IMG/VR virus record: IMGVR_UViG_3300045988_174823 | Source of the DNA: a virus | DNA length: 64,000 bases | Direction: 5' to 3' (one strand) | Shown: in pieces, positions 1 to 64,000 of the stretch | How the letters are laid out: each line of letters opens with the position of its first letter | Numbering within the stretch: the first letter of the stretch is position 1 | The notes under the pieces: model-generated | What the model saw: the letters and a program-made list of their open reading frames with translations, nothing else | Database searches by the model: none | Told to the model about the DNA's origin: nothing | Program-made: the position numbers and the translations under genes

Positions 1-1519
1 ACGGCGTATCGGTAGAGTGCAGGTTTACGGATAACCAAATCGTCAGCCATCGTTCAAGAGTATTTAACCAGTTATCAACCGCCGTGTCCAGTATTCCAAT
101 ACCATCCTCGCCGACGGCCTTAACGTAGGTATTTAACCGTGTCGATGAGTGCTCCGAGAAATAGGCGTCATCAATGTCTATAAAGTCAATGACGGCCGAA
201 CGTATCTTAGCTTCCGTAGCGCCAAGAACACGCCCTTTGCGCTGGATTGTGTTGGCGTTTTCAAGACCTCCATCGACGTTGAAAAGTATTTCAACCTCCG
301 GTAGCGTAACGCCTTTCTTGAAGATATTAGACGCCATAAGTACACCACCATCGGTACGCTCCAAAAACTCGTTTTTGACGCGTTCGCGCTCCTCGTTGTC
401 AGTATCGCCATGGATAAAAGTACACCCGGTGAGTTCGCTGATATGACGGCCGTGGTCCACGGATTGAAACATCACCAGCGTCTTAAACCCGCGGTCACGG
501 CACATCTCGATGACTTTAACGACGATAGCGTCACGAATCTGAGAGTTGAATATCAACGCCTTTTGATATGCCATGTAGGTAGCGGCGCTGATAGCGCGGG
601 CATCCTGTTCTAAGGCCAGCAAAAATACCTTGTACTCGGTCAATACACCACGTTCGCGTAACGTTTCTTCCTTGATACGATATACCACATCGCCACTCCA
701 GGCCTTAAGATGCAAGTTCTCCACGAACGCCTCTGCGCGATACGGCGTGGCCGAAAGGCTTAGCTGGTGTGTGAGGCGCTTGCAACTTTTGTATATCCTT
801 AGTTTAGGAGCCGAAGCATTATCATGAATCTCATCTACAATCAAGAACCGTAGGCTTTTCAAAAAGTTCTTGAGTTTGTTCTTCTTTCCAGTCTCAGTAC
901 AGCGTTTAGAGAGCGTCGATTGAATAGTTTGTATCATGCCGACGGTTACGCGCTTTTCGGTATCAACACGTCCCGCACGTATCTCACCAATCTCGATTCC
1001 GCCGTAAGGCTCAAAATAGCGTGTAAAATCATCTATAGCCTGCTGGAATAGGGTTTTACTATCAACCAAGAAAAGGACCTTATGCGATACAGCTTCAGTC
1101 TTCAAGAAGATACGTATGCACTCGCCAGCAATAAAGGTCTTTCCGCCACGCGTTGGAACGACAATGATACCTATGCGTCGTCGGAAAAACGCCTCAACAG
1201 CTCGTCGCTGGTGGATGTACTTTCCACTCAATCGTTCGTCGATTTTAACCGACCGCGGTAGCTTAAAATCGTAATCCGTCAATCGGTACTCGCGGCCAGC
1301 GGACGAAAGTTTTTTGATCAGCGTCGGCAGCATCCCGACCTTAAACGTAAACGCTCGGCGATCGAACATCTGTATTGTGTCTGAATACGCAAAAGGGCTC
1401 GGGTTACGATACGTAAGCGCCTTGGCCACTATACGCTTACCCAAGCTATCGCACCCGACAAATGAGTACTCAAAAAAGTTTACGCGAACTATTTCTATCC
1501 TGTAGGCTGCCATATGCAT
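1..1519 (-). CDS. Superfamily-2 DEAD/DEAH-box (ResIII-type) helicase; C-terminus runs off the window edge
   Basis: Manual minus-strand translation; absent from the ORF track because no stop lies inside the window. ATG at 1519/1513. Walker A 'VVPTRGGKTFIA', motif II 'LIVDEIHD', motif III 'SATP', motif VI 'QRKGRVLG'. Frame is open to position 1. Confidence 0.8.
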   Translation of the reverse strand, partial: MHMAAYRIEIVRVNFFEYSFVGCDSLGKRIVAKALTYRNPSPFAYSDTIQMFDRRAFTFKVGMLPTLIKKLSSAGREYRLTDYDFKLPRSVKIDERLSGKYIHQRRAVEAFFRRRIGIIVVPTRGGKTFIAGECIRIFLKTEAVSHKVLFLVDSKTLFQQAIDDFTRYFEPYGGIEIGEIRAGRVDTEKRVTVGMIQTIQSTLSKRCTETGKKNKLKNFLKSLRFLIVDEIHDNASAPKLRIYKSCKRLTHQLSLSATPYRAEAFVENLHLKAWSGDVVYRIKEETLRERGVLTEYKVFLLALEQDARAISAATYMAYQKALIFNSQIRDAIVVKVIEMCRDRGFKTLVMFQSVDHGRHISELTGCTFIHGDTDNEERERVKNEFLERTDGGVLMASNIFKKGVTLPEVEILFNVDGGLENANTIQRKGRVLGATEAKIRSAVIDFIDIDDAYFSEHSSTRLNTYVKAVGEDGIGILDTAVDNWLNTLERWLTIWLSVNLHSTDTP

Positions 1520-1829
1520 ATCCCCGCCGCTGTGAGCGGTTGCTGTACTGAATCTTTAACTTTGACGCTGTAAGGTCGCTCGGTACAGGTTTAACAACCA
1601 CCCAAATTCCATGTCGGGGAGAATGGCGTATATACCCTGCACCAGCCATGAGATTGAAATAGGCATTCATGGTGGTAACCGAACCGTACTTACGATAATT
1701 TTCTGCGCGTTCCTCCAATATGGCTCGTATGGCTTTCTGTGTCACCAAACTGCCATACGAGCATTTAGACATGTATTCACGGATAACGCTCCAAGCCGTG
1801 ACACTGGTCTTTGTTCTTCGAAATACCAT
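1470..1829 (-). CDS. hypothetical protein
   Basis: 119-aa ORF co-directional with and tightly packed against its neighbours. No recognisable motif. Confidence 0.5.
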   Translation of the reverse strand: MVFRRTKTSVTAWSVIREYMSKCSYGSLVTQKAIRAILEERAENYRKYGSVTTMNAYFNLMAGAGYIRHSPRHGIWVVVKPVPSDLTASKLKIQYSNRSQRRGYAYGSLQDRNSSRKLF

Positions 1830-1831
1830 GG

Positions 1832-2182
1832 CTAACTTTCTTTGTCAACGGCGTTGGCGTAATAAGATACCAAATACTCAAGAAACTCCAGGCGACGTTG
1901 TTTTTCGGTAATAATCCACCAAAAAAGGAACGCTTCTGAATTGGCGTCATCAGGACGTACAAACGCTGGGATAAGTTCAGACACCGTTGGCCTACTGCAT
2001 CCTCTATGACGAATCAACGCGAGCATCAATTTGTTGAATTCCTTGTCATCAGTTTCCTCATAGCCATTTTTGATTATCGTATTTATCAACAACGGACACA
2101 TACCGTTGTAGCTTTGAGGATTCTTTCGCCATTCATCACGCGCTTTCACGCATATCTTGAATCTCCATTCATTTACAGTCAT
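1832..2182 (-). CDS. hypothetical protein
   Basis: 116-aa ORF; its stop lies 2 nt upstream of the next start. No recognisable motif. Confidence 0.55.
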   Translation of the reverse strand: MTVNEWRFKICVKARDEWRKNPQSYNGMCPLLINTIIKNGYEETDDKEFNKLMLALIRHRGCSRPTVSELIPAFVRPDDANSEAFLFWWIITEKQRRLEFLEYLVSYYANAVDKES

Positions 2183-2479
2183 CTTTTCAACAATTTCGTT
2201 TCAAAATCACATGCCTTACGCACGCACATCACATTCTCTTGCTGGTGGGGGATATAGCGAAGGAGGTTTACCCCCTTTCCCCCTACTGCCAATGTGGCTT
2301 CTTGCTGTATGGGTCGCGTGTCGTTGAAGTGGTTTACCCCTGTTTATCCCGAACACCGTTGCACGCTTTGGTAACCACATAAACGTTGTAGGACATTAGG
2401 CGACGCAAAACGCTTCGATGGGGTACGTGTATAGGCACGTAAATAAAAACTCGCTGCCAATGAGAATTTCGGCCCTACA

Positions 2480-2507
2480 ACGCGAAAGACCCCGGCGTGA
2501 ACCGGGG
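2480..2507 (-). terminator. rho-independent-type terminator hairpin after the membrane HEXXH gene
   Basis: CCCCGG(2490-2495)/CCGGGG(2502-2507) stem with a 6-nt loop. On the minus strand it is followed by TCTTTCG. It lies about 25 nt after the stop at 2532. Confidence 0.5.
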
Positions 2508-2531
2508 CCTCTCTTTGCTGACCTGCTATCG

Positions 2532-2969
2532 TTACCGCTTAGGAGGGTATTTCTTATTCGAAATGTACTTAACCCACCCAAACCAATGATTCCAGAAGTG
2601 ACGTGAATAATCAGGGTCATCCTGGGTGTACTGGCATTCGGTTTCGAAACAGATGTTCTTATACGCCATGTTGTACGGCGGAAGCAGGATTTCAATCAAC
2701 CAGCATACCACATACACGGCATAATACGACACTACCCAAAGCAACCACCACCAAGGGTTGTAATCGTATATGAGCCACGTTGCAAGGAACAACGCAAAAG
2801 AGGTAATCATGATTTGAAGAACCTGGTGCCAGTGACGACGTTCATGACGATAAATAGCTTCCGGGATATTGCGCCCATGCGCCGTATCTTCACGAACGAA
2901 GATAATGAACCACAAGGTCATCATCCAGAACCCCTTAACAGGGATTAGCTTGTTGAAGATAATCCACAT
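2532..2969 (-). CDS. polytopic membrane protein with HEXXH (zincin-like) motif
   Basis: 145 aa with several Trp/Leu-rich hydrophobic helices. 'HERRH' matches HEXXH and is followed by 'WHQ'. Confidence 0.5.
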   Translation of the reverse strand: MWIIFNKLIPVKGFWMMTLWFIIFVREDTAHGRNIPEAIYRHERRHWHQVLQIMITSFALFLATWLIYDYNPWWWLLWVVSYYAVYVVCWLIEILLPPYNMAYKNICFETECQYTQDDPDYSRHFWNHWFGWVKYISNKKYPPKR

Positions 2970-2982
2970 ATCCTACCGTAGT

Positions 2983-3315
2983 TTATTTTCCTGCCGTGGT
3001 AGTGATGTTGCAGGCAGTGCCTTCGACCGTTCCGCTGCCGTTGGCCGTTCCCGTAAGGGTGATGGTCTTCAGCAGTTCCGTTTTTTGAGCGTAAGAGCCA
3101 AGATCGGTCTTTTTGGCGTAGTCACCCATGTTGGGCTTGCCTTGAACGTCGTCCCAGCTGACTTGACTTCCGCCACCGCCCGTCGAAGCGTCGGCCAGTT
3201 TCAGATCAACGATCTCAAGCAAATCGTTGACCGTCTCCACCGTAGCGTAGGGAGTGATCTGCAGGCTCTCGCGAATTTTGGCGATAAGGGCCTGAATTTT
3301 CTCGGTGTTTGCCAT
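2983..3315 (-). CDS. small tail-fibre-like protein
   Basis: 110 aa. 'SWDDVQGKP' matches the W-x-D-[IV]-x-G-K-P motif common in phage tail fibres. A Gly-rich linker is present and the gene sits at the distal end of the tail module. Confidence 0.5.
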   Translation of the reverse strand: MANTEKIQALIAKIRESLQITPYATVETVNDLLEIVDLKLADASTGGGGSQVSWDDVQGKPNMGDYAKKTDLGSYAQKTELLKTITLTGTANGSGTVEGTACNITTTAGK

Positions 3316-3352
3316 AATACTTTGTTGTTAATGTGTTAATGAAAGGTTTTTT

Positions 3353-3661
3353 CTAACTTTTTGGGAATCCAGCCTTGGTATTTTCATAAAGACCTACTGT
3401 CTGAGCTGTATCCCACGTAGCAATAACAAGATTATCGCTTAGCTGTATGACCTTCAACTGCCGTGAAACTTGTGCATCGGCAGAAACGTTTGGCGCATTG
3501 GTGGTGAAAGTTACAGTCTTCTGACGTTGAGACCCTGTGTAATTTGGATCTGATGTCACCTTGACAGAGGTTGTTCCTGGTAACTTAGCTGGATCAAACG
3601 ACACATAAAAATTGTCGCCGGATCCATCGCCCCAAGCAATTGTTGTTTTCTGAATAGCCAT
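3353..3661 (-). CDS. Ig-like / BACON-like domain protein
   Basis: 102 aa. 'VKVTSDPNYTGSQRQKTVTFTT...LKVIQ' resembles the C-terminal half of BACON/Ig-like domains. Confidence 0.45.
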   Translation of the reverse strand: MAIQKTTIAWGDGSGDNFYVSFDPAKLPGTTSVKVTSDPNYTGSQRQKTVTFTTNAPNVSADAQVSRQLKVIQLSDNLVIATWDTAQTVGLYENTKAGFPKS

Positions 3662-3678
3662 ACGCAGTTTTAATTATT

Positions 3679-3708
3679 CCCGGAGGCAGTAAATAACTAA
3701 CCTCCGGG
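3679..3708 (-). terminator. intergenic stem-loop (possible terminator)
   Basis: CCCGGAGG(3679-3686)/CCTCCGGG(3701-3708), an 8-bp GC stem, about 20 nt after the stop at 3728. The downstream sequence is A/T-rich but has no clean T-run. Confidence 0.45.
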
Positions 3709-3727
3709 ATGATACAGTTTGGTAACG

Positions 3728-4354
3728 TTACGATACAGTGAACGTAGTGTTGGTCGTTACACTGAGTGTTACGCCTGTACCGTCCTGAGGAACATTGACG
3801 TTTTTCTTGTCGATGTTAAGATAAGGATCACCCGATGCCTGCTTGAGCGTGATCGTGGCAGTTTTAGTGCCTTTCGTAGTGGCAGTGATTTGCTGAGTAC
3901 GCTCCGAAATAGTTGTGTTCTTAGATGCTGTAAGCGTCAAAACGAACGCAAATTTCTTCGTTGCGCCAGGATCGCTCGGGATAGCTACGCCGGAAGTAGC
4001 ACTGGCACCATTAGCCTGGTAGCCGATCGATGCGACATCGGCGGTAATAATGCTTCCCGCACCTTTCGAGAACGTAATGGTGGCGGCGTTGGACATACCG
4101 TCCAATACAACCGGACCGCCATCTTTGGGAACTGATGCCCCAGATCCGTCGTCAAACGACACAAATTCAGCAGCAGCCTGTAAGACGGCCGAGAATGACT
4201 TGTTGGGGCTTACTCCAGGAGCGGTAATTACAAAATTATCCGTTTGGTTTAAGCGGTTGCCGAGATTGGCAGTTTTAGCTTTGAGCGTCAGCTCGGTATC
4301 ACCTGAGCCCGAACCAGGAGAACAGATGACGTAGCTTTTTGTTACATTAGCCAT
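3728..4354 (-). CDS. surface protein with two BACON/Ig-like repeats
   Basis: Start moved to the ATG at 4354 ('MANVTK'), because the track ORF extension to 4507 overlaps the upstream gene. Two repeats each end in '...N.T..ER...IT.TT....TITLKQ'-type strands. Confidence 0.55.
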   Translation of the reverse strand: MANVTKSYVICSPGSGSGDTELTLKAKTANLGNRLNQTDNFVITAPGVSPNKSFSAVLQAAAEFVSFDDGSGASVPKDGGPVVLDGMSNAATITFSKGAGSIITADVASIGYQANGASATSGVAIPSDPGATKKFAFVLTLTASKNTTISERTQQITATTKGTKTATITLKQASGDPYLNIDKKNVNVPQDGTGVTLSVTTNTTFTVS

Positions 4355-4376
4355 AGTTTTTTTTTTGTATGTGGAA

Positions 4377-4658
4377 TTATTCCACGTTAAACGAAGTATT
4401 TGTGTGTACATTATTTTGTCCGTACCAATCATTTTCCTGTGTAAGCCAAACGAACTGCTTCTCGATCTCCAAATAAGGACGTTCGCGCTTAAATAACACC
4501 TCGCCATTTAAGACAATCCGCTGTATGGTCGGCTTATCAGCTTGATAAGGCCAGATTATTTTGCCATTAAATACAACACGACTGATTTCTTCAGACGCCA
4601 CTAACTGGCGACCGTTAAAGATCAAGTCTGTTATTTTTTTATTGGCCATTTTCGTCAA
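4377..4658 (-). CDS. hypothetical tail-associated protein
   Basis: 93 aa with an internal triplicated 'hFNG+.h' motif (IFNGRQL / VFNGKIIW / VLNGEVLF). The start could instead be the ATG at 4649. Confidence 0.5.
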   Translation of the reverse strand: MTKMANKKITDLIFNGRQLVASEEISRVVFNGKIIWPYQADKPTIQRIVLNGEVLFKRERPYLEIEKQFVWLTQENDWYGQNNVHTNTSFNVE

Positions 4659-4866
4659 GTTTTACCTCGATGTACAAAATATTGTCGTTTATCATAGGCG
4701 CTTCTGTCACTACTTCAACACCTCGTACCGATTCCGACCGAACGCTTTTTGCGTTAATTTCGTTTTGAAATTTTTGTTCACTTTCATCGAAAATCTGCTC
4801 CGACCTCGCCAATTTCCCATCGGCGGTTTTTGAGTGAAGTAATCCGTATATATTGATCTCAGCCAT
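4639..4866 (-). CDS. hypothetical protein
   Basis: 75-aa ORF packed within the tail module. Confidence 0.45.
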   Translation of the reverse strand: MAEINIYGLLHSKTADGKLARSEQIFDESEQKFQNEINAKSVRSESVRGVEVVTEAPMINDNILYIEVKLDENGQ

Positions 4867-4871
4867 ATTGG

Positions 4872-5957
4872 TTATTCGATTATACCGTTAAAACGACCTG
4901 CTGCCCACGGTCCTGCGCTGCGGTAGCACTTGTAATTGCCCTTTCCCTCAACCGTCACTATTATCGGAAGCGCCATCGGTACATCAAAACCACCCGACGT
5001 TACGCTGTTGATAGTCATATCATCAGGAACACAGAGCCACAGGTATTCGTTAGCACCAACATCCACCGTAACTTCTCCGGCGGGAGATGGCTTGATAGGT
5101 TGCTGATACATGCCAAGAACGTCTGCTGATTCAATACTTTCCTTCGGTGAAGCATCGAAATACATATGCCTGTAAGCGTTTACCGTAACCGTTACGGTCT
5201 TAACAATGCCCTTTATTACGGCCGTTATTTCATACTCCTGCGTAGTACTGATGTTATCAGTGACGCTCTTTACATCAGGATCAGTAACGAGAACAGCATC
5301 ACCCTTTCGGACTTCAATCGAATCAGGCGTTATGGGTTGATCGTTAAACTTAGTCTCCCAAGCCAACGTGACCTCCGTCTCAACGTTTTCTTCGAAAATA
5401 TCGGGAATTGCTTGAGAGGTTAAGTCAGTGTATTGCGTATATACCACGTTGGCTAATTCATCAACGCTATCTTGCGAAGCGGCGTTGATATTTTCACGTG
5501 CTTGTTGCTGTTCGTTGGTCTTGAGTTCCTGTGCGATGTCAAACCGCACGGCTCCGATCTCCACCTCGCCATCAGCCGAATACGCTGGGATCATTACCGT
5601 TTGAACCTGCCAGTAGTTGGTATTCCAAAACAGTACAACGAAACCCACGTGAGTCTCATCAGTCGTCACCGTTATGGGGTTTAACTGGGCATCGACGAAC
5701 TTTCTGTAGGTAACGGTTTGATTGACCCCAACCTGAGACAGGTATGCAACACGAGCCGAAGGCGGTTCAATAGGTTCCGTTTCAGCGTCAGCTATACCAA
5801 CAATAGACGTGCTCATTGTTGTTTCAAGCTGCTGAACATAATCCAACAACGCCAACTCGTAGTTTTGCTGGTTGGGGACTTCAACCTTAGTCCCCTGCGG
5901 CCGTTCGTCGAGGGTTTGAAGGATAAGTTTCCGGACTTCGTTATAAGACAGTGGCAT
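4872..5957 (-). CDS. tail fibre / baseplate-distal structural protein
   Basis: Start set at the ATG at 5957 ('MPLSYNEVRKL'), 4 nt after the TAG of the upstream gene. The track extension to 6095 overlaps that gene. The call rests on position. Confidence 0.5.
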   Translation of the reverse strand: MPLSYNEVRKLILQTLDERPQGTKVEVPNQQNYELALLDYVQQLETTMSTSIVGIADAETEPIEPPSARVAYLSQVGVNQTVTYRKFVDAQLNPITVTTDETHVGFVVLFWNTNYWQVQTVMIPAYSADGEVEIGAVRFDIAQELKTNEQQQARENINAASQDSVDELANVVYTQYTDLTSQAIPDIFEENVETEVTLAWETKFNDQPITPDSIEVRKGDAVLVTDPDVKSVTDNISTTQEYEITAVIKGIVKTVTVTVNAYRHMYFDASPKESIESADVLGMYQQPIKPSPAGEVTVDVGANEYLWLCVPDDMTINSVTSGGFDVPMALPIIVTVEGKGNYKCYRSAGPWAAGRFNGIIE

Positions 5958-5961
5958 ATGG

Positions 5962-6855
5962 CTATGAATAATCTTGTTCGTTGTACTCGTCGCTATATTC
6001 ACGAGTGTCAACAAGGTTATAATTGACAATGATCGAAATACGTTCCAGAGTTTCCTCTTTGACTTTTTCGTCGTACTCTTTGAACAGCTGTTCACAGGTC
6101 TTGTGAGCCGTTTCTTTGATAGTACGTTTTATCCACAGCCCAATACAATCATCAGGCTGCAGCGTTTCGGCCACCAGTAGCGTATTGTTGATGGCATTAC
6201 GAAACTCGCCATCAAACTCCAAACGTATTTTACCATCCTCCTCGGCCATGACACTAACAGGGAACGGATCGATAGCTTCGTAGTCCTTACGTTCAATGCG
6301 AAAGACCTTTTCGCTTACGTACACCACTTGCCAAACCGAACTGTCAGCGAACGCTGCCTTAACGGCGTTGAACGTTCCCTCGTAATCGGCCGTTTCAGGC
6401 GATTTGACGAGAATATTAAACGGATCCAGTACAAACTCCTCTCCGAGTGCTGCAGGCGATTGTATGGTCACTTGTACGCCAGCACGGCGGAAGTCAGCGT
6501 TGTAGAACGTAACGCCGATAGGTAGCTGATAGCGGCTGCGCAGCGATTCCATTTGCAGATTCTTCACTGCCACAGCAGCTACCTCAAACTGGCAGAGATC
6601 ATCGTCGGCTCCCACAATCTTGATTTCAACGTCGGCAGCAGGTTGCGTGTTCTTGTTGATAAGCGCGAACGCCATGCACTCCGTCGGGCGATTTTGCAAT
6701 GTGAGTAACGATACCTGATCGAACAACACGTTTAATGCCGAATTAGGAACCGGGGTTGAACTCACATAGCCACCCAGACTCATTCGGGGATCGTTTTGAG
6801 GCGCATCAGATGACGTCATCAATGAGTTCGGCGCGCCTGTAAGAAAGAGCATCAT
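5962..6855 (-). CDS. virion structural protein (baseplate/tail module)
   Basis: 297-aa ORF translationally coupled to its neighbours (4-nt overlap upstream). Confidence 0.55.
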   Translation of the reverse strand: MMLFLTGAPNSLMTSSDAPQNDPRMSLGGYVSSTPVPNSALNVLFDQVSLLTLQNRPTECMAFALINKNTQPAADVEIKIVGADDDLCQFEVAAVAVKNLQMESLRSRYQLPIGVTFYNADFRRAGVQVTIQSPAALGEEFVLDPFNILVKSPETADYEGTFNAVKAAFADSSVWQVVYVSEKVFRIERKDYEAIDPFPVSVMAEEDGKIRLEFDGEFRNAINNTLLVAETLQPDDCIGLWIKRTIKETAHKTCEQLFKEYDEKVKEETLERISIIVNYNLVDTREYSDEYNEQDYS

Positions 6856-8210
6856 AGATTAACGGTCAAAACAGAGTTCGTCAATATTTTAGACATTTCG
6901 TCGATGTGGTCCTTATATCCTGCCGACGGAAACATCTTGAAGGCACTTGCGTTGCGACCGTCAACATCACGATAGCGCAACGAGAGAGAGGTTTGACCGC
7001 TGTTTAGCGGAACGAAGATATTAGCCTGTACATCCGTTACCGAGAAGCGAGCCGTGGTACGAATGCCGCGCCACGTAGTCGCTCCAGAAGCCGTTAGTTG
7101 GTATTCGATGTCGGCCACCGTAGGTACGATAACGAAGTCGTCTCCCTCTCCAAGAGCGATATCACCGCTCCATGAAGCCAGTGTAAGGGTAGTATTGGCG
7201 TTATCAACGATTCTTACGCCCTTTCCGGTGGCGCGATTAAATAGCGTCCATCCGACAAATACCGACGACGGGATAGTCCCGCCTGTACTTGATACTGTAC
7301 CCAAGACGTTGTTGCTCCCCTCCAAGATACGGAACTGGAGATCCGACGCCCTAACTTCGAAGCCCGTAATGGTGTAGCCGTTCTCAACGGCAATACGCAG
7401 CATATTACCGTAACGCTCCACGTTGAGCACGCTGACAATATTGGAAGAGGCTGCAGATATTTCTTCCGTTGGCTCTACATTGAACGTGCACGAATTACGC
7501 ATATCGACAATAGACATTTCGCCGCTTTCCCAATTCAATTGGGCGATTATAAATTCTTCGCCTGCTTGTACTTCAGGAATCGTATCCGACTGCACCATCC
7601 GTACCTGGAACGAGTCATATTCGTATATGAGTTCATTGGCCGATGACGGCACAAAACCCGGCGTGAACGCGCCCACAACGCCATAGCGCAGGTTGCTTTC
7701 AGCCACGGCCGGAGCAGCAATAACGGCCGACGTGTCAGAAACTACATTGATAACCTCGTAATTGAGAACATTCTTGGTGGAGTCGATAAACTTGACAGCG
7801 TTCGGGAAATTATCGCCACCACGAAGAACCTTGGTAAATTCGGTCCCTACGCCCGTGAGTGTACCGTCAGTAGTAACGGAAACCGTCCCGGCCTCGTAGT
7901 TGGTGATGGCGCGCGAAAGGATGACCCACGTTTTAGTTTCGGATTGAATAGCCTGCAACGTTACGGCCTCACGGCTGATGATACGGTCGAATTCCTTAGT
8001 CCACGCCACGCCCGGCGCAATCGAGACAACGTTCGCTTCGCCAGTGGCCGTAATTTCAAAAGCATTGTTGTCGGAATCACGAGCGATTCCGAAATTTTTT
8101 ACCATGGACTTAAACACCGCCTTGTAGCCTTCGTCCACCATCAGGCGGCGAAAGTTTTCCAATTCGGCTACCTCCAAAAAGAGGTTCGGTGACAGTTTCA
8201 GTTTCGACAT
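6852..8210 (-). CDS. virion structural protein (baseplate/tail module)
   Basis: 452-aa ORF in synteny with the baseplate block. Confidence 0.55.
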   Translation of the reverse strand: MSKLKLSPNLFLEVAELENFRRLMVDEGYKAVFKSMVKNFGIARDSDNNAFEITATGEANVVSIAPGVAWTKEFDRIISREAVTLQAIQSETKTWVILSRAITNYEAGTVSVTTDGTLTGVGTEFTKVLRGGDNFPNAVKFIDSTKNVLNYEVINVVSDTSAVIAAPAVAESNLRYGVVGAFTPGFVPSSANELIYEYDSFQVRMVQSDTIPEVQAGEEFIIAQLNWESGEMSIVDMRNSCTFNVEPTEEISAASSNIVSVLNVERYGNMLRIAVENGYTITGFEVRASDLQFRILEGSNNVLGTVSSTGGTIPSSVFVGWTLFNRATGKGVRIVDNANTTLTLASWSGDIALGEGDDFVIVPTVADIEYQLTASGATTWRGIRTTARFSVTDVQANIFVPLNSGQTSLSLRYRDVDGRNASAFKMFPSAGYKDHIDEMSKILTNSVLTVNL

Positions 8211-8212
8211 AT

Positions 8213-10333
8213 CTATTCGACTTTAATGACGTTAGTGTTGGTCTTCAGGTCCACAAGGCTGCTATTGCCGTTTATGTCTATGATAATTGAATTTGGCGTC
8301 AAGACCAGATACGGCGTGAATTCAGACGGCGTAGTGGACGTATTAACAGGTGTCGTACCGTAAACGAATACGGGCTGGAATCCATACGGAATCAAGTACT
8401 TATTCACGATTTGTTCCAACTGGGCTTGGGACATCGTATTGTTGTTATTCTTCAAGAAGATGTAGAATAATCGTTGCGACTGAATGAAACCGTTGGAACG
8501 GGCATCGACACGGAGCGTTTCCTTCAGCGGAAGGATGTTACGACCATAAACCAGCGGGCGTATCTTATAGTCCCATATGTAGAGCGTGGCCATATCATCG
8601 CCACCGCCGAGTTGAATCTTTGGGAGAATGTACTCGACGGAATAGTTGTTGTAATACAGCTGGGTTCCTAAATGCGGAGCAATATTAAGGCCCGGCACAT
8701 TGACGGTTACAGGCTTCGTGCTGTAAGCATGGATAATGCCGCGGACATGATACCACGTATTGGCCTTTAGGGTGGAAAGAGGCAGTTCGTTAGCAAAATA
8801 ATCTGTCACCTGCATGGAATCCAAGCGAGCGAAACTTCCAGCGATTGCCGTCTTGAAGATGTTGAAACCCTCGATACCAAAATCCAATGTTCCTTTACCG
8901 TCACTCTTCATCCAGAACGAAACCTCGTATGAAAGATTGCAGTCAGCGCAATACACGCGATCATCTACTGGGGTAGCATCGCCGCGGCCAAGCCCGCCGC
9001 TGCCGGTAATCTTCAGACAAACCTTGTTTTTGTAAACTGGGGTTTTCTTTTCACGATCATAACCTACAATGTACTGGTCAGCGATCTCTTCAATAGCGAC
9101 GTTTCCCGTAGTTACAAAATCGTCTAATGACTCAAAGTCGGGTGATGTCTCACGAGTTTTGTTCAGTTGGTTAGAATTACCAACGCCACGATACATAGGT
9201 GAAGATTGTCCCAAGCACCACCCCATCTTCGAGGCAGGCAAGTTGTCGGTTAGCAACTCGTCGCTATCTGCAATACCAAACAGCCGCACAAATTCGCCGT
9301 TGTAGGGGCGGCCGTCACCCTTACGAGCAAATACCATCGACGTACCGCGTTTGCGGATTTCGTCGTAGTAGTGTGAGGCCAGATATTGGAGTTCTTCCAG
9401 TGTAACGCTCTTTTCATCGAAATACAACCCTATTTGGCGAACGTATTCGCGCAACAGGTCGAAGTCATTGTAAATGTTTTCAAACCGTTTGGCGAATGAC
9501 ACCATCATGGCGAAGAAACGCCCCACTGTAGAAAACAACGACACATAATCACGGTCTTCAATGTAATTACGATCAGCACCGCGCGTAACGTATTGCGCCA
9601 TTACACCGCGGTAGTACAACTTCTTGAACAGGTTGCGTTCGATGCGCTTAGTTTGCTCCGACGACGCCACGGAAGCGAATATCGACTCGTCGATGGTAGG
9701 GGCCGCAAACTGTATAGGTTCCACCGTGCCTGTAAACATAACAGACTTGAACTCGATAGGTGTATCACCGCCTTGGCGCATGTACTGTATCGAGACCATC
9801 ATCGTACCGTCGGCCGTGATAGGGTCCAGTGCTTGGAGAGCCTCATTGGTAAGTTCTGCCCACTCGGTCCAGAAAATACCGTCAGCCGATACCTGGAATA
9901 ACCGCACGACATCCGCAGGATCGCCACCTGTTAATTCGTCAACAAACTCCGTCAACGATACTCGGCCCGATATATCACACGTAATTGCCACCAACAGCTG
10001 GTCGCCCACGGCTTCCATTACGTTGCTAAGTTCGGGGTCTTCAGTACGGTCGTACACCAGGTCGGATCCGTCGCGGCGATACTTTGTTTCTTCGCCATCC
10101 GTAACCGTCAACAGCAACCGCCCATCGCTCGTAAGCGAAGCGTCGGCGGGCGGTTTGTCCAGGCTTATCATCAGGTCGCCTTGAACACCTTTCGTATTGT
10201 TGATGGTCTTAGGTCCCTGGAGAATCTCTGCCTCGTAGATTTCAGGCAGTTTACCTGCGGCCTCGGCCATAATCGTTACCTCGTTCGATGGCGAAATAAC
10301 GACTTTGCTACGTATGGAGGTGGTGAGATTCAT
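8213..10333 (-). CDS. large baseplate/tail-fibre-associated structural protein
   Basis: 706-aa ORF immediately downstream of the baseplate-J-like gene. Confidence 0.55.
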   Translation of the reverse strand: MNLTTSIRSKVVISPSNEVTIMAEAAGKLPEIYEAEILQGPKTINNTKGVQGDLMISLDKPPADASLTSDGRLLLTVTDGEETKYRRDGSDLVYDRTEDPELSNVMEAVGDQLLVAITCDISGRVSLTEFVDELTGGDPADVVRLFQVSADGIFWTEWAELTNEALQALDPITADGTMMVSIQYMRQGGDTPIEFKSVMFTGTVEPIQFAAPTIDESIFASVASSEQTKRIERNLFKKLYYRGVMAQYVTRGADRNYIEDRDYVSLFSTVGRFFAMMVSFAKRFENIYNDFDLLREYVRQIGLYFDEKSVTLEELQYLASHYYDEIRKRGTSMVFARKGDGRPYNGEFVRLFGIADSDELLTDNLPASKMGWCLGQSSPMYRGVGNSNQLNKTRETSPDFESLDDFVTTGNVAIEEIADQYIVGYDREKKTPVYKNKVCLKITGSGGLGRGDATPVDDRVYCADCNLSYEVSFWMKSDGKGTLDFGIEGFNIFKTAIAGSFARLDSMQVTDYFANELPLSTLKANTWYHVRGIIHAYSTKPVTVNVPGLNIAPHLGTQLYYNNYSVEYILPKIQLGGGDDMATLYIWDYKIRPLVYGRNILPLKETLRVDARSNGFIQSQRLFYIFLKNNNNTMSQAQLEQIVNKYLIPYGFQPVFVYGTTPVNTSTTPSEFTPYLVLTPNSIIIDINGNSSLVDLKTNTNVIKVE

Positions 10334-10334
10334 A

Positions 10335-11594
10335 TCAGATGGACATTAACACAGTTGCTTGATAGTTTGTGTTTTCGATGTTAGGGTAGAACACCTCGGA
10401 AAGAACGCCGTTGTTGTCGATAATCACGTTGCCGTCCAGGTCGCGCATCACGAAACTGCGTATGCGCGGTAACGTGTACTCGGGCACGTTGATGTCATAG
10501 CTGGGATTGAAATGCGTATCAGGAACGTAGCGCACACCCTCGACATTCTTAACGACATACAACATATCCTCCCATTCCACCTTGTCGCCCGGCTCCCAAA
10601 AGCGGTAGTCGAACAATTTGTTCATTTGAAGTTGAATCTGAGTGCGGACGTCGTCGGTATTGTAGGCCGGATCAATATCCACGCGAAAATCAACATTCAC
10701 AGCCAGCCAATTCACGTTACGCAGGTTGATAGCCGGGTAACGCGCTCCGGCGATAGAAACACGCAACAGATCCGTCAAACATAGATACTCTTCAGCACGG
10801 GAATACATTTCGTCGAATTCATCTTGGGTAAAGTTCTGCCCGTTGACCGAAACCACCGTGAGATTGATGCGACTTTCAGCAGCCGACCCGGTAGTCTGTG
10901 TTTCGCCGTATCCACCTTTCAATACACGCAGCACCCGCGGGTTGATTTTCATCAGCACCTGTTCCAACTGCGATAGCGTGTTCATCGCCAGTTGATTGAC
11001 GCTTTCTTTGATACGAATACGGAACGTTTCGTCATCTTCCTGATCGCGACCGCCCGTGGCCTGGTATTCATTGGTACAACTTTGATGACCTGACGGAGTA
11101 GGATTAACGCGGTTTAACGACAGCGGCGGAACGTTGGTATTAGCGCCAGACTTCGTACAGCGAACAGGGATATACGCCAATCGCGAGTTTACCACTACGC
11201 CATCCGTGTCATCAACACCACCGATAGTGACATCTTCCGTCGAAACGAACGTCAACCCCGTCGTTGAGGTGAACATCGTTCCTGCCTGGTAGAACGTTCC
11301 CGGGTCGCCAATCACACGAACGTAGGTAGTAGCGGGAGCCGCTTCAAAACGCGGCGCAACACCCCGTAACGCAGCCAACGCATCAAGATATTCTCCAGCA
11401 GCCGTATCCGGAAAGATGTGACCCTCGATAACCGCCTGATTAACCATAATCTTCTGACCGATCTTTGAATCGGCGTAGGCTATGGCATTCAAAACCGACT
11501 CGGCCGATACATCGGATATCTTGTCGGTTTTGTTCAGGAGTATTTCCAGCCATATCTGTTTTAACTCCTCGATGGACGTTATTTGCGTTATCAT
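10335..11594 (-). CDS. baseplate J-like (gpJ / T4 gp6-type) wedge protein
   Basis: The N-terminus '...DVSAESVLNAIAYADSKIG...AAGEYLDALAALRGVAPRFEAAPATTYVRVIGDPGTFYQAGTMFTSTTGLTFVSTEDVTIG' matches the Baseplate_J pattern. Confidence 0.75.
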   Translation of the reverse strand: MITQITSIEELKQIWLEILLNKTDKISDVSAESVLNAIAYADSKIGQKIMVNQAVIEGHIFPDTAAGEYLDALAALRGVAPRFEAAPATTYVRVIGDPGTFYQAGTMFTSTTGLTFVSTEDVTIGGVDDTDGVVVNSRLAYIPVRCTKSGANTNVPPLSLNRVNPTPSGHQSCTNEYQATGGRDQEDDETFRIRIKESVNQLAMNTLSQLEQVLMKINPRVLRVLKGGYGETQTTGSAAESRINLTVVSVNGQNFTQDEFDEMYSRAEEYLCLTDLLRVSIAGARYPAINLRNVNWLAVNVDFRVDIDPAYNTDDVRTQIQLQMNKLFDYRFWEPGDKVEWEDMLYVVKNVEGVRYVPDTHFNPSYDINVPEYTLPRIRSFVMRDLDGNVIIDNNGVLSEVFYPNIENTNYQATVLMSI

Positions 11595-12619
11595 AGTTTT
11601 ACTTTTTTGGTCACCTTATCGTTGTACTTTGTCTTAATTTCCAGTGTGCAAACTAACGAGTCTTGATTCTGTTCGATAGCTATCATATCGACCGACTCAA
11701 ACAGGTCGTCCTGAAGGAACGTATCCACCATCTGGCGACGAACCGTAGGTAAGGCCAGCTGGGCTGCGGTAACTCCGGCTGTCAGGTTAGGGTCAACCCC
11801 CAGCAGCGGATTGTCGGGAACCGTACCGCGGTTCATGCCCATGAGTATCATCACCTTTTGGTCGATGTTGTCCTTGTATTTAACGATTTTCAGGTCGCCT
11901 ATACGCCGGGCCGAGGTAACGGTCGTTTCGTCGCCAGAACGTCGGAAAACGGCTTTTGTTGCCACTTCCTCTTCTACCTCGATAGTAATCTTCCGGGCGA
12001 TGTCCTTACCATAGACCTGTTCGCCGACCGGAGGTTCGAGAATAGTCTTCACCGCCGCCGGGGTTATGTTATTCACCATGGCGGTTACGGGTTTCAACTC
12101 GTCGATTTCCCACTGGTCTTCTTCCAGGTCGTTATCCAGCATCAGTTGCTCCCATGAAACGCGGTCCATACCGTTGGACTGGATAGCCTCCGACAGGTCC
12201 TCCATCGTACGTTGTGCGCCAATAGTGGATTCCACCTGAATGACGGGCTTATAGTTACGGGCCGTAAGCGTAGTGCGGCGGAACTTAGGCAGCTTCGTAA
12301 CCTTTTCCACCTGGACGACCAGGTTATCTATCCACTCCATCAGTAGCCAGTAGCCGCAATTGTCGAAGCGATTATCGTAGTTCTTAAACTGGGCTTGAAG
12401 TTCGTGACAGTCGTTGAGCAGCTTCTGTAAACGACGTAAACGATCATGGTCAATACTTTCACTTAGACCAGAAAAGTATTGATTTATGGACGGATAATCG
12501 TTATCAAAGAAGTCCTGATAGCGTTCCAGAAAATCCGTCAGGCGATACTTCGTGACGTTGGAAAAGCGGATTATGTATTCAGGAATAAGCATGGCTAAAA
12601 CATATTCATGACGCCGCAA
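11591..12619 (-). CDS. baseplate-module protein, hypothetical
   Basis: 342-aa ORF with a 4-nt overlap onto the baseplate J gene. Confidence 0.5.
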   Translation of the reverse strand: MRRHEYVLAMLIPEYIIRFSNVTKYRLTDFLERYQDFFDNDYPSINQYFSGLSESIDHDRLRRLQKLLNDCHELQAQFKNYDNRFDNCGYWLLMEWIDNLVVQVEKVTKLPKFRRTTLTARNYKPVIQVESTIGAQRTMEDLSEAIQSNGMDRVSWEQLMLDNDLEEDQWEIDELKPVTAMVNNITPAAVKTILEPPVGEQVYGKDIARKITIEVEEEVATKAVFRRSGDETTVTSARRIGDLKIVKYKDNIDQKVMILMGMNRGTVPDNPLLGVDPNLTAGVTAAQLALPTVRRQMVDTFLQDDLFESVDMIAIEQNQDSLVCTLEIKTKYNDKVTKKVKL

Positions 12620-13383
12620 GTCAACAGGTCGCTAACCTGCCCCAGTACCCGCGTTACACTTCTACTCAACGATTGATTCGTAACCTGCCCCAGGAAGTCG
12701 TTTACCGATTTGATGGTAGTATAGGCCGCTACAGCGCGGAGTTCGATGGAGTAATTCCAAATCATGTTGTTATTCTCATCCATCGAATAGTTATCCTGTA
12801 CGACTTCCACGTAATATGCCGTATTGAAGGCGTGGTTGGTGAACACCAGCCGATAGGGCTTTCCGTTAGGGTCCAATTTCGTAGCCGCAGTGAGGATTTT
12901 CTGCATCATCTTAGTCAGGCCATATCCTGTTTTGGCTATCATTTTGCGGTTATCACCCACTCCGGCGGCTCCTGTAAACATGCCGATGTTGAAGAACGGA
13001 ATAGATGCCCCTTCCTCGGCTTGATCCTTAAATTGCTGCTGACCGAACGAAATGCGTAACTTACGACCGAACGTTCCACGCAACGAAATATCAACGGGGT
13101 TAAACGACGGATTAATCATCGATACTACCACGTTGTTGGTCTTGGTGATAGTAGTAAGCGAAGTCCGACTTTCGGTGATGTTACTGGGCATCACAGGCAG
13201 ATTCATAAAAGCCGCTGTTTCTCCGCTTGAACGAAGCAACTCCAACGTACACATGTAGTACTCATAGTCGTCGGGTGCAATGGCGTGTACCAACCCGCGC
13301 CCCATCGTAACGAGCGCATCGCTCGCCGCGGTGGTGAAGTCACCTTTGGCTTTATTCAGAACTGTTCCTGCTATGGTCGGCAT
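12595..13383 (-). CDS. baseplate-module protein, hypothetical
   Basis: 262-aa ORF; call rests on synteny. Confidence 0.5.
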   Translation of the reverse strand: MPTIAGTVLNKAKGDFTTAASDALVTMGRGLVHAIAPDDYEYYMCTLELLRSSGETAAFMNLPVMPSNITESRTSLTTITKTNNVVVSMINPSFNPVDISLRGTFGRKLRISFGQQQFKDQAEEGASIPFFNIGMFTGAAGVGDNRKMIAKTGYGLTKMMQKILTAATKLDPNGKPYRLVFTNHAFNTAYYVEVVQDNYSMDENNNMIWNYSIELRAVAAYTTIKSVNDFLGQVTNQSLSRSVTRVLGQVSDLLTCGVMNMF

Positions 13384-13411
13384 CGTCGTAAATTTACATC
13401 AATTATACTTG

Positions 13412-13858
13412 TCACAAGGGCAGCGCCGACAGCGCTTTGTCGGCCGAAGTCAGTAGTTGCGCCGCAGCGGTTACTGGATTAGGAAGTGGCAAATTGAATC
13501 CGCCAACGATTCGTATCACCTGTTGGACTGCAGCATTGCCAGTGGCTACGGTAGCTTTAGCAGTAGCCGCGCCCGACTTAGCGGAAGCGATAACGCCTGC
13601 TGAGGCTATGCCTGCCATGGGGTCAGCGCACACAGCTTGAACGGCCAGCGTGGTGCAGGCGTCAATAGCGTTTTGTGCAGAGGTTTCAGCTGCTGTGAGC
13701 CATGTTTCAGCCTCGTCTATCTTCTGTTGTATAGCATCGCCAACGGACGACTGCATTTCTTCAACGTAGGCTTCCGCCTGGTTCGCAGGTAATGTGTCGA
13801 TGTATTCCTTACAAGTGGCGCGAATGACCATTTCAGGATCGATTCCTAACTTTCCCAT
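13412..13858 (-). CDS. hypothetical Ala-rich protein
   Basis: 148-aa ORF; call rests on synteny. Confidence 0.45.
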   Translation of the reverse strand: MGKLGIDPEMVIRATCKEYIDTLPANQAEAYVEEMQSSVGDAIQQKIDEAETWLTAAETSAQNAIDACTTLAVQAVCADPMAGIASAGVIASAKSGAATAKATVATGNAAVQQVIRIVGGFNLPLPNPVTAAAQLLTSADKALSALPL

Positions 13859-13863
13859 GGGTA

Positions 13864-14703
13864 TTAATGTGATAATTTTTTATCCTCCATTTTCGGCATT
13901 TCGCTGGCCATCCAGCTGGAAAGGTTCGACCCCGACGAAGCAATCAACAGGTCCTTTTGTAGAGCCTTTACCAACGATTCTATTTGTGCGATATTTACCA
14001 CGCCGCGGTTTTCACCGCCGTTGAATGAAGCCTTATCGCCCTTTACGGTGAAGGTGGATTTACTGTTCTTGGTCTTATACGAAAGGGAATCGCCCTCTAA
14101 TGTAACCTCAACACCCTCTTCCGTATCAACGCCGTCGATAATATTGGCCACTATTTTTTGAGCGCTTGTAACTTGCACTGATTTGGTTCCTGAAACGCTA
14201 ACGTCGCCGTCGGAGTACAAATTAACCTTAGAATCGCCATTGGGCGATGTTACTTTGATGTTGAGTTCACCCGGCGTATTTGCTGTACCGGAGACCATGA
14301 TGTCTATTTCGCTATTGGCGGCATCCAATATAAACTCGACTATTGAATCGCCAATTTGCTTTCGAAAACGCCGTTGACCAATCTGTTGTTGGTCCAATTC
14401 GGTTAGGTTTAGATAATTAACAACCACAGGCCATTGTTGTAAATCATCTACTACCCATATTACTGGCGTGCCAAACGATTCAGTATCTACTGGAAATTCG
14501 ACCATTTGCAAAACCTCCGGAGCAATTGGCACATTCTGGTATATGGAACGTCCCGGACCGCCTTGAATAGTTACGGTACAGGTACGTAAACAGTTTTCTA
14601 TGTAGGTTTGACGATCTACATCTGTTAGCGGTAAAACAACGTATCCTACGCCAGCCGTGGCATACAACGGCCTCTTTTGTGGCGTTTGTGCATTAACCCT
14701 CAT
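13864..14703 (-). CDS. putative baseplate central spike/hub protein (gpV/gp5-like beta-helix)
   Basis: 279 aa. The C-terminal half has repetitive short beta-strand segments ('VSGTKSVQVTSAQKIV...VEVTLEGDSLSYKTKNSKSTFTVKGDKASF'). It lies next to the M23 hub protein. Confidence 0.4.
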   Translation of the reverse strand: MRVNAQTPQKRPLYATAGVGYVVLPLTDVDRQTYIENCLRTCTVTIQGGPGRSIYQNVPIAPEVLQMVEFPVDTESFGTPVIWVVDDLQQWPVVVNYLNLTELDQQQIGQRRFRKQIGDSIVEFILDAANSEIDIMVSGTANTPGELNIKVTSPNGDSKVNLYSDGDVSVSGTKSVQVTSAQKIVANIIDGVDTEEGVEVTLEGDSLSYKTKNSKSTFTVKGDKASFNGGENRGVVNIAQIESLVKALQKDLLIASSGSNLSSWMASEMPKMEDKKLSH

Positions 14704-16576
14704 TTAATTCCTCCTCCGTCATGTAAAGATTTGTTCGCGTTTCCAAGACCTGTTTCTTGCTCCAAAAGTAGTCCAGCACTTCCTTACGAATCTTAAAATC
14801 AGCGACAAAACGAAACAACTCGTTTGGATAGCCTTCCGAATTCTTGACGCCAATATTTTTCCAAGAATCCTGATCGCCAAAATCAACAATATCGAAGTAG
14901 CTATAAGGCAAATTCTTGTCGTATTCTCCATTACGCCAAGCGCTTTCGATATTGCGCACAAACATACCGTGTGAAACCTGAAGTGACGTTGTACGCTGAA
15001 TGGAATCGCCAACGCTTTTAAACGTGTTGGAGACCTGTTCAACGTAATATAATTCTCCTGTAGGAACGAAATACACCCACGAACCACGTTTTATACGACG
15101 ATCGCCGTAAAGCGTTATCGTTCCCTGTCGTGTAAAGGGTACGTAGATTGTGCTTTCGATAAGGTATTTAAGATCCAATAAACAGCGATAGTGAGAACGT
15201 ATCACGTTTTCTTTCGTAGTATCGGCAACTTCCTTATCTTGATTGTGAATGGCCGAACTGCCATCGGCTATTAGATTCACGTAATTGCTCTGAATATTAC
15301 AAACACGTGAACCAAACAACGCTGCCATCTCAGGGAAGAATACAGCAGGTATGCCGCCAATATCATCGTTGTTGTTAAACCCAACACTGGCTGCTAAGCG
15401 ATACCAAGAATACGCTGTGTTCACGCTCCACGTCAGCGACGTACTCAGTACCTTGTTTGGGTGTATCGACAAATAGCCGTTGTTGCTGTAAAGTGCATCG
15501 GCGTAGGCTTCCTTAACGGCTGCAGCATCGAATGGTGGCCGACGAGCAATGAAGTAATATTGATCGCCCCACGTATCGCCCATAAACTCCACAAATGGTT
15601 TTTGGCATACCTTATTGAACCAATTCAACAGCGAACCTGTCGAGTTGGTGATTGTAGTATCGAATACTTGACGAAAAGCGGCGTTGTCGTCAATGATTAT
15701 CTTCACTATTTGCCAAATACCCGGCAATAAATCACTGGTAGCGCGCGCGTTTTCAGGTGCCGAGACTTTTTCTATTTCAACAGGTTCCGTAGCGTTATTG
15801 GAGTAGGGTAATTTCTCGTCGCTTCCAGCCCTTAATTCCGCACGCCACAACCAATTTCTTCGCCATTCGTCATTTGTGGCAAAGTTATCATTCCCCTGCT
15901 CAGGACGATAGCCAAGTTTTTCAGATTGCGGCCAACTGTAGGGGGCCACCTGATCGTCGTAGGCAAACTGATATTTTTTATCCTGTTCAGATAATTTAAA
16001 ACTGCAACGACTCATGAACTGCGCAGGCATAAGCCATTCGCCACTGCCTGGCAAACCTATTTGGATGTGCAAGTGCGGACCTGTGGTATCACCCGTGTTT
16101 CCTGTTGTAGCGATAGCGGTTCCGGCTTTAATCCATTCCCCCTTCTTTGTATTACTGTAAACACTATCCAAGTGCATCAGCCAAACCTCTACGTAAGCGC
16201 CGTTGCGTATAGATTTTTCAGCTAATGCGTTGCGCAACGCTTTCTTGGCAATAGAAAAACCAAAGCCAATATCGCTGGAGGCTATGGCATTAATATCGGG
16301 CCATTGAGCAGGAAACAGTAGCCGTATATAAACGCCTCCAGACTTCTTTGGATTGGTATTTACTTCAGCTACAAGGCAATATTCCGGAGCCAGCAATACC
16401 GTCCCAATGGGCAATGCAAAATCCAAACCACGATGATAGCTCACTTTCAATTTATCGCCAATTTGTAACTTGCGATGCCCCTGTACGCACGAAACAACAA
16501 TAGGGCAATCGGGGGTTCCGTAGCCTTGTATCCAATCTTTCCTCCAAACAGGAAATACTGCCAAATCACTTGCCAT
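14693..16576 (-). CDS. tail/baseplate hub protein with N-terminal M23 (LytM-type) peptidase domain
   Basis: 'SYHRGLDFALPIGTVLLAP' matches HxxxD, and 'GNTGDTTGPHLHIQIG' matches HxH. These are the canonical M23 motifs. Confidence 0.75.
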   Translation of the reverse strand: MASDLAVFPVWRKDWIQGYGTPDCPIVVSCVQGHRKLQIGDKLKVSYHRGLDFALPIGTVLLAPEYCLVAEVNTNPKKSGGVYIRLLFPAQWPDINAIASSDIGFGFSIAKKALRNALAEKSIRNGAYVEVWLMHLDSVYSNTKKGEWIKAGTAIATTGNTGDTTGPHLHIQIGLPGSGEWLMPAQFMSRCSFKLSEQDKKYQFAYDDQVAPYSWPQSEKLGYRPEQGNDNFATNDEWRRNWLWRAELRAGSDEKLPYSNNATEPVEIEKVSAPENARATSDLLPGIWQIVKIIIDDNAAFRQVFDTTITNSTGSLLNWFNKVCQKPFVEFMGDTWGDQYYFIARRPPFDAAAVKEAYADALYSNNGYLSIHPNKVLSTSLTWSVNTAYSWYRLAASVGFNNNDDIGGIPAVFFPEMAALFGSRVCNIQSNYVNLIADGSSAIHNQDKEVADTTKENVIRSHYRCLLDLKYLIESTIYVPFTRQGTITLYGDRRIKRGSWVYFVPTGELYYVEQVSNTFKSVGDSIQRTTSLQVSHGMFVRNIESAWRNGEYDKNLPYSYFDIVDFGDQDSWKNIGVKNSEGYPNELFRFVADFKIRKEVLDYFWSKKQVLETRTNLYMTEEELNEG

Positions 16577-17855
16577 CGTTTACCAGCTTTTTTTCGGGTG
16601 ATTCAGGGTTGGTCTTGTAATCAGTTATGGTACTACGTGCGTCACCCCAATCCTTGAACACATCATTAGGGGCGATAGCAATATTCGCCAACCGCAAAAT
16701 AGTTTTTTTCAGCACACTTTCAACTGTCCAATACAGTTGTTGAAATGGCATAATATAACCGCTATTAGCACGAACCCGATCGACTGCGTTAGCTATGTTG
16801 AGCAAATCATTGTTACGATCGCCAAATCGAGTATTTTTCACGCCAGCGACGTTTGGGAACATTGTCTCGGCGTCGGCTTGCACGCTCACTGAATAGAAAT
16901 ACGAACCGTCATCTATTAATAGCTTCATTAGGTCGCGGCCTGAAACTTGTATGTTAATGACGTTACCAAACGCATCGGTGTTAGTGGTAACGGCATCGAC
17001 CAGCGCTATCATATCCCATACGCCACCAGCAATACGTACCTCACTGTCTTGATCAATGTCTTCCTCCATGGCCAGACGTTCAAAACGCAAGAACAGAATA
17101 TCGTTTGGAGAAATTAACCAATCAAAGTAGTTGAACTCATAGAAGTTCCCCTGACGGAAAGTGGCTTTGTAATAATCATCGGTGGCGGCTTCCAATTGGT
17201 TCATTATCTCTTGGCCGCCGTTGGAGGTTTTAACAAGCAACTTCGTAGGATCGGCTGGAACGAACGGTAACGATAGCGAGAAGTTGCCGCCTGTTTCAGT
17301 TACATTAGTGGTCATGTAACTGACGTAACGGGATATATCCACAAAGGCTTGAGGATTGTTGGTTTCAGAATGCAGAAATTCCTTGACCTTAAACCATCCA
17401 ACAACACGAACGTTTGGCGCCATTTTAACATAACTCTGCGTAACGGCGTTGGCTACATAACCTGAATTTTCAGTTATTTCCTTCAACCGTTCGTCGCTCC
17501 ATGCCTTGTAGTCAGTAACGTTACTGACCATGTTAGTGGCATATATGACATTGTCGGGAGTTACGTTTTGGTAATAAACGCGAATGACACAAAAACGGGG
17601 TAGTGTCATGGTATATTCCAGATCACCAGGCGTCATTGCGTTTGCAGCACCGCTCTTCCCCTTCGAAGCTGCATATTGTATTTTATCCATTAACGACATA
17701 GCATTGAAGATAGCAATGCGGTTGTCGTTAAAGAGCCGTTCTGGAGTGATACCTGTTATCTTGTAGAAGGCGCAAAACTCGGTTATCGTCTTGATTTGTT
17801 TTTGATCGTGGACGATATCAACATAGGTCTTTTTCGCGTTTGAAGCCATTACCAC
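16566..17855 (-). CDS. tail structural protein (distal tail / hub-associated)
   Basis: 429-aa ORF lying between the tape measure and the M23 hub protein. Confidence 0.5.
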   Translation of the reverse strand: MVMASNAKKTYVDIVHDQKQIKTITEFCAFYKITGITPERLFNDNRIAIFNAMSLMDKIQYAASKGKSGAANAMTPGDLEYTMTLPRFCVIRVYYQNVTPDNVIYATNMVSNVTDYKAWSDERLKEITENSGYVANAVTQSYVKMAPNVRVVGWFKVKEFLHSETNNPQAFVDISRYVSYMTTNVTETGGNFSLSLPFVPADPTKLLVKTSNGGQEIMNQLEAATDDYYKATFRQGNFYEFNYFDWLISPNDILFLRFERLAMEEDIDQDSEVRIAGGVWDMIALVDAVTTNTDAFGNVINIQVSGRDLMKLLIDDGSYFYSVSVQADAETMFPNVAGVKNTRFGDRNNDLLNIANAVDRVRANSGYIMPFQQLYWTVESVLKKTILRLANIAIAPNDVFKDWGDARSTITDYKTNPESPEKKLVNDGK

Positions 17856-19951
17856 TCGCCTTTATAAACGTCGTTACTATCGGTCATATAATCGCGCGAT
17901 ACCTTGGCTAATATTCCGGTGAAGAACTCTTTCATGGAATCTTCTATTTCACCAGCCAAGGTACGTAAACCAGCCATATCAGTTACGTTTTGTGCTTGTC
18001 GGCGAGCAGCCACGTCCGACAGCGTTGGTTTGCTGTCCGTCAATACCGAAGAAGGCGCTCGCTGTGCGGCAACCGAACGGCGATATTCAGCAGCAGTACG
18101 TCCTGAAGTCAATCCAGGAATAATCTGCTTTAGCTGTTCCAAAGGTATATTACCGAAGTTTTCTGTAATATACTGATTTATGAACGGATTGTTGAACAAC
18201 TGCTCCCATGTCGCCTCTTCAGGATTCAAGCCGCCTTGACGGGCTAATTGCTGGAGCACAGCACTATTTAGTTCGATCTCACTGAGGCCGAACGACTGTG
18301 GGCTTTTAGGAACCCATCGCAGTGTACTCAGCGACATCTTATCAAGCCCTAAACGCTTACCGATATCGGACGATTGCAAAGCCATCAGTGTGTAGGCTTG
18401 TTGTGCTCCTTGTCCGTTGGCTATGGCAGCGTCTATGGCCTGAACAGCATTGCCCAGTCGCGCATCTTGAACGGCATTACCCATTTGCGACGAATACGCC
18501 ACTTGCGTCGCGTTCGCTACAACGTAATCCGGCCGATTGTAACGGTTGTAGTAATATTCCAGTTGTTGCTGTTGCATTTCCAGGCGTTCACGAGCGCGGG
18601 CATAACCAAGTTCTCCGCCAATTCCCGTATCAACGCCACGATTTCTGAGTTGTTCCAGCTGCTCTATGAGTTTAATCATGGCGCTGGAAGAAGTTTCCGT
18701 GCCATAACGCTCATAACGCGCCGCCCGAATTAGAGCGCCCTGCTCTAAATTATAGGTTCCTTCGTTGGCGCGAGCATAGAATACGCGGTTCTGCGTATCA
18801 GCCAACACGCCGCTTGTAGCAATAACATCTACCGCTTTTTGGATAAATTCAGCGTCGCTTATGCCTAATTGCTTACGAGTAACGGGTTCGTCATAAAGTC
18901 CACGGGTTCGGGCATCTATGACCGCTCCGGCGGCGCTGTACATAGCTTCACTGCCTGTACGACCACCCCACAGGCCGCGATAGTTTGCCAATTCAACAGC
19001 TCCTTCAATACGATCCGACGTAGCTGTAACCACCCTTCCAACGGCTGTTACAACGGCGGCAACTATCGCTGCCGGTAAAGCACCAGCCATCACCGAAGTC
19101 AATAGTGCAGCGCCGCCTGCTAAAGTGCCAATAACATCACCGCCTACTGCCGATGAGGCTACGCCTGCACCGCCAATAGCTAATCTTGACACGCCGCCTC
19201 CAATAATGTCTGCGCCGGGCTGACGTTGATCAAACTCTTGCAATCGACGCCGCGCTGTCACGTATTCATCTTCAGTGGCGGCGCGTTCCATATCGTCAAC
19301 GAGTTCTTTTCGCTGAAGACGCAGCCGTCCTATGTAAGAATCTTCATCCCCAGAAGATTTTTCGCGCGACTCTTTTCGTAACTCCTCCGCAACGGTCCGC
19401 AATGCGTCCGTCATTTCGCGTTCTACAGCAGCACGCTCACTGGACTCTTCGGAGGCTAAACGCTCGTCAATTCCTCCGTATTGCTGTTCAATGGCTCGCA
19501 AGCGCGGATTGTACCACGCATTAAGGTCTTGCGCAATAGTTTTACCTGACGGCAACGGTTTACCGTCGGGGCTGAACAACGTACCATCAGGCGCAAAAGA
19601 ATAGCGGCCGACACGCGCTTCACGTTCGGCATCGAGTTTAGCCACTTCCTCCGCGTAACGGCTGCTGTTCACCTCACGCTCCAAGTCGAAGCGATTCCGG
19701 ATTTCAGCCTGTCGCTGAGTGACGATACTACGTCCAACGCTATCGAGATAGCTGTTGAAACCGCTTTGGCCAAACATCGGACCGCCGCCTTGTGATAATG
19801 CGCCGCGCAGTTCACTTACAAGGTCCGAAATAGACGCACTCAACCGCACATCACCGCCACTCGCAGTAGGCGATTCCGGAGGCGTAGCAGGCGTGCTCGT
19901 ACCTCCGGACCCTTTGCCGCTAATATTAACCGTTATGTCTCTTTCGGCCAT
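17849..19951 (-). CDS. tail tape measure protein
   Basis: 700 aa with coiled-coil-type Arg/Glu-rich segments. A central Gly/Ala-rich hydrophobic stretch is present ('GGVSRLAIGGAGVASSAVGG...AAIVAAVVTAVG'). The gene lies after the chaperone pair and before the baseplate. Confidence 0.7.
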   Translation of the reverse strand: MAERDITVNISGKGSGGTSTPATPPESPTASGGDVRLSASISDLVSELRGALSQGGGPMFGQSGFNSYLDSVGRSIVTQRQAEIRNRFDLEREVNSSRYAEEVAKLDAEREARVGRYSFAPDGTLFSPDGKPLPSGKTIAQDLNAWYNPRLRAIEQQYGGIDERLASEESSERAAVEREMTDALRTVAEELRKESREKSSGDEDSYIGRLRLQRKELVDDMERAATEDEYVTARRRLQEFDQRQPGADIIGGGVSRLAIGGAGVASSAVGGDVIGTLAGGAALLTSVMAGALPAAIVAAVVTAVGRVVTATSDRIEGAVELANYRGLWGGRTGSEAMYSAAGAVIDARTRGLYDEPVTRKQLGISDAEFIQKAVDVIATSGVLADTQNRVFYARANEGTYNLEQGALIRAARYERYGTETSSSAMIKLIEQLEQLRNRGVDTGIGGELGYARARERLEMQQQQLEYYYNRYNRPDYVVANATQVAYSSQMGNAVQDARLGNAVQAIDAAIANGQGAQQAYTLMALQSSDIGKRLGLDKMSLSTLRWVPKSPQSFGLSEIELNSAVLQQLARQGGLNPEEATWEQLFNNPFINQYITENFGNIPLEQLKQIIPGLTSGRTAAEYRRSVAAQRAPSSVLTDSKPTLSDVAARRQAQNVTDMAGLRTLAGEIEDSMKEFFTGILAKVSRDYMTDSNDVYKGEW

Positions 19952-19962
19952 TGTTATCTGCG

Positions 19963-20298
19963 TTAAAAGTCATCCAAATTGATACTGTCGTAGTCCTCGT
20001 CGATTTCTTCCTGGCTCAGCCGCAAAACCCGCGAATCGTAGTCATCACCCATGACCTCGCGTTCTTGTCTTTCACGCGCCATACGTTGCAGTAGTACTTC
20101 TTCGCGGTACTCGTGTAACTGGTCGAAGAAACTCATTGCCCGATGTTGCGGCGACCCGAAGGATACGCCGTGTTTTCTTCGCCACCAAAGGTCGAGTGGA
20201 AACCGCGTCAGCCACCGCTCGACGCTCCGATCCAACGTGTCGTTAAGCGTCGGCTCCGCCTTTGGTGTTGAGCGACGGCTGGTTGTTTCCTGCCTCAT
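19963..20298 (-). CDS. putative tail assembly chaperone (second ORF of the pair)
   Basis: 111-aa acidic ORF that overlaps the upstream ORF by 56 nt. The call rests on its position between the tube and tape-measure genes. Confidence 0.45.
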   Translation of the reverse strand: MRQETTSRRSTPKAEPTLNDTLDRSVERWLTRFPLDLWWRRKHGVSFGSPQHRAMSFFDQLHEYREEVLLQRMARERQEREVMGDDYDSRVLRLSQEEIDEDYDSINLDDF

Positions 20299-20656
20299 AC
20301 AATTTCGACATCATCGAGTTGTACCACGGAGCAATTTGCTGCTTGTACCACGCCGTGAGTTCCGACGCCAACGCCGAATCAACACTCATCATCGACTGGC
20401 TCTCAGGGATGTTCAGCATATTGCGAACGGCCTTGAGTTTGATTTCGATAAATGCCATGGCGTCGATAACATCCACGGCATAAATCATACTCTTCACGCC
20501 GCTGGCCAGCATAACGCCATAACGGCCGCCAGAGTACGCAGTTTTGAGGTTTTCAATGTCGATCATCTCGCCGACGTTCGGGAACTTGACGTTGAGTTTT
20601 GCACCCCGGAACTCTACCACTTTCACCTCGGCGAGTTGTTGCTTGTAATCTTCCAT
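20243..20656 (-). CDS. putative tail assembly chaperone
   Basis: Start set at the ATG at 20656 ('MEDYKQQ'), because the track extension to 20695 runs into the upstream terminator hairpin. The call rests on position after the tube gene. Confidence 0.5.
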   Translation of the reverse strand: MEDYKQQLAEVKVVEFRGAKLNVKFPNVGEMIDIENLKTAYSGGRYGVMLASGVKSMIYAVDVIDAMAFIEIKLKAVRNMLNIPESQSMMSVDSALASELTAWYKQQIAPWYNSMMSKLYEAGNNQPSLNTKGGADA

Positions 20657-20681
20657 TTTTAGGACTATTTTGTTTAACAAT

Positions 20682-20717
20682 AAAGAGAGCGCCACGGGTC
20701 TTTCGTAGCACTCTCTT
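20682..20717 (-). terminator. stem-loop after the tail tube gene
   Basis: Minus strand AGAGAGTGC...GCGCTCTCT followed by TTATTGTT, about 30 nt after the stop at 20747. Confidence 0.45.
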
Positions 20718-20746
20718 TATACTTGATGTTGGTGCACAACGCGGTT

Positions 20747-21247
20747 CTACTCGCTGATACCGTCAAAGAGGATAGGGTTAATATACTCAAACTCGGTATC
20801 ACGGCCAGAAATTTGCCCCTCCTGGATGTCGAAGCCCTCGCGCGTAGCGAATGCCCCCTTTACCAGAGCAAACGTTTCATACGTGGCCTTCACGAGTCCC
20901 GTTTCAGGGTCGATTTCCCCGTCTTTCACCTTGCGTTGAATAGCGAACTCCAACCCTTCCTCCTGAAGCAGAATGGCGTTGGCCCATTCCTCGATACTGG
21001 TAGTCTGGCGGAAAGTACCTTTCTTCGATACGTTGGCCAGACGATTGAAGTTAATGGAGTACGAACTGCAACTCAGCGATCCGCTCCACTCCACGGCCGG
21101 AACCTCACTGGGGGTAAGGCTGCCAAGGCCTACAACACGCCCACGGCGGATACTTTCCGTCACGCGAACGTTCTTCATCTTACCGACGGCGACGCTGTTG
21201 ATGCGGATGATGGCAAGCGGCGCAGTCATGACTCTTTTATTCGACAT
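20747..21247 (-). CDS. tail tube protein
   Basis: 166-aa ORF directly downstream of the sheath gene. Size and order are typical of contractile tails. Confidence 0.65.
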   Translation of the reverse strand: MSNKRVMTAPLAIIRINSVAVGKMKNVRVTESIRRGRVVGLGSLTPSEVPAVEWSGSLSCSSYSINFNRLANVSKKGTFRQTTSIEEWANAILLQEEGLEFAIQRKVKDGEIDPETGLVKATYETFALVKGAFATREGFDIQEGQISGRDTEFEYINPILFDGISE

Positions 21248-21266
21248 ATATCGCTCCTTTCTTTAA

Positions 21267-22952
21267 TTACGAGTTGAACACATAATCGAGCATGTTCCCG
21301 ATGAAGAACGTCTTGTTTACCGGAACGTTCGGGACGAAGTCATATGTGACCTTGTAATCACCGTTCTTGGTCGAAACGTTCACGTTCTTCCACGAGATAA
21401 TCAGGTTGTCGTCACCAACCTTAGCCACGAGCGACGTCAGTTTGGTTTCGGTGAAGTCCTTCACGGTATTAGGCGAAGCCTGTGCTGCCGTATTGCCAGT
21501 GAAGCGCGTCTGGCCGTCGAGAATCAGCTCCTTGTTGAGTTGAGCCTTGATGAGAGCAATCGACAACTCAAACGTTTGGCCGTCTTCGGCAATAGTCTGC
21601 TTGTTGTTTTGCAACGACGTAATACCTTGATTGACGCGATAATAACCCGAAACTTCGCGAACGTGCATAATACCTGCCTGAAGCGCCTTAACACGCTCGC
21701 TGAACGTAAGGTCGTAGGCGTAGGCGTCGTATCCCACGCGCTTGAATGTAACGGGCGTCTGGGCAGCCATACCAGCATTCAGACCCATGATAGCAGCGGC
21801 CAGGTAAATCGACGGCAAGTTCTTGGTTCCGTTACCGTCCTTACGGGCCACCGTCGGCGAACCGTGGACGATTATTACCTTTTCGTCGTTGTAGTGAACG
21901 GCCAGCGCCTGCGAAGTCTGCGTAACGGTATTGGTAGTGAGCAGATCGGTCTTACCCTCGCCGCCAGCCACGAACATAAACTCGTCAAACTTGGCGTCGT
22001 TCTTCAGGAACGTGAACAGTTTACCGTTCGAAGAAGCCTTGGTTCCGTTCACCACGCCGTAGTCCGTACACAGGAAGAACGTAACCTCCAGTTCGCGGAT
22101 AGCCTCCAACACGTCAGAGTAGTACTCGTTCTCACCCCTAGAACCCTGATAAGAGGTCGTGCCGCCAGCAAACGCCGTCGGTTCCATAGCCTCAATAGCC
22201 GTAGTACCTACAAACGCCGAACCCTTAGCAGGACGGAAATTAGCCATAACCATCGACGAAGTGATGAGCCAGTTGTAGAGTTCGTCGTAGGTGCCAATCT
22301 CACCCGACTGGGCTACCATCTCACCGTAAGCCTGTGCAAATGTATAAGTGCCATAAGGTTCGCCTGCAGCGTCCGTACCGCGATAGTTACCGCGATAAAT
22401 CGTAGCAATAAATTTCGACGTATCGTCAACACCTGCCTTAATGGCCAAAGCATAGCCGACCTTCAGGTTCTCCAGCGTTCCGTTCGACAATTCACTCATG
22501 TCACCCTCGGCGATACCATTACCAACAACGCCCTCATTCAAGCACGTAAGGACGATGCTGTTGTTACCACTGCCGATGGTAAGTTTCGCCGGAGTAGTAG
22601 CAGCAGCGCGGGTGTAGTACAGGCGCGGCGTACCCAGCGAACCGTCGATAGGCGTAAACAGTTTTTGCGCCAAATCGGTAATCATGCCGCCGCCCATGAA
22701 GTCTGAGAAGTCTTCGAAATTCTCAAAAGCGTAAATGGCCTTGCGCCCAGAAGCGTCAACGCCGGCAATACCTGCGCCACCAGCGAACTCGTACGTCGCG
22801 TCGTCTGCCTTCTCCTGAGAAAGACCCGTGTCGATAATCATGACGCGACCGAACGAGGCCACGTTGACTACCGAAGTAGGCTGATAGACAGTGATCGCGT
22901 ACGAACCCGGCTCAACGTAGGTTTTGCCATTCATCGTTACCACAGTACTCAT
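21267..22952 (-). CDS. contractile tail sheath protein
   Basis: 561 aa. The N-terminus 'GKTYVEPGSYAITVYQP' resembles the sheath start motif. The sheath-tube-chaperone-TMP order is present. Confidence 0.7.
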   Translation of the reverse strand: MSTVVTMNGKTYVEPGSYAITVYQPTSVVNVASFGRVMIIDTGLSQEKADDATYEFAGGAGIAGVDASGRKAIYAFENFEDFSDFMGGGMITDLAQKLFTPIDGSLGTPRLYYTRAAATTPAKLTIGSGNNSIVLTCLNEGVVGNGIAEGDMSELSNGTLENLKVGYALAIKAGVDDTSKFIATIYRGNYRGTDAAGEPYGTYTFAQAYGEMVAQSGEIGTYDELYNWLITSSMVMANFRPAKGSAFVGTTAIEAMEPTAFAGGTTSYQGSRGENEYYSDVLEAIRELEVTFFLCTDYGVVNGTKASSNGKLFTFLKNDAKFDEFMFVAGGEGKTDLLTTNTVTQTSQALAVHYNDEKVIIVHGSPTVARKDGNGTKNLPSIYLAAAIMGLNAGMAAQTPVTFKRVGYDAYAYDLTFSERVKALQAGIMHVREVSGYYRVNQGITSLQNNKQTIAEDGQTFELSIALIKAQLNKELILDGQTRFTGNTAAQASPNTVKDFTETKLTSLVAKVGDDNLIISWKNVNVSTKNGDYKVTYDFVPNVPVNKTFFIGNMLDYVFNS

Positions 22953-22980
22953 AATGTTATATGTTTAGAAAATTTGGTTT

Positions 22981-23685
22981 TTATTTGGTTTTACTGCCGT
23001 CTGGGGTTATCGCTTCGCCATTAAACGGATCGCAAATGTTATAATTGTAGCTGATGGCCTTTACGACTTGGGAGCGTAATCTTGTTGGAACCGTGACCTC
23101 GTATTTGAACGCCAGCGTGAGAGCCTTATGAAATACAGTTGGCGGAATAATATCTTGCTGGAGAATGATGTCGCCGCCTGATATCCGCGGAATACGTAAC
23201 CCGACCAAGTCAAGATTCGGGGCGTACATCAGCAACATGGCTTTGAGTACGTTGTAAGCTATCATGGCCTCAGAAGCATTATCCGACGTTATGAGAACTT
23301 GGTACTGCGCATCCATCCACTGTGTGTACATAAATTGGTTGGCTTCAGCGTTCCACTCCTGCCCCTCGCCCAGAGGGGCGTCAGCGGCTTGTTCACCGGG
23401 TAAAATAATATGGACGGCCAAGGCGGTCGTGACCTGGGCGTTGTATCCCAAATGGACCTCCAAATTCGCTGGGTTAGAGAATATTTTCACCGCCTGACGG
23501 AAATAGTTGTAGGCGTTCATGTGGATAGGTTGGCCGTCTTCGTTCTCGCCAAGCAGTTGGAAGAGGATGGTGTTTCGGACTTCTTGTGGTGTAGCCAACG
23601 CGATGTCATCGCGTATCATCTTTACAATGGCCGTCAACACACGGGCTATAATCACCTCAGGGAGTATCAGTGCATCTACTTTCAT
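22981..23685 (-). CDS. neck / tail-completion protein (hypothetical)
   Basis: 234-aa ORF between the head-completion genes and the sheath. Confidence 0.45.
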   Translation of the reverse strand: MKVDALILPEVIIARVLTAIVKMIRDDIALATPQEVRNTILFQLLGENEDGQPIHMNAYNYFRQAVKIFSNPANLEVHLGYNAQVTTALAVHIILPGEQAADAPLGEGQEWNAEANQFMYTQWMDAQYQVLITSDNASEAMIAYNVLKAMLLMYAPNLDLVGLRIPRISGGDIILQQDIIPPTVFHKALTLAFKYEVTVPTRLRSQVVKAISYNYNICDPFNGEAITPDGSKTK

Positions 23686-24485
23686 AAGTTCTCCAAAAAG
23701 TTTACCGATTCGTTGTGTACTATGGTTTCGACATCCGTTTGGTCAATGGCCTTGTCGGAGAACCGCCGTGCTGCCAGTCCCGGGAATATCCAGCTGAGCG
23801 GATCACTGTTCTTCGAAGCGCGCCGGAACGAAACATACATATTCTGAGTTGTACGCGCATAAACGCCCGTTTGCTTGGTAATCCCCTCGTAGATGGAGTG
23901 CTTACGCAAATAGGCCGCGTAGGCAGGCGAACGATCGGTTGCGGCTATGGCCCGGCGCTCGGTTGGGATATTATACGGCGTAGGAATCTGCGAGGCACGT
24001 AGCCGCTGCCCGGTTACAAACGTGCGGACCGCGTCGTAAACCTCTTGAGGCATTTCGTCAGAAAAGCCTGCTTGACCTACTGTGCCTGGCGTGCCATGAC
24101 GGAACGGAATGGTCAAATACCAATCGCCGCCAGGACGTAGTACCGTGCCGTCCTTACGCAATACAGGCACAGTGTGGCGGACTCGCGATGACCGCTGGAA
24201 ATACTCCTTCTGGTCGAAAGGGGTTGCTCCGGCCTCCAACATCACAGGTAATTCCCCTGTAAGGACAATCGACTTGGCGAAACGGCCGCGGTCGATAATG
24301 TTAAGATTTTGGAGGTACTCGGGGCGGGTGGAGTTCAGACCCTGCTTGGCCAACGCTTGCCAGTTGGCATACACAGCAGCCGTTACGGCTTGAACACAGA
24401 GTTCAGTTAGATCGTCTATCTGAGCCTGCGTGAGGCCAAACTGAGCGCCTAAACCGCTAACGTCTATGTTGATGGGCCGTGCCAT
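23682..24485 (-). CDS. neck / head-tail joining protein (hypothetical)
   Basis: 267-aa ORF with 4-nt overlaps to its neighbours. Confidence 0.45.
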   Translation of the reverse strand: MARPINIDVSGLGAQFGLTQAQIDDLTELCVQAVTAAVYANWQALAKQGLNSTRPEYLQNLNIIDRGRFAKSIVLTGELPVMLEAGATPFDQKEYFQRSSRVRHTVPVLRKDGTVLRPGGDWYLTIPFRHGTPGTVGQAGFSDEMPQEVYDAVRTFVTGQRLRASQIPTPYNIPTERRAIAATDRSPAYAAYLRKHSIYEGITKQTGVYARTTQNMYVSFRRASKNSDPLSWIFPGLAARRFSDKAIDQTDVETIVHNESVNFLENL

Positions 24486-25318
24486 TATTTCACGGTGTTA
24501 TCGTACGGAACATCACCGTAGCGCATGAGCGGGAACACATACTCGGCCTTGCGGCCAACCACCTTTACAGGCATCGCCGTCAACGCTTCACGACGCGTGG
24601 CACAAGGTTTTCCCTCACGCACTTGCATAAGTTCACGATCAACGTCGATTATATGATACACAGGATAGTGCTTGTAACGAATGGAAACAGTCAAATTACC
24701 GACTTTAGCGTTCGGGTCGTTACTTTCTACCATGCCAATTAAATCCTTGTTGAAAACGACCCTGTTCTTATCCAAACGGAACTCGGCTGTGGTAAGCGGC
24801 CGCAACGGTTCGCCGTCGGCCACGTGGAGGAAGATGTCCGTTACCTCCAGCGGTTCATACACCGGATAGGCGAACAGTTCGTTACGGTAGATAGTAGGCC
24901 GCAATATCTCAGAGAAATAACCCTCCAAATCCAGCAACACCACACGGTCCATGAATCCCATACGGTCCACGGCGCGAGCGGTGATAGCCGCCGTACCGAT
25001 GTTGAGTTCGCTCCACTCTTCGTACTTACGGCGGTTGCCCATGGTCTGGGCGATGAGACGCGTCTCGCGGCGATTGACGAAGAACCATCCACGCCCGTAG
25101 CAGTTTTGACACGTTGACGATGCCTGTCCACTGGTCTTGTCAACGCACGGACAGCGCATAGCGCGGTCGATGTAGGCGTCATACCCCTGATCGTAGATAA
25201 GGCGTTCGAAACGCCCGACATCCCATCCTACGGCCGGACGCCCCGGTTGCGCGGGGGTCAGGCTCACGGGTGGGGTATCGACGAGCGAGGCGCTCAATAT
25301 GGGTTGTTTCTTAGCCAT
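24485..25318 (-). CDS. virion neck-module protein with CxxCxGxG zinc-ribbon
   Basis: 'RCPCVDKTSGQASSTCQNCYGRGWF' has two Cys pairs, the second in DnaJ-like CxxCxGxG form. Confidence 0.45.
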   Translation of the reverse strand: MAKKQPILSASLVDTPPVSLTPAQPGRPAVGWDVGRFERLIYDQGYDAYIDRAMRCPCVDKTSGQASSTCQNCYGRGWFFVNRRETRLIAQTMGNRRKYEEWSELNIGTAAITARAVDRMGFMDRVVLLDLEGYFSEILRPTIYRNELFAYPVYEPLEVTDIFLHVADGEPLRPLTTAEFRLDKNRVVFNKDLIGMVESNDPNAKVGNLTVSIRYKHYPVYHIIDVDRELMQVREGKPCATRREALTAMPVKVVGRKAEYVFPLMRYGDVPYDNTVK

Positions 25319-26112
25319 TACAGGACTTCAAAAGCTATTCCGCGGTATTGGTTCTTCAAATTCGGCAACTGTTGGTTCAGTTCGTCGAGGTATTGTTTGA
25401 TGCGGCCGCCGAAAAGGCCGCCCTGCGCCGAACGTGTCAACGGCGTGTTTTGTGACACCCCGTCAAGCGAAATACTCACTGACGACATGCCCACGCCGTA
25501 CAGTACATCTCCTAAAACTGCCAGAACGTTTAACGACGCCAACTTTGATATAAAATCCAATAAGTCGGCAGGTATCTCGTCCCATCCGGTGACGTATTTC
25601 AGCCGCCAGTAGTTCGGAATGTACTTTTGACCAAACCACCCCAAGTTAGGAGCAATGCCGTTGTAAACGTACGAATTCTGCGTCATGATGGCGCCCTTTC
25701 CACTGCCCGAGTTAGGAATCAGCGAAATATTACGATACACGGCTACTGAAGCAATCTTCTTGATAGATAACCACTCCGAGGGGTAGCGAGTCTGCATTAC
25801 AGAGTTGATAAAACCGCACAACGAATGAATACAGACCACGGGGTACATCGCACGGACGAAACCCCAATTGTTCCACTCTTCGCGAATGTAGTCGCGACTC
25901 TCCTCAATAACCTGCTTCTTGAGTTTGATAGAAAGCAGGTGTTCAACGCGAGCCTGGGCTACCTTGATTTGGGTCTTGATGGAAGACTCCGAACCCCGCT
26001 GACCGTCGGGCGAGCACATCGGAATGCCGAAAAGATAGTTTTCAGTCAACTCCGAAGGACTTATCACGAGGCCCTCGTTCTTGTTATAGAGGATGTCTAA
26101 TTGAAGAGTCAT
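25318..26112 (-). CDS. head-tail connector/adaptor-module protein (hypothetical)
   Basis: 264-aa ORF; call rests on synteny. Confidence 0.45.
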   Translation of the reverse strand: MTLQLDILYNKNEGLVISPSELTENYLFGIPMCSPDGQRGSESSIKTQIKVAQARVEHLLSIKLKKQVIEESRDYIREEWNNWGFVRAMYPVVCIHSLCGFINSVMQTRYPSEWLSIKKIASVAVYRNISLIPNSGSGKGAIMTQNSYVYNGIAPNLGWFGQKYIPNYWRLKYVTGWDEIPADLLDFISKLASLNVLAVLGDVLYGVGMSSVSISLDGVSQNTPLTRSAQGGLFGGRIKQYLDELNQQLPNLKNQYRGIAFEVL

Positions 26113-26152
26113 TTTGGTCTGTTTTGCGAGTCGTAACGGTAAGACGAGGAAA

Positions 26153-26527
26153 CTACTCCTCGACGGCGACAGCGGCCTTGTATTTCTTTACCAGATAGGC
26201 TGCCATCAATTTGGCGTTCTTCTTGAACTTCTTGTATTCGTCCTCAGGGTACTCAGCCTCGGCGGCAGTCTCGAGCATCTCTTCGAGCGACATGGCGCGA
26301 ATCTGGTCGATGATGGCCTTGTCCTGGTCCTCGGCTGGTTCAGCGGCCGGAGCCTCCTCTTCCTTTGCAGCTTTACCAACGACCGCCCATTCAGGGAGCG
26401 TCAGCAGATGACGGGCGCAGGCTTCAGATACGTTGATTTCGCCATTGTGGTCGATTTGAATAGTACCGTCAACAGGAACGGTAAGACGCGAACCGTACAG
26501 GGACGCGTTACTGGTTTTCAGTTTCAT
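26153..26527 (-). CDS. hypothetical head-associated protein (acidic)
   Basis: 124-aa ORF immediately after the capsid gene terminator. Confidence 0.45.
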   Translation of the reverse strand: MKLKTSNASLYGSRLTVPVDGTIQIDHNGEINVSEACARHLLTLPEWAVVGKAAKEEEAPAAEPAEDQDKAIIDQIRAMSLEEMLETAAEAEYPEDEYKKFKKNAKLMAAYLVKKYKAAVAVEE

Positions 26528-26543
26528 GGTTTACGATTTAATG

Positions 26544-26575
26544 AAAAAACAGGAGCGGGGCTACCCCCACCCCTG
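26544..26575 (-). terminator. rho-independent terminator after the major capsid gene
   Basis: Minus strand CAGGGGTGGGG-gtag-CCCCGCTCCTG followed by TTTTTT (plus A-run 26544-26549), about 25 nt after the stop at 26600. Confidence 0.7.
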
Positions 26576-26599
26576 TTTCTCGGTTGAACGATTGTTGCG

Positions 26600-28087
26600 T
26601 TAGTTGGAAGCGCGACCGATGTTGATGATACGAACCATCTTCTTCGGTGCGTACAGGAACGGCGTACCGTACAGCAGCACCATGAAGCGGTATGCGGGCG
26701 ACAGAATCGCCAGGTCCATCTTCATCAGCGGAGCCAGCTGAGCGAACTCGATGACCTCGTTGTCGAACTGTACCAGGAACGCCTGGTCGCAGTCGGGCAG
26801 GAAGTAGTTGTTGTCACGGCACAGATCGCCGGCAGCGCCTGCATAGCCAAGTTTCAGCTCGGCCACCGAAATGTCGAAGATCGGGTAGAACTTGCTGTCC
26901 TTGGTACCGCCTTTCTTCGTGCGGTAAATGCGATAGCCCGTAGCCGGGTGCGCATTGTCCACGATCGAGAACTTGAGATCGACAGCCGATCCTACCGTAA
27001 CGACAACCGGGATCTCGTTAACCACCAGCGACGACTCACCGTGGCGGTTGATGGCAGCAACTGCGTAAACGTAGTCGCCAGCATCCTCCGAATTGAACTT
27101 CGAGGTCGTCACGCCGGGCATAACTGCAGTCGGAGTGTTGGTATCCCACGCGGGAGCAGCAGGCGACTTCGGATGCGTGGACTGAGCGCCAGCCATCTTG
27201 AACGGCGCCTTCTTGAAGAAGACATCGTAGTTGAGGCCGATGCGGCCGAACTGCGAGTCGAATGCCTGAACGCGCTGACCCATGATACCGGCGCTGGTCT
27301 GGGCGGTGTTAGGCTGGATGAACTTGTTGCCATAGAACGTCTTGACGAAGTCCGACAGAACGGCGGGGGGAGCGTACAGCTCGGTTCCGAGACCGTAGTT
27401 CTCGACGATCGAGTTGGCAGCGCTCTCGATGGGATCCTCGGTCAGGCCACGACCGCGAAGGTCGATCACGTTCTCGGAGTTGAGGTAAGCGTCCAGACCG
27501 CTCCATGCGTCCGACTGCAGCTGCTGAGCCAGCAGACCGTTGAACTCCTGCGGGATGATGTCCGAGTTGCCGTAGTACAGCGACTTGTTCAGCTTGCGGA
27601 GAATCCACAGCGTACCGTCCTTGATGGTACGCTCCATGATGTTGCCCACCATCGTGTTGACGAGGGTCATCTGGTGCGTAACGGACTTGGTAACGCCGAG
27701 ATACTTCACGAGCTGAGCCCGGCGGATGTAGATCGAGTCTTCCTCGTCGGGGAGTTCGCCCTCGTTGGTGAAGCCACCGCGGTCAGCACCATACGATGCC
27801 AGCTGGTTGTACTCCTCAACGGTGTTGTAGGCGGCCTTTTTCGGCAGGTTCTTCCAGAGAACGATGTCGCTCTCGCGGAACGTCAGGTGTTTCAGAGTAC
27901 GCTCCAGCGACTCCACCTTCAGCGGAGCACCCGAAGCATCGGTCAAGTTCGTCGTTTGACGACCCGTGATGTCGGTTGCTTCGAGGGCTTTGTTCAGCAT
28001 AGCGACCTCTTCCTGACTGGACGAGCCGTACTGGGCACCACGTGCTTGGATGCCATAGTCGGCAAGATTGATAGAAAGTCTGTCCAT
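26600..28087 (-). CDS. major capsid protein with an internal FN3/Ig-like insertion
   Basis: 495 aa, directly downstream of the protease-scaffold gene, with strong GC3 codon bias and a strong terminator. Residues about 305-405 ('GDYVYAVAAINRHGESS...GYRIYRTKKGG') look FN3-like. Confidence 0.7.
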   Translation of the reverse strand: MDRLSINLADYGIQARGAQYGSSSQEEVAMLNKALEATDITGRQTTNLTDASGAPLKVESLERTLKHLTFRESDIVLWKNLPKKAAYNTVEEYNQLASYGADRGGFTNEGELPDEEDSIYIRRAQLVKYLGVTKSVTHQMTLVNTMVGNIMERTIKDGTLWILRKLNKSLYYGNSDIIPQEFNGLLAQQLQSDAWSGLDAYLNSENVIDLRGRGLTEDPIESAANSIVENYGLGTELYAPPAVLSDFVKTFYGNKFIQPNTAQTSAGIMGQRVQAFDSQFGRIGLNYDVFFKKAPFKMAGAQSTHPKSPAAPAWDTNTPTAVMPGVTTSKFNSEDAGDYVYAVAAINRHGESSLVVNEIPVVVTVGSAVDLKFSIVDNAHPATGYRIYRTKKGGTKDSKFYPIFDISVAELKLGYAGAAGDLCRDNNYFLPDCDQAFLVQFDNEVIEFAQLAPLMKMDLAILSPAYRFMVLLYGTPFLYAPKKMVRIINIGRASN

Positions 28088-28126
28088 GATTCGGAATTGA
28101 TTATGTTATGGAAATTGTTTGGGTGT

Positions 28127-29668
28127 TTACTCTACTACCTCGTACCCGGTCTCAGCCTTGAGACGGGTAATGATGTTTTTGGGGAGACCGTCAGCAGGAC
28201 GCGCCTCAAACGCCAAAAGCGCATCGCCGTACTCTTTGTCGTAGCCTTTGGCGAACGATGCCTGGTCAAGCAGCGCAGCAACGGCACGGGGATTCTCGCG
28301 GAACGAGATACGAGTGGTGCTGCCACCCTTTTCGATGTCGCCCTTGTCGGCACCCTTAGCAAACGCACGGTCGATAACCGTAGCCGAGCGCAGCGATTTC
28401 GGACGCGGCACCTCGCTGCCGTAGCGTTCCAGTTTAGCGGCGAAGCCCTCAATAACCTCGGTCTGGCCTTTGACGACGTCCTCCAGTTCAGCAATACGCT
28501 TAGCGTCCTCAGAGCGTTTCTGGCGAAGATCGTTCACTAAGACGGCCGTAGCTTTGATGTACGACTTGAAGTCGTTACCAACACCCTGAATAGCTTTCAG
28601 GAGATCAGCGTTATCACCCTTTTTCATCTTGGCACCGTTCTTGTCGCACTGCTCAAAGCCTTCGTCGTCATCCTCGGTTTCTTCTTCAGATTCCTCCTTC
28701 TTGCCTGCCTTGGCATTACGCATGTTGGCGGCGTTGTGACGCGGCTCGTCATCATGGGTTTCGTCCTCCTCGCCCATTTGACCGTCGGCGTCATCACCTT
28801 TCTGCACGTCTTCGGCATCAAAAGCGTTGCCCTCGGGCGCAAGCCCCAAAGCGGCATATGCCTTCTCGATGTCCTCGGAAGTGATGGATTTGCGTTTGTT
28901 CATAACCGATATATTTTTAATTAGTGTGTACACTTCATGCGCGTTCGGTATTGTAATATTTGGAATATCACGGAAGATAGCTTCCATGACGGAAGATTTG
29001 GAAAACGTTTTTTTCGGCTGGCCATCGACTGACTCCGGCATTAACGCCGCACCGGATTCTGTGCTTACGGCCTTTTTCTCGGTTTTGCCACCGCGCTCTT
29101 CGGCATTATCCTCTTCTTCCTCCAAATCCACCTTTATTCCGTCAGCGTCAATCTCCCCCTTTATAATATTCACAAACGTATGTGGATTCTTAGGCATATG
29201 TGTTACTGCAACACCTGTTATTACAGCCTTAACGATCTTGTTGTAAAGGGGTGATTTCTTGTCGTTAGAACCGCGCTTCAGAACCTTTCCTTCGATGGAA
29301 TACCCAAGACGACGCGTTTTACTGTCTTCCTCAAGGGTTTTAGCAAGTTCATAAACTTCATTGGCCATAGGCGATGAAGCATACAAATCGCTTTCAATCC
29401 AAAGCCCCTCGGGGCGGAGTTCGACCTTTGACGGCTCGCCAATAATAGCAGCTGGAGAGTTCTTGGCTTGGTGATGCCAATTAACCATGCCTGAATTCTT
29501 CAGCGGCTCAACATCAAAACCAGAAGGATCCAGATACTCACCATCAGCGTCACGATCCATAGTTGAAGCGATACCGCCAATACGCATAACAGGTTCTCCT
29601 GCTTCGTTCGTAGCTTTTTCAATGCGTCCAATAGGACACCAAAAATTGAATCTATCGTCCTTAAACAT
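28127..29668 (-). CDS. prohead serine protease (HK97/S78-like) fused to an acidic scaffolding domain
   Basis: The N-terminus 'RIGGIASTMDRDADGEYLDPSGF...VNWHHQ...IIGEP...GLWIESDL...LGYSIEGKV' matches the S78 pattern. The C-terminal half is Glu/Asp/Lys-rich and coiled-coil-like. Confidence 0.7.
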   Translation of the reverse strand: MFKDDRFNFWCPIGRIEKATNEAGEPVMRIGGIASTMDRDADGEYLDPSGFDVEPLKNSGMVNWHHQAKNSPAAIIGEPSKVELRPEGLWIESDLYASSPMANEVYELAKTLEEDSKTRRLGYSIEGKVLKRGSNDKKSPLYNKIVKAVITGVAVTHMPKNPHTFVNIIKGEIDADGIKVDLEEEEDNAEERGGKTEKKAVSTESGAALMPESVDGQPKKTFSKSSVMEAIFRDIPNITIPNAHEVYTLIKNISVMNKRKSITSEDIEKAYAALGLAPEGNAFDAEDVQKGDDADGQMGEEDETHDDEPRHNAANMRNAKAGKKEESEEETEDDDEGFEQCDKNGAKMKKGDNADLLKAIQGVGNDFKSYIKATAVLVNDLRQKRSEDAKRIAELEDVVKGQTEVIEGFAAKLERYGSEVPRPKSLRSATVIDRAFAKGADKGDIEKGGSTTRISFRENPRAVAALLDQASFAKGYDKEYGDALLAFEARPADGLPKNIITRLKAETGYEVVE

Positions 29669-29700
29669 GTTTACGGCGTTATTGTTACCAACATTATACT

Positions 29701-29804
29701 TGTAATGATCACTATTGGAAACGACGGTAATGTCCTGGACTACCTCGAATATCCTTCCGTTATTTTATCGCCGATTCCGGGATACAGAGAGTTGGTGAGT
29801 GAAT
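29701..29804. repeat. inverted repeat IR-L of the fibre inversion switch
   Basis: Reverse complement of 30595-30698, matching at 103/104 positions. The single mismatch is at 29787. Confidence 0.95.
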
Positions 29805-30178
29805 TTCCATTCTTTATAAAAGAAATGGCAGCTAGCGGCGAAACCAATAAGATCTCTTTTGACAGGAAGATATCTCAAAAAGCCAAACTATACGTTACTG
29901 GTAAAGTACACGCTACCCAAAGTATATTTAGTGATATTATGCTAAACATACCACTTACCCCTGTGAATATGAGTGTTAGTAATGGAAAAGGAGCGTTAAT
30001 AGATATATCGAGTGCTTTTTTTGATTCAATTGGCGACAGCATTTCCGCACGTATTTTAGTAACAAGCGTTGATCTATCGCCGGATGGTATTAGTGCCTTT
30101 AATATTGTTTTACAGACTAAGAATATTTTGCCTAATGATATGTATTACTCAACATTGAATATATATTGTAATGAATAA
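29705..30178 (+). CDS. promoterless alternative C-terminal cassette of the fibre gene (silent in this orientation)
   Basis: The first 34 aa ('MITIGNDGNVLDYLEYPSVILSPIPGYRELVSE') are encoded by IR-L and duplicate an internal fibre segment. The remaining 124 aa are a diverged homologue of the fibre C-terminus. Confidence 0.8.
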   Translation: MITIGNDGNVLDYLEYPSVILSPIPGYRELVSEFPFFIKEMAASGETNKISFDRKISQKAKLYVTGKVHATQSIFSDIMLNIPLTPVNMSVSNGKGALIDISSAFFDSIGDSISARILVTSVDLSPDGISAFNIVLQTKNILPNDMYYSTLNIYCNE

Positions 30179-30179
30179 A

Positions 30180-30211
30180 TTAATCCCCCCTCATGACGAG
30201 GAGGGGATTAA
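30180..30211. terminator. bidirectional hairpin between the two convergent cassettes
   Basis: TTAATCCCCCCTC-atgac-GAGGAGGGGATTAA. It is flanked by A/T on both sides and centred within about 5 bp of the midpoint of the invertible segment. Confidence 0.6.
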
Positions 30212-31678
30212 TTAATAATTAGAGTACAGTTTCAAAAACATATAACTTGAAGAAGTTGAGTCTATATTTCTTCTTTGAACCAAGAGGTTTAATCCAACAG
30301 CGCCAGTTGTACCCACACGCGTCTTAAAACTTACTACCAAGAGCCTAATGGTTCCAACAGTTTTATAATCCGACGATGAAGATAAATGCACCGAACTTAC
30401 TTCTACTAAAACTCCCTGTCCAGTGTCAGGATCAATGTTAGGAACAGTAAGCGGTATATTATAAAACGCGTCTGAAGTAGGATCGCTAGTTTGCCGTATT
30501 GATCCACATAACATTATTTTCGCATTGCGGGGAATTTCTCTGTCGAAGTTTACAGTAACCAAGGCTCCAGTTGTAGTGCCTGTAATTAACGACCATTCAC
30601 TCACCAACTCTTTGTATCCCGGAATCGGCGATAAAATAACGGAAGGATATTCGAGGTAGTCCAGGACATTACCGTCGTTTCCAATAGTGATCATTACATA
30701 CGACGGGCCTTCGGTAATGAGTGTGCCATCATCCCTGACTGGATACATTGTTGCTGAGAAGATTCGGTCGCTGCCAGATTGTAAGCATTGCACAAATCCG
30801 CTCATAAACGCTACGGCAGGAACCTTAAAAAGGGGAAAATACGCCTCAATTAAGGCAGTTGGATTTGTAACAAGGATCGCCTTTATTTTGCCAACTGCTT
30901 TATCACCCCAATCAGCGCTGATAATTTGTTTACCTATTCGTTCACCTCCTTCAATGGCTATGACGTCTATTCCTGAACCGCCAGCACCAATTTGCGTCCA
31001 TTTAATAAGAGTCGTTATGGCGTTTCCTATATAAAAATTATTACTTCCTACGTCTTGTGCAAAATAGTTGATTTGTCCAGCGCTTACCTTTTGCAATATG
31101 CCGATCAAGGCTTCGCTCGTAGGTTTTTGATCGCCTCCAGCGCTGTAGAACGGAATTATTCCTCCAACGGGGAGTTTTTGTACTCGGGCGTTGTTAACAG
31201 TGGCTTTAAAGTCTGTAATATTCAACGGAGTCATATCGGCATCCATACGAAATGCCAAACCGTTATTTACAATCGTATCAATCCATTGCTGGTCGGTTAA
31301 TGCCGTAGGAGGATCTTGTGTAAAGCCGTTTCGGCTGTATATAATATTGTCAACAATATTAAAGACAATGCCATAACACGTAGATCCTGCCCAACATACA
31401 AAACCATTGTAGGCTGCACCGTTGGTAATAATTTTCACTGCGCCATTACCAACTATACGATACATGTTTTGAAACGCCTGGAGTATAGTGCTCGCCGACG
31501 TAATCGAGGTAGCGCCAGTAGTCCGATTGACAAAACCCGTAAGTTTGGCCTGCATGGCATTAAACAGATTGGCAATCTGCCGCGACGTAGCCTTTTCGGT
31601 AGCCGATACCTGAAATTCTTCGTTTCCAGTGAGAGTCGAACGCTTCGTCAGCTTCGACATGTCTATAAAAGTAGGCAT
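30212..31678 (-). CDS. fibre / receptor-binding-type virion protein with a switchable C-terminal domain
   Basis: 488 aa. IR-R lies at codons for 'VMITIGNDG...KELVSE'. The C-terminal 127 aa are encoded inside the invertible segment. Confidence 0.7.
   Translation of the reverse strand: MPTFIDMSKLTKRSTLTGNEEFQVSATEKATSRQIANLFNAMQAKLTGFVNRTTGATSITSASTILQAFQNMYRIVGNGAVKIITNGAAYNGFVCWAGSTCYGIVFNIVDNIIYSRNGFTQDPPTALTDQQWIDTIVNNGLAFRMDADMTPLNITDFKATVNNARVQKLPVGGIIPFYSAGGDQKPTSEALIGILQKVSAGQINYFAQDVGSNNFYIGNAITTLIKWTQIGAGGSGIDVIAIEGGERIGKQIISADWGDKAVGKIKAILVTNPTALIEAYFPLFKVPAVAFMSGFVQCLQSGSDRIFSATMYPVRDDGTLITEGPSYVMITIGNDGNVLDYLEYPSVILSPIPGYKELVSEWSLITGTTTGALVTVNFDREIPRNAKIMLCGSIRQTSDPTSDAFYNIPLTVPNIDPDTGQGVLVEVSSVHLSSSSDYKTVGTIRLLVVSFKTRVGTTGAVGLNLLVQRRNIDSTSSSYMFLKLYSNY
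30595..30698. repeat. inverted repeat IR-R of the fibre inversion switch
   Basis: Reverse complement of 29701-29804. Confidence 0.95.
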
Positions 31679-31699
31679 ATATTTTTTATTTAAAATTTA

Positions 31700-31707
31700 C
31701 AAACTTA
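31700..31707 (-). promoter_or_regulatory. candidate Bacteroidota -7 promoter box upstream of the fibre gene
   Basis: Minus strand TAAGTTTG matches TAnnTTTG exactly, 22-29 nt upstream of the ATG at 31678 in an AT-rich spacer. Confidence 0.3.
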
Positions 31708-31713
31708 TAATTG

Positions 31714-32238
31714 TCACGCCATAATTTCAACGTGCAACGCGGGTTCGTTAGCATCCACGGATACCTTGGCGCTGGCGTATTTGACGTCGCTCAGTGGCGT
31801 AATAATTTTACGACACTTTTCCTCATTGGCCAACGCATTAGTGAAGTCGCGCGGATTTTTCATCCGTGTAATCGACAGATCGATGATGTTGCATTGGCGG
31901 TACAACTCCTCCGTCGTGCAGTGAAGCGATACACGCTGACCCATAGCAGCCTGGTGTTCAATTTCAGCCACCATGAGTTTCTCAACTTCAGAGCGGGCCA
32001 ATTTCTTACAGTTATCGTCGAAAACCTTGGTAACGGCCGCGCCCGGAGCGCGATAACGAATACGCTTGCCAGCATAAAGGTTATCGGCCATAGCCTTGGC
32101 CTGGGCTTCAGGGGCACGCAACGTCGAAGTGATAACGACATCAGGGTTCTTAGTGGCATCAGCCACACGGCTGATAAGATCCTTTACAGTGTCGTTGATT
32201 GCGAACGCCGAAGAGTTAGCGTATGTAATATTTGCCAT
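31714..32238 (-). CDS. hypothetical protein; weak resemblance to LAS/M15-type cell-wall peptidases
   Basis: 'VVITSTLRAPEAQAKAM', 'SLH....IIDLS' and C-terminal 'EPALHVEI' loosely recall the M15 SxHxxGxAxD / ExxH layout. The spacing is atypical. Confidence 0.3.
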   Translation of the reverse strand: MANITYANSSAFAINDTVKDLISRVADATKNPDVVITSTLRAPEAQAKAMADNLYAGKRIRYRAPGAAVTKVFDDNCKKLARSEVEKLMVAEIEHQAAMGQRVSLHCTTEELYRQCNIIDLSITRMKNPRDFTNALANEEKCRKIITPLSDVKYASAKVSVDANEPALHVEIMA

Positions 32239-32632
32239 ACGGAATTGTTATTTTAAGTGATTCTGCACTAATTGAGTTCGTGTTCATCCAATCCAGTAAG
32301 TAATCCGATTTTTCGGAATTACTTAATTTTACAAAATCCTCAGGCGTGATAGCTCGGTCGAGTAAGTAATCACGAAAACCGCTTTCCATGATGGCGATGC
32401 GTTGTCCTTCGGTGGCTACCTTTTGGAACATAGGTGATAACTCGTCAAGAGTTAAGGTGTTCTGGATAGCCTTACGAAATTCCCGTGCATCCAATTCGTT
32501 TAACATCGGGAATTCGCCACGGAATGGTATGAGTTCCGACGGCCGTTTACGGTCGATGTATCGCGACGCTGCACCCCCTACAACCGAAGTCGTGAAGTTA
32601 CGCGGTACACCATATCTTCCTTTGTCTTTCAT
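32216..32632 (-). CDS. hypothetical protein
   Basis: 138-aa ORF, tightly packed. Confidence 0.45.
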   Translation of the reverse strand: MKDKGRYGVPRNFTTSVVGGAASRYIDRKRPSELIPFRGEFPMLNELDAREFRKAIQNTLTLDELSPMFQKVATEGQRIAIMESGFRDYLLDRAITPEDFVKLSNSEKSDYLLDWMNTNSISAESLKITIPYGKYYIR

Positions 32633-32635
32633 GGC

Positions 32636-35014
32636 TTATTTCCTTGTGATTATCTTCGAGCGGTTGAACACAATCATAAATGAGTTGCCGCAGTAATTAC
32701 CATTAGGCTGTATCATGGCGTCGTACCCTTGAAGCGCAGCATACACACCAAGGACTTCGTCGTATGAACGCGAAGATTGGTATATAGCCGCATAAATATC
32801 CTTATCGGGGTCACCGACGCTATTAGAGCTAACTTTGCGCGCTGCGGCACTCTTTTCCTGATAGACCTTGAACGCTTCAGCGCGCTCCTTTTGTAAGCGA
32901 TTCACCTCATCGTCAAGGTTCTTGACAGCTTCTTTCACGGCATCCTCGATTTTACCGTAGTGCTCGCGCATAATCCACCCCTTGAATTGGCGGACAGGAT
33001 AGTTGTACGGGCGCACGAAACCGTTCTTGCGCTTAATAGCATCGTTCTCGTAACGATAGCGCGAAAACACAAATCGCTCTGAAGTGTTAGGCATCTTGAT
33101 GACAAAATCGCCTGTTCCATTACCCTTTTCGGTAATGGTTCCGCCGTTAGCCGTTACCCAACCGCGGAGGTGATTATTCATAAAGTCGTCAAACTTCATA
33201 TATGACGGATTGCCGTCATCGTCAATAGCACCCCAATCGATCACTTGGTCGATTTGAAGCGGAATGTCGGTATATGCCGCGTCATCCCAATGCATAGAGG
33301 TTTTAACCCTTTTCTCGGTGTTGGAGGTGATATTGTGAAGTTCTGACGACAGCTGGTTATAAACGGCTTCGGCTTCTTGTTCTTCTTTCAGAGCCTTCTC
33401 AACTGCAGGAGATTTTCGGGCTGAAAGTTGTTGTATTTCCTTACGAGCATCTTCGACGGTGATGACTTTTGCCGAATCATCCAAAACAGCTTCAATAATA
33501 GCACCATCATCGCTTGCGTAACCGAGTGCGTTCTTATAAGAAGATGTTGATTTGTAGCCTGACGGCGTCTTATTGGCATTGGCTGAATCATTGACGTGAA
33601 AATAGATGCCTTCGCCGCAAACACCTTGTGTACCAAAAAAGCACGTGTCGTTGTACTTAAAATCGTCAGTGTAATACTCCGAATCTGTTCCGCGAGGCTG
33701 TACGCCACGGAACATATGATACTTTGATTTGGCCACTTTGGCCCAGAAAGTGTTATCATCTACAACGTCCGGACGTGCGTCGAAACCACGAGCAGCGCAA
33801 ATGTTAGATAACATTTGCCAACCTACTTGCCTATCGGTATTTGTTAATCGGTCCGTAGGGGTATTGCCATTGACACTCTTGTAAAGGGAATCCAGTTCAT
33901 CTTCCGAGAATTCGCGATACATATCCTCCTCGGACTTCAGGTTACGTGGTTTGACCTTACGATTAGCGCGCTGAATTTTAACTTGATAAATCCCTCGTAT
34001 TCGGTCCAAATCATTGAAACGTCCCTCAATGATAGCACGTATTTTAGATTTGGCGCCGAGTTTTCCAGCGTCAAAAAACGCTAAGATTTCGTCCTTACGG
34101 GCTTTCAAAGCGTCAATCTGGTCGATGAAGTCTTGCGACGTAAGATGGGCAACGATATTCGGATTGTGTTTTATCATACCATCCCAGTCGATCTTGTTGC
34201 CGAACGTCTTAGTCGAACCCTGTGCTCGGTAATTGAACAACCCGCCATTATCGACGCGGTAAACCTTGCCGGCAGCATCTACCAAACAATTGTCGTTTTG
34301 GTATATATCCCAATTGGCTAAAAAGGTGTCAACAACAAAACCCTTAGCCATAGCGGCATAATCCTTAGCCTGGGGTTCTGACACTCCGCGCATGTAGTTA
34401 GAGATAAGCGTCAAATCAGTTCCGTCGTCATACATTTCGTAATCCGGCGTGTCTAATCCAAACAAACTGTACACCTGTGCAACGTAGTATTCCGCGGCGA
34501 CGTGACCGCGGTTAGTGTTCTTTGAACTCTTAACGACAAACTCGCGACCCTTGGCGTCCTTCATCAGGACAGCTCCCGTGGAACCGCCTAATTTCTGTAC
34601 AAAGGTCAGCTGTGAAGGATCAGCCGGGAACATTTCGTTCACCTCCTTCTCCTGTTTAGCCAGTATAGCTTTGGAACGAAAAGCCCCTTTTCCAACAGGT
34701 ATTCCTTGCGGATTCTTGTAAACGCGCCAATCGTACGTCGTCTTTGCATTAGGCGTCAATGTCCAAATATACACCACGCCATCGACTACCTTTGTTTGGC
34801 CAGGCATGATAGCCTTTACAATGTCCGGGTCCTGTTTAACGCCGTGAAGGTGATCATACAACGACTTGGTTACATACAAGCTGTACTCGTAGTCATCGAC
34901 GAACTCGGAACGGGCCTTGTACGCTTCACAGGCTTTCTCCAATACGGCGTCAGAAACAGCACCCTCGGCATTACGGAGGGTGAAAATTTCCAACGCTTTT
35001 CTCAGTTCGTCCAT
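32636..35014 (-). CDS. large multidomain protein: PI3/4-kinase-like atypical kinase domain plus PARP-like ADP-ribosyltransferase-like domain
   Basis: 'GGSTGAVLMKDAKGREFVVK...FLANWDIYQNDNCLVDAAGKVYRVDNGG' resembles the kinase catalytic loop and the DxG/IDNG motif. 'MFRGV...GEGIYFHV...AIIEAVLD' resembles the ART core. Confidence 0.4.
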   Translation of the reverse strand: MDELRKALEIFTLRNAEGAVSDAVLEKACEAYKARSEFVDDYEYSLYVTKSLYDHLHGVKQDPDIVKAIMPGQTKVVDGVVYIWTLTPNAKTTYDWRVYKNPQGIPVGKGAFRSKAILAKQEKEVNEMFPADPSQLTFVQKLGGSTGAVLMKDAKGREFVVKSSKNTNRGHVAAEYYVAQVYSLFGLDTPDYEMYDDGTDLTLISNYMRGVSEPQAKDYAAMAKGFVVDTFLANWDIYQNDNCLVDAAGKVYRVDNGGLFNYRAQGSTKTFGNKIDWDGMIKHNPNIVAHLTSQDFIDQIDALKARKDEILAFFDAGKLGAKSKIRAIIEGRFNDLDRIRGIYQVKIQRANRKVKPRNLKSEEDMYREFSEDELDSLYKSVNGNTPTDRLTNTDRQVGWQMLSNICAARGFDARPDVVDDNTFWAKVAKSKYHMFRGVQPRGTDSEYYTDDFKYNDTCFFGTQGVCGEGIYFHVNDSANANKTPSGYKSTSSYKNALGYASDDGAIIEAVLDDSAKVITVEDARKEIQQLSARKSPAVEKALKEEQEAEAVYNQLSSELHNITSNTEKRVKTSMHWDDAAYTDIPLQIDQVIDWGAIDDDGNPSYMKFDDFMNNHLRGWVTANGGTITEKGNGTGDFVIKMPNTSERFVFSRYRYENDAIKRKNGFVRPYNYPVRQFKGWIMREHYGKIEDAVKEAVKNLDDEVNRLQKERAEAFKVYQEKSAAARKVSSNSVGDPDKDIYAAIYQSSRSYDEVLGVYAALQGYDAMIQPNGNYCGNSFMIVFNRSKIITRK

Positions 35015-35017
35015 AAA

Positions 35018-36769
35018 CTATCCAAACAAAAGGGTTTCTGCTTTTTCAATCGACATATCGTCAGCGGATAACGTACCGAGTTCCGCGTTATGGGCTTTCC
35101 ACGTGTCGGGAATCATATCCTCAGCGCCAAGCGTTTTGGCGCGACGTTTAATCCAGCGGCGAGCCCGTTCAGGATTCTTTGCGTTGCCGGCCAAGCGGAT
35201 GGCATTCTTCAGGTCGGACTTGTTACGAATCGGGAATGAACCATCGGGGAGGGCCTCCTTTTTATCAGCAAGACGCTCACGTTGCTTTTCGGTAAAATCG
35301 GCCTTTTCGAGCGATTCTGCGGAGTCGAGCAGCGCTTCGGCCTTGGCTATCTCATCGGAAGTTTCGACGGGCTGGATGGCCTCGTACACGAATCCTTTCG
35401 TCAGTGCACGTACTGCGGCCCGCTCCCACTCTTTTTGCTTATCACCGATGAGATTGGTCCACTCACCGCCTATCTTGGCCATCCTGTTAGAACGGTCAGT
35501 AGAACGCTTCTCCGATAAGATGGTTCCGAAAGTACGGGTGGTAAACTTAGCAGGGTCGATTTTGTTCTTATTCTTAACGATAAGATCGAACAATTCTTTG
35601 CGTTCCTTTTTATCCTCTTCAGGGTCGTCGAGGTGCGGTTGCTGGGGAATATCCATTTCCTCGTAACGATCCTTCAGAACTTCGATCGTTTCATCGACGG
35701 TAAGATATACCTCCGACGTCAGCGTAGCGCGCGAAATGATGACCTTAGTGTCCTCGTTCTTCGAAAGGTTCACGAGGTCCTTGTTGGTCATGATAATGAT
35801 ACGGCCCGTGAATACGAAATTCGACTTGACGTCTTCCGGGTCGCCGACCACACGCTTACCTGAAGCGGCGGTGGCTTTCTTCATGATGGAAGCCAAGTCG
35901 GCGCGAGTGATAACGGAGTCGGTATCATCGAACAGAAGAATCTTACCGTTGTGTGCTTTCAGTACACCCAGCAGCTGCTTCTTGGAGTTGATGTCGCCGA
36001 GCTCAACGTAGTCATAGTCGCCGTCGCCTGGAGAATCGGTTTCAGCGTCGAATGGACGTTTATTGAGCAGTTCGGCAATTTTCTTGAAACCGTACGATTT
36101 ACCGATACCTGCGCCGCCAGCCGAGATCATGAACCGATGTTCCTTGTTATCGAGGAACTCAAGATACTGACGGTTAAGATCATACATAACCTCAACAGGC
36201 GGTTCGTAATCGGGATCCTTTTTCTTCATCGCATAGACGAAGCGGTCGTAAGCGATACGGTCTTGACGGCTCTGAAGTTTATTAAACTTTTTCTGAATGC
36301 GCGGGTCTTCGGGGTTAAGAAACCAGTCCTCGACGATTTCACCATCGTCGTTTCCACCCTCGCCGTCGTTAATGTCCACTTGAGCTCCGGTACTGGTAGG
36401 CGCAACAGGATCCTGTTTGGCAGTCATCTTAAGCAACGTAGATAACGTTCCGCTGGTATCCACCTGCGACATATCGGCATTACGGGATTTCAGTTCGTTG
36501 TAAGCGATATGTCGCAGCTGCGCATTGCCCTTGGGGTTGTTGACAACTTTCAAAAGGTTATCATCGCTGGTCTTCTTGGCCCACGCTTCAAGACTCGTCG
36601 CAGGACCCGAATCGCCCGATTCTTTACCAGTATCGGCGCTGGGCTTGGGTTTAGCGTTCTTATCGACACGCCAGTTGAACTTTCCAGGCTTGTACTCCGT
36701 CCACACCCACGGCTGGGTGGGGTGATGGTCGCCGACGTTGTGCTTTGCTTTTTGAATAATATCTGACAT
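35018..36769 (-). CDS. P-loop (AAA-like) ATPase domain protein, putative virion-associated
   Basis: Walker A 'SAGGAGIGKSYG' and Walker B 'KILLFDDTD'. A C-terminal 'LPDGSFPIRNKSDLKNAIRLAG' motif is present. Confidence 0.55.
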   Translation of the reverse strand: MSDIIQKAKHNVGDHHPTQPWVWTEYKPGKFNWRVDKNAKPKPSADTGKESGDSGPATSLEAWAKKTSDDNLLKVVNNPKGNAQLRHIAYNELKSRNADMSQVDTSGTLSTLLKMTAKQDPVAPTSTGAQVDINDGEGGNDDGEIVEDWFLNPEDPRIQKKFNKLQSRQDRIAYDRFVYAMKKKDPDYEPPVEVMYDLNRQYLEFLDNKEHRFMISAGGAGIGKSYGFKKIAELLNKRPFDAETDSPGDGDYDYVELGDINSKKQLLGVLKAHNGKILLFDDTDSVITRADLASIMKKATAASGKRVVGDPEDVKSNFVFTGRIIIMTNKDLVNLSKNEDTKVIISRATLTSEVYLTVDETIEVLKDRYEEMDIPQQPHLDDPEEDKKERKELFDLIVKNKNKIDPAKFTTRTFGTILSEKRSTDRSNRMAKIGGEWTNLIGDKQKEWERAAVRALTKGFVYEAIQPVETSDEIAKAEALLDSAESLEKADFTEKQRERLADKKEALPDGSFPIRNKSDLKNAIRLAGNAKNPERARRWIKRRAKTLGAEDMIPDTWKAHNAELGTLSADDMSIEKAETLLFG

Positions 36770-36804
36770 ACGTTGTGCAGTTTTCCAAATAAATACTTGG
36801 AAAA

Positions 36805-37608
36805 TTACACTTCTACAGCGTCAAAGTCAATATCAAATTTCTTATATACAATGCGCAACTCGGGCACACCATTGATCGGCTTCTTCTTTTCATCAACACG
36901 AGCGTTAAGCGGCCAACGCTTCAAGATGATATCATGCGCACGTTGAACGCGCTCACGACGTTCGTACACATCCTGGAGACCGCCACCTTGTGTAGCTTCC
37001 TTGTTCATCTTACTCTGGAGCAAGAACCGTACGAATCGCGCATACACGATGCCGAGATACATACATTTTAACGAATAGTCGATATCACATTTCAACTCCA
37101 ACCGCTCATCAAAGTCCAACTCTAACGTGCGAAGACCCTTGAACACGATAAGGTGTGGAATACCGCCGTATTTGAAACGCGGACTAACGTCGATGCAATT
37201 CCAATCAAAAGCACTTTTGCCCATGGTGCCATATTCGAAGTCGGTTTTCATCACCTCTCGGTCGAATTCGTTGAAGAATTCAGCCAACTCTTCATGGGTT
37301 TTCAACGACAGTCCGCATTTGGCTTCACCGTCAATTGAGTAGAAGAAGTTGGCGATATCGTCATCCATCACCACAACGGGATACCCCTCGCGCAAGTAGG
37401 TATTCTTGCAGAAATTGACTACGTAGCTGTAGCCACGATTCGAGGCTGGAAGCACAATGAGGCGTTCGCGCTCATGCCCGGCTTCAACATATTTTTCAAC
37501 ATCCTCTTTTTCTACCACGATGTGGTAATCCACGCCGCCCTTTTTCAACAATCGAGTCGTGACGCATTTAGGGCGGTTTTTAGACACGACAAAGAATTGA
37601 CAGTTCAT
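36805..37608 (-). CDS. GT-A-like glycosyltransferase (paralogue of 55500-56315)
   Basis: Start placed at the ATG at 37608, 2 nt after the upstream TGA; the track ORF starts at 37638. DxD-like 'VVVMDDDI' is present. Blocks shared with the paralogue are 'KCDIDYSL...QGGGLQDVY...RWP' vs 'KEDFALAC...AAGGCSVY...TFP'. Confidence 0.45.
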   Translation of the reverse strand: MNCQFFVVSKNRPKCVTTRLLKKGGVDYHIVVEKEDVEKYVEAGHERERLIVLPASNRGYSYVVNFCKNTYLREGYPVVVMDDDIANFFYSIDGEAKCGLSLKTHEELAEFFNEFDREVMKTDFEYGTMGKSAFDWNCIDVSPRFKYGGIPHLIVFKGLRTLELDFDERLELKCDIDYSLKCMYLGIVYARFVRFLLQSKMNKEATQGGGLQDVYERRERVQRAHDIILKRWPLNARVDEKKKPINGVPELRIVYKKFDIDFDAVEV

Positions 37609-37610
37609 AC

Positions 37611-38291
37611 TCAAAATGGTAAGTCGCCCTCGTACCAAATTTCCTCAGGCGGGTTCTGTTCTATAAAACGTTGATAATTGTCCAGTGTACTTTCTAACGA
37701 TGGATAAAACCTCATGAACAACTCCCACTTAACGTCAAACATATCATCACACGATACGCGGCGTTTCATCAGTAGGCTTTCGCTATTATAGCACTGCACG
37801 CAGACCTGACGACGGCCTCGTAGTACGTACGAATAGGGAAAGTCGCGATAGTATTCCGCACCAGACGCTGTATTATACACCACATCATGGATAAACTGGT
37901 TGAACGGGTGTCCTGCGCCGAGAGGTGCCAGTAACGTATAACCGGGATTGCGGTGCATAAACTTCCGCAAATGATCGCGAAGCGCTTGTTCGGCGAAATT
38001 AAGGCCGTCATTCCCGAATTTGGCGCGTAAGTACGTATAGACGCTCTCATAATTACAGTCCTTGGAATGGGCCTGAAAATCGCTACAACGGACATTTTCT
38101 AACTCCAGGTCCAGACAATCCATGGCTATACCCAGAAAATTGTACAGAAGCCGCTGCTCTGAAACGCGCTTTGGGTCGCTATCTACAGTAAGCACCCGAA
38201 CGTCATATTCGGGTGCTACTAAAACGTGACAAGCACTCATCAGGAGATCACCCGCGTGTGGCTCGACACAGAGGTATTTTATTTTTCCCAT
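37611..38291 (-). CDS. PIG-L/LmbE-like putative deacetylase (divergent)
   Basis: 'YLCVEPHAGDLLMSACH...DVRVLTV' compares with the AHPDDE motif, and 'GAGHPFNQFIHDVV' with the HPDH motif. Confidence 0.4.
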   Translation of the reverse strand: MGKIKYLCVEPHAGDLLMSACHVLVAPEYDVRVLTVDSDPKRVSEQRLLYNFLGIAMDCLDLELENVRCSDFQAHSKDCNYESVYTYLRAKFGNDGLNFAEQALRDHLRKFMHRNPGYTLLAPLGAGHPFNQFIHDVVYNTASGAEYYRDFPYSYVLRGRRQVCVQCYNSESLLMKRRVSCDDMFDVKWELFMRFYPSLESTLDNYQRFIEQNPPEEIWYEGDLPF

Positions 38292-39238
38292 GGCCGTTTG
38301 TATATCTTCTCGACGCAGGGGCCGTCCTTCGATACGTCCTCAGCCATACGGCGAATTTCTGGCGTGATAGGCGGGAGCGTTTTCTTACCCATCTTATCAG
38401 GCAGGAAACCGACACGGACGCTGACATGTGTACACCCCTGACACGGACGGAACCGACGATCGTTGTTGTACAGCATCACGCGGGCAGCATGAAAGCGCGG
38501 ATGGTTCCAGAGGTCTTCGATAGGCATGTCGTGGATGTTGGCGATAGGGTACTCGCCGCGAAAGTCGTCGCAGCACAAGCACACCTGGCCGTTCCAACGC
38601 ACATCCAGTTCGCGGAACGGAAAAGTACATCGTTTGTTGTTGAACGAGTCGTCGAGCGGGAACGCTGCGCCACAGTGGTTAGCCAGACGACGCGTCATCT
38701 TGTTGGTATCGTCTTCGGCGATAGGCGGCAACAGACAGATACGGCGGCCCTGCTTGGGGTAGTAGTACGGAACGCCCGGTTCCAGCGTAACGACGTTGTA
38801 TTTCTCGATGTCGATTTTCTCGACGAAATTCCAGTCACCCTTAGCCGTATAGCAGTCCACCAGAATATCATTCATGCCGGCTTCAAAAAGACGGTCTAAA
38901 TATTCCGACGTATCCTTGGCGTGGTTCATACCGTACCCGTTGCTGTACATATGAAATACGGCTTTGGGCAGGTGTTTACGGAACGTAGCCACGATGTCGA
39001 TGAATGCGGGGTTGAGCGTCGGTTCGCCGTGCATAGCGAATACGAACTTACATTTCCACCCTACGCGGGCTACCTCTGAAGCGATACGCTCGGCGGTTTC
39101 AACGGTCATGAAATTCCACGGCTTAGTGCCTTTTTCGCGCATGCCGTGGAGACCGCAAAACGAACAACCCAGATTACACCCCTCCGTCGGTTCAATCTGC
39201 ATAGTGAACGGAGGGTCTTGTACGATTTTGTTTTTCAT
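38279..39238 (-). CDS. radical SAM enzyme with C-terminal SPASM/twitch-like Cys cluster
   Basis: 'EGCNLGCSFCG' matches CxxxCxxC. The C-terminus carries 'CTFPFRELDVRWNGQVCLCCDDF...CQGCTH'. Confidence 0.8.
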   Translation of the reverse strand: MKNKIVQDPPFTMQIEPTEGCNLGCSFCGLHGMREKGTKPWNFMTVETAERIASEVARVGWKCKFVFAMHGEPTLNPAFIDIVATFRKHLPKAVFHMYSNGYGMNHAKDTSEYLDRLFEAGMNDILVDCYTAKGDWNFVEKIDIEKYNVVTLEPGVPYYYPKQGRRICLLPPIAEDDTNKMTRRLANHCGAAFPLDDSFNNKRCTFPFRELDVRWNGQVCLCCDDFRGEYPIANIHDMPIEDLWNHPRFHAARVMLYNNDRRFRPCQGCTHVSVRVGFLPDKMGKKTLPPITPEIRRMAEDVSKDGPCVEKIYKRPWEK

Positions 39239-41268
39239 TATTTGGTAACTTTAATGTTAAGTTTCACGTTCTTTAACTTTGGGTTCTTAAACTGGCGTTT
39301 GATAGGCTTGATGAAAGCGCGGGTTGCAGGGTCCCAATCAAAGCCATCAGGAACGTGGTTGACTGTACACCGGCAATTGTGAACCACAATTCCATCGGCA
39401 ATGTAGCTTTCATCTTCGGCAACTGAAATATTGTACAATTTAGTGTACTTTTTAGATCTCGGAACTTGTTTAATGTATAAAACCTTCACACCACGCGAAA
39501 CTATTTGCCCCCGGTGATTTTTGAACAGCCGTTTCAGGCGGTTGTAAACCATATCGCCGTGGTTGTTTATCTCATCTTCAGTGAAGCGGAATGTCTCATA
39601 GCCGTAACACTCCAAAATGTCCTTATCGCGGTTGGAATCGTATTCCGGATCGTTGTGCCATTTTTCGCCGTCAGCCTCCAAAACAATCTTGAGATCGGGA
39701 ATCAGTAAATCGGGGAAATACCCCACAACATCGTTGCGGAACTTTCCGTTATTTTTCAAGAACACCCCTGTCTTAGCTTCAACTCCTAACGACTTACACA
39801 GATACTCCAACTTGCGCTCGATGAACGACCGTTTCTTACCATTGGTAGAATTAGTCTTCTTCAGCGCCTCAGCCATCCAAGGATACTCACCTTGATATTT
39901 ATCTTCGATAGCTTTTCTTGCTCTGGTGGTAAGTTTCTGACGATCGACAGCACTCATATTGGCATAACGAACAGCCATCTCTTCTTTGACTTTCTTACTC
40001 ATGTAAGAACGGAACTCTGTGTCTTGCCATTGCGAGACGCACTGTTCGCTCCGGTGACAAGCTATACACAGCCCCCTCTCCAAAAGAGTATCGCTGGCTG
40101 AAACGTATATTGGCATAAACGAACCGCATTTTTCACAACAAACACCTTCGATTGTTATCAAATCGCCTGTTTTCAATGAAGCAGCCTCTCGCCATTCACC
40201 GTTTGAAAGAATTGGATGATTTCCTGTTATACGACGCACCTTCCGTACCTTTTTACGCCCTAAAAGGTTTTTGACGGCATAATAGATGTCGTACAGGGGT
40301 TCATCCTTATGATCGTGAATAATCACTTCCGTAACAGGCCTAAACCTCCCTCGGTGAGTCAAAACCATATCCCCTTTCTTTAGAGAAGATATGTTTCTCC
40401 ATCCGTTGATGGTGTACACCTTTGTAGCCGGATTATTGAAACAATAGGGGTGCGTTGGGTCAATCGTAGGGAGCCATTCTGCCACCTTACGACCGATGTT
40501 GTTACCGTTAGCGATAAGGTCTGCCAAACGGAACAGTTTCGGTTTCGAGGTAGGGTCTTCGGGGTCTTCTAAGTACAACTCCCGGCACTTAGCGCACGCG
40601 CCTGGATAGACGTCGAAATACACTTTGGCGTCAGGACCGTGTTGCTTGAAAATACTTTCGGCACGGCCCACGTTGTAGGCTTCGTGTAGAAGGTAGTACG
40701 CAATACGCAGCCAATCGCGTCCCCAGTCTTGGGTAAGGTTTCCGAGTTCGCTGGCTATATACCGGGCTCCCTTACGGAGTTGAACAGCTTGAATGGCCTT
40801 GTCTTTTATTTGTTGACGTATTTCTGATTGTTGACGGAAATTCGATTTGAGTACAGCGTTGCGTGTTCCGGTGACGATACGATTACCAAGCGACGTGATG
40901 TCGGTATAGGCACGATTCTTGAGGTAGTTGAGCGCGTTTTCTTCCTGTTCGGTAAGCGGAACAAAGTTTCCCGATTTCAAGAACTGGAGAAACTGCTTGT
41001 AATTCATCTTCTTGGCGCGAGTGTCGCCAATTGCTTCGGCCAGTATTCCAAACAAAAAGGCGTGTTCGATGATGCCCTTTGAGTTCTTGTACTTATCGAC
41101 GTTGACCCCTGAAGCTACCAAGATATCAATTTCAGACTGCGTGAGGTAGTCCAATCCGACGTGCTTGGCAATAAAGAGATATTGCCAACGCCGGAGAATA
41201 CCGACCATGTCGTCTATTTGACGGTTGTTGAAAATCATAACTTTTCGACGTCTTTTCGGGGAATCCAT
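39238..41268 (-). CDS. Mu-F / SPP1-gp7-like head morphogenesis protein interrupted by an intein
   Basis: The exteins give '...YPGACAKCRELY...PTHPY|CRCTVNHVP', which reconstitutes the Mu-F family CxxC and HPxCRC motifs. Confidence 0.75.
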   Translation of the reverse strand: MDSPKRRRKVMIFNNRQIDDMVGILRRWQYLFIAKHVGLDYLTQSEIDILVASGVNVDKYKNSKGIIEHAFLFGILAEAIGDTRAKKMNYKQFLQFLKSGNFVPLTEQEENALNYLKNRAYTDITSLGNRIVTGTRNAVLKSNFRQQSEIRQQIKDKAIQAVQLRKGARYIASELGNLTQDWGRDWLRIAYYLLHEAYNVGRAESIFKQHGPDAKVYFDVYPGACAKCRELYLEDPEDPTSKPKLFRLADLIANGNNIGRKVAEWLPTIDPTHPYCFNNPATKVYTINGWRNISSLKKGDMVLTHRGRFRPVTEVIIHDHKDEPLYDIYYAVKNLLGRKKVRKVRRITGNHPILSNGEWREAASLKTGDLITIEGVCCEKCGSFMPIYVSASDTLLERGLCIACHRSEQCVSQWQDTEFRSYMSKKVKEEMAVRYANMSAVDRQKLTTRARKAIEDKYQGEYPWMAEALKKTNSTNGKKRSFIERKLEYLCKSLGVEAKTGVFLKNNGKFRNDVVGYFPDLLIPDLKIVLEADGEKWHNDPEYDSNRDKDILECYGYETFRFTEDEINNHGDMVYNRLKRLFKNHRGQIVSRGVKVLYIKQVPRSKKYTKLYNISVAEDESYIADGIVVHNCRCTVNHVPDGFDWDPATRAFIKPIKRQFKNPKLKNVKLNIKVTK
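39376..40443 (-). mobile_element. intein (356 aa) carrying a Zn-ribbon and a Vsr/DUF559-type PD-(D/E)xK nuclease domain
   Basis: It starts with 'CFNNPATKVYTINGW', has block B 'ITGNHPIL', and ends 'IADGIVVHN' followed by +1 Cys. The insert carries 'CCEKCG...CIACH' and 'YFPDLLIPDLKIVLEADGEKWHNDPEYDSNRDKDILECYGYETFRFTEDEI'. Confidence 0.8.
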
Positions 41269-41759
41269 TTCCCAGTGCCACGTGGTGCGCCGCTGTACGA
41301 AGGTTTACCTGTAAGTTGAATTAACTGTATTTCCGTGTCACCTTCCTTGATGTTTTTCACTGAATACACGCTGCGAACTCTTCCGGCGTAACGGACCTTA
41401 TCGCCAATTTTCACTTTTTCGTAGTGCTTGACGTATTTCTCCACCTTTTGATTTTCATAAAAATCGTTACGTGCAACGCCGTCGTCGCCAATTACAAGTG
41501 CTTCGGTGCCATCGCCAACCGTGAGCGTGTGAATATACGTATCGTCTTGACGACATTCAGAGTTTCGGCGTTGACTGGGATCGGGAAACTTTGCGCGTCC
41601 CGTGTAAAGTGCGCCGACGCGGCCTAACTTTCGGTTCTTAGACGTGTTGGCGTATCGTCCTGTTCTCGAACGCGCCTTTTCAATGAACCCCGCCACCACC
41701 TGCTCACGCATTGTATTGTGGTGTTCGTGTATTGCTTTTGTGATCGCGTCTATTTCCAT
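41235..41759 (-). CDS. hypothetical protein with N-terminal 'IEKAR..G.YA...NR.L.RVG' module
   Basis: 174-aa ORF. The module at aa 26-52 is shared with the 595-aa protein at 42437-44224. Confidence 0.5.
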   Translation of the reverse strand: MEIDAITKAIHEHHNTMREQVVAGFIEKARSRTGRYANTSKNRKLGRVGALYTGRAKFPDPSQRRNSECRQDDTYIHTLTVGDGTEALVIGDDGVARNDFYENQKVEKYVKHYEKVKIGDKVRYAGRVRSVYSVKNIKEGDTEIQLIQLTGKPSYSGAPRGTGKWIPRKDVEKL

Positions 41760-42265
41760 AATCTGACCCGTGAAATTTGACTGCGTTTGACAACCATGTG
41801 TAGGCCGTTGTTTAACTCGATTTCCGCACCTTCATCGCCGGACACCAGAACCTTCCCGAACCTGTAGTAGAAACCTGCCTCGGAGTTTCCAGTCTTTGCG
41901 ATAACGGTATTATTCTGGGATAGTTCGGCGAGGTCTTTAATCTTGATGGCGTCATCGTCAAACATCTTCTTCCAAAACCACTCAACATCGGGGCAAAGAC
42001 GGATCTCTTCGTCGGGCTGTAACGATACTGTGATCGATGTGCCGGAGGGGTGCATCTTCACTTCACACCTACCATCACTAATGCGTGATAGCGTGCCGAC
42101 GTTATACTTCATCTGCCCTCTTTCATCCCTCATACGAGTAACGACCCATACCGGGTATGGTGGTTCTTTCTCCAGCGCGCTATTGACGGCAATCACTGTG
42201 CCGATATTCCAAACCTGTTCAATCTTCCTTGGCGGTATGGCCCAAATTGCCTTTCTTTGTTTCAT
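41750..42265 (-). CDS. hypothetical protein
   Basis: 171-aa ORF, packed. Confidence 0.5.
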   Translation of the reverse strand: MKQRKAIWAIPPRKIEQVWNIGTVIAVNSALEKEPPYPVWVVTRMRDERGQMKYNVGTLSRISDGRCEVKMHPSGTSITVSLQPDEEIRLCPDVEWFWKKMFDDDAIKIKDLAELSQNNTVIAKTGNSEAGFYYRFGKVLVSGDEGAEIELNNGLHMVVKRSQISRVRLWK

Positions 42266-42437
42266 CCTCGTTTAGTTCTTTAATCGCCGCAGCCGTAGCG
42301 TCGGCGATGTACTTCAAGACATCACCGAGCGCCGCGGCATTATTGGCGTTCCATTCCCGGATAAACCGATTTTCGTACTGAGTAACGGTGGGGAATGGCG
42401 ACGGAAGAAAGTGGGTATGTTTGGCGTTGTAGGGCAT
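42219..42437 (-). CDS. hypothetical protein
   Basis: 72-aa ORF whose start codon overlaps the upstream stop codon (1-nt overlap at 42437). Confidence 0.4.
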   Translation of the reverse strand: MPYNAKHTHFLPSPFPTVTQYENRFIREWNANNAAALGDVLKYIADATAAAIKELNEDETKKGNLGHTAKED

Positions 42438-44224
42438 TACTCTTCGGTGTTACCGCCGTAAATCTCCAGGAACTTGTCAACGAATTCCTTGTTGGTGCGT
42501 TTCATTACCTCCAATTGCGCGTCAACCTTCTTGCGGTATTCTTCCGGGTCATACACCCCGCGAAGCGAATCGCGTGCAGCCTGACGCTCGTCAGCGATTT
42601 TCTTCAACTCGGGATGACTGAGGAGTTCTTGACCAACACCCTGATCACGCGACTGCGGATCGGTAAGCGAATTGAGACTCAAAGCAGCACGCTGGGCCTC
42701 CTTGTCGCCAGATGCGATCCTTGCCTTCAGAGCGCGGGCAATACCTTCAGGGTTCTTGGCGATCATCTTGGCGTACTCAGCCGGATCAGCTCCCCTGTCG
42801 GTTTTCTTGATGAATTTGTCCGCGGCAGCGTTGTCCTTCTCGGGCGAAGACTTTGCGGCTTTGTCGGTCTTGGCTTTTGCGCCCTTCTCGGCACTCTTCA
42901 CTTCAGCCTTCGCCTTCTCGCCTTGCTTAGTGGCGCTTTCCTCCTCGCCGCCAATCAGCGCGTCGAGTTCCTTCTGGCCGTCCTTCGATACCTTCACGCC
43001 AGCCATCTCGAACATATTGGCGATGGTGTCGGCAATTTCGTCGTCCGTAGCGTCGGACTGAGCGCCGCTGACATCAGCCGGGTTTGCTTTCATGGCTGCG
43101 GCCAGTTCCTTGATAGCTGCAGCGTCACCCTTCTGCTTTACGAAGGACTTGAAGCCTTTGGTGTCGAAGTCGGTATCGTTTTCGGCCATATCGTCGAAAC
43201 TCTGAACGAGGCTTTCAGCGCTGCTGACCTTACCATCGCCGTTGGAATCAGCACGCATCTTGTCGAGCGTGGCTTGGCCTTTCTTCGAAAGATCGATTCC
43301 GGCCTCTTCGAAGATATTGGCAATCTCGTCGGCGATTTCATCATCACCCAGATCACTCTGTCCAGCCTCACTGGGCGTCTTACGGATAGCGTCGGCCAGT
43401 TCCTTCACAGCCTTTCCACCCTTTTCCTTGACGAAAGATTTGAACGACTTGGCGTCAAAATCAGCGTTACCTTCAGCCATTTCGTTGAAACTGTCAATGA
43501 GCGATGCGGCATCAGCCTTTCCGCCCTTTGCTTTAGCGTCGGGGTCGCCGAATTTAGACGCAGCGCCCTCAACATCGCTGATTTCCTTCACCGTCGTAGA
43601 TTCAAAGTTGTCCACGTCGGCGTAAGGATATTTATCTACGCGGTAGCCGTCGCTGGTCTTGGTAACTACCAGATCGAAACCGTCTTCGTCGCCGCCTACT
43701 TGCTTGATAAAAGCATGAGAAGCGTCCTCTACCCCGGCGTATTGCTCCAGATCACGATCGTCCATTTGACGGAAGCCCATGCCCTCAAACGTCGAGGTAG
43801 ATTTGGCATCGCCGTCAGCCAGCCCATTGCGCAGCGACGTATCGCCTTTCTTATTCTTGGCGCGAACGTTTATGCCACGACGCTCCAACTCAGCCGTGGC
43901 TACCTTACGCATCTCAGCGTCGGCCGACGGGTCGTTGGCTACTTTCACGAGGGCCTCTTCTGAAGCCTGACGTGCATGGTTCTGGAGGCTGACGTTCCCC
44001 TCGGGTACACCCTCGCCGCCTTCTTGACCTGCCTCGGGCTTTTCCTGAGCGGCATGACCATATTCCTGTCCCACGCGCTGCAGACGACGGTTTTGAGCGT
44101 TATCAGCATAAACACCGTGACGCGCTTTTTCGATCGGCGTTTCCTCAACGCACTCTTCTATGTTGGTAAATCCTTTCAAAATCTGTTGACGACGCGCTTC
44201 GCCATAGTTGATAATTTCTTTCAT
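42437..44224 (-). CDS. acidic repeat-containing protein, putative virion internal/ejected protein
   Basis: 595 aa. It has an N-terminal 'IEKARHGVYADNAQNRRLQRVGQEYG' module and two tandem repeats of about 90 aa. The composition is Lys/Glu/Asp/Ala-rich. Confidence 0.5.
   Translation of the reverse strand: MKEIINYGEARRQQILKGFTNIEECVEETPIEKARHGVYADNAQNRRLQRVGQEYGHAAQEKPEAGQEGGEGVPEGNVSLQNHARQASEEALVKVANDPSADAEMRKVATAELERRGINVRAKNKKGDTSLRNGLADGDAKSTSTFEGMGFRQMDDRDLEQYAGVEDASHAFIKQVGGDEDGFDLVVTKTSDGYRVDKYPYADVDNFESTTVKEISDVEGAASKFGDPDAKAKGGKADAASLIDSFNEMAEGNADFDAKSFKSFVKEKGGKAVKELADAIRKTPSEAGQSDLGDDEIADEIANIFEEAGIDLSKKGQATLDKMRADSNGDGKVSSAESLVQSFDDMAENDTDFDTKGFKSFVKQKGDAAAIKELAAAMKANPADVSGAQSDATDDEIADTIANMFEMAGVKVSKDGQKELDALIGGEEESATKQGEKAKAEVKSAEKGAKAKTDKAAKSSPEKDNAAADKFIKKTDRGADPAEYAKMIAKNPEGIARALKARIASGDKEAQRAALSLNSLTDPQSRDQGVGQELLSHPELKKIADERQAARDSLRGVYDPEEYRKKVDAQLEVMKRTNKEFVDKFLEIYGGNTEE
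42956..43516 (-). repeat. diverged tandem duplication (2 x ~270-290 nt) inside the CDS
   Basis: aa 237-323 vs 334-423: 'SL[IV][DQ]SF[ND][ED]MAE...DFD.K.FKSFVK.KG...KELA.A......SD..DDEIAD.IAN.FE.AG...SK.GQ..LD'. Confidence 0.8.
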
Positions 44225-44257
44225 GACTTTATAGGTTCATAAGTTTCATTTCCAATA

Positions 44258-44265
44258 CAAAGGTA
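44258..44265 (-). promoter_or_regulatory. candidate Bacteroidota -7 promoter box
   Basis: Minus strand TACCTTTG matches TAnnTTTG, 34-41 nt upstream of the ATG at 44224 in a 72-nt intergenic gap. Confidence 0.3.
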
Positions 44266-44296
44266 GTTAAATTTCTCCAAACTGCCAAGAGCGTTG

Positions 44297-44854
44297 TTAA
44301 AATTTTATGCCAAAATCTAACGTGTAGCCCCATTGGTCATCAATTCTTATAGCTGACGCACCAACCAAAAACCGTTGGCGGAAGTCGGCCCCAGCGGAAA
44401 ACTTTTGCGTACCAAAATCCAAAGAAGTACCTATCTGGGCATAACCCTGTATGAAGGGGATCTGTTTATCAATAATCGTGCGTTCTACCTCATGAACGCG
44501 AATAAGCGGCTTGACGTGTGACACAACCTCTGTAATGGCGTTGCGCTGGACAGTGGCGTCAACGCGGAACTCGCCGATACTGTCGTTAGAAAAATCAAGG
44601 CGGTATTCCTTGCGTGCCAGATAGTCGGCCAGCAAAGCTGCGGTATCTATTTCGCCCGGTAAGTATATCGTAGTATCGCGGACGATGATCTGCGGAACAG
44701 GAATCTTAACCGTATCGCGATATTCGACCGTGTCATACTTTGTCAGCCACTTTTCAACGACTTTAGGGGGTTCAGGGGTATAACTACTCCGCCCCAGAAA
44801 GAACGCGAAAATTAAGGCCGCTACAACGATAATTATAGATGCCGCCGTCTTCAT
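44297..44854 (-). CDS. signal/anchor-bearing protein with OMP-type C-terminal beta-signal (Lom-like OMP or outer spanin analogue)
   Basis: The N-terminus 'MKTAASIIIVVAALIFAFFLG' is hydrophobic. The C-terminus 'YTLDFGIKF' has alternating hydrophobic residues ending in Phe. Confidence 0.4.
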   Translation of the reverse strand: MKTAASIIIVVAALIFAFFLGRSSYTPEPPKVVEKWLTKYDTVEYRDTVKIPVPQIIVRDTTIYLPGEIDTAALLADYLARKEYRLDFSNDSIGEFRVDATVQRNAITEVVSHVKPLIRVHEVERTIIDKQIPFIQGYAQIGTSLDFGTQKFSAGADFRQRFLVGASAIRIDDQWGYTLDFGIKF

Positions 44855-45351
44855 GACCTTTTGCCACTTTTAATCATTTCTTCATAAGCCATTATTGATG
44901 CCTCCAGTTCGTTGATTCGCTCTTTGTAAACCTCAGCTGCCTGGCTGGCTTCACGCTCCTGAGCGCGGAACTCTTCCATTAGGCGGTTATATTTATCGCG
45001 GTCTGCCTGGCGTTGCGCCTCGTATTCCTCGCGAATCTTGTTGAGCTCATTACGAAAGTTCGTCGTCATTTCGTTAGATAACTTACGTTCGTTTTGAACT
45101 TCCTGATACAGGTTATCATAGCGCTCCTTCCACCACGATTCTTTCTTATCAAGTTCCGCCATCAGGGTATCATAGCGCCCTTTCCAGAATTCCTCCCCTT
45201 TCAGGTCAGCGTCAGCCTGGCTATAACGTACCTCTTGAGCATATTTCTTACGATCCAACATACGCGCCACAATGGCGTAGCCAATACCGCCCGCCCCGAA
45301 TAGAAGCGAAATTACAGGGAAGATGGTGGTCATGAAATTTCCGTCAGCCAT
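44851..45351 (-). CDS. N-terminal TM + long coiled-coil protein (inner-spanin/holin-like)
   Basis: One TM helix 'TTIFPVISLLFGAGGIGYAIVA' is followed by about 120 aa of heptad-like Glu/Lys/Arg-rich sequence. It overlaps both neighbours by 4 and 8 nt. Confidence 0.45.
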   Translation of the reverse strand: MADGNFMTTIFPVISLLFGAGGIGYAIVARMLDRKKYAQEVRYSQADADLKGEEFWKGRYDTLMAELDKKESWWKERYDNLYQEVQNERKLSNEMTTNFRNELNKIREEYEAQRQADRDKYNRLMEEFRAQEREASQAAEVYKERINELEASIMAYEEMIKSGKRS

Positions 45352-45913
45352 TGCGTTTCATTCTTTCGTTAATACGTATGCGCGCGGCCTTGGCAGCCAA
45401 GGAATACGCATGGGAATCGTAATTAGAGCGAAGACACCTCAAGATTTCGTCGGCAAACACTTTTATAATATCCGGTTGAGCGCTTTTGTAAGCGTCCATG
45501 TCTCCTTCGTTTGTAAGTGTAGCGGGATAAATGATGAGTTTCACCTCAGCACTTACATGATTGAAGAAACGATACCATTGAGAGTCGTATGAATCAACAA
45601 ATGAGAACGACCGCCAACGTATTTGAGGTGTTAAAAGGTCATAGTGATTTGACAAGTTGTAGGCGAAGTCGCGTGTCAATATCGGACAAGCCCGGTTTAG
45701 TGTTAGACTGCAACCGTCCTTACGATCGGCGAAGAAGTCAATCGCCAAGGCTATGCCGTATGTGCGGTGCGGCCGAAAATAATTCCAAACATCATAAGCG
45801 TTACCAACGACAACTTCGATATGTCGCCGTCGCAGTTCCTCAGCCAGTGCCTGAACGAAACGGCGTGCTTCAGCGTTGAAACGCTTCGATGTTAAATAGA
45901 CCACCTTACGCAT
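45344..45913 (-). CDS. Amidase_3-like fold protein, catalytic residues not evident (possible endolysin or binding module)
   Basis: Start set at the ATG at 45913, 2 nt after the upstream TAA; the track extension to 46051 overlaps that gene. The layout '...ALAIDFFAD...KLIIYPATLTNEGDMDAYKS...IIKVFADEILRCL' recalls MurNAc-LAA, but 'GHGG' and 'SIHxN' are missing. Confidence 0.3.
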   Translation of the reverse strand: MRKVVYLTSKRFNAEARRFVQALAEELRRRHIEVVVGNAYDVWNYFRPHRTYGIALAIDFFADRKDGCSLTLNRACPILTRDFAYNLSNHYDLLTPQIRWRSFSFVDSYDSQWYRFFNHVSAEVKLIIYPATLTNEGDMDAYKSAQPDIIKVFADEILRCLRSNYDSHAYSLAAKAARIRINERMKRNG

Positions 45914-45914
45914 G

Positions 45915-47540
45915 TTATATGATGTATGTAACTTCAGAAATGAAGCATTCGAAGTTGAGCGTTTCTTCCGATACATATTCGCTTGCCCACGCCACAAGAT
46001 GGTAATACCCCTTAGACATCTGATAGTCCCTCGTTCCAGTACCATCAACAATCTTAAGATTTTGGGTAGTACTCGGATTGGAATGTATGATTACTTCAAT
46101 CGCTCCGCCAACGCTCTCACGCGTGTACATTTTCAAAGCCGAAGGGGAATTAAGCATACCAAGCCGCAAAGTCCAATTTTGCGAACCAACGGCCGCATCA
46201 ATATTGAAGAAATAGCGTCCCCCCAACTCCAGGTTGTAATTATTTCCACCAGCGAGAATCGTAAATCCTGTGGCGCCACCAACAATTCCATTAGCCAGAT
46301 GTCGTTTCAATATACTACGATCGTATATAGAATCCGTAGCGACTAATTGCCGCAACTTACTACCTTCGTCGTCACCTGTAAGGATATTGGTCAATACACT
46401 CCAAATTGTTTCCAGACCTGTATAAACGCTGCCTGCGGTGTTGAAAGCGGTATTGTAAGGAATTCGCGGAAAATCGGTTGACTTACCACCTACCTTGATA
46501 TTGTTAGAATCGCCGTATTCGGAAAAGTCTATGTCCAAAATAGCGCGGTGAAGTAACGCTATGGCCTGTTCAACAGGATCGCCTGCTGCAGGCATAGGAC
46601 TTTCAGCAGCGGCAGCGGCATATCCTGACGACAGGCTCATTCCAGTAGCCAGTTTCAAACGGTTATACCAACCCTGAATTTTATTCAGGGCTGCCATTAG
46701 GTCGTCTTCCGTGGTAAGATCTTGTGGATTGGCGATAGTGGCCGTAACGGGTGCGACATTGGTCAGCTTGGCCGAAAATATTATCGTTTGAGAACCATTC
46801 TGCCAATCGGTGACGATTTTCTCAACCTGTTCGAATATCTTATTCATCGCGGCGTAATCGACCACGTACTGCTTGTATCCGACCACTTGGGTATCGTTAG
46901 CTTGCTCAGAAACGATAACGCCGCTCATCGCCGCACTGAAGTCAAAGAACAGACCATTTACGAACCCTAACGAATTCTTGGATGACGTCGAGAGCAACGA
47001 CTTCACACTACGTTTAACCAGCATGGGGTTATCACTAACAACCCGCATGCCATACAACACGTCGGTCAACGCCGGGTTGTCTGTTAACTGCTGAAAATCG
47101 AAATTGAGCTGTGACGTCCTTTGGTCGAAAGTCGCCACAACGTTGTCGAAGAAATAGTTTGTCGAAGCAACGTATTGCGTGGTTGTGCCTTGGCCTGCAA
47201 GATCTTCGACGATGATGTTGTTCTGTTTATCAACGTATTGAATACGTGTTTGACCTACCACCCACACCATAGTATTCCATGACGGATCGGAATCGCGTTT
47301 CAAGACGTTGTAGAACGCCGCGATAGGTAAACCGCCGGGAAGATTAGCTTTGTTGATAAGGTCGTTAAAATCGTTTATCTGAGACACGATTGCCTGCGAC
47401 ATCGGAACCCACTGCCCGAGCGAGGCATCGTAACTTTTGTGGAGTTTGTCGGTAGTGTCGTACCAAATAATCGCCGAATTCGACGGCGGCGTCGTGCCAA
47501 TAGAAATACCTGATACAGTTCCGACGTCAATAGTTGCCAT
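45915..47540 (-). CDS. fibre-like virion surface protein
   Basis: 541 aa. The N-terminus 'GTTPPSNSAIIWYDTTDKLHKSYDASLGQWVPM' resembles fibre N-terminal motifs. Confidence 0.45.
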   Translation of the reverse strand: MATIDVGTVSGISIGTTPPSNSAIIWYDTTDKLHKSYDASLGQWVPMSQAIVSQINDFNDLINKANLPGGLPIAAFYNVLKRDSDPSWNTMVWVVGQTRIQYVDKQNNIIVEDLAGQGTTTQYVASTNYFFDNVVATFDQRTSQLNFDFQQLTDNPALTDVLYGMRVVSDNPMLVKRSVKSLLSTSSKNSLGFVNGLFFDFSAAMSGVIVSEQANDTQVVGYKQYVVDYAAMNKIFEQVEKIVTDWQNGSQTIIFSAKLTNVAPVTATIANPQDLTTEDDLMAALNKIQGWYNRLKLATGMSLSSGYAAAAAESPMPAAGDPVEQAIALLHRAILDIDFSEYGDSNNIKVGGKSTDFPRIPYNTAFNTAGSVYTGLETIWSVLTNILTGDDEGSKLRQLVATDSIYDRSILKRHLANGIVGGATGFTILAGGNNYNLELGGRYFFNIDAAVGSQNWTLRLGMLNSPSALKMYTRESVGGAIEVIIHSNPSTTQNLKIVDGTGTRDYQMSKGYYHLVAWASEYVSEETLNFECFISEVTYII

Positions 47541-47551
47541 TTTGAACTTTG

Positions 47552-47836
47552 TTAGCGTGAATATACGTAGGTCTTACGGTCAGCCCACACGAAATTATAA
47601 CTCATATCCCCCTGAGGATACTCGGTAATGGTAATACCATCAGCAGTGGTTTCCCGCTCGATGCGCCATCCTGCCTGCTGTTGACCTGTGCCAATAGGCG
47701 CATAACCGCGGTAGATAACGTCGCCCCCTGAGGCGTCAACAATCGGTTTCGGCATAGCATCGCTCAGCAATTGGACAATGGGCGCGGTGTTTTTCTCGTT
47801 ACTCGTCATGGTGTATTGCTTTTTGTAAGTATTCAT
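47552..47836 (-). CDS. hypothetical small virion-module protein
   Basis: 94-aa ORF overlapping the portal gene 3' end by 38 nt. Confidence 0.45.
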   Translation of the reverse strand: MNTYKKQYTMTSNEKNTAPIVQLLSDAMPKPIVDASGGDVIYRGYAPIGTGQQQAGWRIERETTADGITITEYPQGDMSYNFVWADRKTYVYSR

Positions 47837-49574
47837 CGAATGCAGCTACGAGAGGATTGGACTCGCGTGCCTTCATAGTTTCTTCTTGATCACCCTCAGC
47901 GTAAAGGTCAAACGGATTTCCTGGCTGAGCGGTATCGTCTTCTTCCTCTTCGTCGCCAGCCACGGGTTGATCAGCAGGGCCTCCAGCTTCCATCCCCATA
48001 CCAGCAGCCTCTTCAAACGGATTGCCTCCGCCCATACCGCCCATTGCGGCCTGTTGCTGTTGTTGCTGCTTGGCGCTGATGGCTTGCTGTATAACAGAGT
48101 TTTCGATAGTATCGCCACCCTTTTCTTCGCCGATAGCCGGGAGGTCCCACTTCTCGCGAATTTCGTCCACGGTCTGGAAAGCCTGGAGACGTTTGATGTC
48201 CATATCCAGTTCCTCAGAGATGGTCATTCCGTTGAGGCCCATGAATACGAACTCGAAGTCGGGGTTGATTTGCTCGACGATGAACTTGTTAACCTTACGT
48301 TGGATGAATTTCAGCATCGGGTAAAGACCCTTGTCCTTCGACTGCTCCATGCGCTGCTTTTGGCCGTCGCCGAACGTTAGGCCACTGCCATTGGAACGCG
48401 AAATATCCCAGCCAATTTCCGTAGGGTCAATGCAGAATACTGCACAGGCGATTTTGATCAGATATTCCATCCACGAGTTATACTCCATATCGCGGTTGTT
48501 CTTCTGAAGGTCAACCCAGTCGATATCTCCCTCAACGACAGGCGTCTTCCATGACTGCATAACACCCGATATCATGGCCTGCCATTGCTGCTTGAACTGC
48601 TGAAGCGAGGCTTCGTTCACGTTACCTTTGATACGCAGAAGACCTTTCGGAGCCGAACCCTGTGAGAAGAAGCGGCGGTTGTACTCGTCGCCCCAAAGCA
48701 TCGATGTCACAACGTTGATTAACTCTTCCAACTCAGAGTTTCCGTAACCGTTAGCGTAAATCGACGTGGTCGGATTGCGAATTCCAAAGCACAACTCCCA
48801 TGGGTAGAACTGCGCTACCTTGGCCGTCTGGTACACCTGGACGTAGGCCGGATAATAGCCATCAACCTTAGGTCCCCAGTTCTGGCGATCGTCCATCATC
48901 GCTCCTTCAAAGTAGGGGTTGTTGTACTCGCCATCGAAATACGATTCCGCCAGGCGGAATGTAGCGGCATCAACGGCCTGGAAGCGGACCAGTTTGCCGC
49001 GGCGGTTGCGAATGCACTCAAACGTCATCTGATCGAACGTTAGCGAGTCGTCCACAATCTTACGTATAAATTCGTCAAACTCGTCGCCGTCCCACATAGC
49101 GGTATCGCCACAGTTGAGGATGAAGTCGGTGATGGAAGACGCAATTTTGCGGTCCTGCGTGTCCATCTTCTGCTCTTGGCCGAACTTAGGCTTGCGTCGA
49201 ATAACAAATCCCGTTGAATAGCGGTCGGCCTGCGGTTCGGCGAAGTCAGCTATCTGGTTTTTACGGGTCTTGATAATCGAATTAATAATGGGGGTGCGAC
49301 TCATCCGGCGTAACGTTTCGTACGAAAGCGAAAACGGCTTATCCTTATATCCTAAAAACGAGTTGAACTCCAAAGGATCGATCAGATATGCCTTCGGGGC
49401 AACGTTAGCAGGCTTGTGTTGCTGGTTTAATATTTCAGCAGCTTTGAGTATATCAGACGGGCTCTCGCTGCGCATCGCACGCTCTAACAACAGCGATTTG
49501 CGTATCGTCAAAGCCTGCATGGCGCGTTCCACCGATTCCAATCTTTCTTTCACACCGGACATAATTGTTTTCAC
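47799..49574 (-). CDS. portal protein
   Basis: 591 aa. It carries the segment 'TLRRMSRTPIINSIIKTRKNQIADF...', an acidic Gln/Glu-rich C-terminus, and lies in the head module. Confidence 0.65.
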   Translation of the reverse strand: MKTIMSGVKERLESVERAMQALTIRKSLLLERAMRSESPSDILKAAEILNQQHKPANVAPKAYLIDPLEFNSFLGYKDKPFSLSYETLRRMSRTPIINSIIKTRKNQIADFAEPQADRYSTGFVIRRKPKFGQEQKMDTQDRKIASSITDFILNCGDTAMWDGDEFDEFIRKIVDDSLTFDQMTFECIRNRRGKLVRFQAVDAATFRLAESYFDGEYNNPYFEGAMMDDRQNWGPKVDGYYPAYVQVYQTAKVAQFYPWELCFGIRNPTTSIYANGYGNSELEELINVVTSMLWGDEYNRRFFSQGSAPKGLLRIKGNVNEASLQQFKQQWQAMISGVMQSWKTPVVEGDIDWVDLQKNNRDMEYNSWMEYLIKIACAVFCIDPTEIGWDISRSNGSGLTFGDGQKQRMEQSKDKGLYPMLKFIQRKVNKFIVEQINPDFEFVFMGLNGMTISEELDMDIKRLQAFQTVDEIREKWDLPAIGEEKGGDTIENSVIQQAISAKQQQQQQAAMGGMGGGNPFEEAAGMGMEAGGPADQPVAGDEEEEDDTAQPGNPFDLYAEGDQEETMKARESNPLVAAFDEYLQKAIHHDE

Positions 49575-49599
49575 GAGATTTGTTTACCTATAATTGGTA

Positions 49600-49923
49600 T
49601 CAACACAACAGTTTCAAAATGTCGTTCCGCGCTGTTTTACGAATTATCAATGCCTGATGAAGAAGGTCGCCCCATACCGCTATCTGGTAACCATTCCACG
49701 TGTAATAATCCGTTTGATCGTCGTACGAGCCATTCCATTCACCGTCGTGGCGTATGTCAGCGACGAGGCGTTTAAAACGCGCTGTTTCTTCGGTGGTAAG
49801 GGGTGATATGAAAGTGCCGACGACTACTAATCGTGCGGCACTTGTGGAAAGATCATCGGCCAAAATCTGAAAGTCGATGCCCATAAAATCGCCCGTTTCC
49901 AACGGCGTGTGAAAGGTTATCAT
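49600..49923 (-). CDS. hypothetical protein
   Basis: 107-aa ORF with a 4-nt overlap upstream. Confidence 0.45.
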   Translation of the reverse strand: MITFHTPLETGDFMGIDFQILADDLSTSAARLVVVGTFISPLTTEETARFKRLVADIRHDGEWNGSYDDQTDYYTWNGYQIAVWGDLLHQALIIRKTARNDILKLLC

Positions 49924-50930
49924 TTGCCTATCAATTTACAAGCTCTTGGTTCAAATGTAGAGCGTTGTTTACCTTCACCAATCTTCATTTTCCAGTACTT
50001 TTGATACTCACACAGCCACATTTCCACCTGGTGAAGTGATATCTCGCCCGACGGCGTGACGTAATACCCCGATTCAAGTTTGTGCCAGTGTAGGTACGGA
50101 AAATCGCCAAACGAAGATAACGCTGCCTGTGCCTCATCACGCAGGCGATATATACCGTCAATTTGACGCTTCAACGATGGGAACACCAACCGCAGCCCTA
50201 TGGACGCACCAGGCCCCACATTGGTATAGTCATCCTGGGTAAAGTGCATGAAACGGCGATAGGTATAGCGCGGTATGTAGGTGAAGTCTTGGTAGAATTC
50301 GTGAGCGATAAATGTCGCCGACGAAGGTAACTCCTGAAGGAACTTGATAATCTGCCCAGGATCGGTAGCCGTCAACACCGTCCGCATCAGTTTACCTAAC
50401 TTACGATGAAGCGTAGGCACAACCAAATGCGTGTAGCAGTAGTCGCGCGGTTTTCCAGGTGTGGCCATCGAATTGATGAGGTAGGCCGTGGTGTAGGGGT
50501 TGTTGCCTGTGGCACGGTACGACGTTATCATTTCCGCAAAGCGGTCCTCGTCGTATTGGTTATAATCCGGAATGCCCGCTCCCCAACCGTACTTTTCACG
50601 AGCATATTCAAACGTTTCAGGGTTGTTAAAATACCGGAACACCATCATCTTCCAAACCAGATTCGTCAGCGTTAATTCGTCATCCAGCAAGATATTACGT
50701 ATCTGCCACTGCGAATTACGATCCAGTTCACGATACACATTGGTGAATTTGTAATCGCGTAATATAGGATCATCAGTCCACGGACGCGGTTTCTGATCCA
50801 GGAACCGTCGCTTCCATATCATTTGGCGCTCAAACATCGTGCGGAAGAACTCGTGATAGTGTTCCTCGCTGACGTCAAGTGCGGCGTCAGGTAATTTATC
50901 AGCCCAAGGGTAATGATCAAATTTCGCCAT
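49920..50930 (-). CDS. putative DNA base (thymidine) hypermodification protein, aGPT-Pplase / 5-hmdU-DNA-kinase helical-domain family
   Basis: 'ERQMIWKRRFLDQKPRPWTDDPILRDYKFTNVYRELDRNSQW' matches my memory of the family's signature. That signature was recalled, not searched. No P-loop is present. Confidence 0.45.
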   Translation of the reverse strand: MAKFDHYPWADKLPDAALDVSEEHYHEFFRTMFERQMIWKRRFLDQKPRPWTDDPILRDYKFTNVYRELDRNSQWQIRNILLDDELTLTNLVWKMMVFRYFNNPETFEYAREKYGWGAGIPDYNQYDEDRFAEMITSYRATGNNPYTTAYLINSMATPGKPRDYCYTHLVVPTLHRKLGKLMRTVLTATDPGQIIKFLQELPSSATFIAHEFYQDFTYIPRYTYRRFMHFTQDDYTNVGPGASIGLRLVFPSLKRQIDGIYRLRDEAQAALSSFGDFPYLHWHKLESGYYVTPSGEISLHQVEMWLCEYQKYWKMKIGEGKQRSTFEPRACKLIGK

Positions 50931-51282
50931 TTTGTTTACGATAAGTTCTAATCAACAATTCACGCCGTGCCTCCGTGCTTTTTCCTACCAAATGCCGCAA
51001 CGCGGCGTCCGTAATCTTCATCAACGGACGCTTAGGGGCATTTACAAGTCGCGTTTCAGGCACGCCGAGGTTTACTCTTATGCGTTTACCTCGAATCGGT
51101 TTAAGGGACTCTGCAGCGATTAATGGACAGTAGTCGTTACCGTGAAACGAACGTATCACAAAAGTCGTCCGACCCCATACCTCGGGGTCTGCTACGATAT
51201 CGCCTATTTTGAAATATCTCCATGCGTTCATACAGTTAAAAACTTTGGCCCCGAAACGCTTACGAATCGGAGCCGTTGTCAT
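50917..51282 (-). CDS. hypothetical protein
   Basis: 121-aa ORF. Confidence 0.45.
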   Translation of the reverse strand: MTTAPIRKRFGAKVFNCMNAWRYFKIGDIVADPEVWGRTTFVIRSFHGNDYCPLIAAESLKPIRGKRIRVNLGVPETRLVNAPKRPLMKITDAALRHLVGKSTEARRELLIRTYRKQNGEI

Positions 51283-51315
51283 AACTACCTACAAAATAGA
51301 AACAGAAAAAAGAAA

Positions 51316-51993
51316 CTAAAACCCGAATATCGTCAGCTGACGAGGCGACAGCTGATAGCGTTCGTTGTCGGAAAGATTGGTCTCGAGAATTTCACACGTC
51401 TTGATGTCGGTAGCCACGTTGGCGTATTCACGCACCTTTTCGTTATACTCCTCGCGGCAACGACACATTTCAGGAGTAATCGGGTTCTCCTTTTCCTCGT
51501 CAACAAGCGTACCAGCCAATTGAGGACCGGGATTGCAATCGCGGTCCTCCCAGCTGAAGATACGGAACGGCAGTTCCATCTTGATTTCGCCCGTCCACCA
51601 CGTAGGCGCACTTTCGGTAGGTACGCCACCACACTCCTCAAGTTTACTCTCGATTTCAGCCGAGAGGACTTGCAATTTAGCGTTCAGCGACGGAAGAATC
51701 TCGGCCTTGATTTTGGCCTTGATTTCTTTGCCCAGTTTACTGAACTTGATGTTGGAATCGTAACCGCTGATGGCGTTCATGATATCCGACTTTTCGATTT
51801 CAGCCTGAAGAGCTTCCTTGGCGTCGTTGAAACAAGACTTCTCGATGGCATTGGCCATTTTCTCGAAGACGTTATCCCCCTTTTCCACCTTATCGCTTTC
51901 GGTTTCGTCGCCTACAGGGACAAATCCCTTCAGCATGTGTTCCTGGCGCTCAGCGCGAGCGCTAAGGATAGTTTCACGAATGTTTTCCATCAC
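51316..51993 (-). CDS. hypothetical acidic protein
   Basis: 225-aa ORF. Confidence 0.5.
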   Translation of the reverse strand: MMENIRETILSARAERQEHMLKGFVPVGDETESDKVEKGDNVFEKMANAIEKSCFNDAKEALQAEIEKSDIMNAISGYDSNIKFSKLGKEIKAKIKAEILPSLNAKLQVLSAEIESKLEECGGVPTESAPTWWTGEIKMELPFRIFSWEDRDCNPGPQLAGTLVDEEKENPITPEMCRCREEYNEKVREYANVATDIKTCEILETNLSDNERYQLSPRQLTIFGF

Positions 51994-52174
51994 CGTTGCC
52001 CTGTTTAACAGCCTTGGCGGCCACGTACTTGCCCCACGCCCAATGAGCCACCACTCCCGCTACAAACGAGAATATAGCCACCAGCGTGTGAATAATCTTT
52101 GCCTCATGGGCGTAAATCACCGCAGCAATCGTCAAGACCACTGCAATAATCAGAATCCACATCCACTTTTTCAT
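51974..52174 (-). CDS. small two-TM membrane protein (holin-like topology)
   Basis: 66 aa with TM helices 'WMWILIIAVVLTIAAVIYA' and 'TLVAIFSFVAGVVAHWAW' and a charged C-terminus. Confidence 0.45.
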   Translation of the reverse strand: MKKWMWILIIAVVLTIAAVIYAHEAKIIHTLVAIFSFVAGVVAHWAWGKYVAAKAVKQGNGDGKHS

Positions 52175-52193
52175 AGCGTCTTATCTTGGTTAG

Positions 52194-53186
52194 TTACTTT
52201 ATTAACATTCCGTAGAAGTCTTCAAGCGTGTACGCCTTTTTATAGTTGTATGAATCCTTCGTGTTGGCTACTTCCTCAGCCATCGTCACCAATAATTCTT
52301 CCTGACGCGGCCCATACACCGACGGTGACAACCACGTCAACTGGACGTTGAACAAAATCTGCCCTATTTCTTCGGTGCTCAACGGCACTCCAAGAAATTT
52401 CTCGAACTTGGATTGAATCCACAACGCCATCTTCGTAGAACTATACCCCTGGAATGTAGTCGGCGACGGAAGACGCCCATTCAGTTCTCCTTTCAACGAC
52501 TCTATAAAACGGTTAAATGCCTTATCGCCAAATCCACGACGCACCTTGGGGATATTATCCGACTTATCACCCATCAACACCTTATAGAGCAGAACCTCCA
52601 ACGCTTCAGTCGTGAGTACCTGGATGTCGGCATCCAAGTGTTCATTCCAAAACCCCTCTTTCCCTGGAAAGACGTAGAATTTCATGAACTTGGAGTTGTA
52701 GTTGAAGACCGAAACCGTTGGCGTTATCAACTGCCGAATATCGCTATCGGCCGTGAGTATTACGGTTTCTTCATCGGGGAGTTCATCCAGCGCGAAAGCC
52801 CACAACATCATCAGATCGTCACCTTCAGCGCCTGGCACACGTGTGACAATTAACCCGCGTTTACGCAGCAGCGCTTCAAACTCACCAAGAACCTCTACAA
52901 ATGCGTCGCTCCACGGTTCCTTCACACGCGTGAGGGCGTATTTGTAGTCTTCGTACACCTCACGTCGCCACGAATGAGAGTCGATGACTACCACCACGCG
53001 GTTTACGTCATCGCCAAATCGCCGCACCGCAGCGCACAGGTTCATCACGCATTTACGTATCAGAACCTGGCGCTTTTCGCGGTCGTCCAAGACCTCACAG
53101 AGATCTTCGTTGCGGTAGTACGTCGAAAATATCGAGAACGACAGATGGTACAGGAAATTCCCGTCAAATACGAGGTTTATTTTCAT
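52194..53186 (-). CDS. 5'-3' exonuclease / flap endonuclease (FEN, T4 RNase H-like)
   Basis: 'LVFDGNFLYH', 'VVIDSHSWRREVYEDYKYALTR', 'GAEGDDLM', 'LTADSDIRQL' and 'MGDKSDNIPKVRRGFGDKAF' match the PIN-like and H3TH motifs. Confidence 0.8.
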   Translation of the reverse strand: MKINLVFDGNFLYHLSFSIFSTYYRNEDLCEVLDDREKRQVLIRKCVMNLCAAVRRFGDDVNRVVVVIDSHSWRREVYEDYKYALTRVKEPWSDAFVEVLGEFEALLRKRGLIVTRVPGAEGDDLMMLWAFALDELPDEETVILTADSDIRQLITPTVSVFNYNSKFMKFYVFPGKEGFWNEHLDADIQVLTTEALEVLLYKVLMGDKSDNIPKVRRGFGDKAFNRFIESLKGELNGRLPSPTTFQGYSSTKMALWIQSKFEKFLGVPLSTEEIGQILFNVQLTWLSPSVYGPRQEELLVTMAEEVANTKDSYNYKKAYTLEDFYGMLIK

Positions 53187-54040
53187 TGCGCTATCTGGTT
53201 AGGGTTGGTATTCGAAGCAGCGATACCGCCGCGGGTTATATTAACCTTGCGACCATCCTCAAAACCCATCGACATAGCGTGGCTACTGCCAATATGCCCT
53301 GGGCGGGTGGAGCGTAAATTCTTGTAATTCTCAGCCACGTAGTCGTTCAATTTCTGGTCCGTACGCAGCACCAGCGCGTTCACTTGTACCTGAGCCTGGA
53401 GTTCGCGATCACGCTCTTCTTTAAGACGATTCTGAACGCCTTTAGCTGCCCCGGCCAGATACGACCTCAAGAACGTACCGCGGTGCATCCGCTTTTCGCC
53501 CGTAAATACCCGCATCAGCGCCTGCGAATCGTCATTGCAGTACTCCTCGTAACGTTTCAGTGCCAAACGGTACAACTGGCTCGCCAACACGTCAAACAGC
53601 CATTTTACGACCTCGATATTATGCGGCTCGCCAATAACGACATACTTTTGACGCATTTCACGCACCTCCTTGCCGTTACGGTTTACGCGACACTCACGAC
53701 GTTTACTAACTATCGCGTAGCAGAAATTGTACTTACAAATTCCGTACAGCAGGAATTGATCCCAGAATCCGCCACACTTACGGGACCAGCTGTCGCCGAG
53801 TTTTTCTTCAACGACGTTAGTCGCCTGCTCGTTATCGGCTACCGCGTCCAAGTCGGCCATCGAAAGATTGTACTGGGTGAGGAGATTCTGAATTTTAGCA
53901 GCGGCGTTGGCAGCTTCAGCCTCGGAATTGATGGCCTTTGCTCCTTCGTAGAGCCGCTGCAGTTTCTTCAGTTTCGAGAGAATTGAGTTGATGTCCTGTG
54001 TAGTTTCCATAACCAATTTTGTTTTACGATTCCTTTCCAA
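53183..54040 (-). CDS. DUF2786-type protein
   Basis: The N-terminus 'ILSKLKKLQRLYEGAKAINSEAEAANAAAKIQNLLTQYNL' matches the DUF2786 helix-hairpin pattern. Confidence 0.55.
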   Translation of the reverse strand: MERNRKTKLVMETTQDINSILSKLKKLQRLYEGAKAINSEAEAANAAAKIQNLLTQYNLSMADLDAVADNEQATNVVEEKLGDSWSRKCGGFWDQFLLYGICKYNFCYAIVSKRRECRVNRNGKEVREMRQKYVVIGEPHNIEVVKWLFDVLASQLYRLALKRYEEYCNDDSQALMRVFTGEKRMHRGTFLRSYLAGAAKGVQNRLKEERDRELQAQVQVNALVLRTDQKLNDYVAENYKNLRSTRPGHIGSSHAMSMGFEDGRKVNITRGGIAASNTNPNQIAQ

Positions 54041-54092
54041 GAGCGAAGGTACGGCGAAAAATCGGATTCTCCAAGAGAATTTGAAAAAATTT

Positions 54093-54383
54093 TCAACAAT
54101 CCATCACCAAATTACCTTTCAACTCCAATTCGTACAACCGTTCGGCATCAGGTTTGGCATAGCAGAATATCAGCTTACCACCACCTGCACACGCCAACGC
54201 TTGGCGATACACCTCCTTTATACGCGCGAATTCCTCACTGCGATAAAAATCATAATCGCTAACACACAACTCCCACCACCGCTCTTGATGAGACGCCCAG
54301 GCTATGACACCTGGGCGTTCGGCTTCGATACGCTTTACAGCGGCTAATAGTAACAAGGTATATTTCTGGCGATCGGCTTTCAT
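54093..54383 (-). CDS. hypothetical protein
   Basis: 96-aa ORF with a 4-nt overlap upstream. Confidence 0.45.
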   Translation of the reverse strand: MKADRQKYTLLLLAAVKRIEAERPGVIAWASHQERWWELCVSDYDFYRSEEFARIKEVYRQALACAGGGKLIFCYAKPDAERLYELELKGNLVMDC

Positions 54384-54976
54384 AATGTAGCATCTTCCTC
54401 GCCGAGAGAGCGTGCCAACTCCACCAACAAACGGACGTGCACGTGTTCGTCGGCAACGATCTTATTAATGAGTTGGATAGCCAACGCGGAAGTTACAGTC
54501 GGCGTAGGGTTGTTGGCTTGAATACGCTGACTGAGTTTTTCATACGCAGAAATTGTGTCTTCTTCGGCGACGATATTAATCTGAACAGCTTCGGCTGCGC
54601 TTTTAGTCGTAATGTCCACTTTGGCTGCCGAAAATGCAGGTTGTGATACGTTACCCCCGATGTGGTTAATGAAGTCGCCTAATCGGTCGTAGTGCTTCAT
54701 CTCAGTAAGGGCGATGCCGAGGAACGTTTCGCCAATTTCGTCGAAGAGCATCCGCTGCTGCGTGTACTGGAGAATGGCCGTGAGTTCCGACGTGGGAGCC
54801 GTACCGACGTATGCCTTGTAGAACCACTCAGCCGGAACGCCGTCATCGGGTCTGGCCTTGGAAATATCAGGATAATCAACCGCGTTATTGGCGTAACGCA
54901 TCGACTCTACTAACGCGTCAGCCATCGCTTCGACGTTATCCTGTTTGGCGGGGTTATGTAAGAGAATCGTTTTCAT
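54380..54976 (-). CDS. ferritin-like (Mn-catalase/CotJC-type) di-metal four-helix-bundle protein
   Basis: 'SELTAILQYTQQ', 'ALTEMKHYDRL', 'EEDTISAYEKL' and 'ADEHVHVRLL' give a paired E...ExxH layout. Confidence 0.5.
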   Translation of the reverse strand: MKTILLHNPAKQDNVEAMADALVESMRYANNAVDYPDISKARPDDGVPAEWFYKAYVGTAPTSELTAILQYTQQRMLFDEIGETFLGIALTEMKHYDRLGDFINHIGGNVSQPAFSAAKVDITTKSAAEAVQINIVAEEDTISAYEKLSQRIQANNPTPTVTSALAIQLINKIVADEHVHVRLLVELARSLGEEDATL

Positions 54977-54978
54977 GG

Positions 54979-55503
54979 CTATTTAATCGTTGAACCGAAC
55001 CCTCCGGCGTCGCGCATCGAAGGCGTCAACGTGTCGGTTTCCTCCACTTCAATATACGGCGCAGGGACGATGACCAACTGGGCTACAACGTCTCCTGCCT
55101 TAAATTCCTTGGTGCTCAGATTCACGTTTTGAGGCTTCATCCCCGCAACCTCACCGAAGACGTTGGAAAGTAATCCACAAACGCTCTTGAAGAACCTGTG
55201 AACCAGCGTAGGCAAATGCCACGTCTTCTTGTAACGAGCACGTATCGTGCCGCGGTAGCCAGGGTCGATAACCCCTGGAGCATTACACATCACCAGGTCC
55301 ATTTTTGAACAACGCGAATTCGGGACCAGCAACCCGCAATACCCCCTGGGAATTTCGACGGCGATGCCGGTATCGTATTCGATGTAATCTTCAGTTTCCT
55401 TTACGGTTACAGCCACGAGGTCCAGGCCGTTATCCTCACCACCAGGATGAGCATACGTCGGCAGTACGGCTTCAGGGTGTACTTTCTTGAATTTTACGGT
55501 CAT
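54979..55503 (-). CDS. dut: trimeric dUTPase with ~30-aa insertion between motifs III and IV
   Basis: Motifs I 'DNGLDL', II 'PNSRCS', III 'GVIDPGYRG', IV 'GDVVAQLV' and V 'RDAGGFGST'. Confidence 0.85.
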   Translation of the reverse strand: MTVKFKKVHPEAVLPTYAHPGGEDNGLDLVAVTVKETEDYIEYDTGIAVEIPRGYCGLLVPNSRCSKMDLVMCNAPGVIDPGYRGTIRARYKKTWHLPTLVHRFFKSVCGLLSNVFGEVAGMKPQNVNLSTKEFKAGDVVAQLVIVPAPYIEVEETDTLTPSMRDAGGFGSTIK

Positions 55504-56315
55504 TTCTTGTATCCTTTTAAGTGTAATTTGACTTCTATCATTTCACGATCCTTCATCTCGCCACCCCAGTTGGTACACTTCTTGGTGCGGAGTGTGATGT
55601 ATTCAGGGAACGTTTCCCTTAAACGTTGTGACTCGGCGTTGGAGTTCTCGATAGTTCGGTACACAGAACAACCGCCAGCAGCGTTGGCTCCTGTCATTTT
55701 ATCGAACGAATACTGATACGAAACCACGTTATCCAACCCAGCACGACGCAGGCCACAAGCCAAGGCAAAATCCTCTTTTATAGGCCAATCACTGAACCTA
55801 ACAGGCTGGCTCAGATATTGCTCAATATTCAGCCCCCAAATGGAGAAGAACCGCCCATTAATTTGTACGTCGTGCGTCTTATCGCGGTTGAATGGCCTAT
55901 ACGAAAGAGCCGCCACGGCGTAGGTGTCCAACTGCTCCGCTACCCAGTCAAACATCATCGAATAGATGCATTCCTGGGCCTCGACGGTGAAATTGTCGTT
56001 GTTTACCACTACAGGGGTCTTGGCATCGTCTAAACGCAGTGAGAAAGACACGTTATCGTCTAAGAAAAAGACTCCGCCAAATCCCCTATCAGCGGCCTCT
56101 ACAACAATGTAGTCTCGTATGTCGCCTACACCGCGACATACCGTACTGTATTCCTCGATGGCGGCAACCTTACCGCCCCAGTTGCGTTGGTGAGCGGCCA
56201 ATTCGCCAGGGTGACAGAATACCGTTACGCGGCGACGGGCCTCAGGCGTTAGGCGCTGGAGGGTTTTCTGGCGGTCAATACGACCACGGGTGAATAGTGC
56301 TATCAGAGTTTTCAT
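55500..56315 (-). CDS. GT-A-like glycosyltransferase (paralogue of 36805-37608)
   Basis: DxD-like 'VFFLDDNV'. C-terminal blocks are shared with the other copy. Confidence 0.45.
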   Translation of the reverse strand: MKTLIALFTRGRIDRQKTLQRLTPEARRRVTVFCHPGELAAHQRNWGGKVAAIEEYSTVCRGVGDIRDYIVVEAADRGFGGVFFLDDNVSFSLRLDDAKTPVVVNNDNFTVEAQECIYSMMFDWVAEQLDTYAVAALSYRPFNRDKTHDVQINGRFFSIWGLNIEQYLSQPVRFSDWPIKEDFALACGLRRAGLDNVVSYQYSFDKMTGANAAGGCSVYRTIENSNAESQRLRETFPEYITLRTKKCTNWGGEMKDREMIEVKLHLKGYKK

Positions 56316-56334
56316 ATCACTTAAAACGATGGCG

Positions 56335-59052
56335 CTAACCTAACATATCGAATTTAAATCCGGTAGTCATACGCGACGCCGCCAAGTCGGCCAGCCAAAA
56401 CGACGACGAAATATCATCGTGACTACCGACACTCTCCAGCCCTTTTTCGGTAAAGGCAACGGAACCGAGGTCTTGGAAGATGAGGTCCTTGACCTGCTGA
56501 GAATAAACGTTACCTATCGGGATGTGGATTTTGCCGCGCTCGAACAACGTCGAAAGGTGCGGCCATCCGGTCTTCAGGTCGTACTTATCAATTCCCGTAG
56601 TGTGACCAATAACGGGCATACCCTCGGTGTCGGCTGTCTCGACGAATATCTGTTGGAATGTGTTATTCTCCATCACGATAAGGTCAGGCCGGAAGCGGGA
56701 GTTGATACGGCGCAGAACGTTCATCTGCTCGAAAAACTTGGCACCTTTTTCACGGTAGAGGTGCAACAGCCAGCGCTCGTCGGTCAATTCGTCAATACCC
56801 CATACGCTAAATACGGCGTAGTCGGCGCCGACGTTGGCTGAAATAGCGAAGTCGCACCCGACAACCACTTTAGAGAACTTAATGGGGAATTCTTCGCGCG
56901 AATCAACCAACGTGTAATTTTCCATCCGCAGTAGCGAACGCGTGAGGATTTCCATCGGGAAGATTGACGACTCGTTGGTAATCGGGCGACAAAGGTTCTC
57001 ACGCGAGAAGATGATTGAACCCTGGGTCTCCTTTTTATCCATCAGGTCCTTAAACGACCAACGCTGGGGCCAAAGGATTCGTCCGTCGGGGAAGATGGCT
57101 GGATACTCGATAACGAACCAACCGTTCTTGGTCTTCAGGTCGCCGTAAAGGTCTTCGGCGTGGAACGGCGTACCGACGACGATAATCTGGCCACCAGGTA
57201 CGAGCATATTCATGATTACGGAGTGGAAATAGTCGGTGGACTTATTTCGTTGGAGACTGGAGTAAATGACGTTGTCCTTCAAGCCGTCATCTACGATAAT
57301 CCAATACGGGTGAGCACCACGCACCGACGATCCAAAACCTTTTCCCGTCAAACGTGCTCCGTTACGGCACACGATATTGGTAGCCGACCAGTTGTTGGCT
57401 GTCGATTGGGGAAACAGCCGTTCCTTCAATATCTCGTTTTCCTCAATAGTGCCTTTCAGAATCTCCAAAAGGTCCACACTCTGTTGTAACGAGAACGAGA
57501 ACAAGAATCCGCGATTTGATGAAGCTGCCGCAGGTCGTTTCGAGTAGCGGGTGGTTGACGGCTTCTTGTAACGGTATAGCTGCCACGCGGCGTAGGCGTT
57601 GGAGAAATAGAACGAGTTGTGCGTAACCGTACCGTCACCCAGCACGAAGCGGTGGTCGCCGTCGGTGGTGATAGATATGTAGTCACCTTCACCCGCGGGC
57701 GTGATCTTCAACGACGATACCACCGTAGGGTGTACGCCGTCGATAGTGCCCCAGTCCTTGTGTGACGTCTTGGCGGCCCAGTCGGTTTGGACCTTTTTAC
57801 GAGCGATCTTTACTGGGATGCGGTCCAGTTCACCAGAAATAGTCACGCACCACGACGAATAGTCGCGGCCTAACGCTTTACAATACCGCGTTCCACCACC
57901 CATTCGGGTACAGAAGCCAAGGCTGTCGGCCAAGTTCTTCACGTCACACACCAACTGGTAGTTCGTATTACCGAAGTGATAGCCGCCCTGCCAATAGTTA
58001 CCGTCGGAATCGATCAACCCAGCCAACACCTGAAGACGAACTTCTTCGCTGTTGACGAGGTACTGCTCCGGAATGTGCTTATTGTAGAGCAGGTTGTAAC
58101 CCTTGAGCATCCTTTCCAGCGGGTTACGCTTACCGCGGCCACGAACGTCAATTCCAAGTGTCACTACCATACCATTTTGGCCATAGTGAAGCCCCAAGCG
58201 CTCGGCGTAAGAGTGTAAGTACTCACACACTTCAGGGTCGGCGGTGGTGATCTTCTGGTTGTTGGAGTTGCCGTCGCCTAACCAGTACCCAAGAAAATAT
58301 GGTTCCAACCCCACGGGCCGCGTGGGGTACTGCACTGCCACCTTGAAACCGCGGTAACGTTCCTTCACCCAGTTCGGGGTCTTGCTTAAAAGCGTCGGAA
58401 TATCAATATCCACTATCCGCTTCGACGCTGTAGCGATGGAACCGTTGCGGTCCTTCTCGATCAGCGTACAAATGTGGCGTGAGTTGACGGTGTGGCTATC
58501 ACCGCGCGACTGGTCGATACGGTACATCATCGAATCGTGGCCACGGCGCGTAGCAACCACGCGGCGGGGCTTAGAGTCGATGCCCATCAACAAGTCGCCA
58601 ACCACAACGTCTTCGACCTTTTTGATAGTTCCGTCGTACATTCGGACGGGGGTTCCGACGGCTTCGCACTTTCCGTGGTCACGCGCTGCGTTGATACACA
58701 ATTTCTTGTGGTTATGGACTAATTCACCCCATTCCAGGTGGTGCCACGACAGCTGGAAGTCAGGGATAACAGAGGTGATGAAATACGTCAAGTTGGCGCA
58801 TCGTAGGGTATCTTCTACGACGGCCGAAACGTTTTCTTCGTAGCGGGGTTTGAAGTCAATCGACGCGTCACCCGTGTACATAATACGATATGTGTCCTCC
58901 AACAGAGCGTCGAATATCGTATCAACGTCGTGTATATCGCCACTCATCATCTCATTCAACCCACGCTCGTCCATACCCTCGATTATTTCATCAACGAGGT
59001 CTAAACAAGCCAAACGGTGCGTAACCGAGGGTGCTGTAATCTGAGGTATCAT
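56335..59052 (-). CDS. terL: terminase large subunit interrupted by an intein in the Walker A loop
   Basis: The exteins give 'AARDHGK|S' (P-loop), Walker B 'YWIIVDDGL', coupling 'VVGTPF', and nuclease 'VVGCDFAIS'. Confidence 0.85.
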   Translation of the reverse strand: MIPQITAPSVTHRLACLDLVDEIIEGMDERGLNEMMSGDIHDVDTIFDALLEDTYRIMYTGDASIDFKPRYEENVSAVVEDTLRCANLTYFITSVIPDFQLSWHHLEWGELVHNHKKLCINAARDHGKCEAVGTPVRMYDGTIKKVEDVVVGDLLMGIDSKPRRVVATRRGHDSMMYRIDQSRGDSHTVNSRHICTLIEKDRNGSIATASKRIVDIDIPTLLSKTPNWVKERYRGFKVAVQYPTRPVGLEPYFLGYWLGDGNSNNQKITTADPEVCEYLHSYAERLGLHYGQNGMVVTLGIDVRGRGKRNPLERMLKGYNLLYNKHIPEQYLVNSEEVRLQVLAGLIDSDGNYWQGGYHFGNTNYQLVCDVKNLADSLGFCTRMGGGTRYCKALGRDYSSWCVTISGELDRIPVKIARKKVQTDWAAKTSHKDWGTIDGVHPTVVSSLKITPAGEGDYISITTDGDHRFVLGDGTVTHNSFYFSNAYAAWQLYRYKKPSTTRYSKRPAAASSNRGFLFSFSLQQSVDLLEILKGTIEENEILKERLFPQSTANNWSATNIVCRNGARLTGKGFGSSVRGAHPYWIIVDDGLKDNVIYSSLQRNKSTDYFHSVIMNMLVPGGQIIVVGTPFHAEDLYGDLKTKNGWFVIEYPAIFPDGRILWPQRWSFKDLMDKKETQGSIIFSRENLCRPITNESSIFPMEILTRSLLRMENYTLVDSREEFPIKFSKVVVGCDFAISANVGADYAVFSVWGIDELTDERWLLHLYREKGAKFFEQMNVLRRINSRFRPDLIVMENNTFQQIFVETADTEGMPVIGHTTGIDKYDLKTGWPHLSTLFERGKIHIPIGNVYSQQVKDLIFQDLGSVAFTEKGLESVGSHDDISSSFWLADLAASRMTTGFKFDMLG
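57616..58668 (-). mobile_element. intein (351 aa) with LAGLIDADG homing endonuclease
   Basis: It starts 'CEAVGTPVRMYDG' and ends 'GDGTVTHN' followed by +1 Ser. The two LAGLIDADG motifs are 'LGYWLGDGNS' and 'LAGLIDSDGN'. Confidence 0.85.
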
Positions 59053-59125
59053 AGCTTCGGTATTAATAGCAACACCCAGCAGGGGTCTCGATTCCCTCTG
59101 GGTGTTACCGGGCCTACAACAAAAC

Positions 59126-59602
59126 TCACTTCTTCAAATTTAACACCTTGGCGATGTAACGTTCCATTCCCAGGGTCTCGCGCTGATACACCTCTTCAGG
59201 GTATTCTTTCAAGAGTACGGAGTTGTAACTCTCAATAGCTGCCTCAAGCAACGTAGTCAGCTGTATAATCTTGGCCTTATGAACCGCTGCACGGTCGTCG
59301 GCGTTAAAAGTGAAGCAGAATTTTGTTTTGTTGGCGTCCATTATATCGACGTAACCGAACGTCTGAAGTGTTTCCAAAAGATCCAACGCCTTACGGTGTG
59401 ACAGCGTCGTCTTCTTTACAACCTCTGTACGGGTGAAAGTGCGTTGAGATCTCATCTCTTGCTCCAAAGCGTCTTTGCACAAAATACGAAGCAATTCGAG
59501 TGCTTTGGAAAAGGCCAATTGGCGGTTTTCGTCCTTTTCGGTGTACTGTTTTGCCGCTTCTACCTCCTCGGGTGTTTGAGCGACACGTGTGTTATCTGCC
59601 AT
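59126..59602 (-). CDS. hypothetical protein (positional candidate for small terminase / DNA-binding subunit)
   Basis: 158-aa ORF directly upstream of terL. No motif supports the call. Confidence 0.35.
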   Translation of the reverse strand: MADNTRVAQTPEEVEAAKQYTEKDENRQLAFSKALELLRILCKDALEQEMRSQRTFTRTEVVKKTTLSHRKALDLLETLQTFGYVDIMDANKTKFCFTFNADDRAAVHKAKIIQLTTLLEAAIESYNSVLLKEYPEEVYQRETLGMERYIAKVLNLKK

Positions 59603-60028
59603 TTTGTTTTACAGTTTCTCGTTTTATAGTTGGAAACAACTCGCCGCGGAAACGCACCATAGTCTGTGCCAAATACGCGTACACGTCTTCAGGTCGGGCG
59701 TAGAGATCGTGCAGCGGCAACCTCGCCATGTATTTCAGTTCGTCGTCCTCCGACAGGCGATACACCACGTGAAACGCATACCGCCCGTCTTCAGGGTCGC
59801 GCATAACACCAACGACCTTGACCTCGATGATTTCGATAACCCCTTCGTTGGCCGACAGTATATAGCGCGAATCGCCAACGTTAGGCAGCAGATTGCCCTT
59901 GAGGCGCGTGGCCTTTCCGTTCTGGTTGACGTCCCGCGGGGGGTTACGCGTTTTTGCTTTCCGGCGCCGCTCTTCAGGCGGTTGTAGGCTTGATTGGCGT
60001 CGAATACCTTTTCAGCCAACGAGTCCAA
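59592..60028 (-). pseudogene. gene split by a -1 frame change at a C6 run (frameshifted, phase-variable or programmed slip)
   Basis: The ATG-60028 frame is protein-like only up to 'KQKRVTP', at the C6 tract (plus G6 59938-59943). The -1 frame is then open and protein-like through to 59592 ('PRDVNQNGKATRLKGNLLPNVGDSRYILSANEGVIEIIEVKVVGVMRDPEDG...'). Confidence 0.45.
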
Positions 60029-60073
60029 ATCAGGCGTAATTTGACCGACAGGCTGGTAGCGGTAACGAATCGC

Positions 60074-60280
60074 CTACTTATCGCCCAAACGTTCTACCAG
60101 CCCGTTGGCGGTCAGTACCTCGAAAAGCGGCGGCGTGATTTTGGGACTCAGGCCGTTCTTAGCCAGTATAGCGCCAAACGACGCTCCGGGTTCCAATACA
60201 CTCACCCACTTATTCGCGGAACGCTCCAAGACTTCGGTGATTGACGCCTTAACGCGTTGAATAAATTGTTGCTTGTTCAT
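60074..60280 (-). CDS. small winged-helix-like protein ending at a TAG that is in frame with the next ORF
   Basis: 68 aa. '...LFEVLTANGLVERLGDK*' is in the same frame as 'AIRYRYQPVG...MDSLAEKV'. Confidence 0.45.
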   Translation of the reverse strand: MNKQQFIQRVKASITEVLERSANKWVSVLEPGASFGAILAKNGLSPKITPPLFEVLTANGLVERLGDK

Positions 60281-60330
60281 TTTCGTTGTACAGTTTTTGT
60301 TGTTAGACGCACTGTATAACGTTGGCTATT

Positions 60331-60999
60331 TTATTTGGCGCACTTGAACTCGAAGAACTCGTTCCCGCGACGGCGAGATCTTTTCTCGGTGGCGGATGAC
60401 ATATCACCTGTAGCGCGTAACCGTCGTACACAGTAGCGAAAATACTCGGCCGTGGCTTCCACGTCGTTCATCGCGCCGTGGGCATCGGTAAGTACAATTC
60501 CTGCACGATCACACGTAGCGCCAAGAGTCATTTTCTCATCACCCGTCAGCCCGTACATCATCTTGGAAAGATACATCGTATCCAGCGTCTGATCCTGGAT
60601 GTAGTTGAACAGGCTCTGCTTTTTACCGTGTACGGAATAGTAGAACGCTGCTTCCAACATCCCTACATCGAACATCACGTTGTGACCCACGGCTACCAAC
60701 CGCCGTTGGTCCTTACCCTTGACGTCAGCAAAATTCTGGACACAAAACCGCATAAACGCGTCAATAAACGCATTCAGTTCCATACCGCGGTTCACCTCCG
60801 CCATATTTACCATCGTCTTTGCGATGGATTCCTTCGTTATTTGGAGATCGTTGTAGGGCTTCACGTAAGTCTCCCAGCGATCTATCTCTTTCAGGGTGTT
60901 AAAGTCTAACACAACGGCTGCAAATGACGTTATGGGATTTTTTGCGGGATCTAAGCCTCCCGTTTCGGTATCCATTACAAGGTACGGCGAACGTTTCAT
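60331..60999 (-). CDS. DnaQ-like DEDDh 3'-5' exonuclease
   Basis: ExoI 'VMDTETGGL', ExoII 'VGHNVMFDVGML', ExoIII 'HGAMNDVEATAEY'. Confidence 0.8.
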   Translation of the reverse strand: MKRSPYLVMDTETGGLDPAKNPITSFAAVVLDFNTLKEIDRWETYVKPYNDLQITKESIAKTMVNMAEVNRGMELNAFIDAFMRFCVQNFADVKGKDQRRLVAVGHNVMFDVGMLEAAFYYSVHGKKQSLFNYIQDQTLDTMYLSKMMYGLTGDEKMTLGATCDRAGIVLTDAHGAMNDVEATAEYFRYCVRRLRATGDMSSATEKRSRRRGNEFFEFKCAK

Positions 61000-61028
61000 A
61001 TCATTTCATTTTTCGTAAGTAACGCTGT

Positions 61029-61067
61029 AAAAAAACCGCCTCGCTGTATCACTACTGTGGGGCGGTT
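61029..61067 (-). terminator. stem-loop plus T7 run closing the tRNA/ncRNA unit
   Basis: Minus strand AACCGCC, 20-nt loop, GGCGGTT, then TTTTTTT. The loop is long, so strength is uncertain. Confidence 0.4.
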
Positions 61068-61288
61068 GGGGATGGATTAAACCTTTGATTGATGGAAGTA
61101 TGTTAAATACTTTATGGTCGGGGCGATATTTCACGCCCCGTGTTCGTCGGTTGTCGTTCCTATTGGTGCTCCCCTGTGCCGGCCGGGCGAACTGCCACAA
61201 CGATGACGAACGAAATTTCTTAAAAAGCCCCTCACCCATGGACTTTCGGGCCGCGTCTGCCGCACGCGGTTTTAATTGGGGCTTCTTG

Positions 61289-61359
61289 TTGACCCGGAAG
61301 GATTCGAACCTCCAACACCGGAACCAAAATCCGATGTGTTACCATTACACCACAGGTCA
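61289..61359 (-). tRNA. tRNA-Gln (anticodon UUG), no encoded CCA
   Basis: Hand-folded cloverleaf of 71 nt. Acceptor TGACCTG/CGGGTCA, D arm GTGT-AATGGTA-ACAC, anticodon arm TCGGA-TTTTGGT-TCCGG, variable TGTT, T arm GGAGG-TTCGAAT-CCTTC, discriminator A. Confidence 0.85.
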
Positions 61360-61742
61360 GTTAAGGGGCGCGACGCATCGCTTATACTCTTCCCCCCTTG
61401 TAGAGTCTGTCTCCTCCGCTCCGGCGCTCGCTATGGAGGAAGTCTGCGTTGCTGCCTTGGAGACAATTTTGTTACTGGTGTCAGGACTTATACGTTCCGA
61501 GACCTGACTTAACCCCACCAGCCTTGAGGTATTGGTGCCAGCCGACTGGGCGTCGGGACGGACACTGTGTAGAGTAATTCGTGGCCACTCTTTGACTCAA
61601 CAGCACCCTTTTCTGGCCAAAAGTAGAGGAAATACCGCGGTTGGAAAAGAAACTACACTCGTTGAAAACCTAACTCTTCATTGCTTGGCGTTAAGCGGCG
61701 TTTCCTCGTTTCAGATACTATAACGTTGAAGCGAAAGTAACT
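61360..61742 (-). ncRNA. candidate structured non-coding RNA of unknown class, co-oriented with and abutting tRNA-Gln
   Basis: About 380 nt with no minus-strand ORF. Nested helices on the minus strand: GAGGAAA/TTTCCTC, TGGCCA/TGGCCA, CCGAC/GTCGG, CTGGTG..GTCAGG/CCTGAC-CACCAG, TGTCTCC/GGAGACA enclosing TCCTCC/GGAGGA, and AAGGGG/CCCCTT enclosing GCGA/TCGC. Confidence 0.35.
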
Positions 61743-61776
61743 AAAAATCCGCCAGGGGCAACCACATCCCTGGCGG
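61743..61776 (-). terminator. rho-independent terminator after the HU-like gene
   Basis: CCGCCAGGG/CCCTGGCGG, a 9-bp stem with a 10-nt loop, followed on the minus strand by ATTTTT. It lies 35 nt after the stop at 61811. Confidence 0.75.
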
Positions 61777-61810
61777 ACGTACGAAAGCGAACTGTGCTAC
61801 CAGTTACGGG

Positions 61811-62098
61811 CTATTTCTTAGCCTTTTTGCCGTAGGCGCGGAAACTGTACGCCGGACGGAACTGGATAGTCTTGTAGGGGTCAGTGGGGGCCGTAACACC
61901 CGTCTGCGGGTTACGTGCCATACGCGACGGTTGGTCCTTGGGGACGAACTTTCCCACCTTACCGATAGGGATGATTTCGTCCTTGTCGCGAACCTCCTCG
62001 GTGAGAATCTCTTCCAAAGCACGGACGAAAGCAATCGCCTGGGCCTTGGTAGTGCCGGCCTTGGCGGCCAAAGCACCGTAAAAATCTTGCACTTTCAT
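61811..62098 (-). CDS. HU/IHF-family DNA-binding protein
   Basis: Start set at the ATG at 62098 ('MKVQDFYGALAAKAG'), because the track extension overlaps the upstream gene. 'IPIGKVGKFVPKDQPSRMARNPQTGVTAPTDPYKTIQFRP' matches the HU beta-arm signature (R-N-P-x-T-G). Confidence 0.8.
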   Translation of the reverse strand: MKVQDFYGALAAKAGTTKAQAIAFVRALEEILTEEVRDKDEIIPIGKVGKFVPKDQPSRMARNPQTGVTAPTDPYKTIQFRPAYSFRAYGKKAKK

Positions 62099-62136
62099 TG
62101 TACGATAATTTTGATTGTTGATAAATATGGGGTTTG

Positions 62137-62616
62137 TTAAACCTTTGTCGAAGCGATGGTAATTCCTAATTCTACCAGCTGTGAACGTAACGAATTCCAA
62201 GCAGCGTCGCGGGCTTCGGGGTTTATCCACCATTCGGAGAAATTATCACCTTCCGCAGCCATAGTGTCGTGGTTAAGGACGATGCCGTATTCGAAGCGTT
62301 GTTGTGAGTCGTTATATCGATCTACGCGGACTATCGACCGGATGGCGTACCACGGGACCACGACATCGCCCAACTCAATAAACACGCCATTCAAGCGTTT
62401 TTTATTCGTCGCTTCGTCAGCGTGACCCAGGAAGTCGGTTAACGACATATCGTAATCTGGACCATCGTCGGCGTTGCGTTCGGCGTCATACGGCCGTGCC
62501 TTTACCGTCGCGGGCTTATCACCAAATAGCGGCAGGCCATTGGCGCCGCGAGGTATCTTATGAGCCTTTTCAGGCGGCTGTTTTTCGTCAATTTTCGACG
62601 TGCGGACCTTTACCAT
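62137..62616 (-). CDS. hypothetical protein
   Basis: 159-aa ORF. Confidence 0.5.
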   Translation of the reverse strand: MVKVRTSKIDEKQPPEKAHKIPRGANGLPLFGDKPATVKARPYDAERNADDGPDYDMSLTDFLGHADEATNKKRLNGVFIELGDVVVPWYAIRSIVRVDRYNDSQQRFEYGIVLNHDTMAAEGDNFSEWWINPEARDAAWNSLRSQLVELGITIASTKV

Positions 62617-63526
62617 CTTGTTTCATCATTCTGACGTATCCGGCCTTCACCAACTTACGCATGGCGTTACGGGGGTTGAGGGCCTGTAAGTAAACGCAAT
62701 CGGGGTTGTATTGAACCTTAACAGCACGACGCGCAGTCGGTTTCCCGGTGGCGACATCTAACTCCAGTGTTGTTGTGGTGTCAATCTCCCTACATTCTCC
62801 GGTCTTATAGTTGAACTCGAATGATCTCATTCCCGGAAGCAGCGTGGATGAACCCAAATAGCGTTGTTCCTGCTTTTGGCGTTCTAACTGCTCGGTACGT
62901 GTAGGTTCGGCATCCTGCTGATCGAAACGTCCGGTGTGGAAGAATTCACTCATCTTGAAAATGTTTAATCCTCGTTCTATGCCTGCCAACATTTCGCTGG
63001 TAAAGGCGTGAATAATATCAAGTCGGGTGTTACAGCGCCAATACGGAACCGCTCCTCCTACGTCAGGCCCGGTGAGGCGATACTGCATAAGCGAAAATTC
63101 CAACGCGTAATCAGCCTCCGGGGAGTTGTAATTACCCGGCAGCCGTACTTGAACCTGAAGCAGGTGGGCATATTGGCCACAGAATATCTCATCACGACGC
63201 TGAGCGGGTTCCAAACGAATACGATAGGCGTCCATCGTAAGTTGGAATTCGCGAATGTAGGTAAAATTGACGAGATTCACCGTTTTCGTCAAAACGTGAT
63301 GCGTGTTGTCTTCCCAATTGGCGTGAATTACTTCGGCGTGATTTGGCAGGTGGAGTATTACCGCAGCCCAAATTTCTTGAGGGATGATGGACGATTTGCG
63401 TTCAGGACGCTGGCGAAATGCCTCAGGCCATGTAGCTTCGAATTCGTCCGCGACCGCCTCTTGCACCAAGGCGGTGATTTCTTCGGCGTAGAGCCAATTG
63501 ATTATCCAACGAATCAGGCGTTTCAT
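62588..63526 (-). CDS. hypothetical protein
   Basis: 312-aa ORF. Confidence 0.5.
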   Translation of the reverse strand: MKRLIRWIINWLYAEEITALVQEAVADEFEATWPEAFRQRPERKSSIIPQEIWAAVILHLPNHAEVIHANWEDNTHHVLTKTVNLVNFTYIREFQLTMDAYRIRLEPAQRRDEIFCGQYAHLLQVQVRLPGNYNSPEADYALEFSLMQYRLTGPDVGGAVPYWRCNTRLDIIHAFTSEMLAGIERGLNIFKMSEFFHTGRFDQQDAEPTRTEQLERQKQEQRYLGSSTLLPGMRSFEFNYKTGECREIDTTTTLELDVATGKPTARRAVKVQYNPDCVYLQALNPRNAMRKLVKAGYVRMMKQDGKGPHVEN

Positions 63527-63539
63527 CGTGTTAAGGATT

Positions 63540-63803
63540 TTACCACTGGACCATCATCCGGAAATAGGCGAAATATTTCCTTGTGCGGTTCAGGCCCACA
63601 GTTTCGGTTTTGTAAACTTCATCTATCGTTACTTCGTAACCTTGTTTCTTCAAACGCTGAGCAACGTATTTCAACCTGTTGCCGTTGGCGTCTTCGTTGA
63701 AGAATTCGCGTTTCCCCCTGGCGATAGCGCGTTGGATTCCAAACTCTACGTCAGCCAATGCCAATTCGTAAATCCAATTCCCCAGCCAAAAGATCTTCGG
63801 CAA
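63540..63803 (-). CDS. hypothetical protein
   Basis: 87-aa ORF. Confidence 0.4.
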   Translation of the reverse strand: MPKIFWLGNWIYELALADVEFGIQRAIARGKREFFNEDANGNRLKYVAQRLKKQGYEVTIDEVYKTETVGLNRTRKYFAYFRMMVQW

Positions 63804-63954
63804 TTTCGTAATTCAGGTGGCGCTGGGCCAAGGTGGTAAGTTTACGAGCCTGGGCGGCGGTGAGTATGGGACGGAATTGCTTGTTATCGAGTTGTACGCT
63901 GGGTGTTTGCTGTTGGCGTTCCATTTCGTGATTTTTGAGGTTTTCAACACTCAT
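63751..63954 (-). CDS. hypothetical protein
   Basis: 67-aa ORF that overlaps the next ORF by 53 nt. Confidence 0.35.
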   Translation of the reverse strand: MSVENLKNHEMERQQQTPSVQLDNKQFRPILTAAQARKLTTLAQRHLNYEIAEDLLAGELDLRIGIG

Positions 63955-64000
63955 AACGTTGGCGATGTCTTACGCTGGTGTGTACGCGTGTGTACGCTGG

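Follow-up and report, generated by a model that had tools for sequence, protein, structure and literature searches.

A DNA inversion switch that exchanges the tips of a putative receptor-binding fibre in a gut phage lineage

Phage host-range switches that work by inversion entered the textbooks with Mu and P1, and to our knowledge every characterised one belongs to a temperate element and relies on a dedicated invertase. The window analysed here, a 64,000-nucleotide stretch of the virus record IMGVR_UViG_3300045988_174823, has a long inverted repeat that reaches into a fibre-like gene, in what is probably a virulent myophage of ~100 kb from the human gut whose likely host belongs to the Bacteroidales. 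The question is whether this locus is a working switch and, if so, what flips it. There is high confidence that the inversion switch exists and is in use. The best overall explanation, and a rather likely one, is a two-state DNA inversion switch in a receptor-binding fibre gene that is flipped by general homologous recombination.

The arms of the repeat, at 29701-29804 and 30595-30698, are 104 nt long and 99% complementary, with 790 nt between them. Recomputation reproduced the near-exact repeat noticed in an earlier sequence-only reading: the sole mismatch is at position 29787, where the left arm has G (AGA, Arg) and the equivalent in the right arm has A (AAA, Lys). No other long repeat of high identity exists in the window, and this one lies far beyond chance expectation, because all the rest are 35 nt or shorter and at most 75% identical. 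The segment carries two convergent cassettes (Table 1), and the proteins that they encode, tails A and B, are homologous (31% identity, E=2e-16), as proposed when tail B was described as a diverged homologue of the fused C-terminus. The minus-strand RNA of the central hairpin folds at -21.9 kcal/mol (z=-4.6; 0 of 200 shuffled sequences fold as well), and a terminator-like match on that strand (30205-30185) lies within it. The hairpin is terminator-like both ways and may function as a terminator; since it lies between the two stop codons, it would come after whichever cassette is expressed. The convergent layout around a hairpin was also part of the earlier reading, and all its structural claims held.

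Table 1. Features of the inversion locus and its surroundings (window coordinates)
Feature	Position	Strand	Description
Prohead protease/scaffold gene	28127..29668	-	PHROG 1028, head maturation protease, E 3e-32; flanking context, outside the switch
Left arm	29701..29804		Start codon of the prohead protease gene lies 33 nt away; plus strand encodes the same 34 residues as the right arm, with one K->R
Silent cassette B	29804..30178	+	124 codons (29804-30175) and stop codon (30176-30178); alternative C-terminal beta-sandwich domain
Invertible segment	29805..30594		790 nt: two convergent cassettes and central hairpin; exact reverse complement in near-isogenic relatives
Central palindromic hairpin	30175..30216		Separates the stop codons of cassettes A and B; inverted-repeat search and RNA fold
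Right arm	30595..30698		Inside the expressed fibre gene; encodes VMITIGNDGNVLDYLEYPSVILSPIPGYKELVSE
Fibre / putative receptor-binding-protein gene	30212..31678	-	ORF of 488 aa, at present fused to tail A
Constant part, codons 1-327	30698-31678	-	Part of the 488-aa gene
Repeat-encoded codons 328-361	30596-30697	-	34 codons of the 488-aa gene
Tail A, codons 362-488	30215-30595	-	127 codons; stop codon 30212-30214

The gene in which the right arm lies encodes a 488-aa protein that was modelled by AlphaFold2 with a mean pLDDT of 78.5. The sequence-only reading had proposed modelling both C-terminal domains, and a beta-sandwich was modelled confidently at the C-terminus of the 488-aa protein and in the 157-aa ORF at 29705-30178 (33 repeat-encoded residues plus cassette B; pLDDT 82.7, pTM 0.74), which has ten predicted beta strands, about eight of them inside cassette B. 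Foldseek matched the 488-aa protein, with probability 1.0, to two baseplate chains of phage 812, 9euf_5 (E 4e-10) and 9euf_8 (E 9e-7), to the R2 pyocin fibre 6cl6 (E 3e-5) and to annotated BFVD tail-fibre proteins; TM-scores were low (0.33). Its best fold match is with Herelleviridae baseplate receptor-binding proteins (phage 812, PDB 9euf; PMC13433997), at ~11% sequence identity and a TM-score of 0.33, and the capsid and protease of the phage are SPO1-like or Herelleviridae-like. The tip domain alone gave no significant PDB match in the structure search, and a profile search with the 488-aa protein found no sequence-level match to any PDB chain. A near-identity search of the locus DNA against GenBank phages returned no match, and a protein search returned as its sole match a partial, N-terminal one, to the crAss-like cr108_1. 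We know of no inversion switch described for Herelleviridae phages such as 812.

By fold, then, the protein appears fibre-like or receptor-binding-protein-like, with a presumed role in receptor binding and host range. The label "virion fibre" in the earlier reading finds no backing in Pfam or PHROGs, where neither the fibre protein nor the silent ORF has a family, and draws what it has from the fold likeness to the phage 812 baseplate, the R2 pyocin fibre and tail fibres. The gene sits among head genes, not with baseplate genes. It is the most positively selected gene of the locus, with 68 nonsynonymous and 2 synonymous differences from the close relative L006; judged by these substitutions, the extreme excess of amino-acid changes likely marks it as the host-range determinant of the lineage.

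Whether the segment inverts can be read from relatives. The repeat was surveyed at 19 loci, of which a metagenome scan added 7. Three short low-coverage contigs at this locus, L008, L009 and L013, could be bubbles that the assembler made from mixed orientations, but their ends do not coincide with the arms, and they carry no weight here. Tail A is fused and tail B silent in the window and in L001-3, L006 and L094, and the opposite orientation, with B fused and A silent, is found in L010 (99,339 nt) and L097. The in-frame fusion to the alternative domain that had been predicted from the repeat is present in L010, where the constant part joined to tail B makes a 487-aa protein and tail A is silent. 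A sister clade alternates two further tails, C and D. Two near-isogenic pairs differ essentially by segment inversion alone. L011 and L014 are both MEGAHIT k141 contigs of 98,845 nt, and the accession numbers of their samples follow one another; their flanks are identical, and the inner 800 nt of one is the reverse complement of that of the other with 1 nt different. Between L103 and L104, which are 99.9% identical, the segment is likewise inverted. Among 79 full-length homologue clusters, 52 carry tail A, 12 tail B, 14 tail C and 1 tail D. Types A and B are interleaved on the tree of the constant region, on which parsimony requires at least 9 tail changes, and nearest neighbours of opposite type are 97-99.7% identical. 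Both orientations exist in nature, with recurrent flips. The locus is visibly mosaic, and the interleaving on the tree could for this reason be inflated by recombination between co-infecting phages.

The state of the silent cassette points the same way. It is open in every repeat-bearing genome read. The earlier reading had named disabling mutations in the plus-strand cassette as evidence against a switch, and silent cassettes proved intact wherever the repeat is kept. In L004, L005, L095 and L096, where a common ~265-nt deletion removes one arm, the silent cassette is truncated and frameshifted. Compared with its relatives, silent B has 15-18 nonsynonymous changes and at most one synonymous change; changes in silent cassettes are almost all nonsynonymous, where neutrality would give about a quarter synonymous. 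From these counts, strong diversifying selection appears to act on both tips, a pattern in keeping with bet-hedging on host receptors.

Three other accounts of the locus would do away with a programmed switch, and each is improbable to a different degree. That the two orientations are assembly artefacts at the repeat is the least credible of them. Repeats can confuse assemblers, and the three short contigs named above have low coverage; however, at 96-106 nt the arms fall short of the k-mer lengths behind the MEGAHIT contigs (k141, k127 and k119) in which each orientation is seen, and of the length of typical reads, and both orientations recur on ~99-kb contigs from independent studies and assemblers. 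It is also very unlikely that the 157-aa ORF on the plus strand is expressed by itself as a small protein, for instance as a chaperone of the fibre or as a second subunit of the tip. An ATG (29705) lies in the arm of the A/B clade, so that gene callers annotate a 157-158-aa gene, and L102 has a stand-alone 229-aa paralogue that starts with Met. Against this, the ORF is antisense in an otherwise unidirectional gene block, and 12 clusters have tail B as the end of the full-length protein. The corresponding frame of the C/D clade has an in-frame stop just upstream, no ATG and no called gene, and the silent cassette there is therefore not a separate gene. Slightly less remote, though still improbable, is the view that an old duplication left the reversed cassette behind as a relic, and that rare accidental inversions have since piled up over evolutionary time without adaptive use. 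L101 has no cassette, the paralogue of L102 is reversed and has no repeat, four relatives lost an arm and live on, and tail A predominates over tail B, all of which such a relic could explain. But this account requires at least 10 independent flips, some of them between 99.9% identical genomes, and it leaves unexplained why the arms are maintained identical, why silent cassettes are intact beside an intact repeat and decayed where the repeat is lost, and why their substitutions are almost all nonsynonymous.

What flips the segment is less certain than that it flips. Pfam searches of all window ORFs, which a host-encoded or novel enzyme would escape, gave no match to a resolvase, an integrase or an IS110-type recombinase. 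Nor did they reveal a serine or tyrosine recombinase in the other ~35 kb of the relative IMGVR_UViG_3300045988_168225, which was searched in place of the source genome for the part outside the window. Neither of the neighbouring proteins, of 174 and 138 aa, has a resolvase or recombinase match; the 174-aa protein, which is adjacent to the locus, was considered as a small invertase and set aside because it shows no resolvase signature or match. The same relative encodes a RecA-like protein (PF00154, E 8e-13, L035:17448-18581) as well as SbcC/D-like proteins and a UvrD-like helicase. These genes lie outside the window, and from synteny they are presumably present in the source genome too. In 14 of the 15 repeat-bearing genomes read, the arms are 96-106 nt long with 0-1 mismatch within a genome (the exception, L098, is described below), while between genomes they differ at up to ~12 positions, synonymous ones included; this combination indicates gene conversion across the whole arm. 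Since no serine or tyrosine recombinase was found, a RecA-like protein is encoded by the relative and the arms evolve in concert, homologous recombination is favoured. That it is the flipping mechanism, with no dedicated site-specific invertase, is somewhat more probable than otherwise, with the enzymes themselves named here as candidates.

The main competitor is a site-specific recombinase that acts on a short core in the inner part of the repeat, be it one of the numerous invertases that a Bacteroidales host has or an enzyme of the phage that went unrecognised; we consider this possible but doubtful. The rest of the 104 nt would then be identical only through coding constraint and occasional gene conversion. 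Precedent is on its side, as all experimentally characterised phage fibre inversion switches known to us (Mu, P1, e14, p15B) use an invertase. So is L098, in which one arm is reduced to its inner 38 nt and the silent cassette is still intact, a case that a small specific site fits at least as well as homologous recombination does. Moreover, no other part of the arm is as well conserved between the A/B and C/D clades as the inner stretch CCGATTCCRGGATAC. This stretch, however, encodes SPIPGY, which is invariant or nearly so in a 71-sequence alignment that includes the homologue P0127 of the cassette-less L101, and its conservation is therefore explained by protein constraint. Homogenisation over the full length of the arms, at synonymous sites, goes beyond what a single fixed crossover achieves, no recombinase domain was found by Pfam in the window or the complete genome of the relative, and a virulent phage would need the enzyme from every host strain. 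Bacteroidales invertons flipped by Mpi- or Tsr-type invertases have short inverted repeats that bear the recognition motif of the enzyme. Neither arm here contains the Mpi-type core ARACGTWCGT or matches at up to 2 mismatches the Din-type core AAACC-NN-GGTTT of the 26-bp gix/cix/hix-type crossover sites; both are weak tests, and the sites of tyrosine invertases are too loosely defined for such a scan.

If homologous recombination drives the switch, the locus would work as follows. Recombination between the 104-nt arms would turn the 790-nt segment around and join the constant 361 residues in frame to tail A or tail B. The exchange would proceed during phage replication, through the phage's own RecA-like protein and the associated nuclease and helicase genes. 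The unused cassette would be parked antisense and unexpressed between the fibre and prohead protease genes, the palindromic hairpin would close the reading frame in both states, and the phage population would always hold particles with two different fibre tips. The further idea that a virulent phage turns its own machinery for general recombination into a programmed switch, in which a gene-converted repeat of ~100 nt sets the flip rate per replication, has perhaps an even chance of being right.

The sequence-only reading had compared the locus with the Mu G and P1 C segments. The logic of the switch stands, as both fusions were found, but no Gin/Cin-type serine invertase was found, adjacent or elsewhere in the window and the relative's genome. 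As in Mu G and P1/P7 C (and in e14 P and p15B Min), a segment flanked by inverted repeats lies within a tail-fibre gene, and in the Mu and P1 systems, as here, a constant N-terminus is joined in frame to one of two C-terminal receptor-binding parts. Mu and P1 populations mix two fibre types, which is what we propose for this phage. The differences lie in the construction. The Din-family systems encode a serine invertase (resolvase catalytic domain plus HTH), as a rule next to the segment, and have a Fis-bound recombinational enhancer, which is moot where there is no invertase. The arms here are 104 nt, whereas those of Mu are 34 bp, and the arms of this phage lack a Din-type core; the segment, of merely 790 nt, consists of two domain cassettes and a shared hairpin without assembly genes of the U/U' type found in Mu and P1; and the phage, without an integrase, is probably virulent and, unlike Mu and P1, has its fibre gene next to the prohead protease.

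For the proposed mechanism there is a bacterial parallel. The sap S-layer genes of Campylobacter fetus undergo a programmed-looking, RecA-dependent inversion between conserved coding segments of opposed paralogues, with no dedicated invertase, and so yield alternative surface proteins through homologous recombination, as is proposed here. That system moves a promoter between complete genes, whereas the phage locus swaps a C-terminal domain, and its homology blocks are ~600 bp, compared with 104 nt.

Within-coding inversions that recode proteins have been described as intragenic invertons of gut Bacteroidales and as gene-altering programmed inversions (bioRxiv 10.1101/2023.03.11.532203; PMC9881135). 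They share with this locus both the inversion inside a coding sequence and the ecosystem. Prophage tail-fibre genes are an enriched class among gene-altering inversions, and recombinase families are among their enriched neighbours (PMC9881135). All those loci are chromosomal or in prophages and typically near recombinases, whereas the present locus is in a phage of virulent type in which none was found. A 2026 study (PMC13501310) terms its own candidates the first putative invertons on metagenome-assembled gut viral genomes.

Diversity-generating retroelements of the Bordetella BPP-1 type likewise vary the C-terminal receptor-binding domain of a phage fibre with an excess of nonsynonymous changes, and one was considered for that reason. 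It was rejected: no reverse transcriptase family was found in the window or the relative's genome, the window holds no template or direct repeat of the cassette, and the substitution spectrum is mixed, not adenine-specific. What varies here is two discrete cassettes, with ordinary positive selection on top. A literature search, which was not exhaustive, turned up neither this locus nor any fibre switch of a lytic phage that works without an invertase.

The locus reaches the same outcome as Mu and P1 in an abundant phage lineage of virulent type in the gut, with signs of frequent flipping in nature and no invertase found. One protein of the window turns up in 319 data blocks, of which 96 have contigs in the range of 50-200 kb. 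If the proposed mechanism is true, each burst would hold two receptor-binding variants without an invertase, an enhancer or a lysogenic phase, and such "recombinase-free invertons" could be a general and overlooked means by which lytic phages hedge their host range. Screens that look for repeats beside recombinase genes would miss them. The locus also offers a concrete, testable case of lytic gut phages tracking the phase-variable surfaces of Bacteroidales, and its minimal layout, with a pair of arms, a pair of cassettes and a single hairpin, could be copied for phages with switchable receptor specificity. Some homologues match C-terminal parts only, from different junctions, which hints at further cases in the family.

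The invertible segment is bounded by two arms of a 104-nt inverted repeat that lie 790 nt apart and differ by a single mismatch at 29787. Every other repeat in the 64-kb window is at most 35 nt long and at most 75% identical, which excludes a chance origin. The 34 residues encoded by the two arms agree except for one K/R difference, and past the arms the frames part company: the minus-strand frame continues into the currently fused tail A (127 aa) and the plus-strand frame into the parked tail B (124 aa). The two tails are homologous (31% identity, E=2e-16). The hairpin between the cassettes that encode them is terminator-like (as RNA, -21.9 kcal/mol, z=-4.6). The repeat, the mismatch, the fused and alternative tails, their homology and the hairpin, as described in the sequence-only reading, were thus all found in the window.

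Features of the inversion locus and of the surrounding phage genes
Feature	Position	Strand	Remarks
Left repeat arm	29701-29804		opens the 157-aa plus-strand ORF
Right repeat arm	30595-30698		inside the 488-aa minus-strand gene
488-aa fibre-like gene	30212-31678	-	ORF; tail A currently fused
157-aa parked ORF	29705-30178	+	ORF; tail B
Palindromic hairpin	30175-30216		the stop codons of the two frames converge on it
Baseplate J	10335-11594		
M23 peptidase	14693-16576		
Major capsid protein	26600-28087		48% identical to Bacteroides thetaiotaomicron phages DAC19 and relatives
Prohead protease	28127-29668		
Intein-containing gene	39238-41268	-	676 aa; intein splicing domain and DUF559 endonuclease domain
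Portal	47799-49574		
Terminase-like protein with intein	56335-59052	-	905 aa; Hint and LAGLIDADG homing-endonuclease domains

Both orientations exist in nature. Homologues of the silent ORF include 158-aa ORFs with tail A in place of B, and a fragment joining the constant region (codons 1-327) to tail B. In L010, the locus of a related phage (99,339-nt contig) with the gene order of the window, it is tail B that completes the full-length protein and tail A that is parked; the same is true of L097. The predicted in-frame fusion of the constant part to the alternative tail therefore exists. The 79 clusters of full-length homologues carry tail A (52), B (12), C (14) or D (1), C and D being the corresponding pair of a sister clade in which the repeat is 96 nt. 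When constant regions are compared, A and B forms are interleaved and most B forms are nearest to an A form (95-99.7% identity). On a neighbour-joining tree, Fitch parsimony requires at least 9 tail changes for the A/B set (64 sequences) and 1 for the C/D set (15 sequences), counts that recombination between phages may inflate because the locus is mosaic. Two near-isogenic pairs differ in little but the inversion. L011 and L014 derive from contigs of 98,845 nt whose samples bear consecutive accession numbers; outside the arms they show no difference over 7.46 kb, and their inner 800 nt are exact reverse complements bar one base. L103 and L104, of the window's own clade, are 99.9% identical with the segment inverted. 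Since the k-mers used for these contigs exceed the arm length, the orientation calls rest on arm-spanning reads.

Three lines of evidence indicate that the parked cassette is used: i) its frame is kept open where the repeat is present and eroded where an arm is lost; ii) it cannot be a separate gene in the C/D clade, because there a stop codon lies immediately upstream and an ATG is absent; and iii) it changes almost exclusively at nonsynonymous sites. Disabling mutations would have spoken against the proposed switch; the cassette is open in all 15 repeat-bearing genomes read. In L004, L005, L095 and L096, a common deletion of ~265 nt takes out one arm together with the first half of cassette B, and what is left of the cassette carries a frameshift or has eroded further. 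With tail A fixed, these loci are orientation-locked variants that arose naturally. They form one sub-lineage, and the deletion corresponds to ~29700-29970 of the window. Against its counterparts in L001, L003 and L006, the window's cassette B shows 15-18 nonsynonymous codon differences and 0-1 synonymous.

The whole fibre gene compared with L006 has 68 nonsynonymous and 2 synonymous changes (pN/pS 13.5). For ten clearly real flanking genes, disregarding two scored short ORFs nested in longer genes, the ratio is 0.01-0.6, save two with almost no synonymous change (a 792-aa gene, 1.5, and a 138-aa gene with zero synonymous changes). The fibre changes cluster in residues 201-327 and the tail, in loops more than in strands. 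A diversity-generating retroelement was considered and rejected: the substitution spectrum is mixed, no reverse transcriptase was found in the window or among the gene families of a close relative, and no template repeat was found in the window, so the pattern is put down to selection. The 792-aa gene (32636-35014, minus strand), upstream of the fibre block, has no Pfam or PHROG family match and is strongly mosaic between relatives, its synonymous difference per site being 0.006 against L006 (17 nonsynonymous and 3 synonymous changes) and 0.7 against L001.

The 488-aa protein has no match in Pfam, PHROGs or PDB sequence searches, so its earlier designation as a virion fibre draws nothing from sequence families; it is supported by fold. 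An AlphaFold2 model built from an alignment of 71 homologues (mean pLDDT 78.5) combines several beta domains with a confidently predicted C-terminal beta-sandwich; its N-terminus is poorly ordered and strongly conserved. Foldseek matched it to phage 812 baseplate chains 9euf_5 (E 4e-10) and 9euf_8 (E 9e-7), the R2 pyocin fibre (E 3e-5) and a phage receptor-binding protein, and BFVD matches were uncharacterised crAss-like proteins, a Twort protein and many annotated tail fibres. The silent ORF is also predicted to form a beta-sandwich (pLDDT 82.7, pTM 0.74), with ~8 of 10 strands within the cassette. The modelling proposed for the two C-terminal domains thus gave a sandwich for each, and the protein is probably a virion fibre or receptor-binding protein. 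The tip itself showed weak jelly-roll similarities and no significant match to PDB structures; a role in receptor binding and in host range is inferred. As the sequence-only reading pointed out, the gene is unusually placed, just upstream of the prohead protease; it also lies ~18 kb from the baseplate genes.

The fibre family is small, with only 72 representatives among 1.84 billion proteins. Several short homologues (P0144, P0164, P0179, P0187, P0188, P0190) match C-terminal parts only, starting at profile positions 171, 213, 290 and 346; such proteins may represent cassettes joined at other points, or no more than fragments cut off at the ends of contigs. A more distant relative, L102 (ERZ27280865 k141_441002), lacks the inverted repeat and has, between the fibre and protease genes, a convergent 229-aa ORF (5217-5906, minus strand), a 33%-identical paralogue of the last 227 residues of the fibre, which could be a cassette left stranded or a gene in its own right. 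In another relative, L101, the cassette is wholly absent.

A Pfam scan of every ORF of at least 70 aa in the window turned up neither a serine nor a tyrosine recombinase, nor any IS110-type enzyme. Beyond the window, the search covered the genome of the close relative IMGVR_UViG_3300045988_168225 (complete, 98.8 kb, same repeat; loci L006, L019, L035, L072), whose remaining 49 ORFs contain no recombinase family. This genome encodes a RecA-like protein (E 8e-13; L035:17448-18581), SbcC/D-like proteins, a UvrD-like helicase, DnaB and DNA polymerase III alpha. The arms (96-106 nt) differ by 0-1 base within a genome and at up to a dozen positions, many synonymous, between genomes. This pattern, which a single fixed crossover would not yield, is that of arms evolving in concert through gene conversion over their entire length. 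Position 42 of the C/D-clade arm, G in both arms of L012, C in both of L014, and G in one and C in the other in L011 and L013, looks like a snapshot of such conversion between the arms, caught in closely related genomes. Homologous recombination during replication would be sufficient to flip the segment and is the most economical mechanism; we lean towards it, with the phage's own RecA-like system as the probable agent.

The main rival, which we hold to be rather unlikely, is that a host enzyme or an unrecognised site-specific one does the flipping. Neither arm contains a core motif of the Mpi-type or Din-type invertases. Conservation within the arm is highest over the codons for SPIPGY, residues that vary little or not at all in the full alignment of 71 sequences, including P0127, a homologue from a relative without the cassette; protein constraint therefore accounts for it. 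The best point for a site-specific enzyme is L098 of the C/D clade, whose distal arm has lost its outer 58 nt, so that a 38-nt repeat is left (3543-3580/4381-4418), yet whose parked cassette is intact. This genome could tell a short-site mechanism from one dependent on homology length.

The Mu G and P1 C segments, to which the locus had been likened, share its switch logic, but the kinship stops at design, as no invertase gene was found in the window or the relative's genome and no crossover-site motif in the arms. The RecA-dependent sap inversion of Campylobacter fetus may be the mechanistically closer parallel. The locus also differs from the chromosomal intragenic invertons of gut bacteria (bioRxiv 10.1101/2023.03.11.532203; PMC9881135) in lying in a virulent-type phage genome without a detected recombinase. 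A 2026 paper calls its own candidates the first putative invertons on metagenome-assembled gut viral genomes (PMC13501310); no description of the present locus was found in the literature searched.

The phage genome is ~100 kb, with nearly all window genes on the minus strand, and has no near-identical counterpart among GenBank phages; its major capsid protein is ~40% identical to those of SPO1-like Bacillus phages. No integrase was found, and the phage is therefore probably virulent. The lineage is frequent in human gut metagenomes: 319 data blocks contain one particular window protein, and 96 of these blocks have contigs of 50-200 kb. A thymidine hypermodification set, all on the minus strand (49920-50930, 36805-37638, 55500-56315, 38279-39238, 54979-55503), comprises a 5-hmdU DNA kinase, two TET-associated glycosyltransferases, a radical SAM/SPASM protein and a dUTPase/dCTP-deaminase-like protein; in relatives, a thymidylate-synthase homologue sits just beyond the window end. 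In the window, G+C content peaks at 0.56 in the capsid gene region, and the long antisense ORFs that overlap this region (26948-28540, 530 aa, and 26114-26587, 157 aa, both plus strand) are probably spurious. A sigma-70-like promoter match, TTTCCA-17-TATAAT (29693-29721, minus strand), lies across the left arm's outer boundary, a short way upstream of where the protease gene starts, and the start codon of that gene is closely preceded by a TAATGTTG element that resembles the Bacteroidetes -7 box. Inversion would leave both elements unchanged, since the arm has the same sequence in either orientation.

Follow-up and report, generated by a model that had tools for sequence, protein, structure and literature searches.

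The locus described here belongs to a phage genome of about 99 kb, of which we analysed a 64-kb window (64,000 nucleotides, about 64% of the genome). A gene for a fibre-like virion protein converges there with a silent ORF, and each of the two carries one arm of an inverted repeat. The features, in window coordinates, are:

28127..29668, minus strand: head maturation protease gene, the fixed outer flank of the left repeat arm.
29701..30698: invertible segment, 998 nt with both arms, 790 nt of it unique sequence between the arms.
29701..29804: left repeat arm, 104 nt, at the start of the silent cassette ORF, with a private G at 29787.
29705..30178, plus strand: silent cassette B ORF, 157 aa, with its unique part at 29805-30178.
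30185..30207: G+C-rich hairpin with a 9-bp stem, between the convergent cassette ends.
30212..30594, minus strand: cassette A, the expressed C-terminal domain of about 127 aa, predicted to be all-beta.
30212..31678, minus strand: expressed fibre-like virion protein of 488 aa, made of a constant body and cassette A.
30595..30698: right repeat arm, 104 nt, inside the expressed gene, with the mismatch partner at 30612; it encodes roughly aa 328-362 of the expressed protein, VMITIGNDGNVLDYLEYPSVILSPIPGYKELVSEW.

A repeat search of the window finds the pair of 104-nt arms that an initial annotation of this DNA had reported, with an inverted match at 103 of 104 positions (99% complementary). Using a 14-nt seed over the whole window, this pair is the sole repeat of at least 30 nt, the other pair being 33 nt at 73%, and by our own estimate the chance of a 103/104 match among about 2e9 position pairs is negligible. 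The one mismatch (G at 29787, T at 30612) is the single R/K difference described before: the silent arm has an AGA codon (Arg) where the expressed arm has AAA (Lys). The arms had also been placed entirely in coding sequence. That is so for the right arm, which is fully contained in the 488-aa ORF 30212-31678(-), but the left arm begins 4 nt (TGTA) ahead of the ATG of the 157-aa ORF 29705-30178(+) and otherwise lies within it. At a measured 104 nt the repeats are indeed longer than classical invertase sites, but length alone is not anomalous: the C segment of P1/P7 has flanking repeats of about 0.6 kb with the cix sites at the repeat ends. The real anomaly is the missing enzyme together with the lack of a conserved site, rather than the length of the repeat.

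Inverting 29701..30698 in silico produces an intact, in-frame ORF of 485 aa. Cassettes A and B are paralogues with 31% identity, and relatives P0053-P0064 carry B attached to the same body; across dozens of protein clusters, both the A and the B forms of the C-terminus occur on one body type. The start codon of the protease and the ATG of the silent cassette are 36 nt apart. The hairpin is terminator-like, and it remains 3' of whichever cassette is expressed.

The 488-aa protein matches no Pfam or PHROG family, and a fold search returns only uncharacterised phage proteins plus weak tail-fibre matches. In the structure model, the C-terminal region is predicted with a pLDDT of about 80-93 over aa ~355-488, and the last ~125 residues are modelled as a discrete beta-sandwich domain, which is presumably the part that touches the host. 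We rejected the assignment of a function from structure; the model is poor beyond the C-terminal domain (pLDDT 57.5) and has no PDB match at E<=0.001. The protein stands as fibre-like, with the family unassigned. Because the gene adjoins the head protease and capsid genes and the protein belongs to no assigned family, we only infer its role as a tail fibre, and likewise its role in receptor binding. Silent cassettes are intact in all loci examined. The excess of non-synonymous change is equal in silent and expressed cassettes, which indicates that both are exposed to selection, and the switch protein evolves under strong diversifying pressure.

The switch inverts in nature, as isomers in sibling strains show. 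Cassette B is expressed at locus L144, and cassette A at L114 and L092. The flanks of L144 are 100% identical to those of L114/L092 over 3,584 and 2,090 nt, and the 992-nt segment is also 100% identical, only as the reverse complement; compared to the window, the L144 flanks have 98.0% and 99.3% identity. A second isogenic isomer pair (L094/L097) carries another repeat family, in 98,845-bp contigs from sibling assemblies, and L107 and L108 are in opposite states with a third repeat family, so that natural isomers are present in three of the four repeat families introduced below. The isogenic pairs come from independent samples. The contigs in which B is expressed were assembled at k=141 and k=127, lengths that exceed that of the repeat, which implies that their orientation is backed by reads. 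Orientation is scattered over haplotypes. A search for the window's exact strain in flipped form did not find it, the best match being 92%. Six contigs end precisely at the repeat, the repeat at L119 has decayed to 59 nt at 86%, and about 19 loci have no cassette at all. The locus is a real, reversible domain-swap switch.

The two arms evolve in concert, presumably by gene conversion. Nine genomes have 21 variable sites in the repeat, and at 18 of these the two arms agree in each of the genomes; the arms differ at 0-2 positions within one genome and at up to 19 between genomes. The repeat is not conserved from genome to genome, its diversity being about that of the remainder of the gene (pi 0.098 versus 0.090; 0.152 versus 0.168 at third codon positions).

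Sister phages present the same architecture with four unrelated repeat sequences, of 104, 96, 52-66 and 28-30 nt. The protease is 85-99% identical among phages that use different repeat families. The initial annotation had proposed comparing the repeats of related phages for a conserved core, and that comparison finds none. No 5-mer is common to all four families, the longest common substrings between families are no longer than in shuffled controls, and none of the families includes a perfect dyad of at least 6 nt. A 9-nt partial dyad around CCGATTCCGGGATA, spotted by eye in family 1, was rejected as it is lost in family 2. Families 1 and 2 do have GAATATCC and CCGATTCCRGGATACA in common. The stretch that they share encodes EYP and PIPGY, a protein motif also retained in distant homologues that do not have this repeat; the sharing could reflect a residual DNA site instead of a protein constraint. 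Among the four families compared, the property common to working repeats is arm-to-arm identity alone. The family 4 repeats, at 28-30 nt, are rather short for homologous recombination to be efficient and fall in the size range of site-specific sites, which counts against a homology-based reading. All six family 4 loci are in one state, in a small sample, and the loci with repeats of 61-104 nt are mixed.

In the window, we translated all 121 ORFs of at least 100 aa from six frames and scanned them against Pfam (E<=0.01). None of them matches PF00239, PF07508, PF00589, an IS110/Piv-type or a DDE family, and the earlier statement that the 64 kb encode no recognisable recombinase is thus borne out at the level of HMMs. 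For the remainder of the genome we used a close relative (168225), which has a fibre locus with the same switch and whose remaining 35.3 kb closes a circle of about 99 kb. The HMM search beyond the window that had been suggested was run on these 35.3 kb and on the strain-specific extra segments of 12 relatives, and it detects no site-specific recombinase in either. Across relatives, no neighbouring gene co-occurs with the cassette, and genomes with and without it have the same neighbours and similar sizes. The small neighbours p174 and p138 were tried as a hidden recombinase and rejected; they are present with or without the cassette. A diversity-generating retroelement, considered since the cassettes differ mainly at the first and second positions of codons, was also rejected. 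We find no match to an RVT family in the window or in the remaining 35.3 kb of the relative, and no direct repeat in the window, so there is neither a reverse transcriptase nor a template repeat, and the substitutions are of mixed spectrum and spread over about 310 nt. The three explanations left by the initial annotation have fared differently. A recombinase elsewhere in the genome is now unlikely, with none in the sequence of the relatives; a host invertase acting in trans is weakened by the four unrelated, non-conserved repeats; and homology-driven inversion with gene conversion gains support from the concerted arms, the unrelated repeats and the isomers.

The capsid protein of the phage is nearest to those of B. 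thetaiotaomicron phages, of Bacteroides DAC/SJC myophages and of SPO1/SP-10-like phages, and the window encodes a BACON domain. Our host genome scan yields just one weak match, to a Bacteroidales MAG, and a megablast of 10 kb against annotated phages yields none. The sole tblastn match of the fibre protein is cr108_1. A crAss-like identity was nevertheless rejected, given the affinities of the capsid and the fact that only the N-terminal fibre module is shared. The phage encodes a 5-hmdU kinase and glycosyltransferases, from which its DNA is probably hypermodified. It is common in human gut metagenomes (319 collection blocks index one of its proteins), and it looks like a virulent phage.

The C-terminal domain is encoded twice, by divergent cassettes placed tail to tail on either side of the hairpin, and the same 104 nt of coding sequence stands ahead of each cassette in opposite orientation. 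In the mechanism that we propose, recombination from arm to arm would invert the segment of about 1 kb and fuse the body in frame to the other cassette. Such an exchange would need identity between the arms, with no dedicated invertase or specific DNA site, and would be done by general, homology-dependent recombination. Genes for a RecA-family protein (48.9 bits, cut-off 27), an Mre11/SbcD-like protein and a Rad50/SbcC-like protein form a contiguous module, and this module and UvrD are conserved in relatives of all repeat families. The phage's own RecA-family and Mre11-/Rad50-like proteins would be the most plausible agent; host RecA or RecA-independent template switching are possible alternative agents. 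Heteroduplex repair or gene conversion during the exchange would keep the arms identical. Both the homology-driven mechanism and the identity of the enzyme are what we infer from these observations, and homology-driven, invertase-free inversion with gene conversion is the best explanation and probably the correct one.

The homology-dependent exchange could also proceed with no strand-exchange protein, through template switching or annealing of the nearby repeats, as reported for the pneumococcal spnIII locus, where inversions between 85-bp and 333-bp repeats persist without CreX and without RecA (PMC6620402). The 104-nt arms of the phage locus are comparable in length, with just 790 nt between them. 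Nothing in the sequence opposes this route, but the conserved RecA/Mre11/Rad50 module makes an enzymatic one available, and we consider it unlikely that the version with no strand-exchange protein is the one at work. It is a sub-variant of the best explanation, and it shares all the predictions tested with the RecA-type version. A more distinct proposal is that the host supplies a site-specific invertase in trans, which recombines a short core within the repeats, the long identity being a by-product of shared coding sequence. Bacteroidales genomes contain many site-specific invertases, and the host clues point to Bacteroidales; the 28-30 nt of the family 4 repeats and the occurrence of GAATATCC and CCGATTCCRGGATACA in both families 1 and 2 also fit. 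However, very close phages use four unrelated repeats that have no 5-mer in common and lack dyad symmetry, the repeat is not conserved between genomes, and what families 1 and 2 share encodes the EYP/PIPGY protein motif that distant homologues keep. Arm homogenisation moreover spans nearly all 104 nt, which exchange at a fixed point would not give, and, more speculatively, the probably hypermodified DNA could hinder sequence-specific host enzymes. We regard a host invertase as quite improbable.

It is more doubtful still that the phage encodes a recombinase of an unrecognised family among its ORFs of no assigned function. Most of the phage's ORFs are without a Pfam or PHROG match, and HMM scans see described families only, which leaves room for such an enzyme; but it would need to act on four unrelated sequences, no nearby gene is restricted to cassette-bearing genomes, neighbours and genome sizes are alike with or without the cassette, and the concerted evolution of the arms would be left unexplained. 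Finally, the locus might hold no active switch at all, just a leftover duplication whose orientations are fixed polymorphisms or choices of the assembler. The six contigs that break at the repeat do show that assemblers struggle there, and the missing flipped form of the window's exact strain, the decayed L119 repeat (59 nt, 86%) and the about 19 cassette-less loci point the same way. Against this, there are isogenic isomers with 100% identical flanks from independent samples and contigs of k=141 and k=127 that span the repeat; the arms stay identical while their sequence drifts between genomes, the silent cassettes are intact and under selection, and orientation is scattered across haplotypes. 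We find this last reading hardly credible.

Among known systems, the Mu G segment with Gin, the P1 C segment with Cin and the e14 element with Pin have an adjacent serine invertase, dyad sites of about 26 bp and an enhancer to which Fis binds. The phage switch is like them in that inversion gives a constant N-terminal body either of two C-terminal cassettes, and in that the cassettes are tail to tail in a segment bounded by inverted repeats in coding sequence. It is unlike them in having no serine recombinase (PF00239/PF07508) in the window or in the relatives' remaining sequence, and no short, dyad-symmetric conserved sites, its sister strains using unrelated repeats. Unlike the Rci shufflons and Bacteroidales Tsr systems, it has no PF00589 gene in the same sequence and no short repeat core in common. 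At the sap locus of Campylobacter fetus, a programmed inversion that depends on RecA and on no invertase uses conserved 5' coding repeats, about 600 bp long, to carry a segment with the promoter from one complete gene copy to another. Both are programmed inversions on coding repeats, through general recombination in C. fetus and, as we propose, in the phage, but the phage exchanges a C-terminal domain inside one gene and its repeats are 30-104 nt.

In the spnIII (hsdS) locus, inversions on coding repeats of 85 and 333 bp swap specificity domains independently of the site-specific recombinase, whereas the CreX tyrosine recombinase is required for a 15-bp repeat, the residual inversions being RecA-independent (PMC6620402). 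The long repeats of spnIII resemble ours as coding inverted repeats of comparable length that swap a domain, but spnIII is a bacterial restriction-modification locus with CreX, and ours is a phage gene for which no known recombinase family is found. An Anabaena cyanophage has a segment of about 30 kb between repeats of 400-700 nt whose sequence is poorly conserved from one phage to another, its mechanism being open (bioRxiv 10.64898/2026.02.14.705889). As in that cyanophage, herpesvirus segments and plastid repeats, both orientations coexist with no proven site-specific enzyme; those cases flip large gene blocks and leave proteins unchanged, whereas here the repeats are in frame and the terminal domain changes. 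Intragenic invertons and the Bacteroidales Mpi and Tsr systems are found in bacteria, where the repeats are short and dedicated invertases act on them (PMC9881135). The phage switch shares the ecosystem of the intragenic invertons and the recoding of a protein by inversion inside a gene, but no Mpi/Tsr-type enzyme or site is found here. Our literature search finds no description of this phage switch.

That phages switch host recognition by inverting DNA is textbook knowledge, but the textbook cases are tied to dedicated invertases and specific sites. Our results suggest that, for a phage of the virulent type, general recombination between two identical coding repeats may be enough to swap a domain reversibly. 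A broader proposition, about which we are evenly divided, is that a widespread lineage of human-gut Bacteroidales myophages carries a recombinase-free, sequence-agnostic plug-in switch for its host-recognition domain, in which phage recombination flips any alternative C-terminal cassette with tens to ~100 nt of inverted identity to the expressed gene, conversion homogenises the arms, the switching rate may depend on how long the repeat is, and strains gain, lose and exchange cassettes. If homology-driven inversion is what operates here, searches keyed on an invertase gene or a conserved site would miss such switches, and new ones could evolve in recombination-proficient phages by the duplication of a short in-frame stretch beside a captured cassette, an origin that would fit both the independence of the four repeat families and the cassette gains and losses observed. 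Engineered phages could then carry a switchable receptor domain with no added enzyme, and the marked arms would offer a natural system in which to study short-repeat recombination during phage replication. With a phage this common in the gut and a protein under such strong diversifying pressure, the switch probably matters for the dynamics between phages and Bacteroidales.

The switch gene encodes a 488-aa fibre-like virion protein with a constant body and a swappable C-terminal cassette, of which A is expressed in the window and B is silent.

29701-29804: left repeat arm, 104 nt, opening the 157-aa ORF
29705-30178, plus strand: 157-aa ORF, cassette B, with the left arm at its start
30185-30207: G+C-rich hairpin where the 488-aa and 157-aa ORFs converge
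30212-31678, minus strand: 488-aa ORF, containing the right arm
30595-30698: right repeat arm, 104 nt, within the 488-aa ORF

The arms are complementary at 103 of 104 positions around a spacer of 790 nt, and a whole-window repeat search found no other long high-identity repeat in the 64 kb. Their sole mismatch (29787 G versus 30612 T) specifies Arg in the silent and Lys in the expressed arm; repeat search and ORF reading thus bear out the inverted repeat and R/K difference described in the initial annotation. Inverting 29701-30698 in silico fuses residues 1-328 in frame to cassette B and yields an intact 485-aa protein. Cassettes A and B are paralogues that have diverged to 31% identity (E 2e-16). 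In all repeat families, the silent cassette starts directly 3' of a conserved ACTTGTAATG (window 29694-29707; loci L103, L107, L099) and therefore has its own ATG, 36 nt from the start codon of the divergently oriented protease gene. If transcribed, the "silent" cassette might be translated independently.

The repeat-bounded segment does invert in nature. In a set of over 80 close homologues, one and the same N-terminal body is joined to either an A-type end (…VSEWSLITGT…LKLYSNY) or a B-type end (…VSEFPFFIKE…NIYCNE), the latter being the window's silent cassette. Locus L144 (ERZ27306739, on a contig of 98,867 bp) expresses B, and two independent samples (L114 and L092) express A; their flanks of 3,584 and 2,090 nt are 100% identical, and the 992-nt repeat-bounded segment is 100% identical solely as the reverse complement. 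The flanks of the L144 strain are 98.0% and 99.3% identical to the window. The sibling assemblies L094 and L097 (both contigs of 98,845 bp) provide a second inverted pair, around a different 96-nt repeat, and L107 and L108 show opposite states with a third repeat type. B-expressed contigs were assembled at k=141 and k=127, which is longer than the repeat, and we infer that their orientation must be read-borne. Six contigs of ~100 kb (L098, L120, L122, L139, L142, L143) terminate exactly at the repeat within the switch gene, as expected where assemblers face an unresolved repeat, so "complete" circular assemblies of these phages tend to break here. Among the homologues, no exact flipped isomer of the window's strain turned up (best match 92%), and flipping in this strain is therefore deduced from its siblings.

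The initial annotation had recognised no recombinase in the 64 kb and had left three explanations: a recombinase elsewhere in the genome, a host invertase acting in trans, or homology-driven inversion with gene conversion. A Pfam scan (E<=0.01, six frames, four batches) of the window's 121 ORFs of at least 100 aa found no match to serine, tyrosine, IS110/Piv-type or DDE recombinase families, which upholds the first observation at the HMM level. Since contigs bearing homologues of the 488-aa protein, of which there are many, run 96-101 kb, the window does not span the whole genome, and the remainder was tiled from IMG/VR contig 168225, a close relative of 98,824 bp. Three of its loci overlap and merge without mismatch; they match the window ends at 95% and 92% and add 35.3 kb beyond the window, closing a circle of about 99 kb. 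Scanning all ORFs of 90 aa or longer, on either strand of this region, gave no site-specific recombinase among the matches listed (for one batch, to E = 0.0038, four families being weaker). Twelve further relatives have segments of 450-1,260 nt missing from 168225; the ORFs in these are homing endonucleases (GIY-YIG/NUMOD3; HNH inside an intein) or diverged Rad50 copies, and no recombinase was seen among them. The proposed HMM search of the remaining genome, as read from 168225 and the extra segments of the other 12 relatives, thus returned no site-specific recombinase.

We compared the repeats, as had also been suggested, across about 55 fibre loci of very close phages (adjacent protease 85-99% identical). 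The second cassette is absent at about 19 loci, and the repeats fall into four families.

Repeat families among the fibre loci
Family 1 (the type seen in the window): repeats of 104 nt
Family 2: repeats of 96 nt, occupying the codons used by family 1
Family 3: repeats of 52-66 nt, at a different domain junction from families 1 and 2
Family 4: repeats of 28-30 nt, at family 3's junction with different nucleotides

The comparison revealed no conserved core: no 5-mer is common to all four families, their longest common substrings are not above shuffled controls, and no family contains a dyad of at least 6 nt. In nine family 1 genomes, 18 of the 21 variable sites within the repeat have the same base in both arms in every genome; the arms differ at 0-2 positions within one genome, and the genomes differ from each other at up to 19. 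The mean pairwise difference between genomes is 0.098 in the repeat versus 0.090 in the remaining gene (0.152 versus 0.168 at third codon positions).

A site recognised by a sequence-specific enzyme should stay constant from genome to genome, and crossing over at one fixed point would leave the sequence on either side unhomogenised. Here the repeat shows no extra conservation over the rest of the gene, yet the arms are broadly homogenised, the reverse of the pattern expected from a sequence-specific enzyme, and we consider it unlikely that a host invertase drives the inversion. That an unrecognised phage enzyme does so is more doubtful still, as no gene adjoining the switch is confined to cassette-bearing loci. 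The arm pattern is the product expected of repeated homologous exchange with gene conversion. Homology-driven inversion with gene conversion is the best-supported of the three explanations, and probably the right one, given the concerted arms, four unrelated repeats, and a repeat that is not conserved. The agent of exchange would be phage RecA-family machinery, host RecA, or RecA-independent template switching. The lineage encodes a contiguous recombination module of a RecA-family protein (48.9 bits versus a cut-off of 27), an Mre11/SbcD-like nuclease and a Rad50/SbcC-like ATPase, and also a UvrD helicase; module and helicase are both conserved whatever the repeat type, in the relatives covering that region.

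The layout and outcome are those of the Mu G, P1 C and e14 P switches, but a search for the enzyme and site that define those systems found neither. Functionally, the closest precedents are programmed inversions on long repeats without an invertase. Inversion at the C. fetus sap locus is RecA-dependent. In pneumococcal spnIII, long repeats invert without CreX and without RecA (PMC6620402). Inverted repeats also isomerise virus and plastid genomes, including a recent cyanophage case whose mechanism is open (bioRxiv 10.64898/2026.02.14.705889). We found no description of an invertase-free receptor-domain switch in such a phage in open-access papers and preprints.

All six loci with the shortest repeats (28-30 nt; L099, L102, L123, L125, L127, L130) express the same cassette, and among loci with 61-104-nt repeats both states occur; in this small sample, dependence on repeat length may be the cause. 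In L119, probably a frozen switch, the repeat has decayed (59 nt at 86%, gene positions 1043-1101). This decay, and the missing second cassette in several near-identical strains (L090, L091, L115, L117), indicate that switches are gained and lost within the lineage. L107 and L108 share 98.2% identity over the invertible segment (positions 4328-5212) and just 87-91% in the flanks; horizontal transfer seems to carry the two cassettes together.

The phage occurs commonly in assemblies from the human gut. Its capsid protein is nearest to the Bacteroides thetaiotaomicron myophages DAC/SJC (48%), then to SP-10/SPO1-like phages; a crAss-like affiliation was rejected, its sole link being the fibre N-terminal module. 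That module (window 31210-31667, aa 4-157) is 36% identical to a protein of crAss-like phage cr108_1 (Steigviridae; NC_055878.1 22971-23444), which suggests that unrelated phages sharing the same hosts exchange fibre modules. A hypermodification module (49920-50930(-), 36805-37638(-), 38279-39238(-)) comprises a 5-hmdU DNA kinase (PF18723, E 4.5e-52), a TET-associated glycosyltransferase (TAGT) and a radical-SAM/SPASM enzyme, with a second TAGT match within 41750-63526; the phage DNA probably carries hypermodified thymidine, like SP-10-like phages. The window encodes a BACON domain and inteins. Inteins with homing endonucleases (DUF559, LAGLIDADG, HNH) occupy several large genes (window 39238-41268(-), 56335-59052(-); L004, L049:12414-15284), the PolIII-alpha-type polymerase is intein-interrupted in some relatives, and free-standing GIY-YIG/NUMOD3 endonucleases vary between strains. 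The portal gene (47799-49574(-)) lies about 20 kb from the protease/capsid genes (26600-29668(-)), an unusual split of the head module by modification genes and large unknown ORFs. There is one tRNA-Gln (anticodon TTG, 61288-61359(-)).

The genes for the head maturation protease and the major capsid protein follow immediately downstream of the switch gene, whose product may sit on the tail or on the head. No Pfam or PHROG family matches this protein. Taken as a whole, its AlphaFold model is poor (pLDDT 57.5), with the swapped C-terminal ~130 residues predicted confidently as an all-beta domain and a low-confidence linker (residues 345-353) inside the repeat-encoded peptide. Fold searches gave no significant match to a solved structure; the significant matches are uncharacterised phage proteins only, with weak tail-fibre matches ranking beneath. 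Between the closest relatives, differences by codon position are 22/11/2 in cassette A and 7/3/0 in silent cassette B, and nearly all changes fall at positions 1 and 2, constant body and silent cassette included (window 30212-31678(-), 29805-30178(+); L087, L089, L092). No reverse transcriptase or template repeat was found to explain this bias. Cassette A has dN 0.144 versus dS 0.017 and the constant part dN 0.037 versus dS 0.0; dN/dS is about 0.2 in the protease next to the switch gene. The excess of dN over dS fits a host-contact protein. In every genome the silent cassette is intact, and silent cassettes have the same substitution pattern as expressed ones; by implication, each of the two is expressed frequently enough for selection to act on it.

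Follow-up and report, generated by a model that had tools for sequence, protein, structure and literature searches.

The window analysed here, i.e. the whole 64,000-nucleotide stretch of the IMG/VR record IMGVR_UViG_3300045988_174823, comes from an uncultured gut phage with a genome of roughly 100 kb. Three late genes, encoded like all features described below on the minus strand, occupy positions 36805-39238: a 319-aa radical SAM (rSAM) enzyme with a BtrN-like twitch domain and one auxiliary cluster (38279..39238), a 226-aa LmbE/PIG-L-fold protein whose active site is degenerate (37611..38291), and TAGTa, a 267-aa GT-A glycosyltransferase (GT) of the TAGT family (36805..37608). An earlier sequence-only reading had described them as consecutive and translationally coupled, and the gene junctions agree: the stop codon of the upstream MuF-like gene overlaps the ATG of the rSAM gene in TAATG, the rSAM gene shares 13 nt with the 226-aa gene, and only 2 nt separate the stop of the latter from the ATG of TAGTa at 37608. 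The TAGTa ORF had been listed from a TTG start (36805-37638) and is open back to TTG 37638, but the ATG is the more plausible start.

On one side, the cassette is bordered by the gene for a MuF-like head protein (39238..41268), recognised by its HPYCRC motif only and interrupted by an intein with a DUF559 endonuclease (39376-40443; Pfam Intein_splicing, Hint and DUF559). Its orthologue in the related locus L049 is intein-less and 311 aa long. On the other side lie large proteins with a common N-terminal motif, which suggests packaging. The immediate downstream neighbour of TAGTa is a 583-aa Walker-A protein (35018..36769; phrog_1250 and a weak AAA_30 match), and this synteny after the GT slot is kept in all type-I loci. 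A scan for promoters and terminators gave site numbers not above expectation. The trio is intact in 20-24 close relatives, and dN/dS values among these of 0.03 for the rSAM gene, 0.15 for the 226-aa gene and 0.02 for TAGTa indicate purifying selection on all three genes; such conservation is far beyond chance.

The radical SAM assignment was confirmed, with the single sequence matching Pfam Radical_SAM at 1.4e-15 (58 bits, cut-off 29.5) and the CxxxCxxC motif (C21/C25/C28) being invariant in 14 homologues. The proposed SPASM-like cysteine cluster needs qualification. Pfam SPASM does match (2.6e-12), yet over the half-motif common to SPASM and twitch domains, and NCBIfam assigns the protein to the twitch domain-containing radical SAM enzymes (9e-11). 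Conserved auxiliary ligands are C204, C222/C223, C266 and C269, while no other C-terminal Cys is kept. A C-terminal cluster is therefore present, but as a four-ligand twitch domain and not as the seven-Cys SPASM motif with two auxiliary clusters. Searches of the PDB retrieved BtrN with the single sequence (7e-9), and the family profile preferred BtrN (3.6e-18) to anSME (2.7e-6). The profile match covers residues 27-261 of the BtrN chain, i.e. the core and all four auxiliary-cluster cysteines, which we take to be C169, C188, C232 and C235, allowing for a 20-residue tag, and with which the four conserved positions of the phage enzyme appear to align. Core plus twitch domain, four cysteines and one auxiliary cluster thus give a BtrN-like architecture, although identity to BtrN is low, since the relation was found only by HMM methods.

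The rSAM family appears to be restricted to viruses, as a search of 185,579 species genomes found it in one 10-kb contig only, which is either mis-binned or a hint at the host. Among phage records, the enzyme matches only the 'BtrN protein' of Campylobacter phages, at 23% identity; that locus, with several rSAM enzymes, an amidinotransferase and an aminotransferase around it, was rejected as an unrelated module.

As a single sequence, the 226-aa protein has no match in Pfam, PHROG or NCBIfam. Its classification as a divergent LmbE/PIG-L-like protein was nevertheless confirmed by three routes, i.e.: the profile of its 43-sequence family matches the LmbE-type deacetylases Dbv21 (1.7e-9) and Orf2* (1.2e-7), 20 of the 43 members match Pfam PIG-L, and an AlphaFold (AF2) model built from the 43 sequences (pLDDT 94.9), with a predicted Rossmann-like LmbE fold, retrieved teicoplanin deacetylase 2xad as the three best Foldseek matches (9e-8 to 3e-7; TM about 0.6), the next one being at 1e-3 or worse. 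The Foldseek comparison suggested with the original reading thus places an LmbE deacetylase on top. A short-chain dehydrogenase fold, obtained at Foldseek E >= 0.01, was discarded as an artefact of a poor 8-sequence model (pLDDT 71).

The active site tells a different story from the fold. LmbE/PIG-L enzymes share the motif H-x-D1-D2 plus a further H, in which the two His and D2 bind the metal and D1 is the general base (PMC4101496). The 'PHAGD' highlighted previously does align with H-x-D-D, but as H12-A-G14-D15, with Gly instead of the general-base Asp. Likewise, the segment read as 'GHP..F.HD' does contain the second motif, but as H128-P-F-N131 instead of H-P-x-H, with Asn131 in place of one zinc-binding His, and its downstream 'HD' is not conserved. 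Across the family (n=43), Asp is found at the first of these positions in 37 members and His at the second in 37, and the complete H-x-D-D plus H set, absent here, is present in the relatives L049, L054, L055 and L106. Close relatives vary as well, with H12 changed to Q and H128 to Q or N. The equivalent of N131 in the teicoplanin deacetylase Orf2*, i.e. the mutant H164N, is inactive (PMC4101496). The N-deacetylation step and the deacetylated cationic adduct suggested before are consequently doubtful in this phage, because general base and one metal ligand are missing from the protein; judged from its sequence, it is probably a non-catalytic sugar-binding or rSAM-partner subunit. Loss of the deacetylase residues following a switch to TAGTa was rejected, since the same degenerate motif occurs beside the alternative 482-aa transferase gene in close relatives and since fusions of PIG-L with TAGTa retain an intact motif.

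For TAGTa, the earlier description as a GT-A-like transferase with a DxD motif was correct and can be made more specific: the protein matches Pfam TAGT (PF20691; 1.6e-13, 51.5 bits, cut-off 27.5) and phrog_842, 'beta-glucosyl-HMC-alpha-glucosyltransferase' (2e-17), and its DxD (D82-D83-D84) lies in an M-D-D-D-I that is invariant among six homologues. Homologues of TAGTa also form the C-terminal half of PIG-L::TAGT fusions. A second, highly divergent member of the family, the 271-aa TAGTb (55500..56315), matches Pfam TAGT above the cut-off (1e-13) and phrog_842 (1e-27), shows no BLAST similarity to TAGTa and directly adjoins the rSAM gene in other phages. According to a published survey, TAGT is associated with TS homologues in T6 and T6-type TAGT adds a second glucose on hmC DNA. 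The TAGT genes here likewise associate with TS homologues instead of a TET/JBP dioxygenase, which was found neither in the scanned proteins of the window and its flanks nor in precomputed Pfam lists.

The GT slot is exchangeable between close relatives whose neighbouring genes are about 90 % identical, which suggests diversifying pressure on the sugar itself. Some of these relatives carry a 482-aa gene instead, which JGI names 'glycosyltransferase involved in cell wall biosynthesis' and which, given weak GT-B matches (Pfam E = 4e-4 and 9e-3), probably encodes a GT4-like transferase. PDB sequence searches with this protein, TAGTa, the 583-aa P-loop protein and the HMUDK_hel protein described below returned nothing.

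Several further genes point to nucleotide metabolism. The TAGTb gene overlaps that of a dUTPase / dCTP-deaminase-like protein (54979..55503; Pfam dUTPase 1.2e-11, DCD 6e-6), which is predicted to supply dUMP. The sister contig IMGVR_UViG_3300045988_168225, whose rSAM enzyme is 100% identical, encodes a 405-aa TS homologue, a YfbR-like nucleotidase and a DnaE-type polymerase. The TS homologue of this lineage carries the uracil-type Asn, in contrast to the cytosine-type Asp in the PolA phages described below; its best PDB match is the hydroxymethylase MilA, with a slight margin over ThyA, and it could be an ordinary thymidylate synthase. Finally, an HMUDK_hel (PF18723) protein (49920..50930; Pfam 4.5e-52) is a marker of 5-hmdU hypermodification systems. 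It has no Walker A motif, its homologues are annotated 'aGPT-pyrophosphorylase clade 1', and phmmer matches it to the aGPT-Pplase1 of phage Nachito (6e-28) and to Ab18 ORF13 (1e-16). Ab18 ORF13 adjoins a TS homologue.

Our initial assignment of the HMUDK_hel protein as a 5-hmdU DNA kinase was withdrawn owing to the missing P-loop and the homology to clade 1 proteins, and two ORFs upstream of its gene were ruled out as kinases. Neither the Nachito nor the Ab18 kinase had a phmmer match (E <= 0.01) in the window or in related loci; similarly, the clade-2 aGPT-Pplase Ab18 ORF09 was without a match and no such Pfam family appeared in any scan. A Walker-A scan of about 90 kb of genome found only DnaB, a RecA-like protein and the 583-aa protein, the last of these being the sole P-loop protein that belongs neither to replication nor to recombination. 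As neither the P-loop 5-hmdU kinase nor the clade-2 aGPT-Pplase was detected in these 90 kb, the canonical route of thymidine hypermodification is absent.

No match to the region was found by megablast among 50,697 phage records, nor to the 226-aa protein or TAGTa by tblastn, i.e. no cultured phage in this collection carries the module. Co-occurrence was surveyed around rSAM homologues of 38-67% identity in 58 diverse IMG/VR loci, and the linkage proposed for checking was indeed present: a GT lies within 3 kb of the rSAM gene in 52 loci, a PIG-L homologue is present in 33, and a TS, dNMP kinase, dUTPase or HMUDK_hel gene lies within 8 kb in 26. The neighbourhoods belong to at least four unrelated genome layouts. 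PolA phages of roughly 50 kb carry TAGT, rSAM, dNMP kinase and TS in this order inside the replication module, while in locus L106 a tight row of HMUDK_hel, TAGT, PIG-L, rSAM, rSAM and TAGT is followed, a few genes downstream, by a TS homologue. Moreover, rSAM is fused to PIG-L in P0135, and PIG-L to TAGTa in P0142, L064, L074 and L101.

Gene structure, family and fold assignments, linkage, fusions and selection were observed; what the enzymes act on, in which order and by which chemistry is inferred. The three family assignments and the previously voiced idea of a multistep, glycan-type modification are upheld, and the trio is probably a late-expressed cassette that hypermodifies the phage's own DNA with a tailored sugar. 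During replication, 5-hydroxymethyl-dU would take the place of all or part of the thymidine, through the uracil-type TS homologue, the dUTPase and an HD 5'-deoxynucleotidase. One or both TAGTs, judging from their family, would then move a sugar from a nucleotide sugar to the 5-hydroxymethyl group in DNA, or alternatively to a first sugar already on the base. Thereafter, the BtrN-like enzyme would abstract a hydrogen from the sugar by a 5'-deoxyadenosyl radical, with the auxiliary cluster as electron sink, most likely oxidising a secondary alcohol to a ketone, although epimerisation, dehydration or decarboxylation of the sugar are alternatives. The LmbE/PIG-L protein, intact in most relatives, would there remove the N-acetyl group of a HexNAc and leave a cationic aminosugar. 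Protection of the DNA against host nucleases is the predicted effect of the modification. That the TS partner is of the Asn type here and of the Asp type in PolA phages implies that the shared substrate of the rSAM-GT pair is the sugar and not the base.

The order of these steps has one competitor, in which the rSAM enzyme, with PIG-L in relatives, builds an unusual nucleotide-sugar in solution, which then serves the TAGT as donor for the transfer to DNA. The substrate of BtrN is a free small molecule, and the linkage data fit either order. Published phage DNA-glycosylation clusters also pair GTs with nucleotide-sugar-modifying enzymes, e.g. epimerases. However, characterised LmbE enzymes, BtrD among them, act on GlcNAc conjugates after transfer, using GlcNAc attached to an aglycone and not UDP-GlcNAc (PMC4101496), the four PIG-L::TAGTa fusions fit transfer followed by trimming, and neither a nucleotidyltransferase nor a sugar kinase was seen near the module, making assembly of the donor beforehand unlikely.

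As to the target, the sequence-only reading had left the choice between DNA and a virion protein or peptide; DNA is most likely, given the TAGT family and the rSAM genes beside TAGT and TS, dNMP-kinase or dUTPase genes. Virion glycosylation exists in some mycobacteriophages, and by analogy the cassette might glycosylate and tailor a capsid, fibre or ejected protein and thereby alter stability or recognition. While the position between the MuF-like gene and probable packaged-protein genes and the translational coupling to the former would suit this idea, the argument from position fails, since in sister lineages orthologous rSAM-GT pairs belong to replication or nucleotide modules at a distance from the structural genes and are linked to uracil-type as well as cytosine-type TS homologues. 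Furthermore, published surveys place phage DNA-glycosylation clusters next to structural genes. SPASM/twitch enzymes do often mature peptides (NCBIfam list), but the trio contains no precursor-peptide ORF, because it has no intergenic gaps, and the best structural relative of the rSAM enzyme is a sugar/cyclitol dehydrogenase, not a peptide maturase. Together with the DNA-associated family of the GT, this renders a protein target improbable. Modification of a host envelope glycan, serving superinfection exclusion or the masking of a receptor, or synthesis of a diffusible aminoglycoside-like molecule, for which the resemblance to butirosin/neomycin and mycothiol chemistry and the JGI name of the 482-aa protein could be invoked, is highly improbable in view of the absence of an annotated aminotransferase among the genes examined, the apparent restriction of the rSAM family to viruses and its tight linkage to nucleotide-metabolism genes; neither a 2-deoxy-scyllo-inosose (2-DOI) synthase-like gene nor an exporter was noticed.

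The proposed hypermodification of DNA with a tailored sugar has a close counterpart in the hmC glucosylation of T-even phages, whose T2/T6 beta-glucosyl-HMC-alpha-glucosyltransferase belongs to the same GT-A family (PF20691/phrog_842) and whose base is made by a TS homologue before replication and glycosylated afterwards, as predicted here. The presence of two transferases points to a di-saccharide or to two linkages. In contrast to T-even phages, the base is probably 5-hmU instead of 5-hmC, given the Asn of the TS homologue, and an rSAM and an LmbE partner are present. The trio has no BLAST-detectable similarity to cultured phages in the 226-aa protein and TAGTa. Phage TET/5mYOX-GT clusters and base J (JBP + JGT) share the predicted glycosylation of a hydroxymethylpyrimidine in DNA after replication; HexNAc and multi-sugar products were seen experimentally on 5hmC, and some clusters lie near structural genes, as here. 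However, no TET/JBP dioxygenase or cytosine methyltransferase was seen in our phage, and the hydroxymethyl group probably derives from the TS homologue.

With the thymidine hypermodification systems of M6, ViI, SP10, PhiW-14 and PaMx11 (5-HMUDK plus aGPT-Pplase/AADT, with or without rSAM, PLP and FAD enzymes), the phage would share the 5-hmdU precursor logic and the use of a radical SAM enzyme in a DNA-base pathway, and it has in common with them an HMUDK_hel/aGPT-Pplase-clade-1-type protein next to head genes and combinatorial tailoring genes. The P-loop kinase and clade-2 aGPT-Pplase common to those systems (Lee et al. 2018, 2021) were not found here, the appended group there is an amino acid or polyamine instead of the predicted sugar, and M6 gp53 resembles spore-photoproduct lyase, unlike the BtrN-like twitch enzyme.

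The same three enzyme classes recur in butirosin/neomycin and mycothiol/bacillithiol biosynthesis (BtrM/MshA/BshA; BtrD/MshB/BshB; BtrN), BtrM (GT4), BtrD and BtrN all belonging to the butirosin pathway. There, transfer of a GlcNAc-type sugar is followed by LmbE deacetylation, and a twitch rSAM enzyme oxidises a sugar-like alcohol. Relatives combine the probable GT4-like transferase with an intact LmbE motif, whereas our phage has a GT-A transferase and a lost LmbE motif, and no aminotransferase was annotated among the genes examined; the acceptor is a cyclitol or thiol precursor there and would be a DNA base here. Orf2* and Dbv21, which deacetylate GlcNAc on the large aglycones of teicoplanin and A40926 (pseudoaglycones), match the 226-aa family best, in structure and by profile, over its full length; they are longer (270-273 aa), and the phage protein differs by Gly at the general base and Asn at the third metal ligand.

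The trio as such was not described in the literature searched, in line with the initial reading, which had matched it to no described phage pathway; the pathway is most likely a variant of base glycosylation not found described. M6 gp53 is the single known case of radical SAM chemistry in DNA modification, and the phage DNA-glycosylation literature searched does not mention radical SAM enzymes and mentions a deacetylase once, in passing, in one paper. It is tempting to speculate, though more tentatively than for the single phage, that a widespread, as yet uncultured group of gut phages, probably infecting Bacteroidales, and several unrelated phage lineages share a new class of DNA hypermodification, in which a BtrN-like rSAM enzyme reworks a sugar on 5-hydroxymethyl-uracil or -cytosine within the DNA polymer and, in most lineages, LmbE N-deacetylates it, with a swappable transferase slot changing the sugar between near-identical phages and the deacetylase here turned into a non-catalytic subunit.

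If true, radical sugar tailoring, and probably aminosugars, would join the chemistry of natural DNA, i.e. aminoglycoside-type chemistry on DNA, with enzymes for site-selective DNA derivatisation at hand. Such genomes would likely be under-recovered or mis-called by sequencing. The degenerate deacetylase would be a clean case of an enzyme becoming a pseudoenzyme within a conserved pathway, and the swappable transferase slot a compact natural experiment in how an arms race diversifies DNA glycans. Evasion of restriction, and possibly of CRISPR, by abundant gut phages would also find an explanation.

The window covers the structural half of a phage genome some 100 kb long, and all its long ORFs, i.e. 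also those of the large terminase (56335-59052), the portal (47799-49574), the head protease (28127-29668) and the major capsid protein (26600-28087), are on the minus strand. The coupled three-gene set flagged at 36805-39238 by a sequence-only reading is real, since all three ORFs were found and their tight coupling could be read in the sequence: the ATG of the radical SAM (rSAM) gene (38279-39238, minus strand, 319 aa) is overlapped by the stop codon of the preceding gene (TAATG), the gene of the middle, PIG-L/LmbE-fold protein (37611-38291, minus strand, 226 aa) overlaps the rSAM gene by 13 nt, and the glycosyltransferase (GT) gene, listed as an ORF at 36805-37638 (minus strand), most likely starts at the ATG at 37608, 2 nt past the stop codon of the middle gene, and would encode 267 aa. 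In a consensus scan, promoter-like and terminator-like sites were not in excess. An HU-like DNA-binding protein (61811-62233), a DEDDh exonuclease (60331-60999) and a 5'-3' (FEN-type) exonuclease (52194-53186), all encoded on the minus strand among or upstream of the packaging genes, look ordinary, but show that nucleic-acid enzymes are mixed with structural genes in this genome.

The GT of the trio (TAGTa) matches Pfam TAGT (PF20691) at 1.6e-13, i.e. over the curated cut-off, as well as phrog_842 (‘beta-glucosyl-HMC-alpha-glucosyltransferase’), and its M-D-D-D-I motif is invariant in six homologues, which bears out the earlier call of a GT-A-like transferase with a DxD motif. Both TAGT and HMUDK were reportedly defined by Iyer et al. 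in 2013. In three loci (L010, L012 and L042), with an rSAM about 90 % identical to that of the window and the same degenerate PIG-L motif, a 482-aa gene occupies the TAGTa position; the transferase slot is, as read from these loci, variable between relatives. The 482-aa family shows weak GT4-type signals, one member matching Pfam Glyco_transf_4 at 4e-4 and another Glycos_transf_1 at 9e-3. JGI calls it ‘glycosyltransferase involved in cell wall biosynthesis’, and its protein had no match in the PDB.

We collected 78 IMG/VR loci with rSAM homologues and labelled their ORFs by purpose-built profiles. This survey, proposed along with the sequence-only reading, does find the trio co-occurring in relatives: rSAM and PIG-L, with a transferase after them, are retained in all 24 close relatives, and of 58 more distant loci, 52 hold a GT no more than 3 kb from the rSAM and 33 a PIG-L homologue. 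At E <= 1e-5 the rSAM has 280 relatives, mostly on contigs of 90-125 kb. One protein (P0135) is an rSAM::PIG-L fusion, and P0142 and the proteins encoded by L064, L074 and L101 join PIG-L to a homologue of the window GT (45-54 % identity); judged by gene architecture, these fusions mark a functional linkage of the trio. The commonest layout is MuF-like, rSAM, PIG-L, 482-aa gene, P-loop protein and ~790-aa protein, and a second one differs by a PIG-L::TAGT fusion. Others are TAGT, rSAM, dNMP kinase and thymidylate-synthase (TS) homologue in the replication module of ~50-kb PolA phages; rSAM, TAGT and dUTPase in the vicinity of the portal and an HMUDK_hel gene; and compact clusters such as L106, with HMUDK_hel, TAGT, PIG-L, rSAM, rSAM and TAGT and, a few genes further downstream, a TS homologue. 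One 199-kb record (IMGVR_UViG_3300029572_000001) has two differing module copies ~100 kb apart (L006/L016 and L033/L038; PIG-L identity 98 % and 81 %), and looks like two related phage genomes joined end to end, not one genome.

The rSAM matches Pfam Radical_SAM (1.4e-15) and SPASM (2.6e-12), and C21, C25, C28, C204, C222, C223, C266 and C269 are invariant among 14 homologues. This conserved set suffices for one auxiliary cluster but falls short of the pair in a full SPASM domain; the SPASM-like C-terminal Cys cluster noted earlier thus stands as regards the conserved auxiliary Cys, but these supply ligands for a single cluster. Among solved structures BtrN comes closest, at 7e-9 for the single sequence and 3.6e-18 for the family profile; this match spans the core and the twitch domain, cluster ligands included, and the second-best structural family is that of the anaerobic sulfatase maturase (2.7e-6). 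BtrN acts on an aminocyclitol, of which it oxidises a secondary alcohol. A contig with an rSAM 100 % identical to that of the window (IMGVR_UViG_3300045988_168225) encodes, past the window end, a 405-aa TS homologue, a YfbR-like 5'-deoxynucleotidase and a DnaE-type polymerase. This TS homologue, with the hydroxymethylase MilA as best PDB match, has Asn at the pyrimidine-specificity position (G-L-P-T-N-I-F), and the TS partner in the PolA phages has Asp, the cytosine-type residue (G-V-P-Y-D-M-F), a specificity rule established for the TS family. Because the partners carry either residue, one rSAM-GT pair would serve both pyrimidines, a sign that the rSAM has the sugar as its substrate. That rSAM and PIG-L modify a nucleotide sugar ahead of its transfer is unlikely, and we prefer an rSAM acting on the sugar after transfer. 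Two rSAM paralogues were found in one phage contig (IMGVR_UViG_3300035510_000313; L069 and L082) in two layouts, i.e. MuF, rSAM, PIG-L and 482-aa gene, and rSAM, TAGTb (the second TAGT type) and dUTPase, and L106 has two rSAM genes in tandem, suggesting that some lineages may perform two radical steps in succession.

The target of the cassette is most likely DNA, not protein, since nucleotide-metabolism partners recur in unrelated backbones and the transferases are of a DNA-associated family, T6-type TAGT adding a second glucose to glucosyl-hmC in DNA according to a recent survey. In the window, the gene of a second, very divergent TAGT (TAGTb; 55500-56315, minus strand) overlaps the dUTPase gene (54979-55503, minus strand), and an HMUDK_hel protein is encoded at 49920-50930 (minus strand; 4.5e-52). 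The sequence-only reading had allowed for DNA or a virion protein or peptide, of which the former is favoured by these partners and the TAGT family; a virion or packaged protein would fit the location of the cassette, but is improbable given the gene context across lineages, the GT family and the lack of a precursor ORF, and an envelope glycan or small molecule is very improbable. A further hint at DNA as the substrate is the N6/N4 DNA methyltransferase inside the module of a 124-kb more distant relative, which runs PIG-L, rSAM, methyltransferase, 482-aa gene (L049 11686-12393; L098; L095). Directly downstream of the TAGTb-dUTPase pair, a ferritin/rubrerythrin-like di-iron protein (54380-54976, minus strand) could be tied to iron supply or to an oxidative step of the base pathway.

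The Pfam family ‘HMUDK_hel, 5-hmdU DNA kinase helical domain’ here matches a stand-alone protein without a P-loop, which we rejected as a 5-hmdU DNA kinase for want of a Walker A motif. It is homologous to the ‘aGPT-pyrophosphorylase clade 1’ of Bacillus phage Nachito (L166 2369-3463) and to Ab18 ORF13, which adjoins the Ab18 TS homologue; HMUDK_hel and clade 1 are one family, and the Pfam name can mislead to a kinase call. Since neither the true P-loop kinases of Nachito and Ab18 nor the clade-2 aGPT-Pplase (amino-acid:DNA transferase) have a detectable homologue here, the canonical kinase-then-substitution route appears to be absent, the only Walker-A proteins in ~90 kb being DnaB, a RecA-like protein and a 583-aa protein encoded immediately downstream of the GT gene. 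A simpler model has the hydroxymethyl group glycosylated directly.

The middle protein alone had no match in Pfam, PHROGs or NCBIfam. A word-indexed protein search gave only 11 relatives, and an exhaustive HMMER search started from a small alignment gave 86 cluster representatives. A 43-sequence profile matches, with nearly full-length coverage, the LmbE-type deacetylases Dbv21 (1.7e-9) and Orf2* (1.2e-7) as well as diacetylchitobiose deacetylases, Pfam PIG-L is matched by 20 of the 43 members (best 3.7e-16), and the AlphaFold model from this alignment (pLDDT 94.9) has as its only strong Foldseek matches three chains of teicoplanin deacetylase 2xad (9e-8 to 3e-7; TM ~0.6), the others being at 1e-3 or worse. 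As these lines agree, the LmbE/PIG-L fold had been called correctly. The family, which includes BtrD, is defined by H-x-D1-D2 and a distal H, with two His and D2 as metal ligands and D1 as general base, and the H164N mutation abolishes the activity of teicoplanin deacetylase (PMC4101496). The consensus of the PIG-L family here is P-H-S-D-D … G-H-P-F-H, L106 has an intact P-H-A-D-D … H-P-D-H, and intact orthologues also occur in L054 and L055; the corresponding residues in the window protein and its clade are P-H-A-G-D … G-H-P-F-N, with H12 changed to Q in some members and H128 to Q or N in others. Of the motifs given as PHAGD and GHP..F.HD, P-H-A-G-D and G-H-P-F are thus present, but the general-base Asp is G and the distal ligand His is N. 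As the site is degenerate yet the gene is full-length in 24 relatives, with a dN/dS of 0.15 versus 0.03 for the rSAM and 0.02 for the GT among close relatives, we read the window PIG-L as a deacetylase without catalysis that kept another role, so that the proposed N-deacetylation is doubtful in this phage (H-A-G-D … N).

Next to the trio, the MuF-like head protein gene (39238-41268, minus strand) is interrupted by a ~356-aa intein (Hint/Intein_splicing; 39376-40443), which carries a DUF559/Vsr-like endonuclease and is inserted exactly within the conserved H-P-Y|C-R-C motif. Since the gene is intein-less in L014, L018 and L049 (~311 aa), the intein is a presence/absence polymorphism. In a sister genome (L112 10001-14489; L164 12699-13577), the DnaE-type polymerase is split into ORFs of 567 and 691 aa by a 250-aa ORF whose N-terminus is GIY-YIG-like, and a NUMOD3 motif occurs in a further ORF; this lineage seems to have many homing endonucleases. 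The GT slot is invariably followed by the 583-aa protein (35018-36769, minus strand), with its Walker A motif (GGAGIGKS) and, at the N-terminus, a WVWTEYKPGKFNWRV motif, and a 792-aa protein (32636-35014, minus strand), neither with a PDB or Pfam assignment. The WVWTEYKPGKFNWRV motif also opens a Peptidase_M90-like protein in L049, and may be a capsid packaging signal.

Window-type rSAM, PIG-L and TAGTa were absent from a collection of 50,697 phage records, where the sole remote match was an unrelated Campylobacter phage cluster, and 185,579 species genomes gave one match only, on a 10-kb contig that had been placed in the bin of a Bacteroidales MAG. Bacteroidales are the likely hosts. For the capsid protein, Bacteroides phages DAC19-23 come closest (48 %), followed by Herelleviridae including SP-10. 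Full-text searches turned up no paper that ties an rSAM or LmbE deacetylase to DNA glycosylation, an earlier computational mention being possible (Iyer et al. 2013). Based on these searches, the trio is placed within the known glycosylation of hydroxymethylpyrimidines in phage DNA, and its new part is two added tailoring enzyme classes, which we could not find described in this setting.

In the proposed pathway, 5-hmdU would be incorporated into DNA and glycosylated by TAGT, the second TAGT perhaps adding a second sugar. The rSAM would then abstract a hydrogen from the sugar, with the auxiliary cluster as electron acceptor, most likely turning an alcohol into a ketone, or alternatively causing epimerisation, dehydration or decarboxylation. 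The intact PIG-L enzymes of relatives would deacetylate a HexNAc, and the role of the window copy is probably limited to binding the sugar or the rSAM. The enzyme set of mycothiol/bacillithiol and butirosin/neomycin chemistry comprises a GlcNAc transferase, an LmbE deacetylase (such as BtrD) and a BtrN-like rSAM, and most of the family would have this set if the 482-aa protein is GT4-like.
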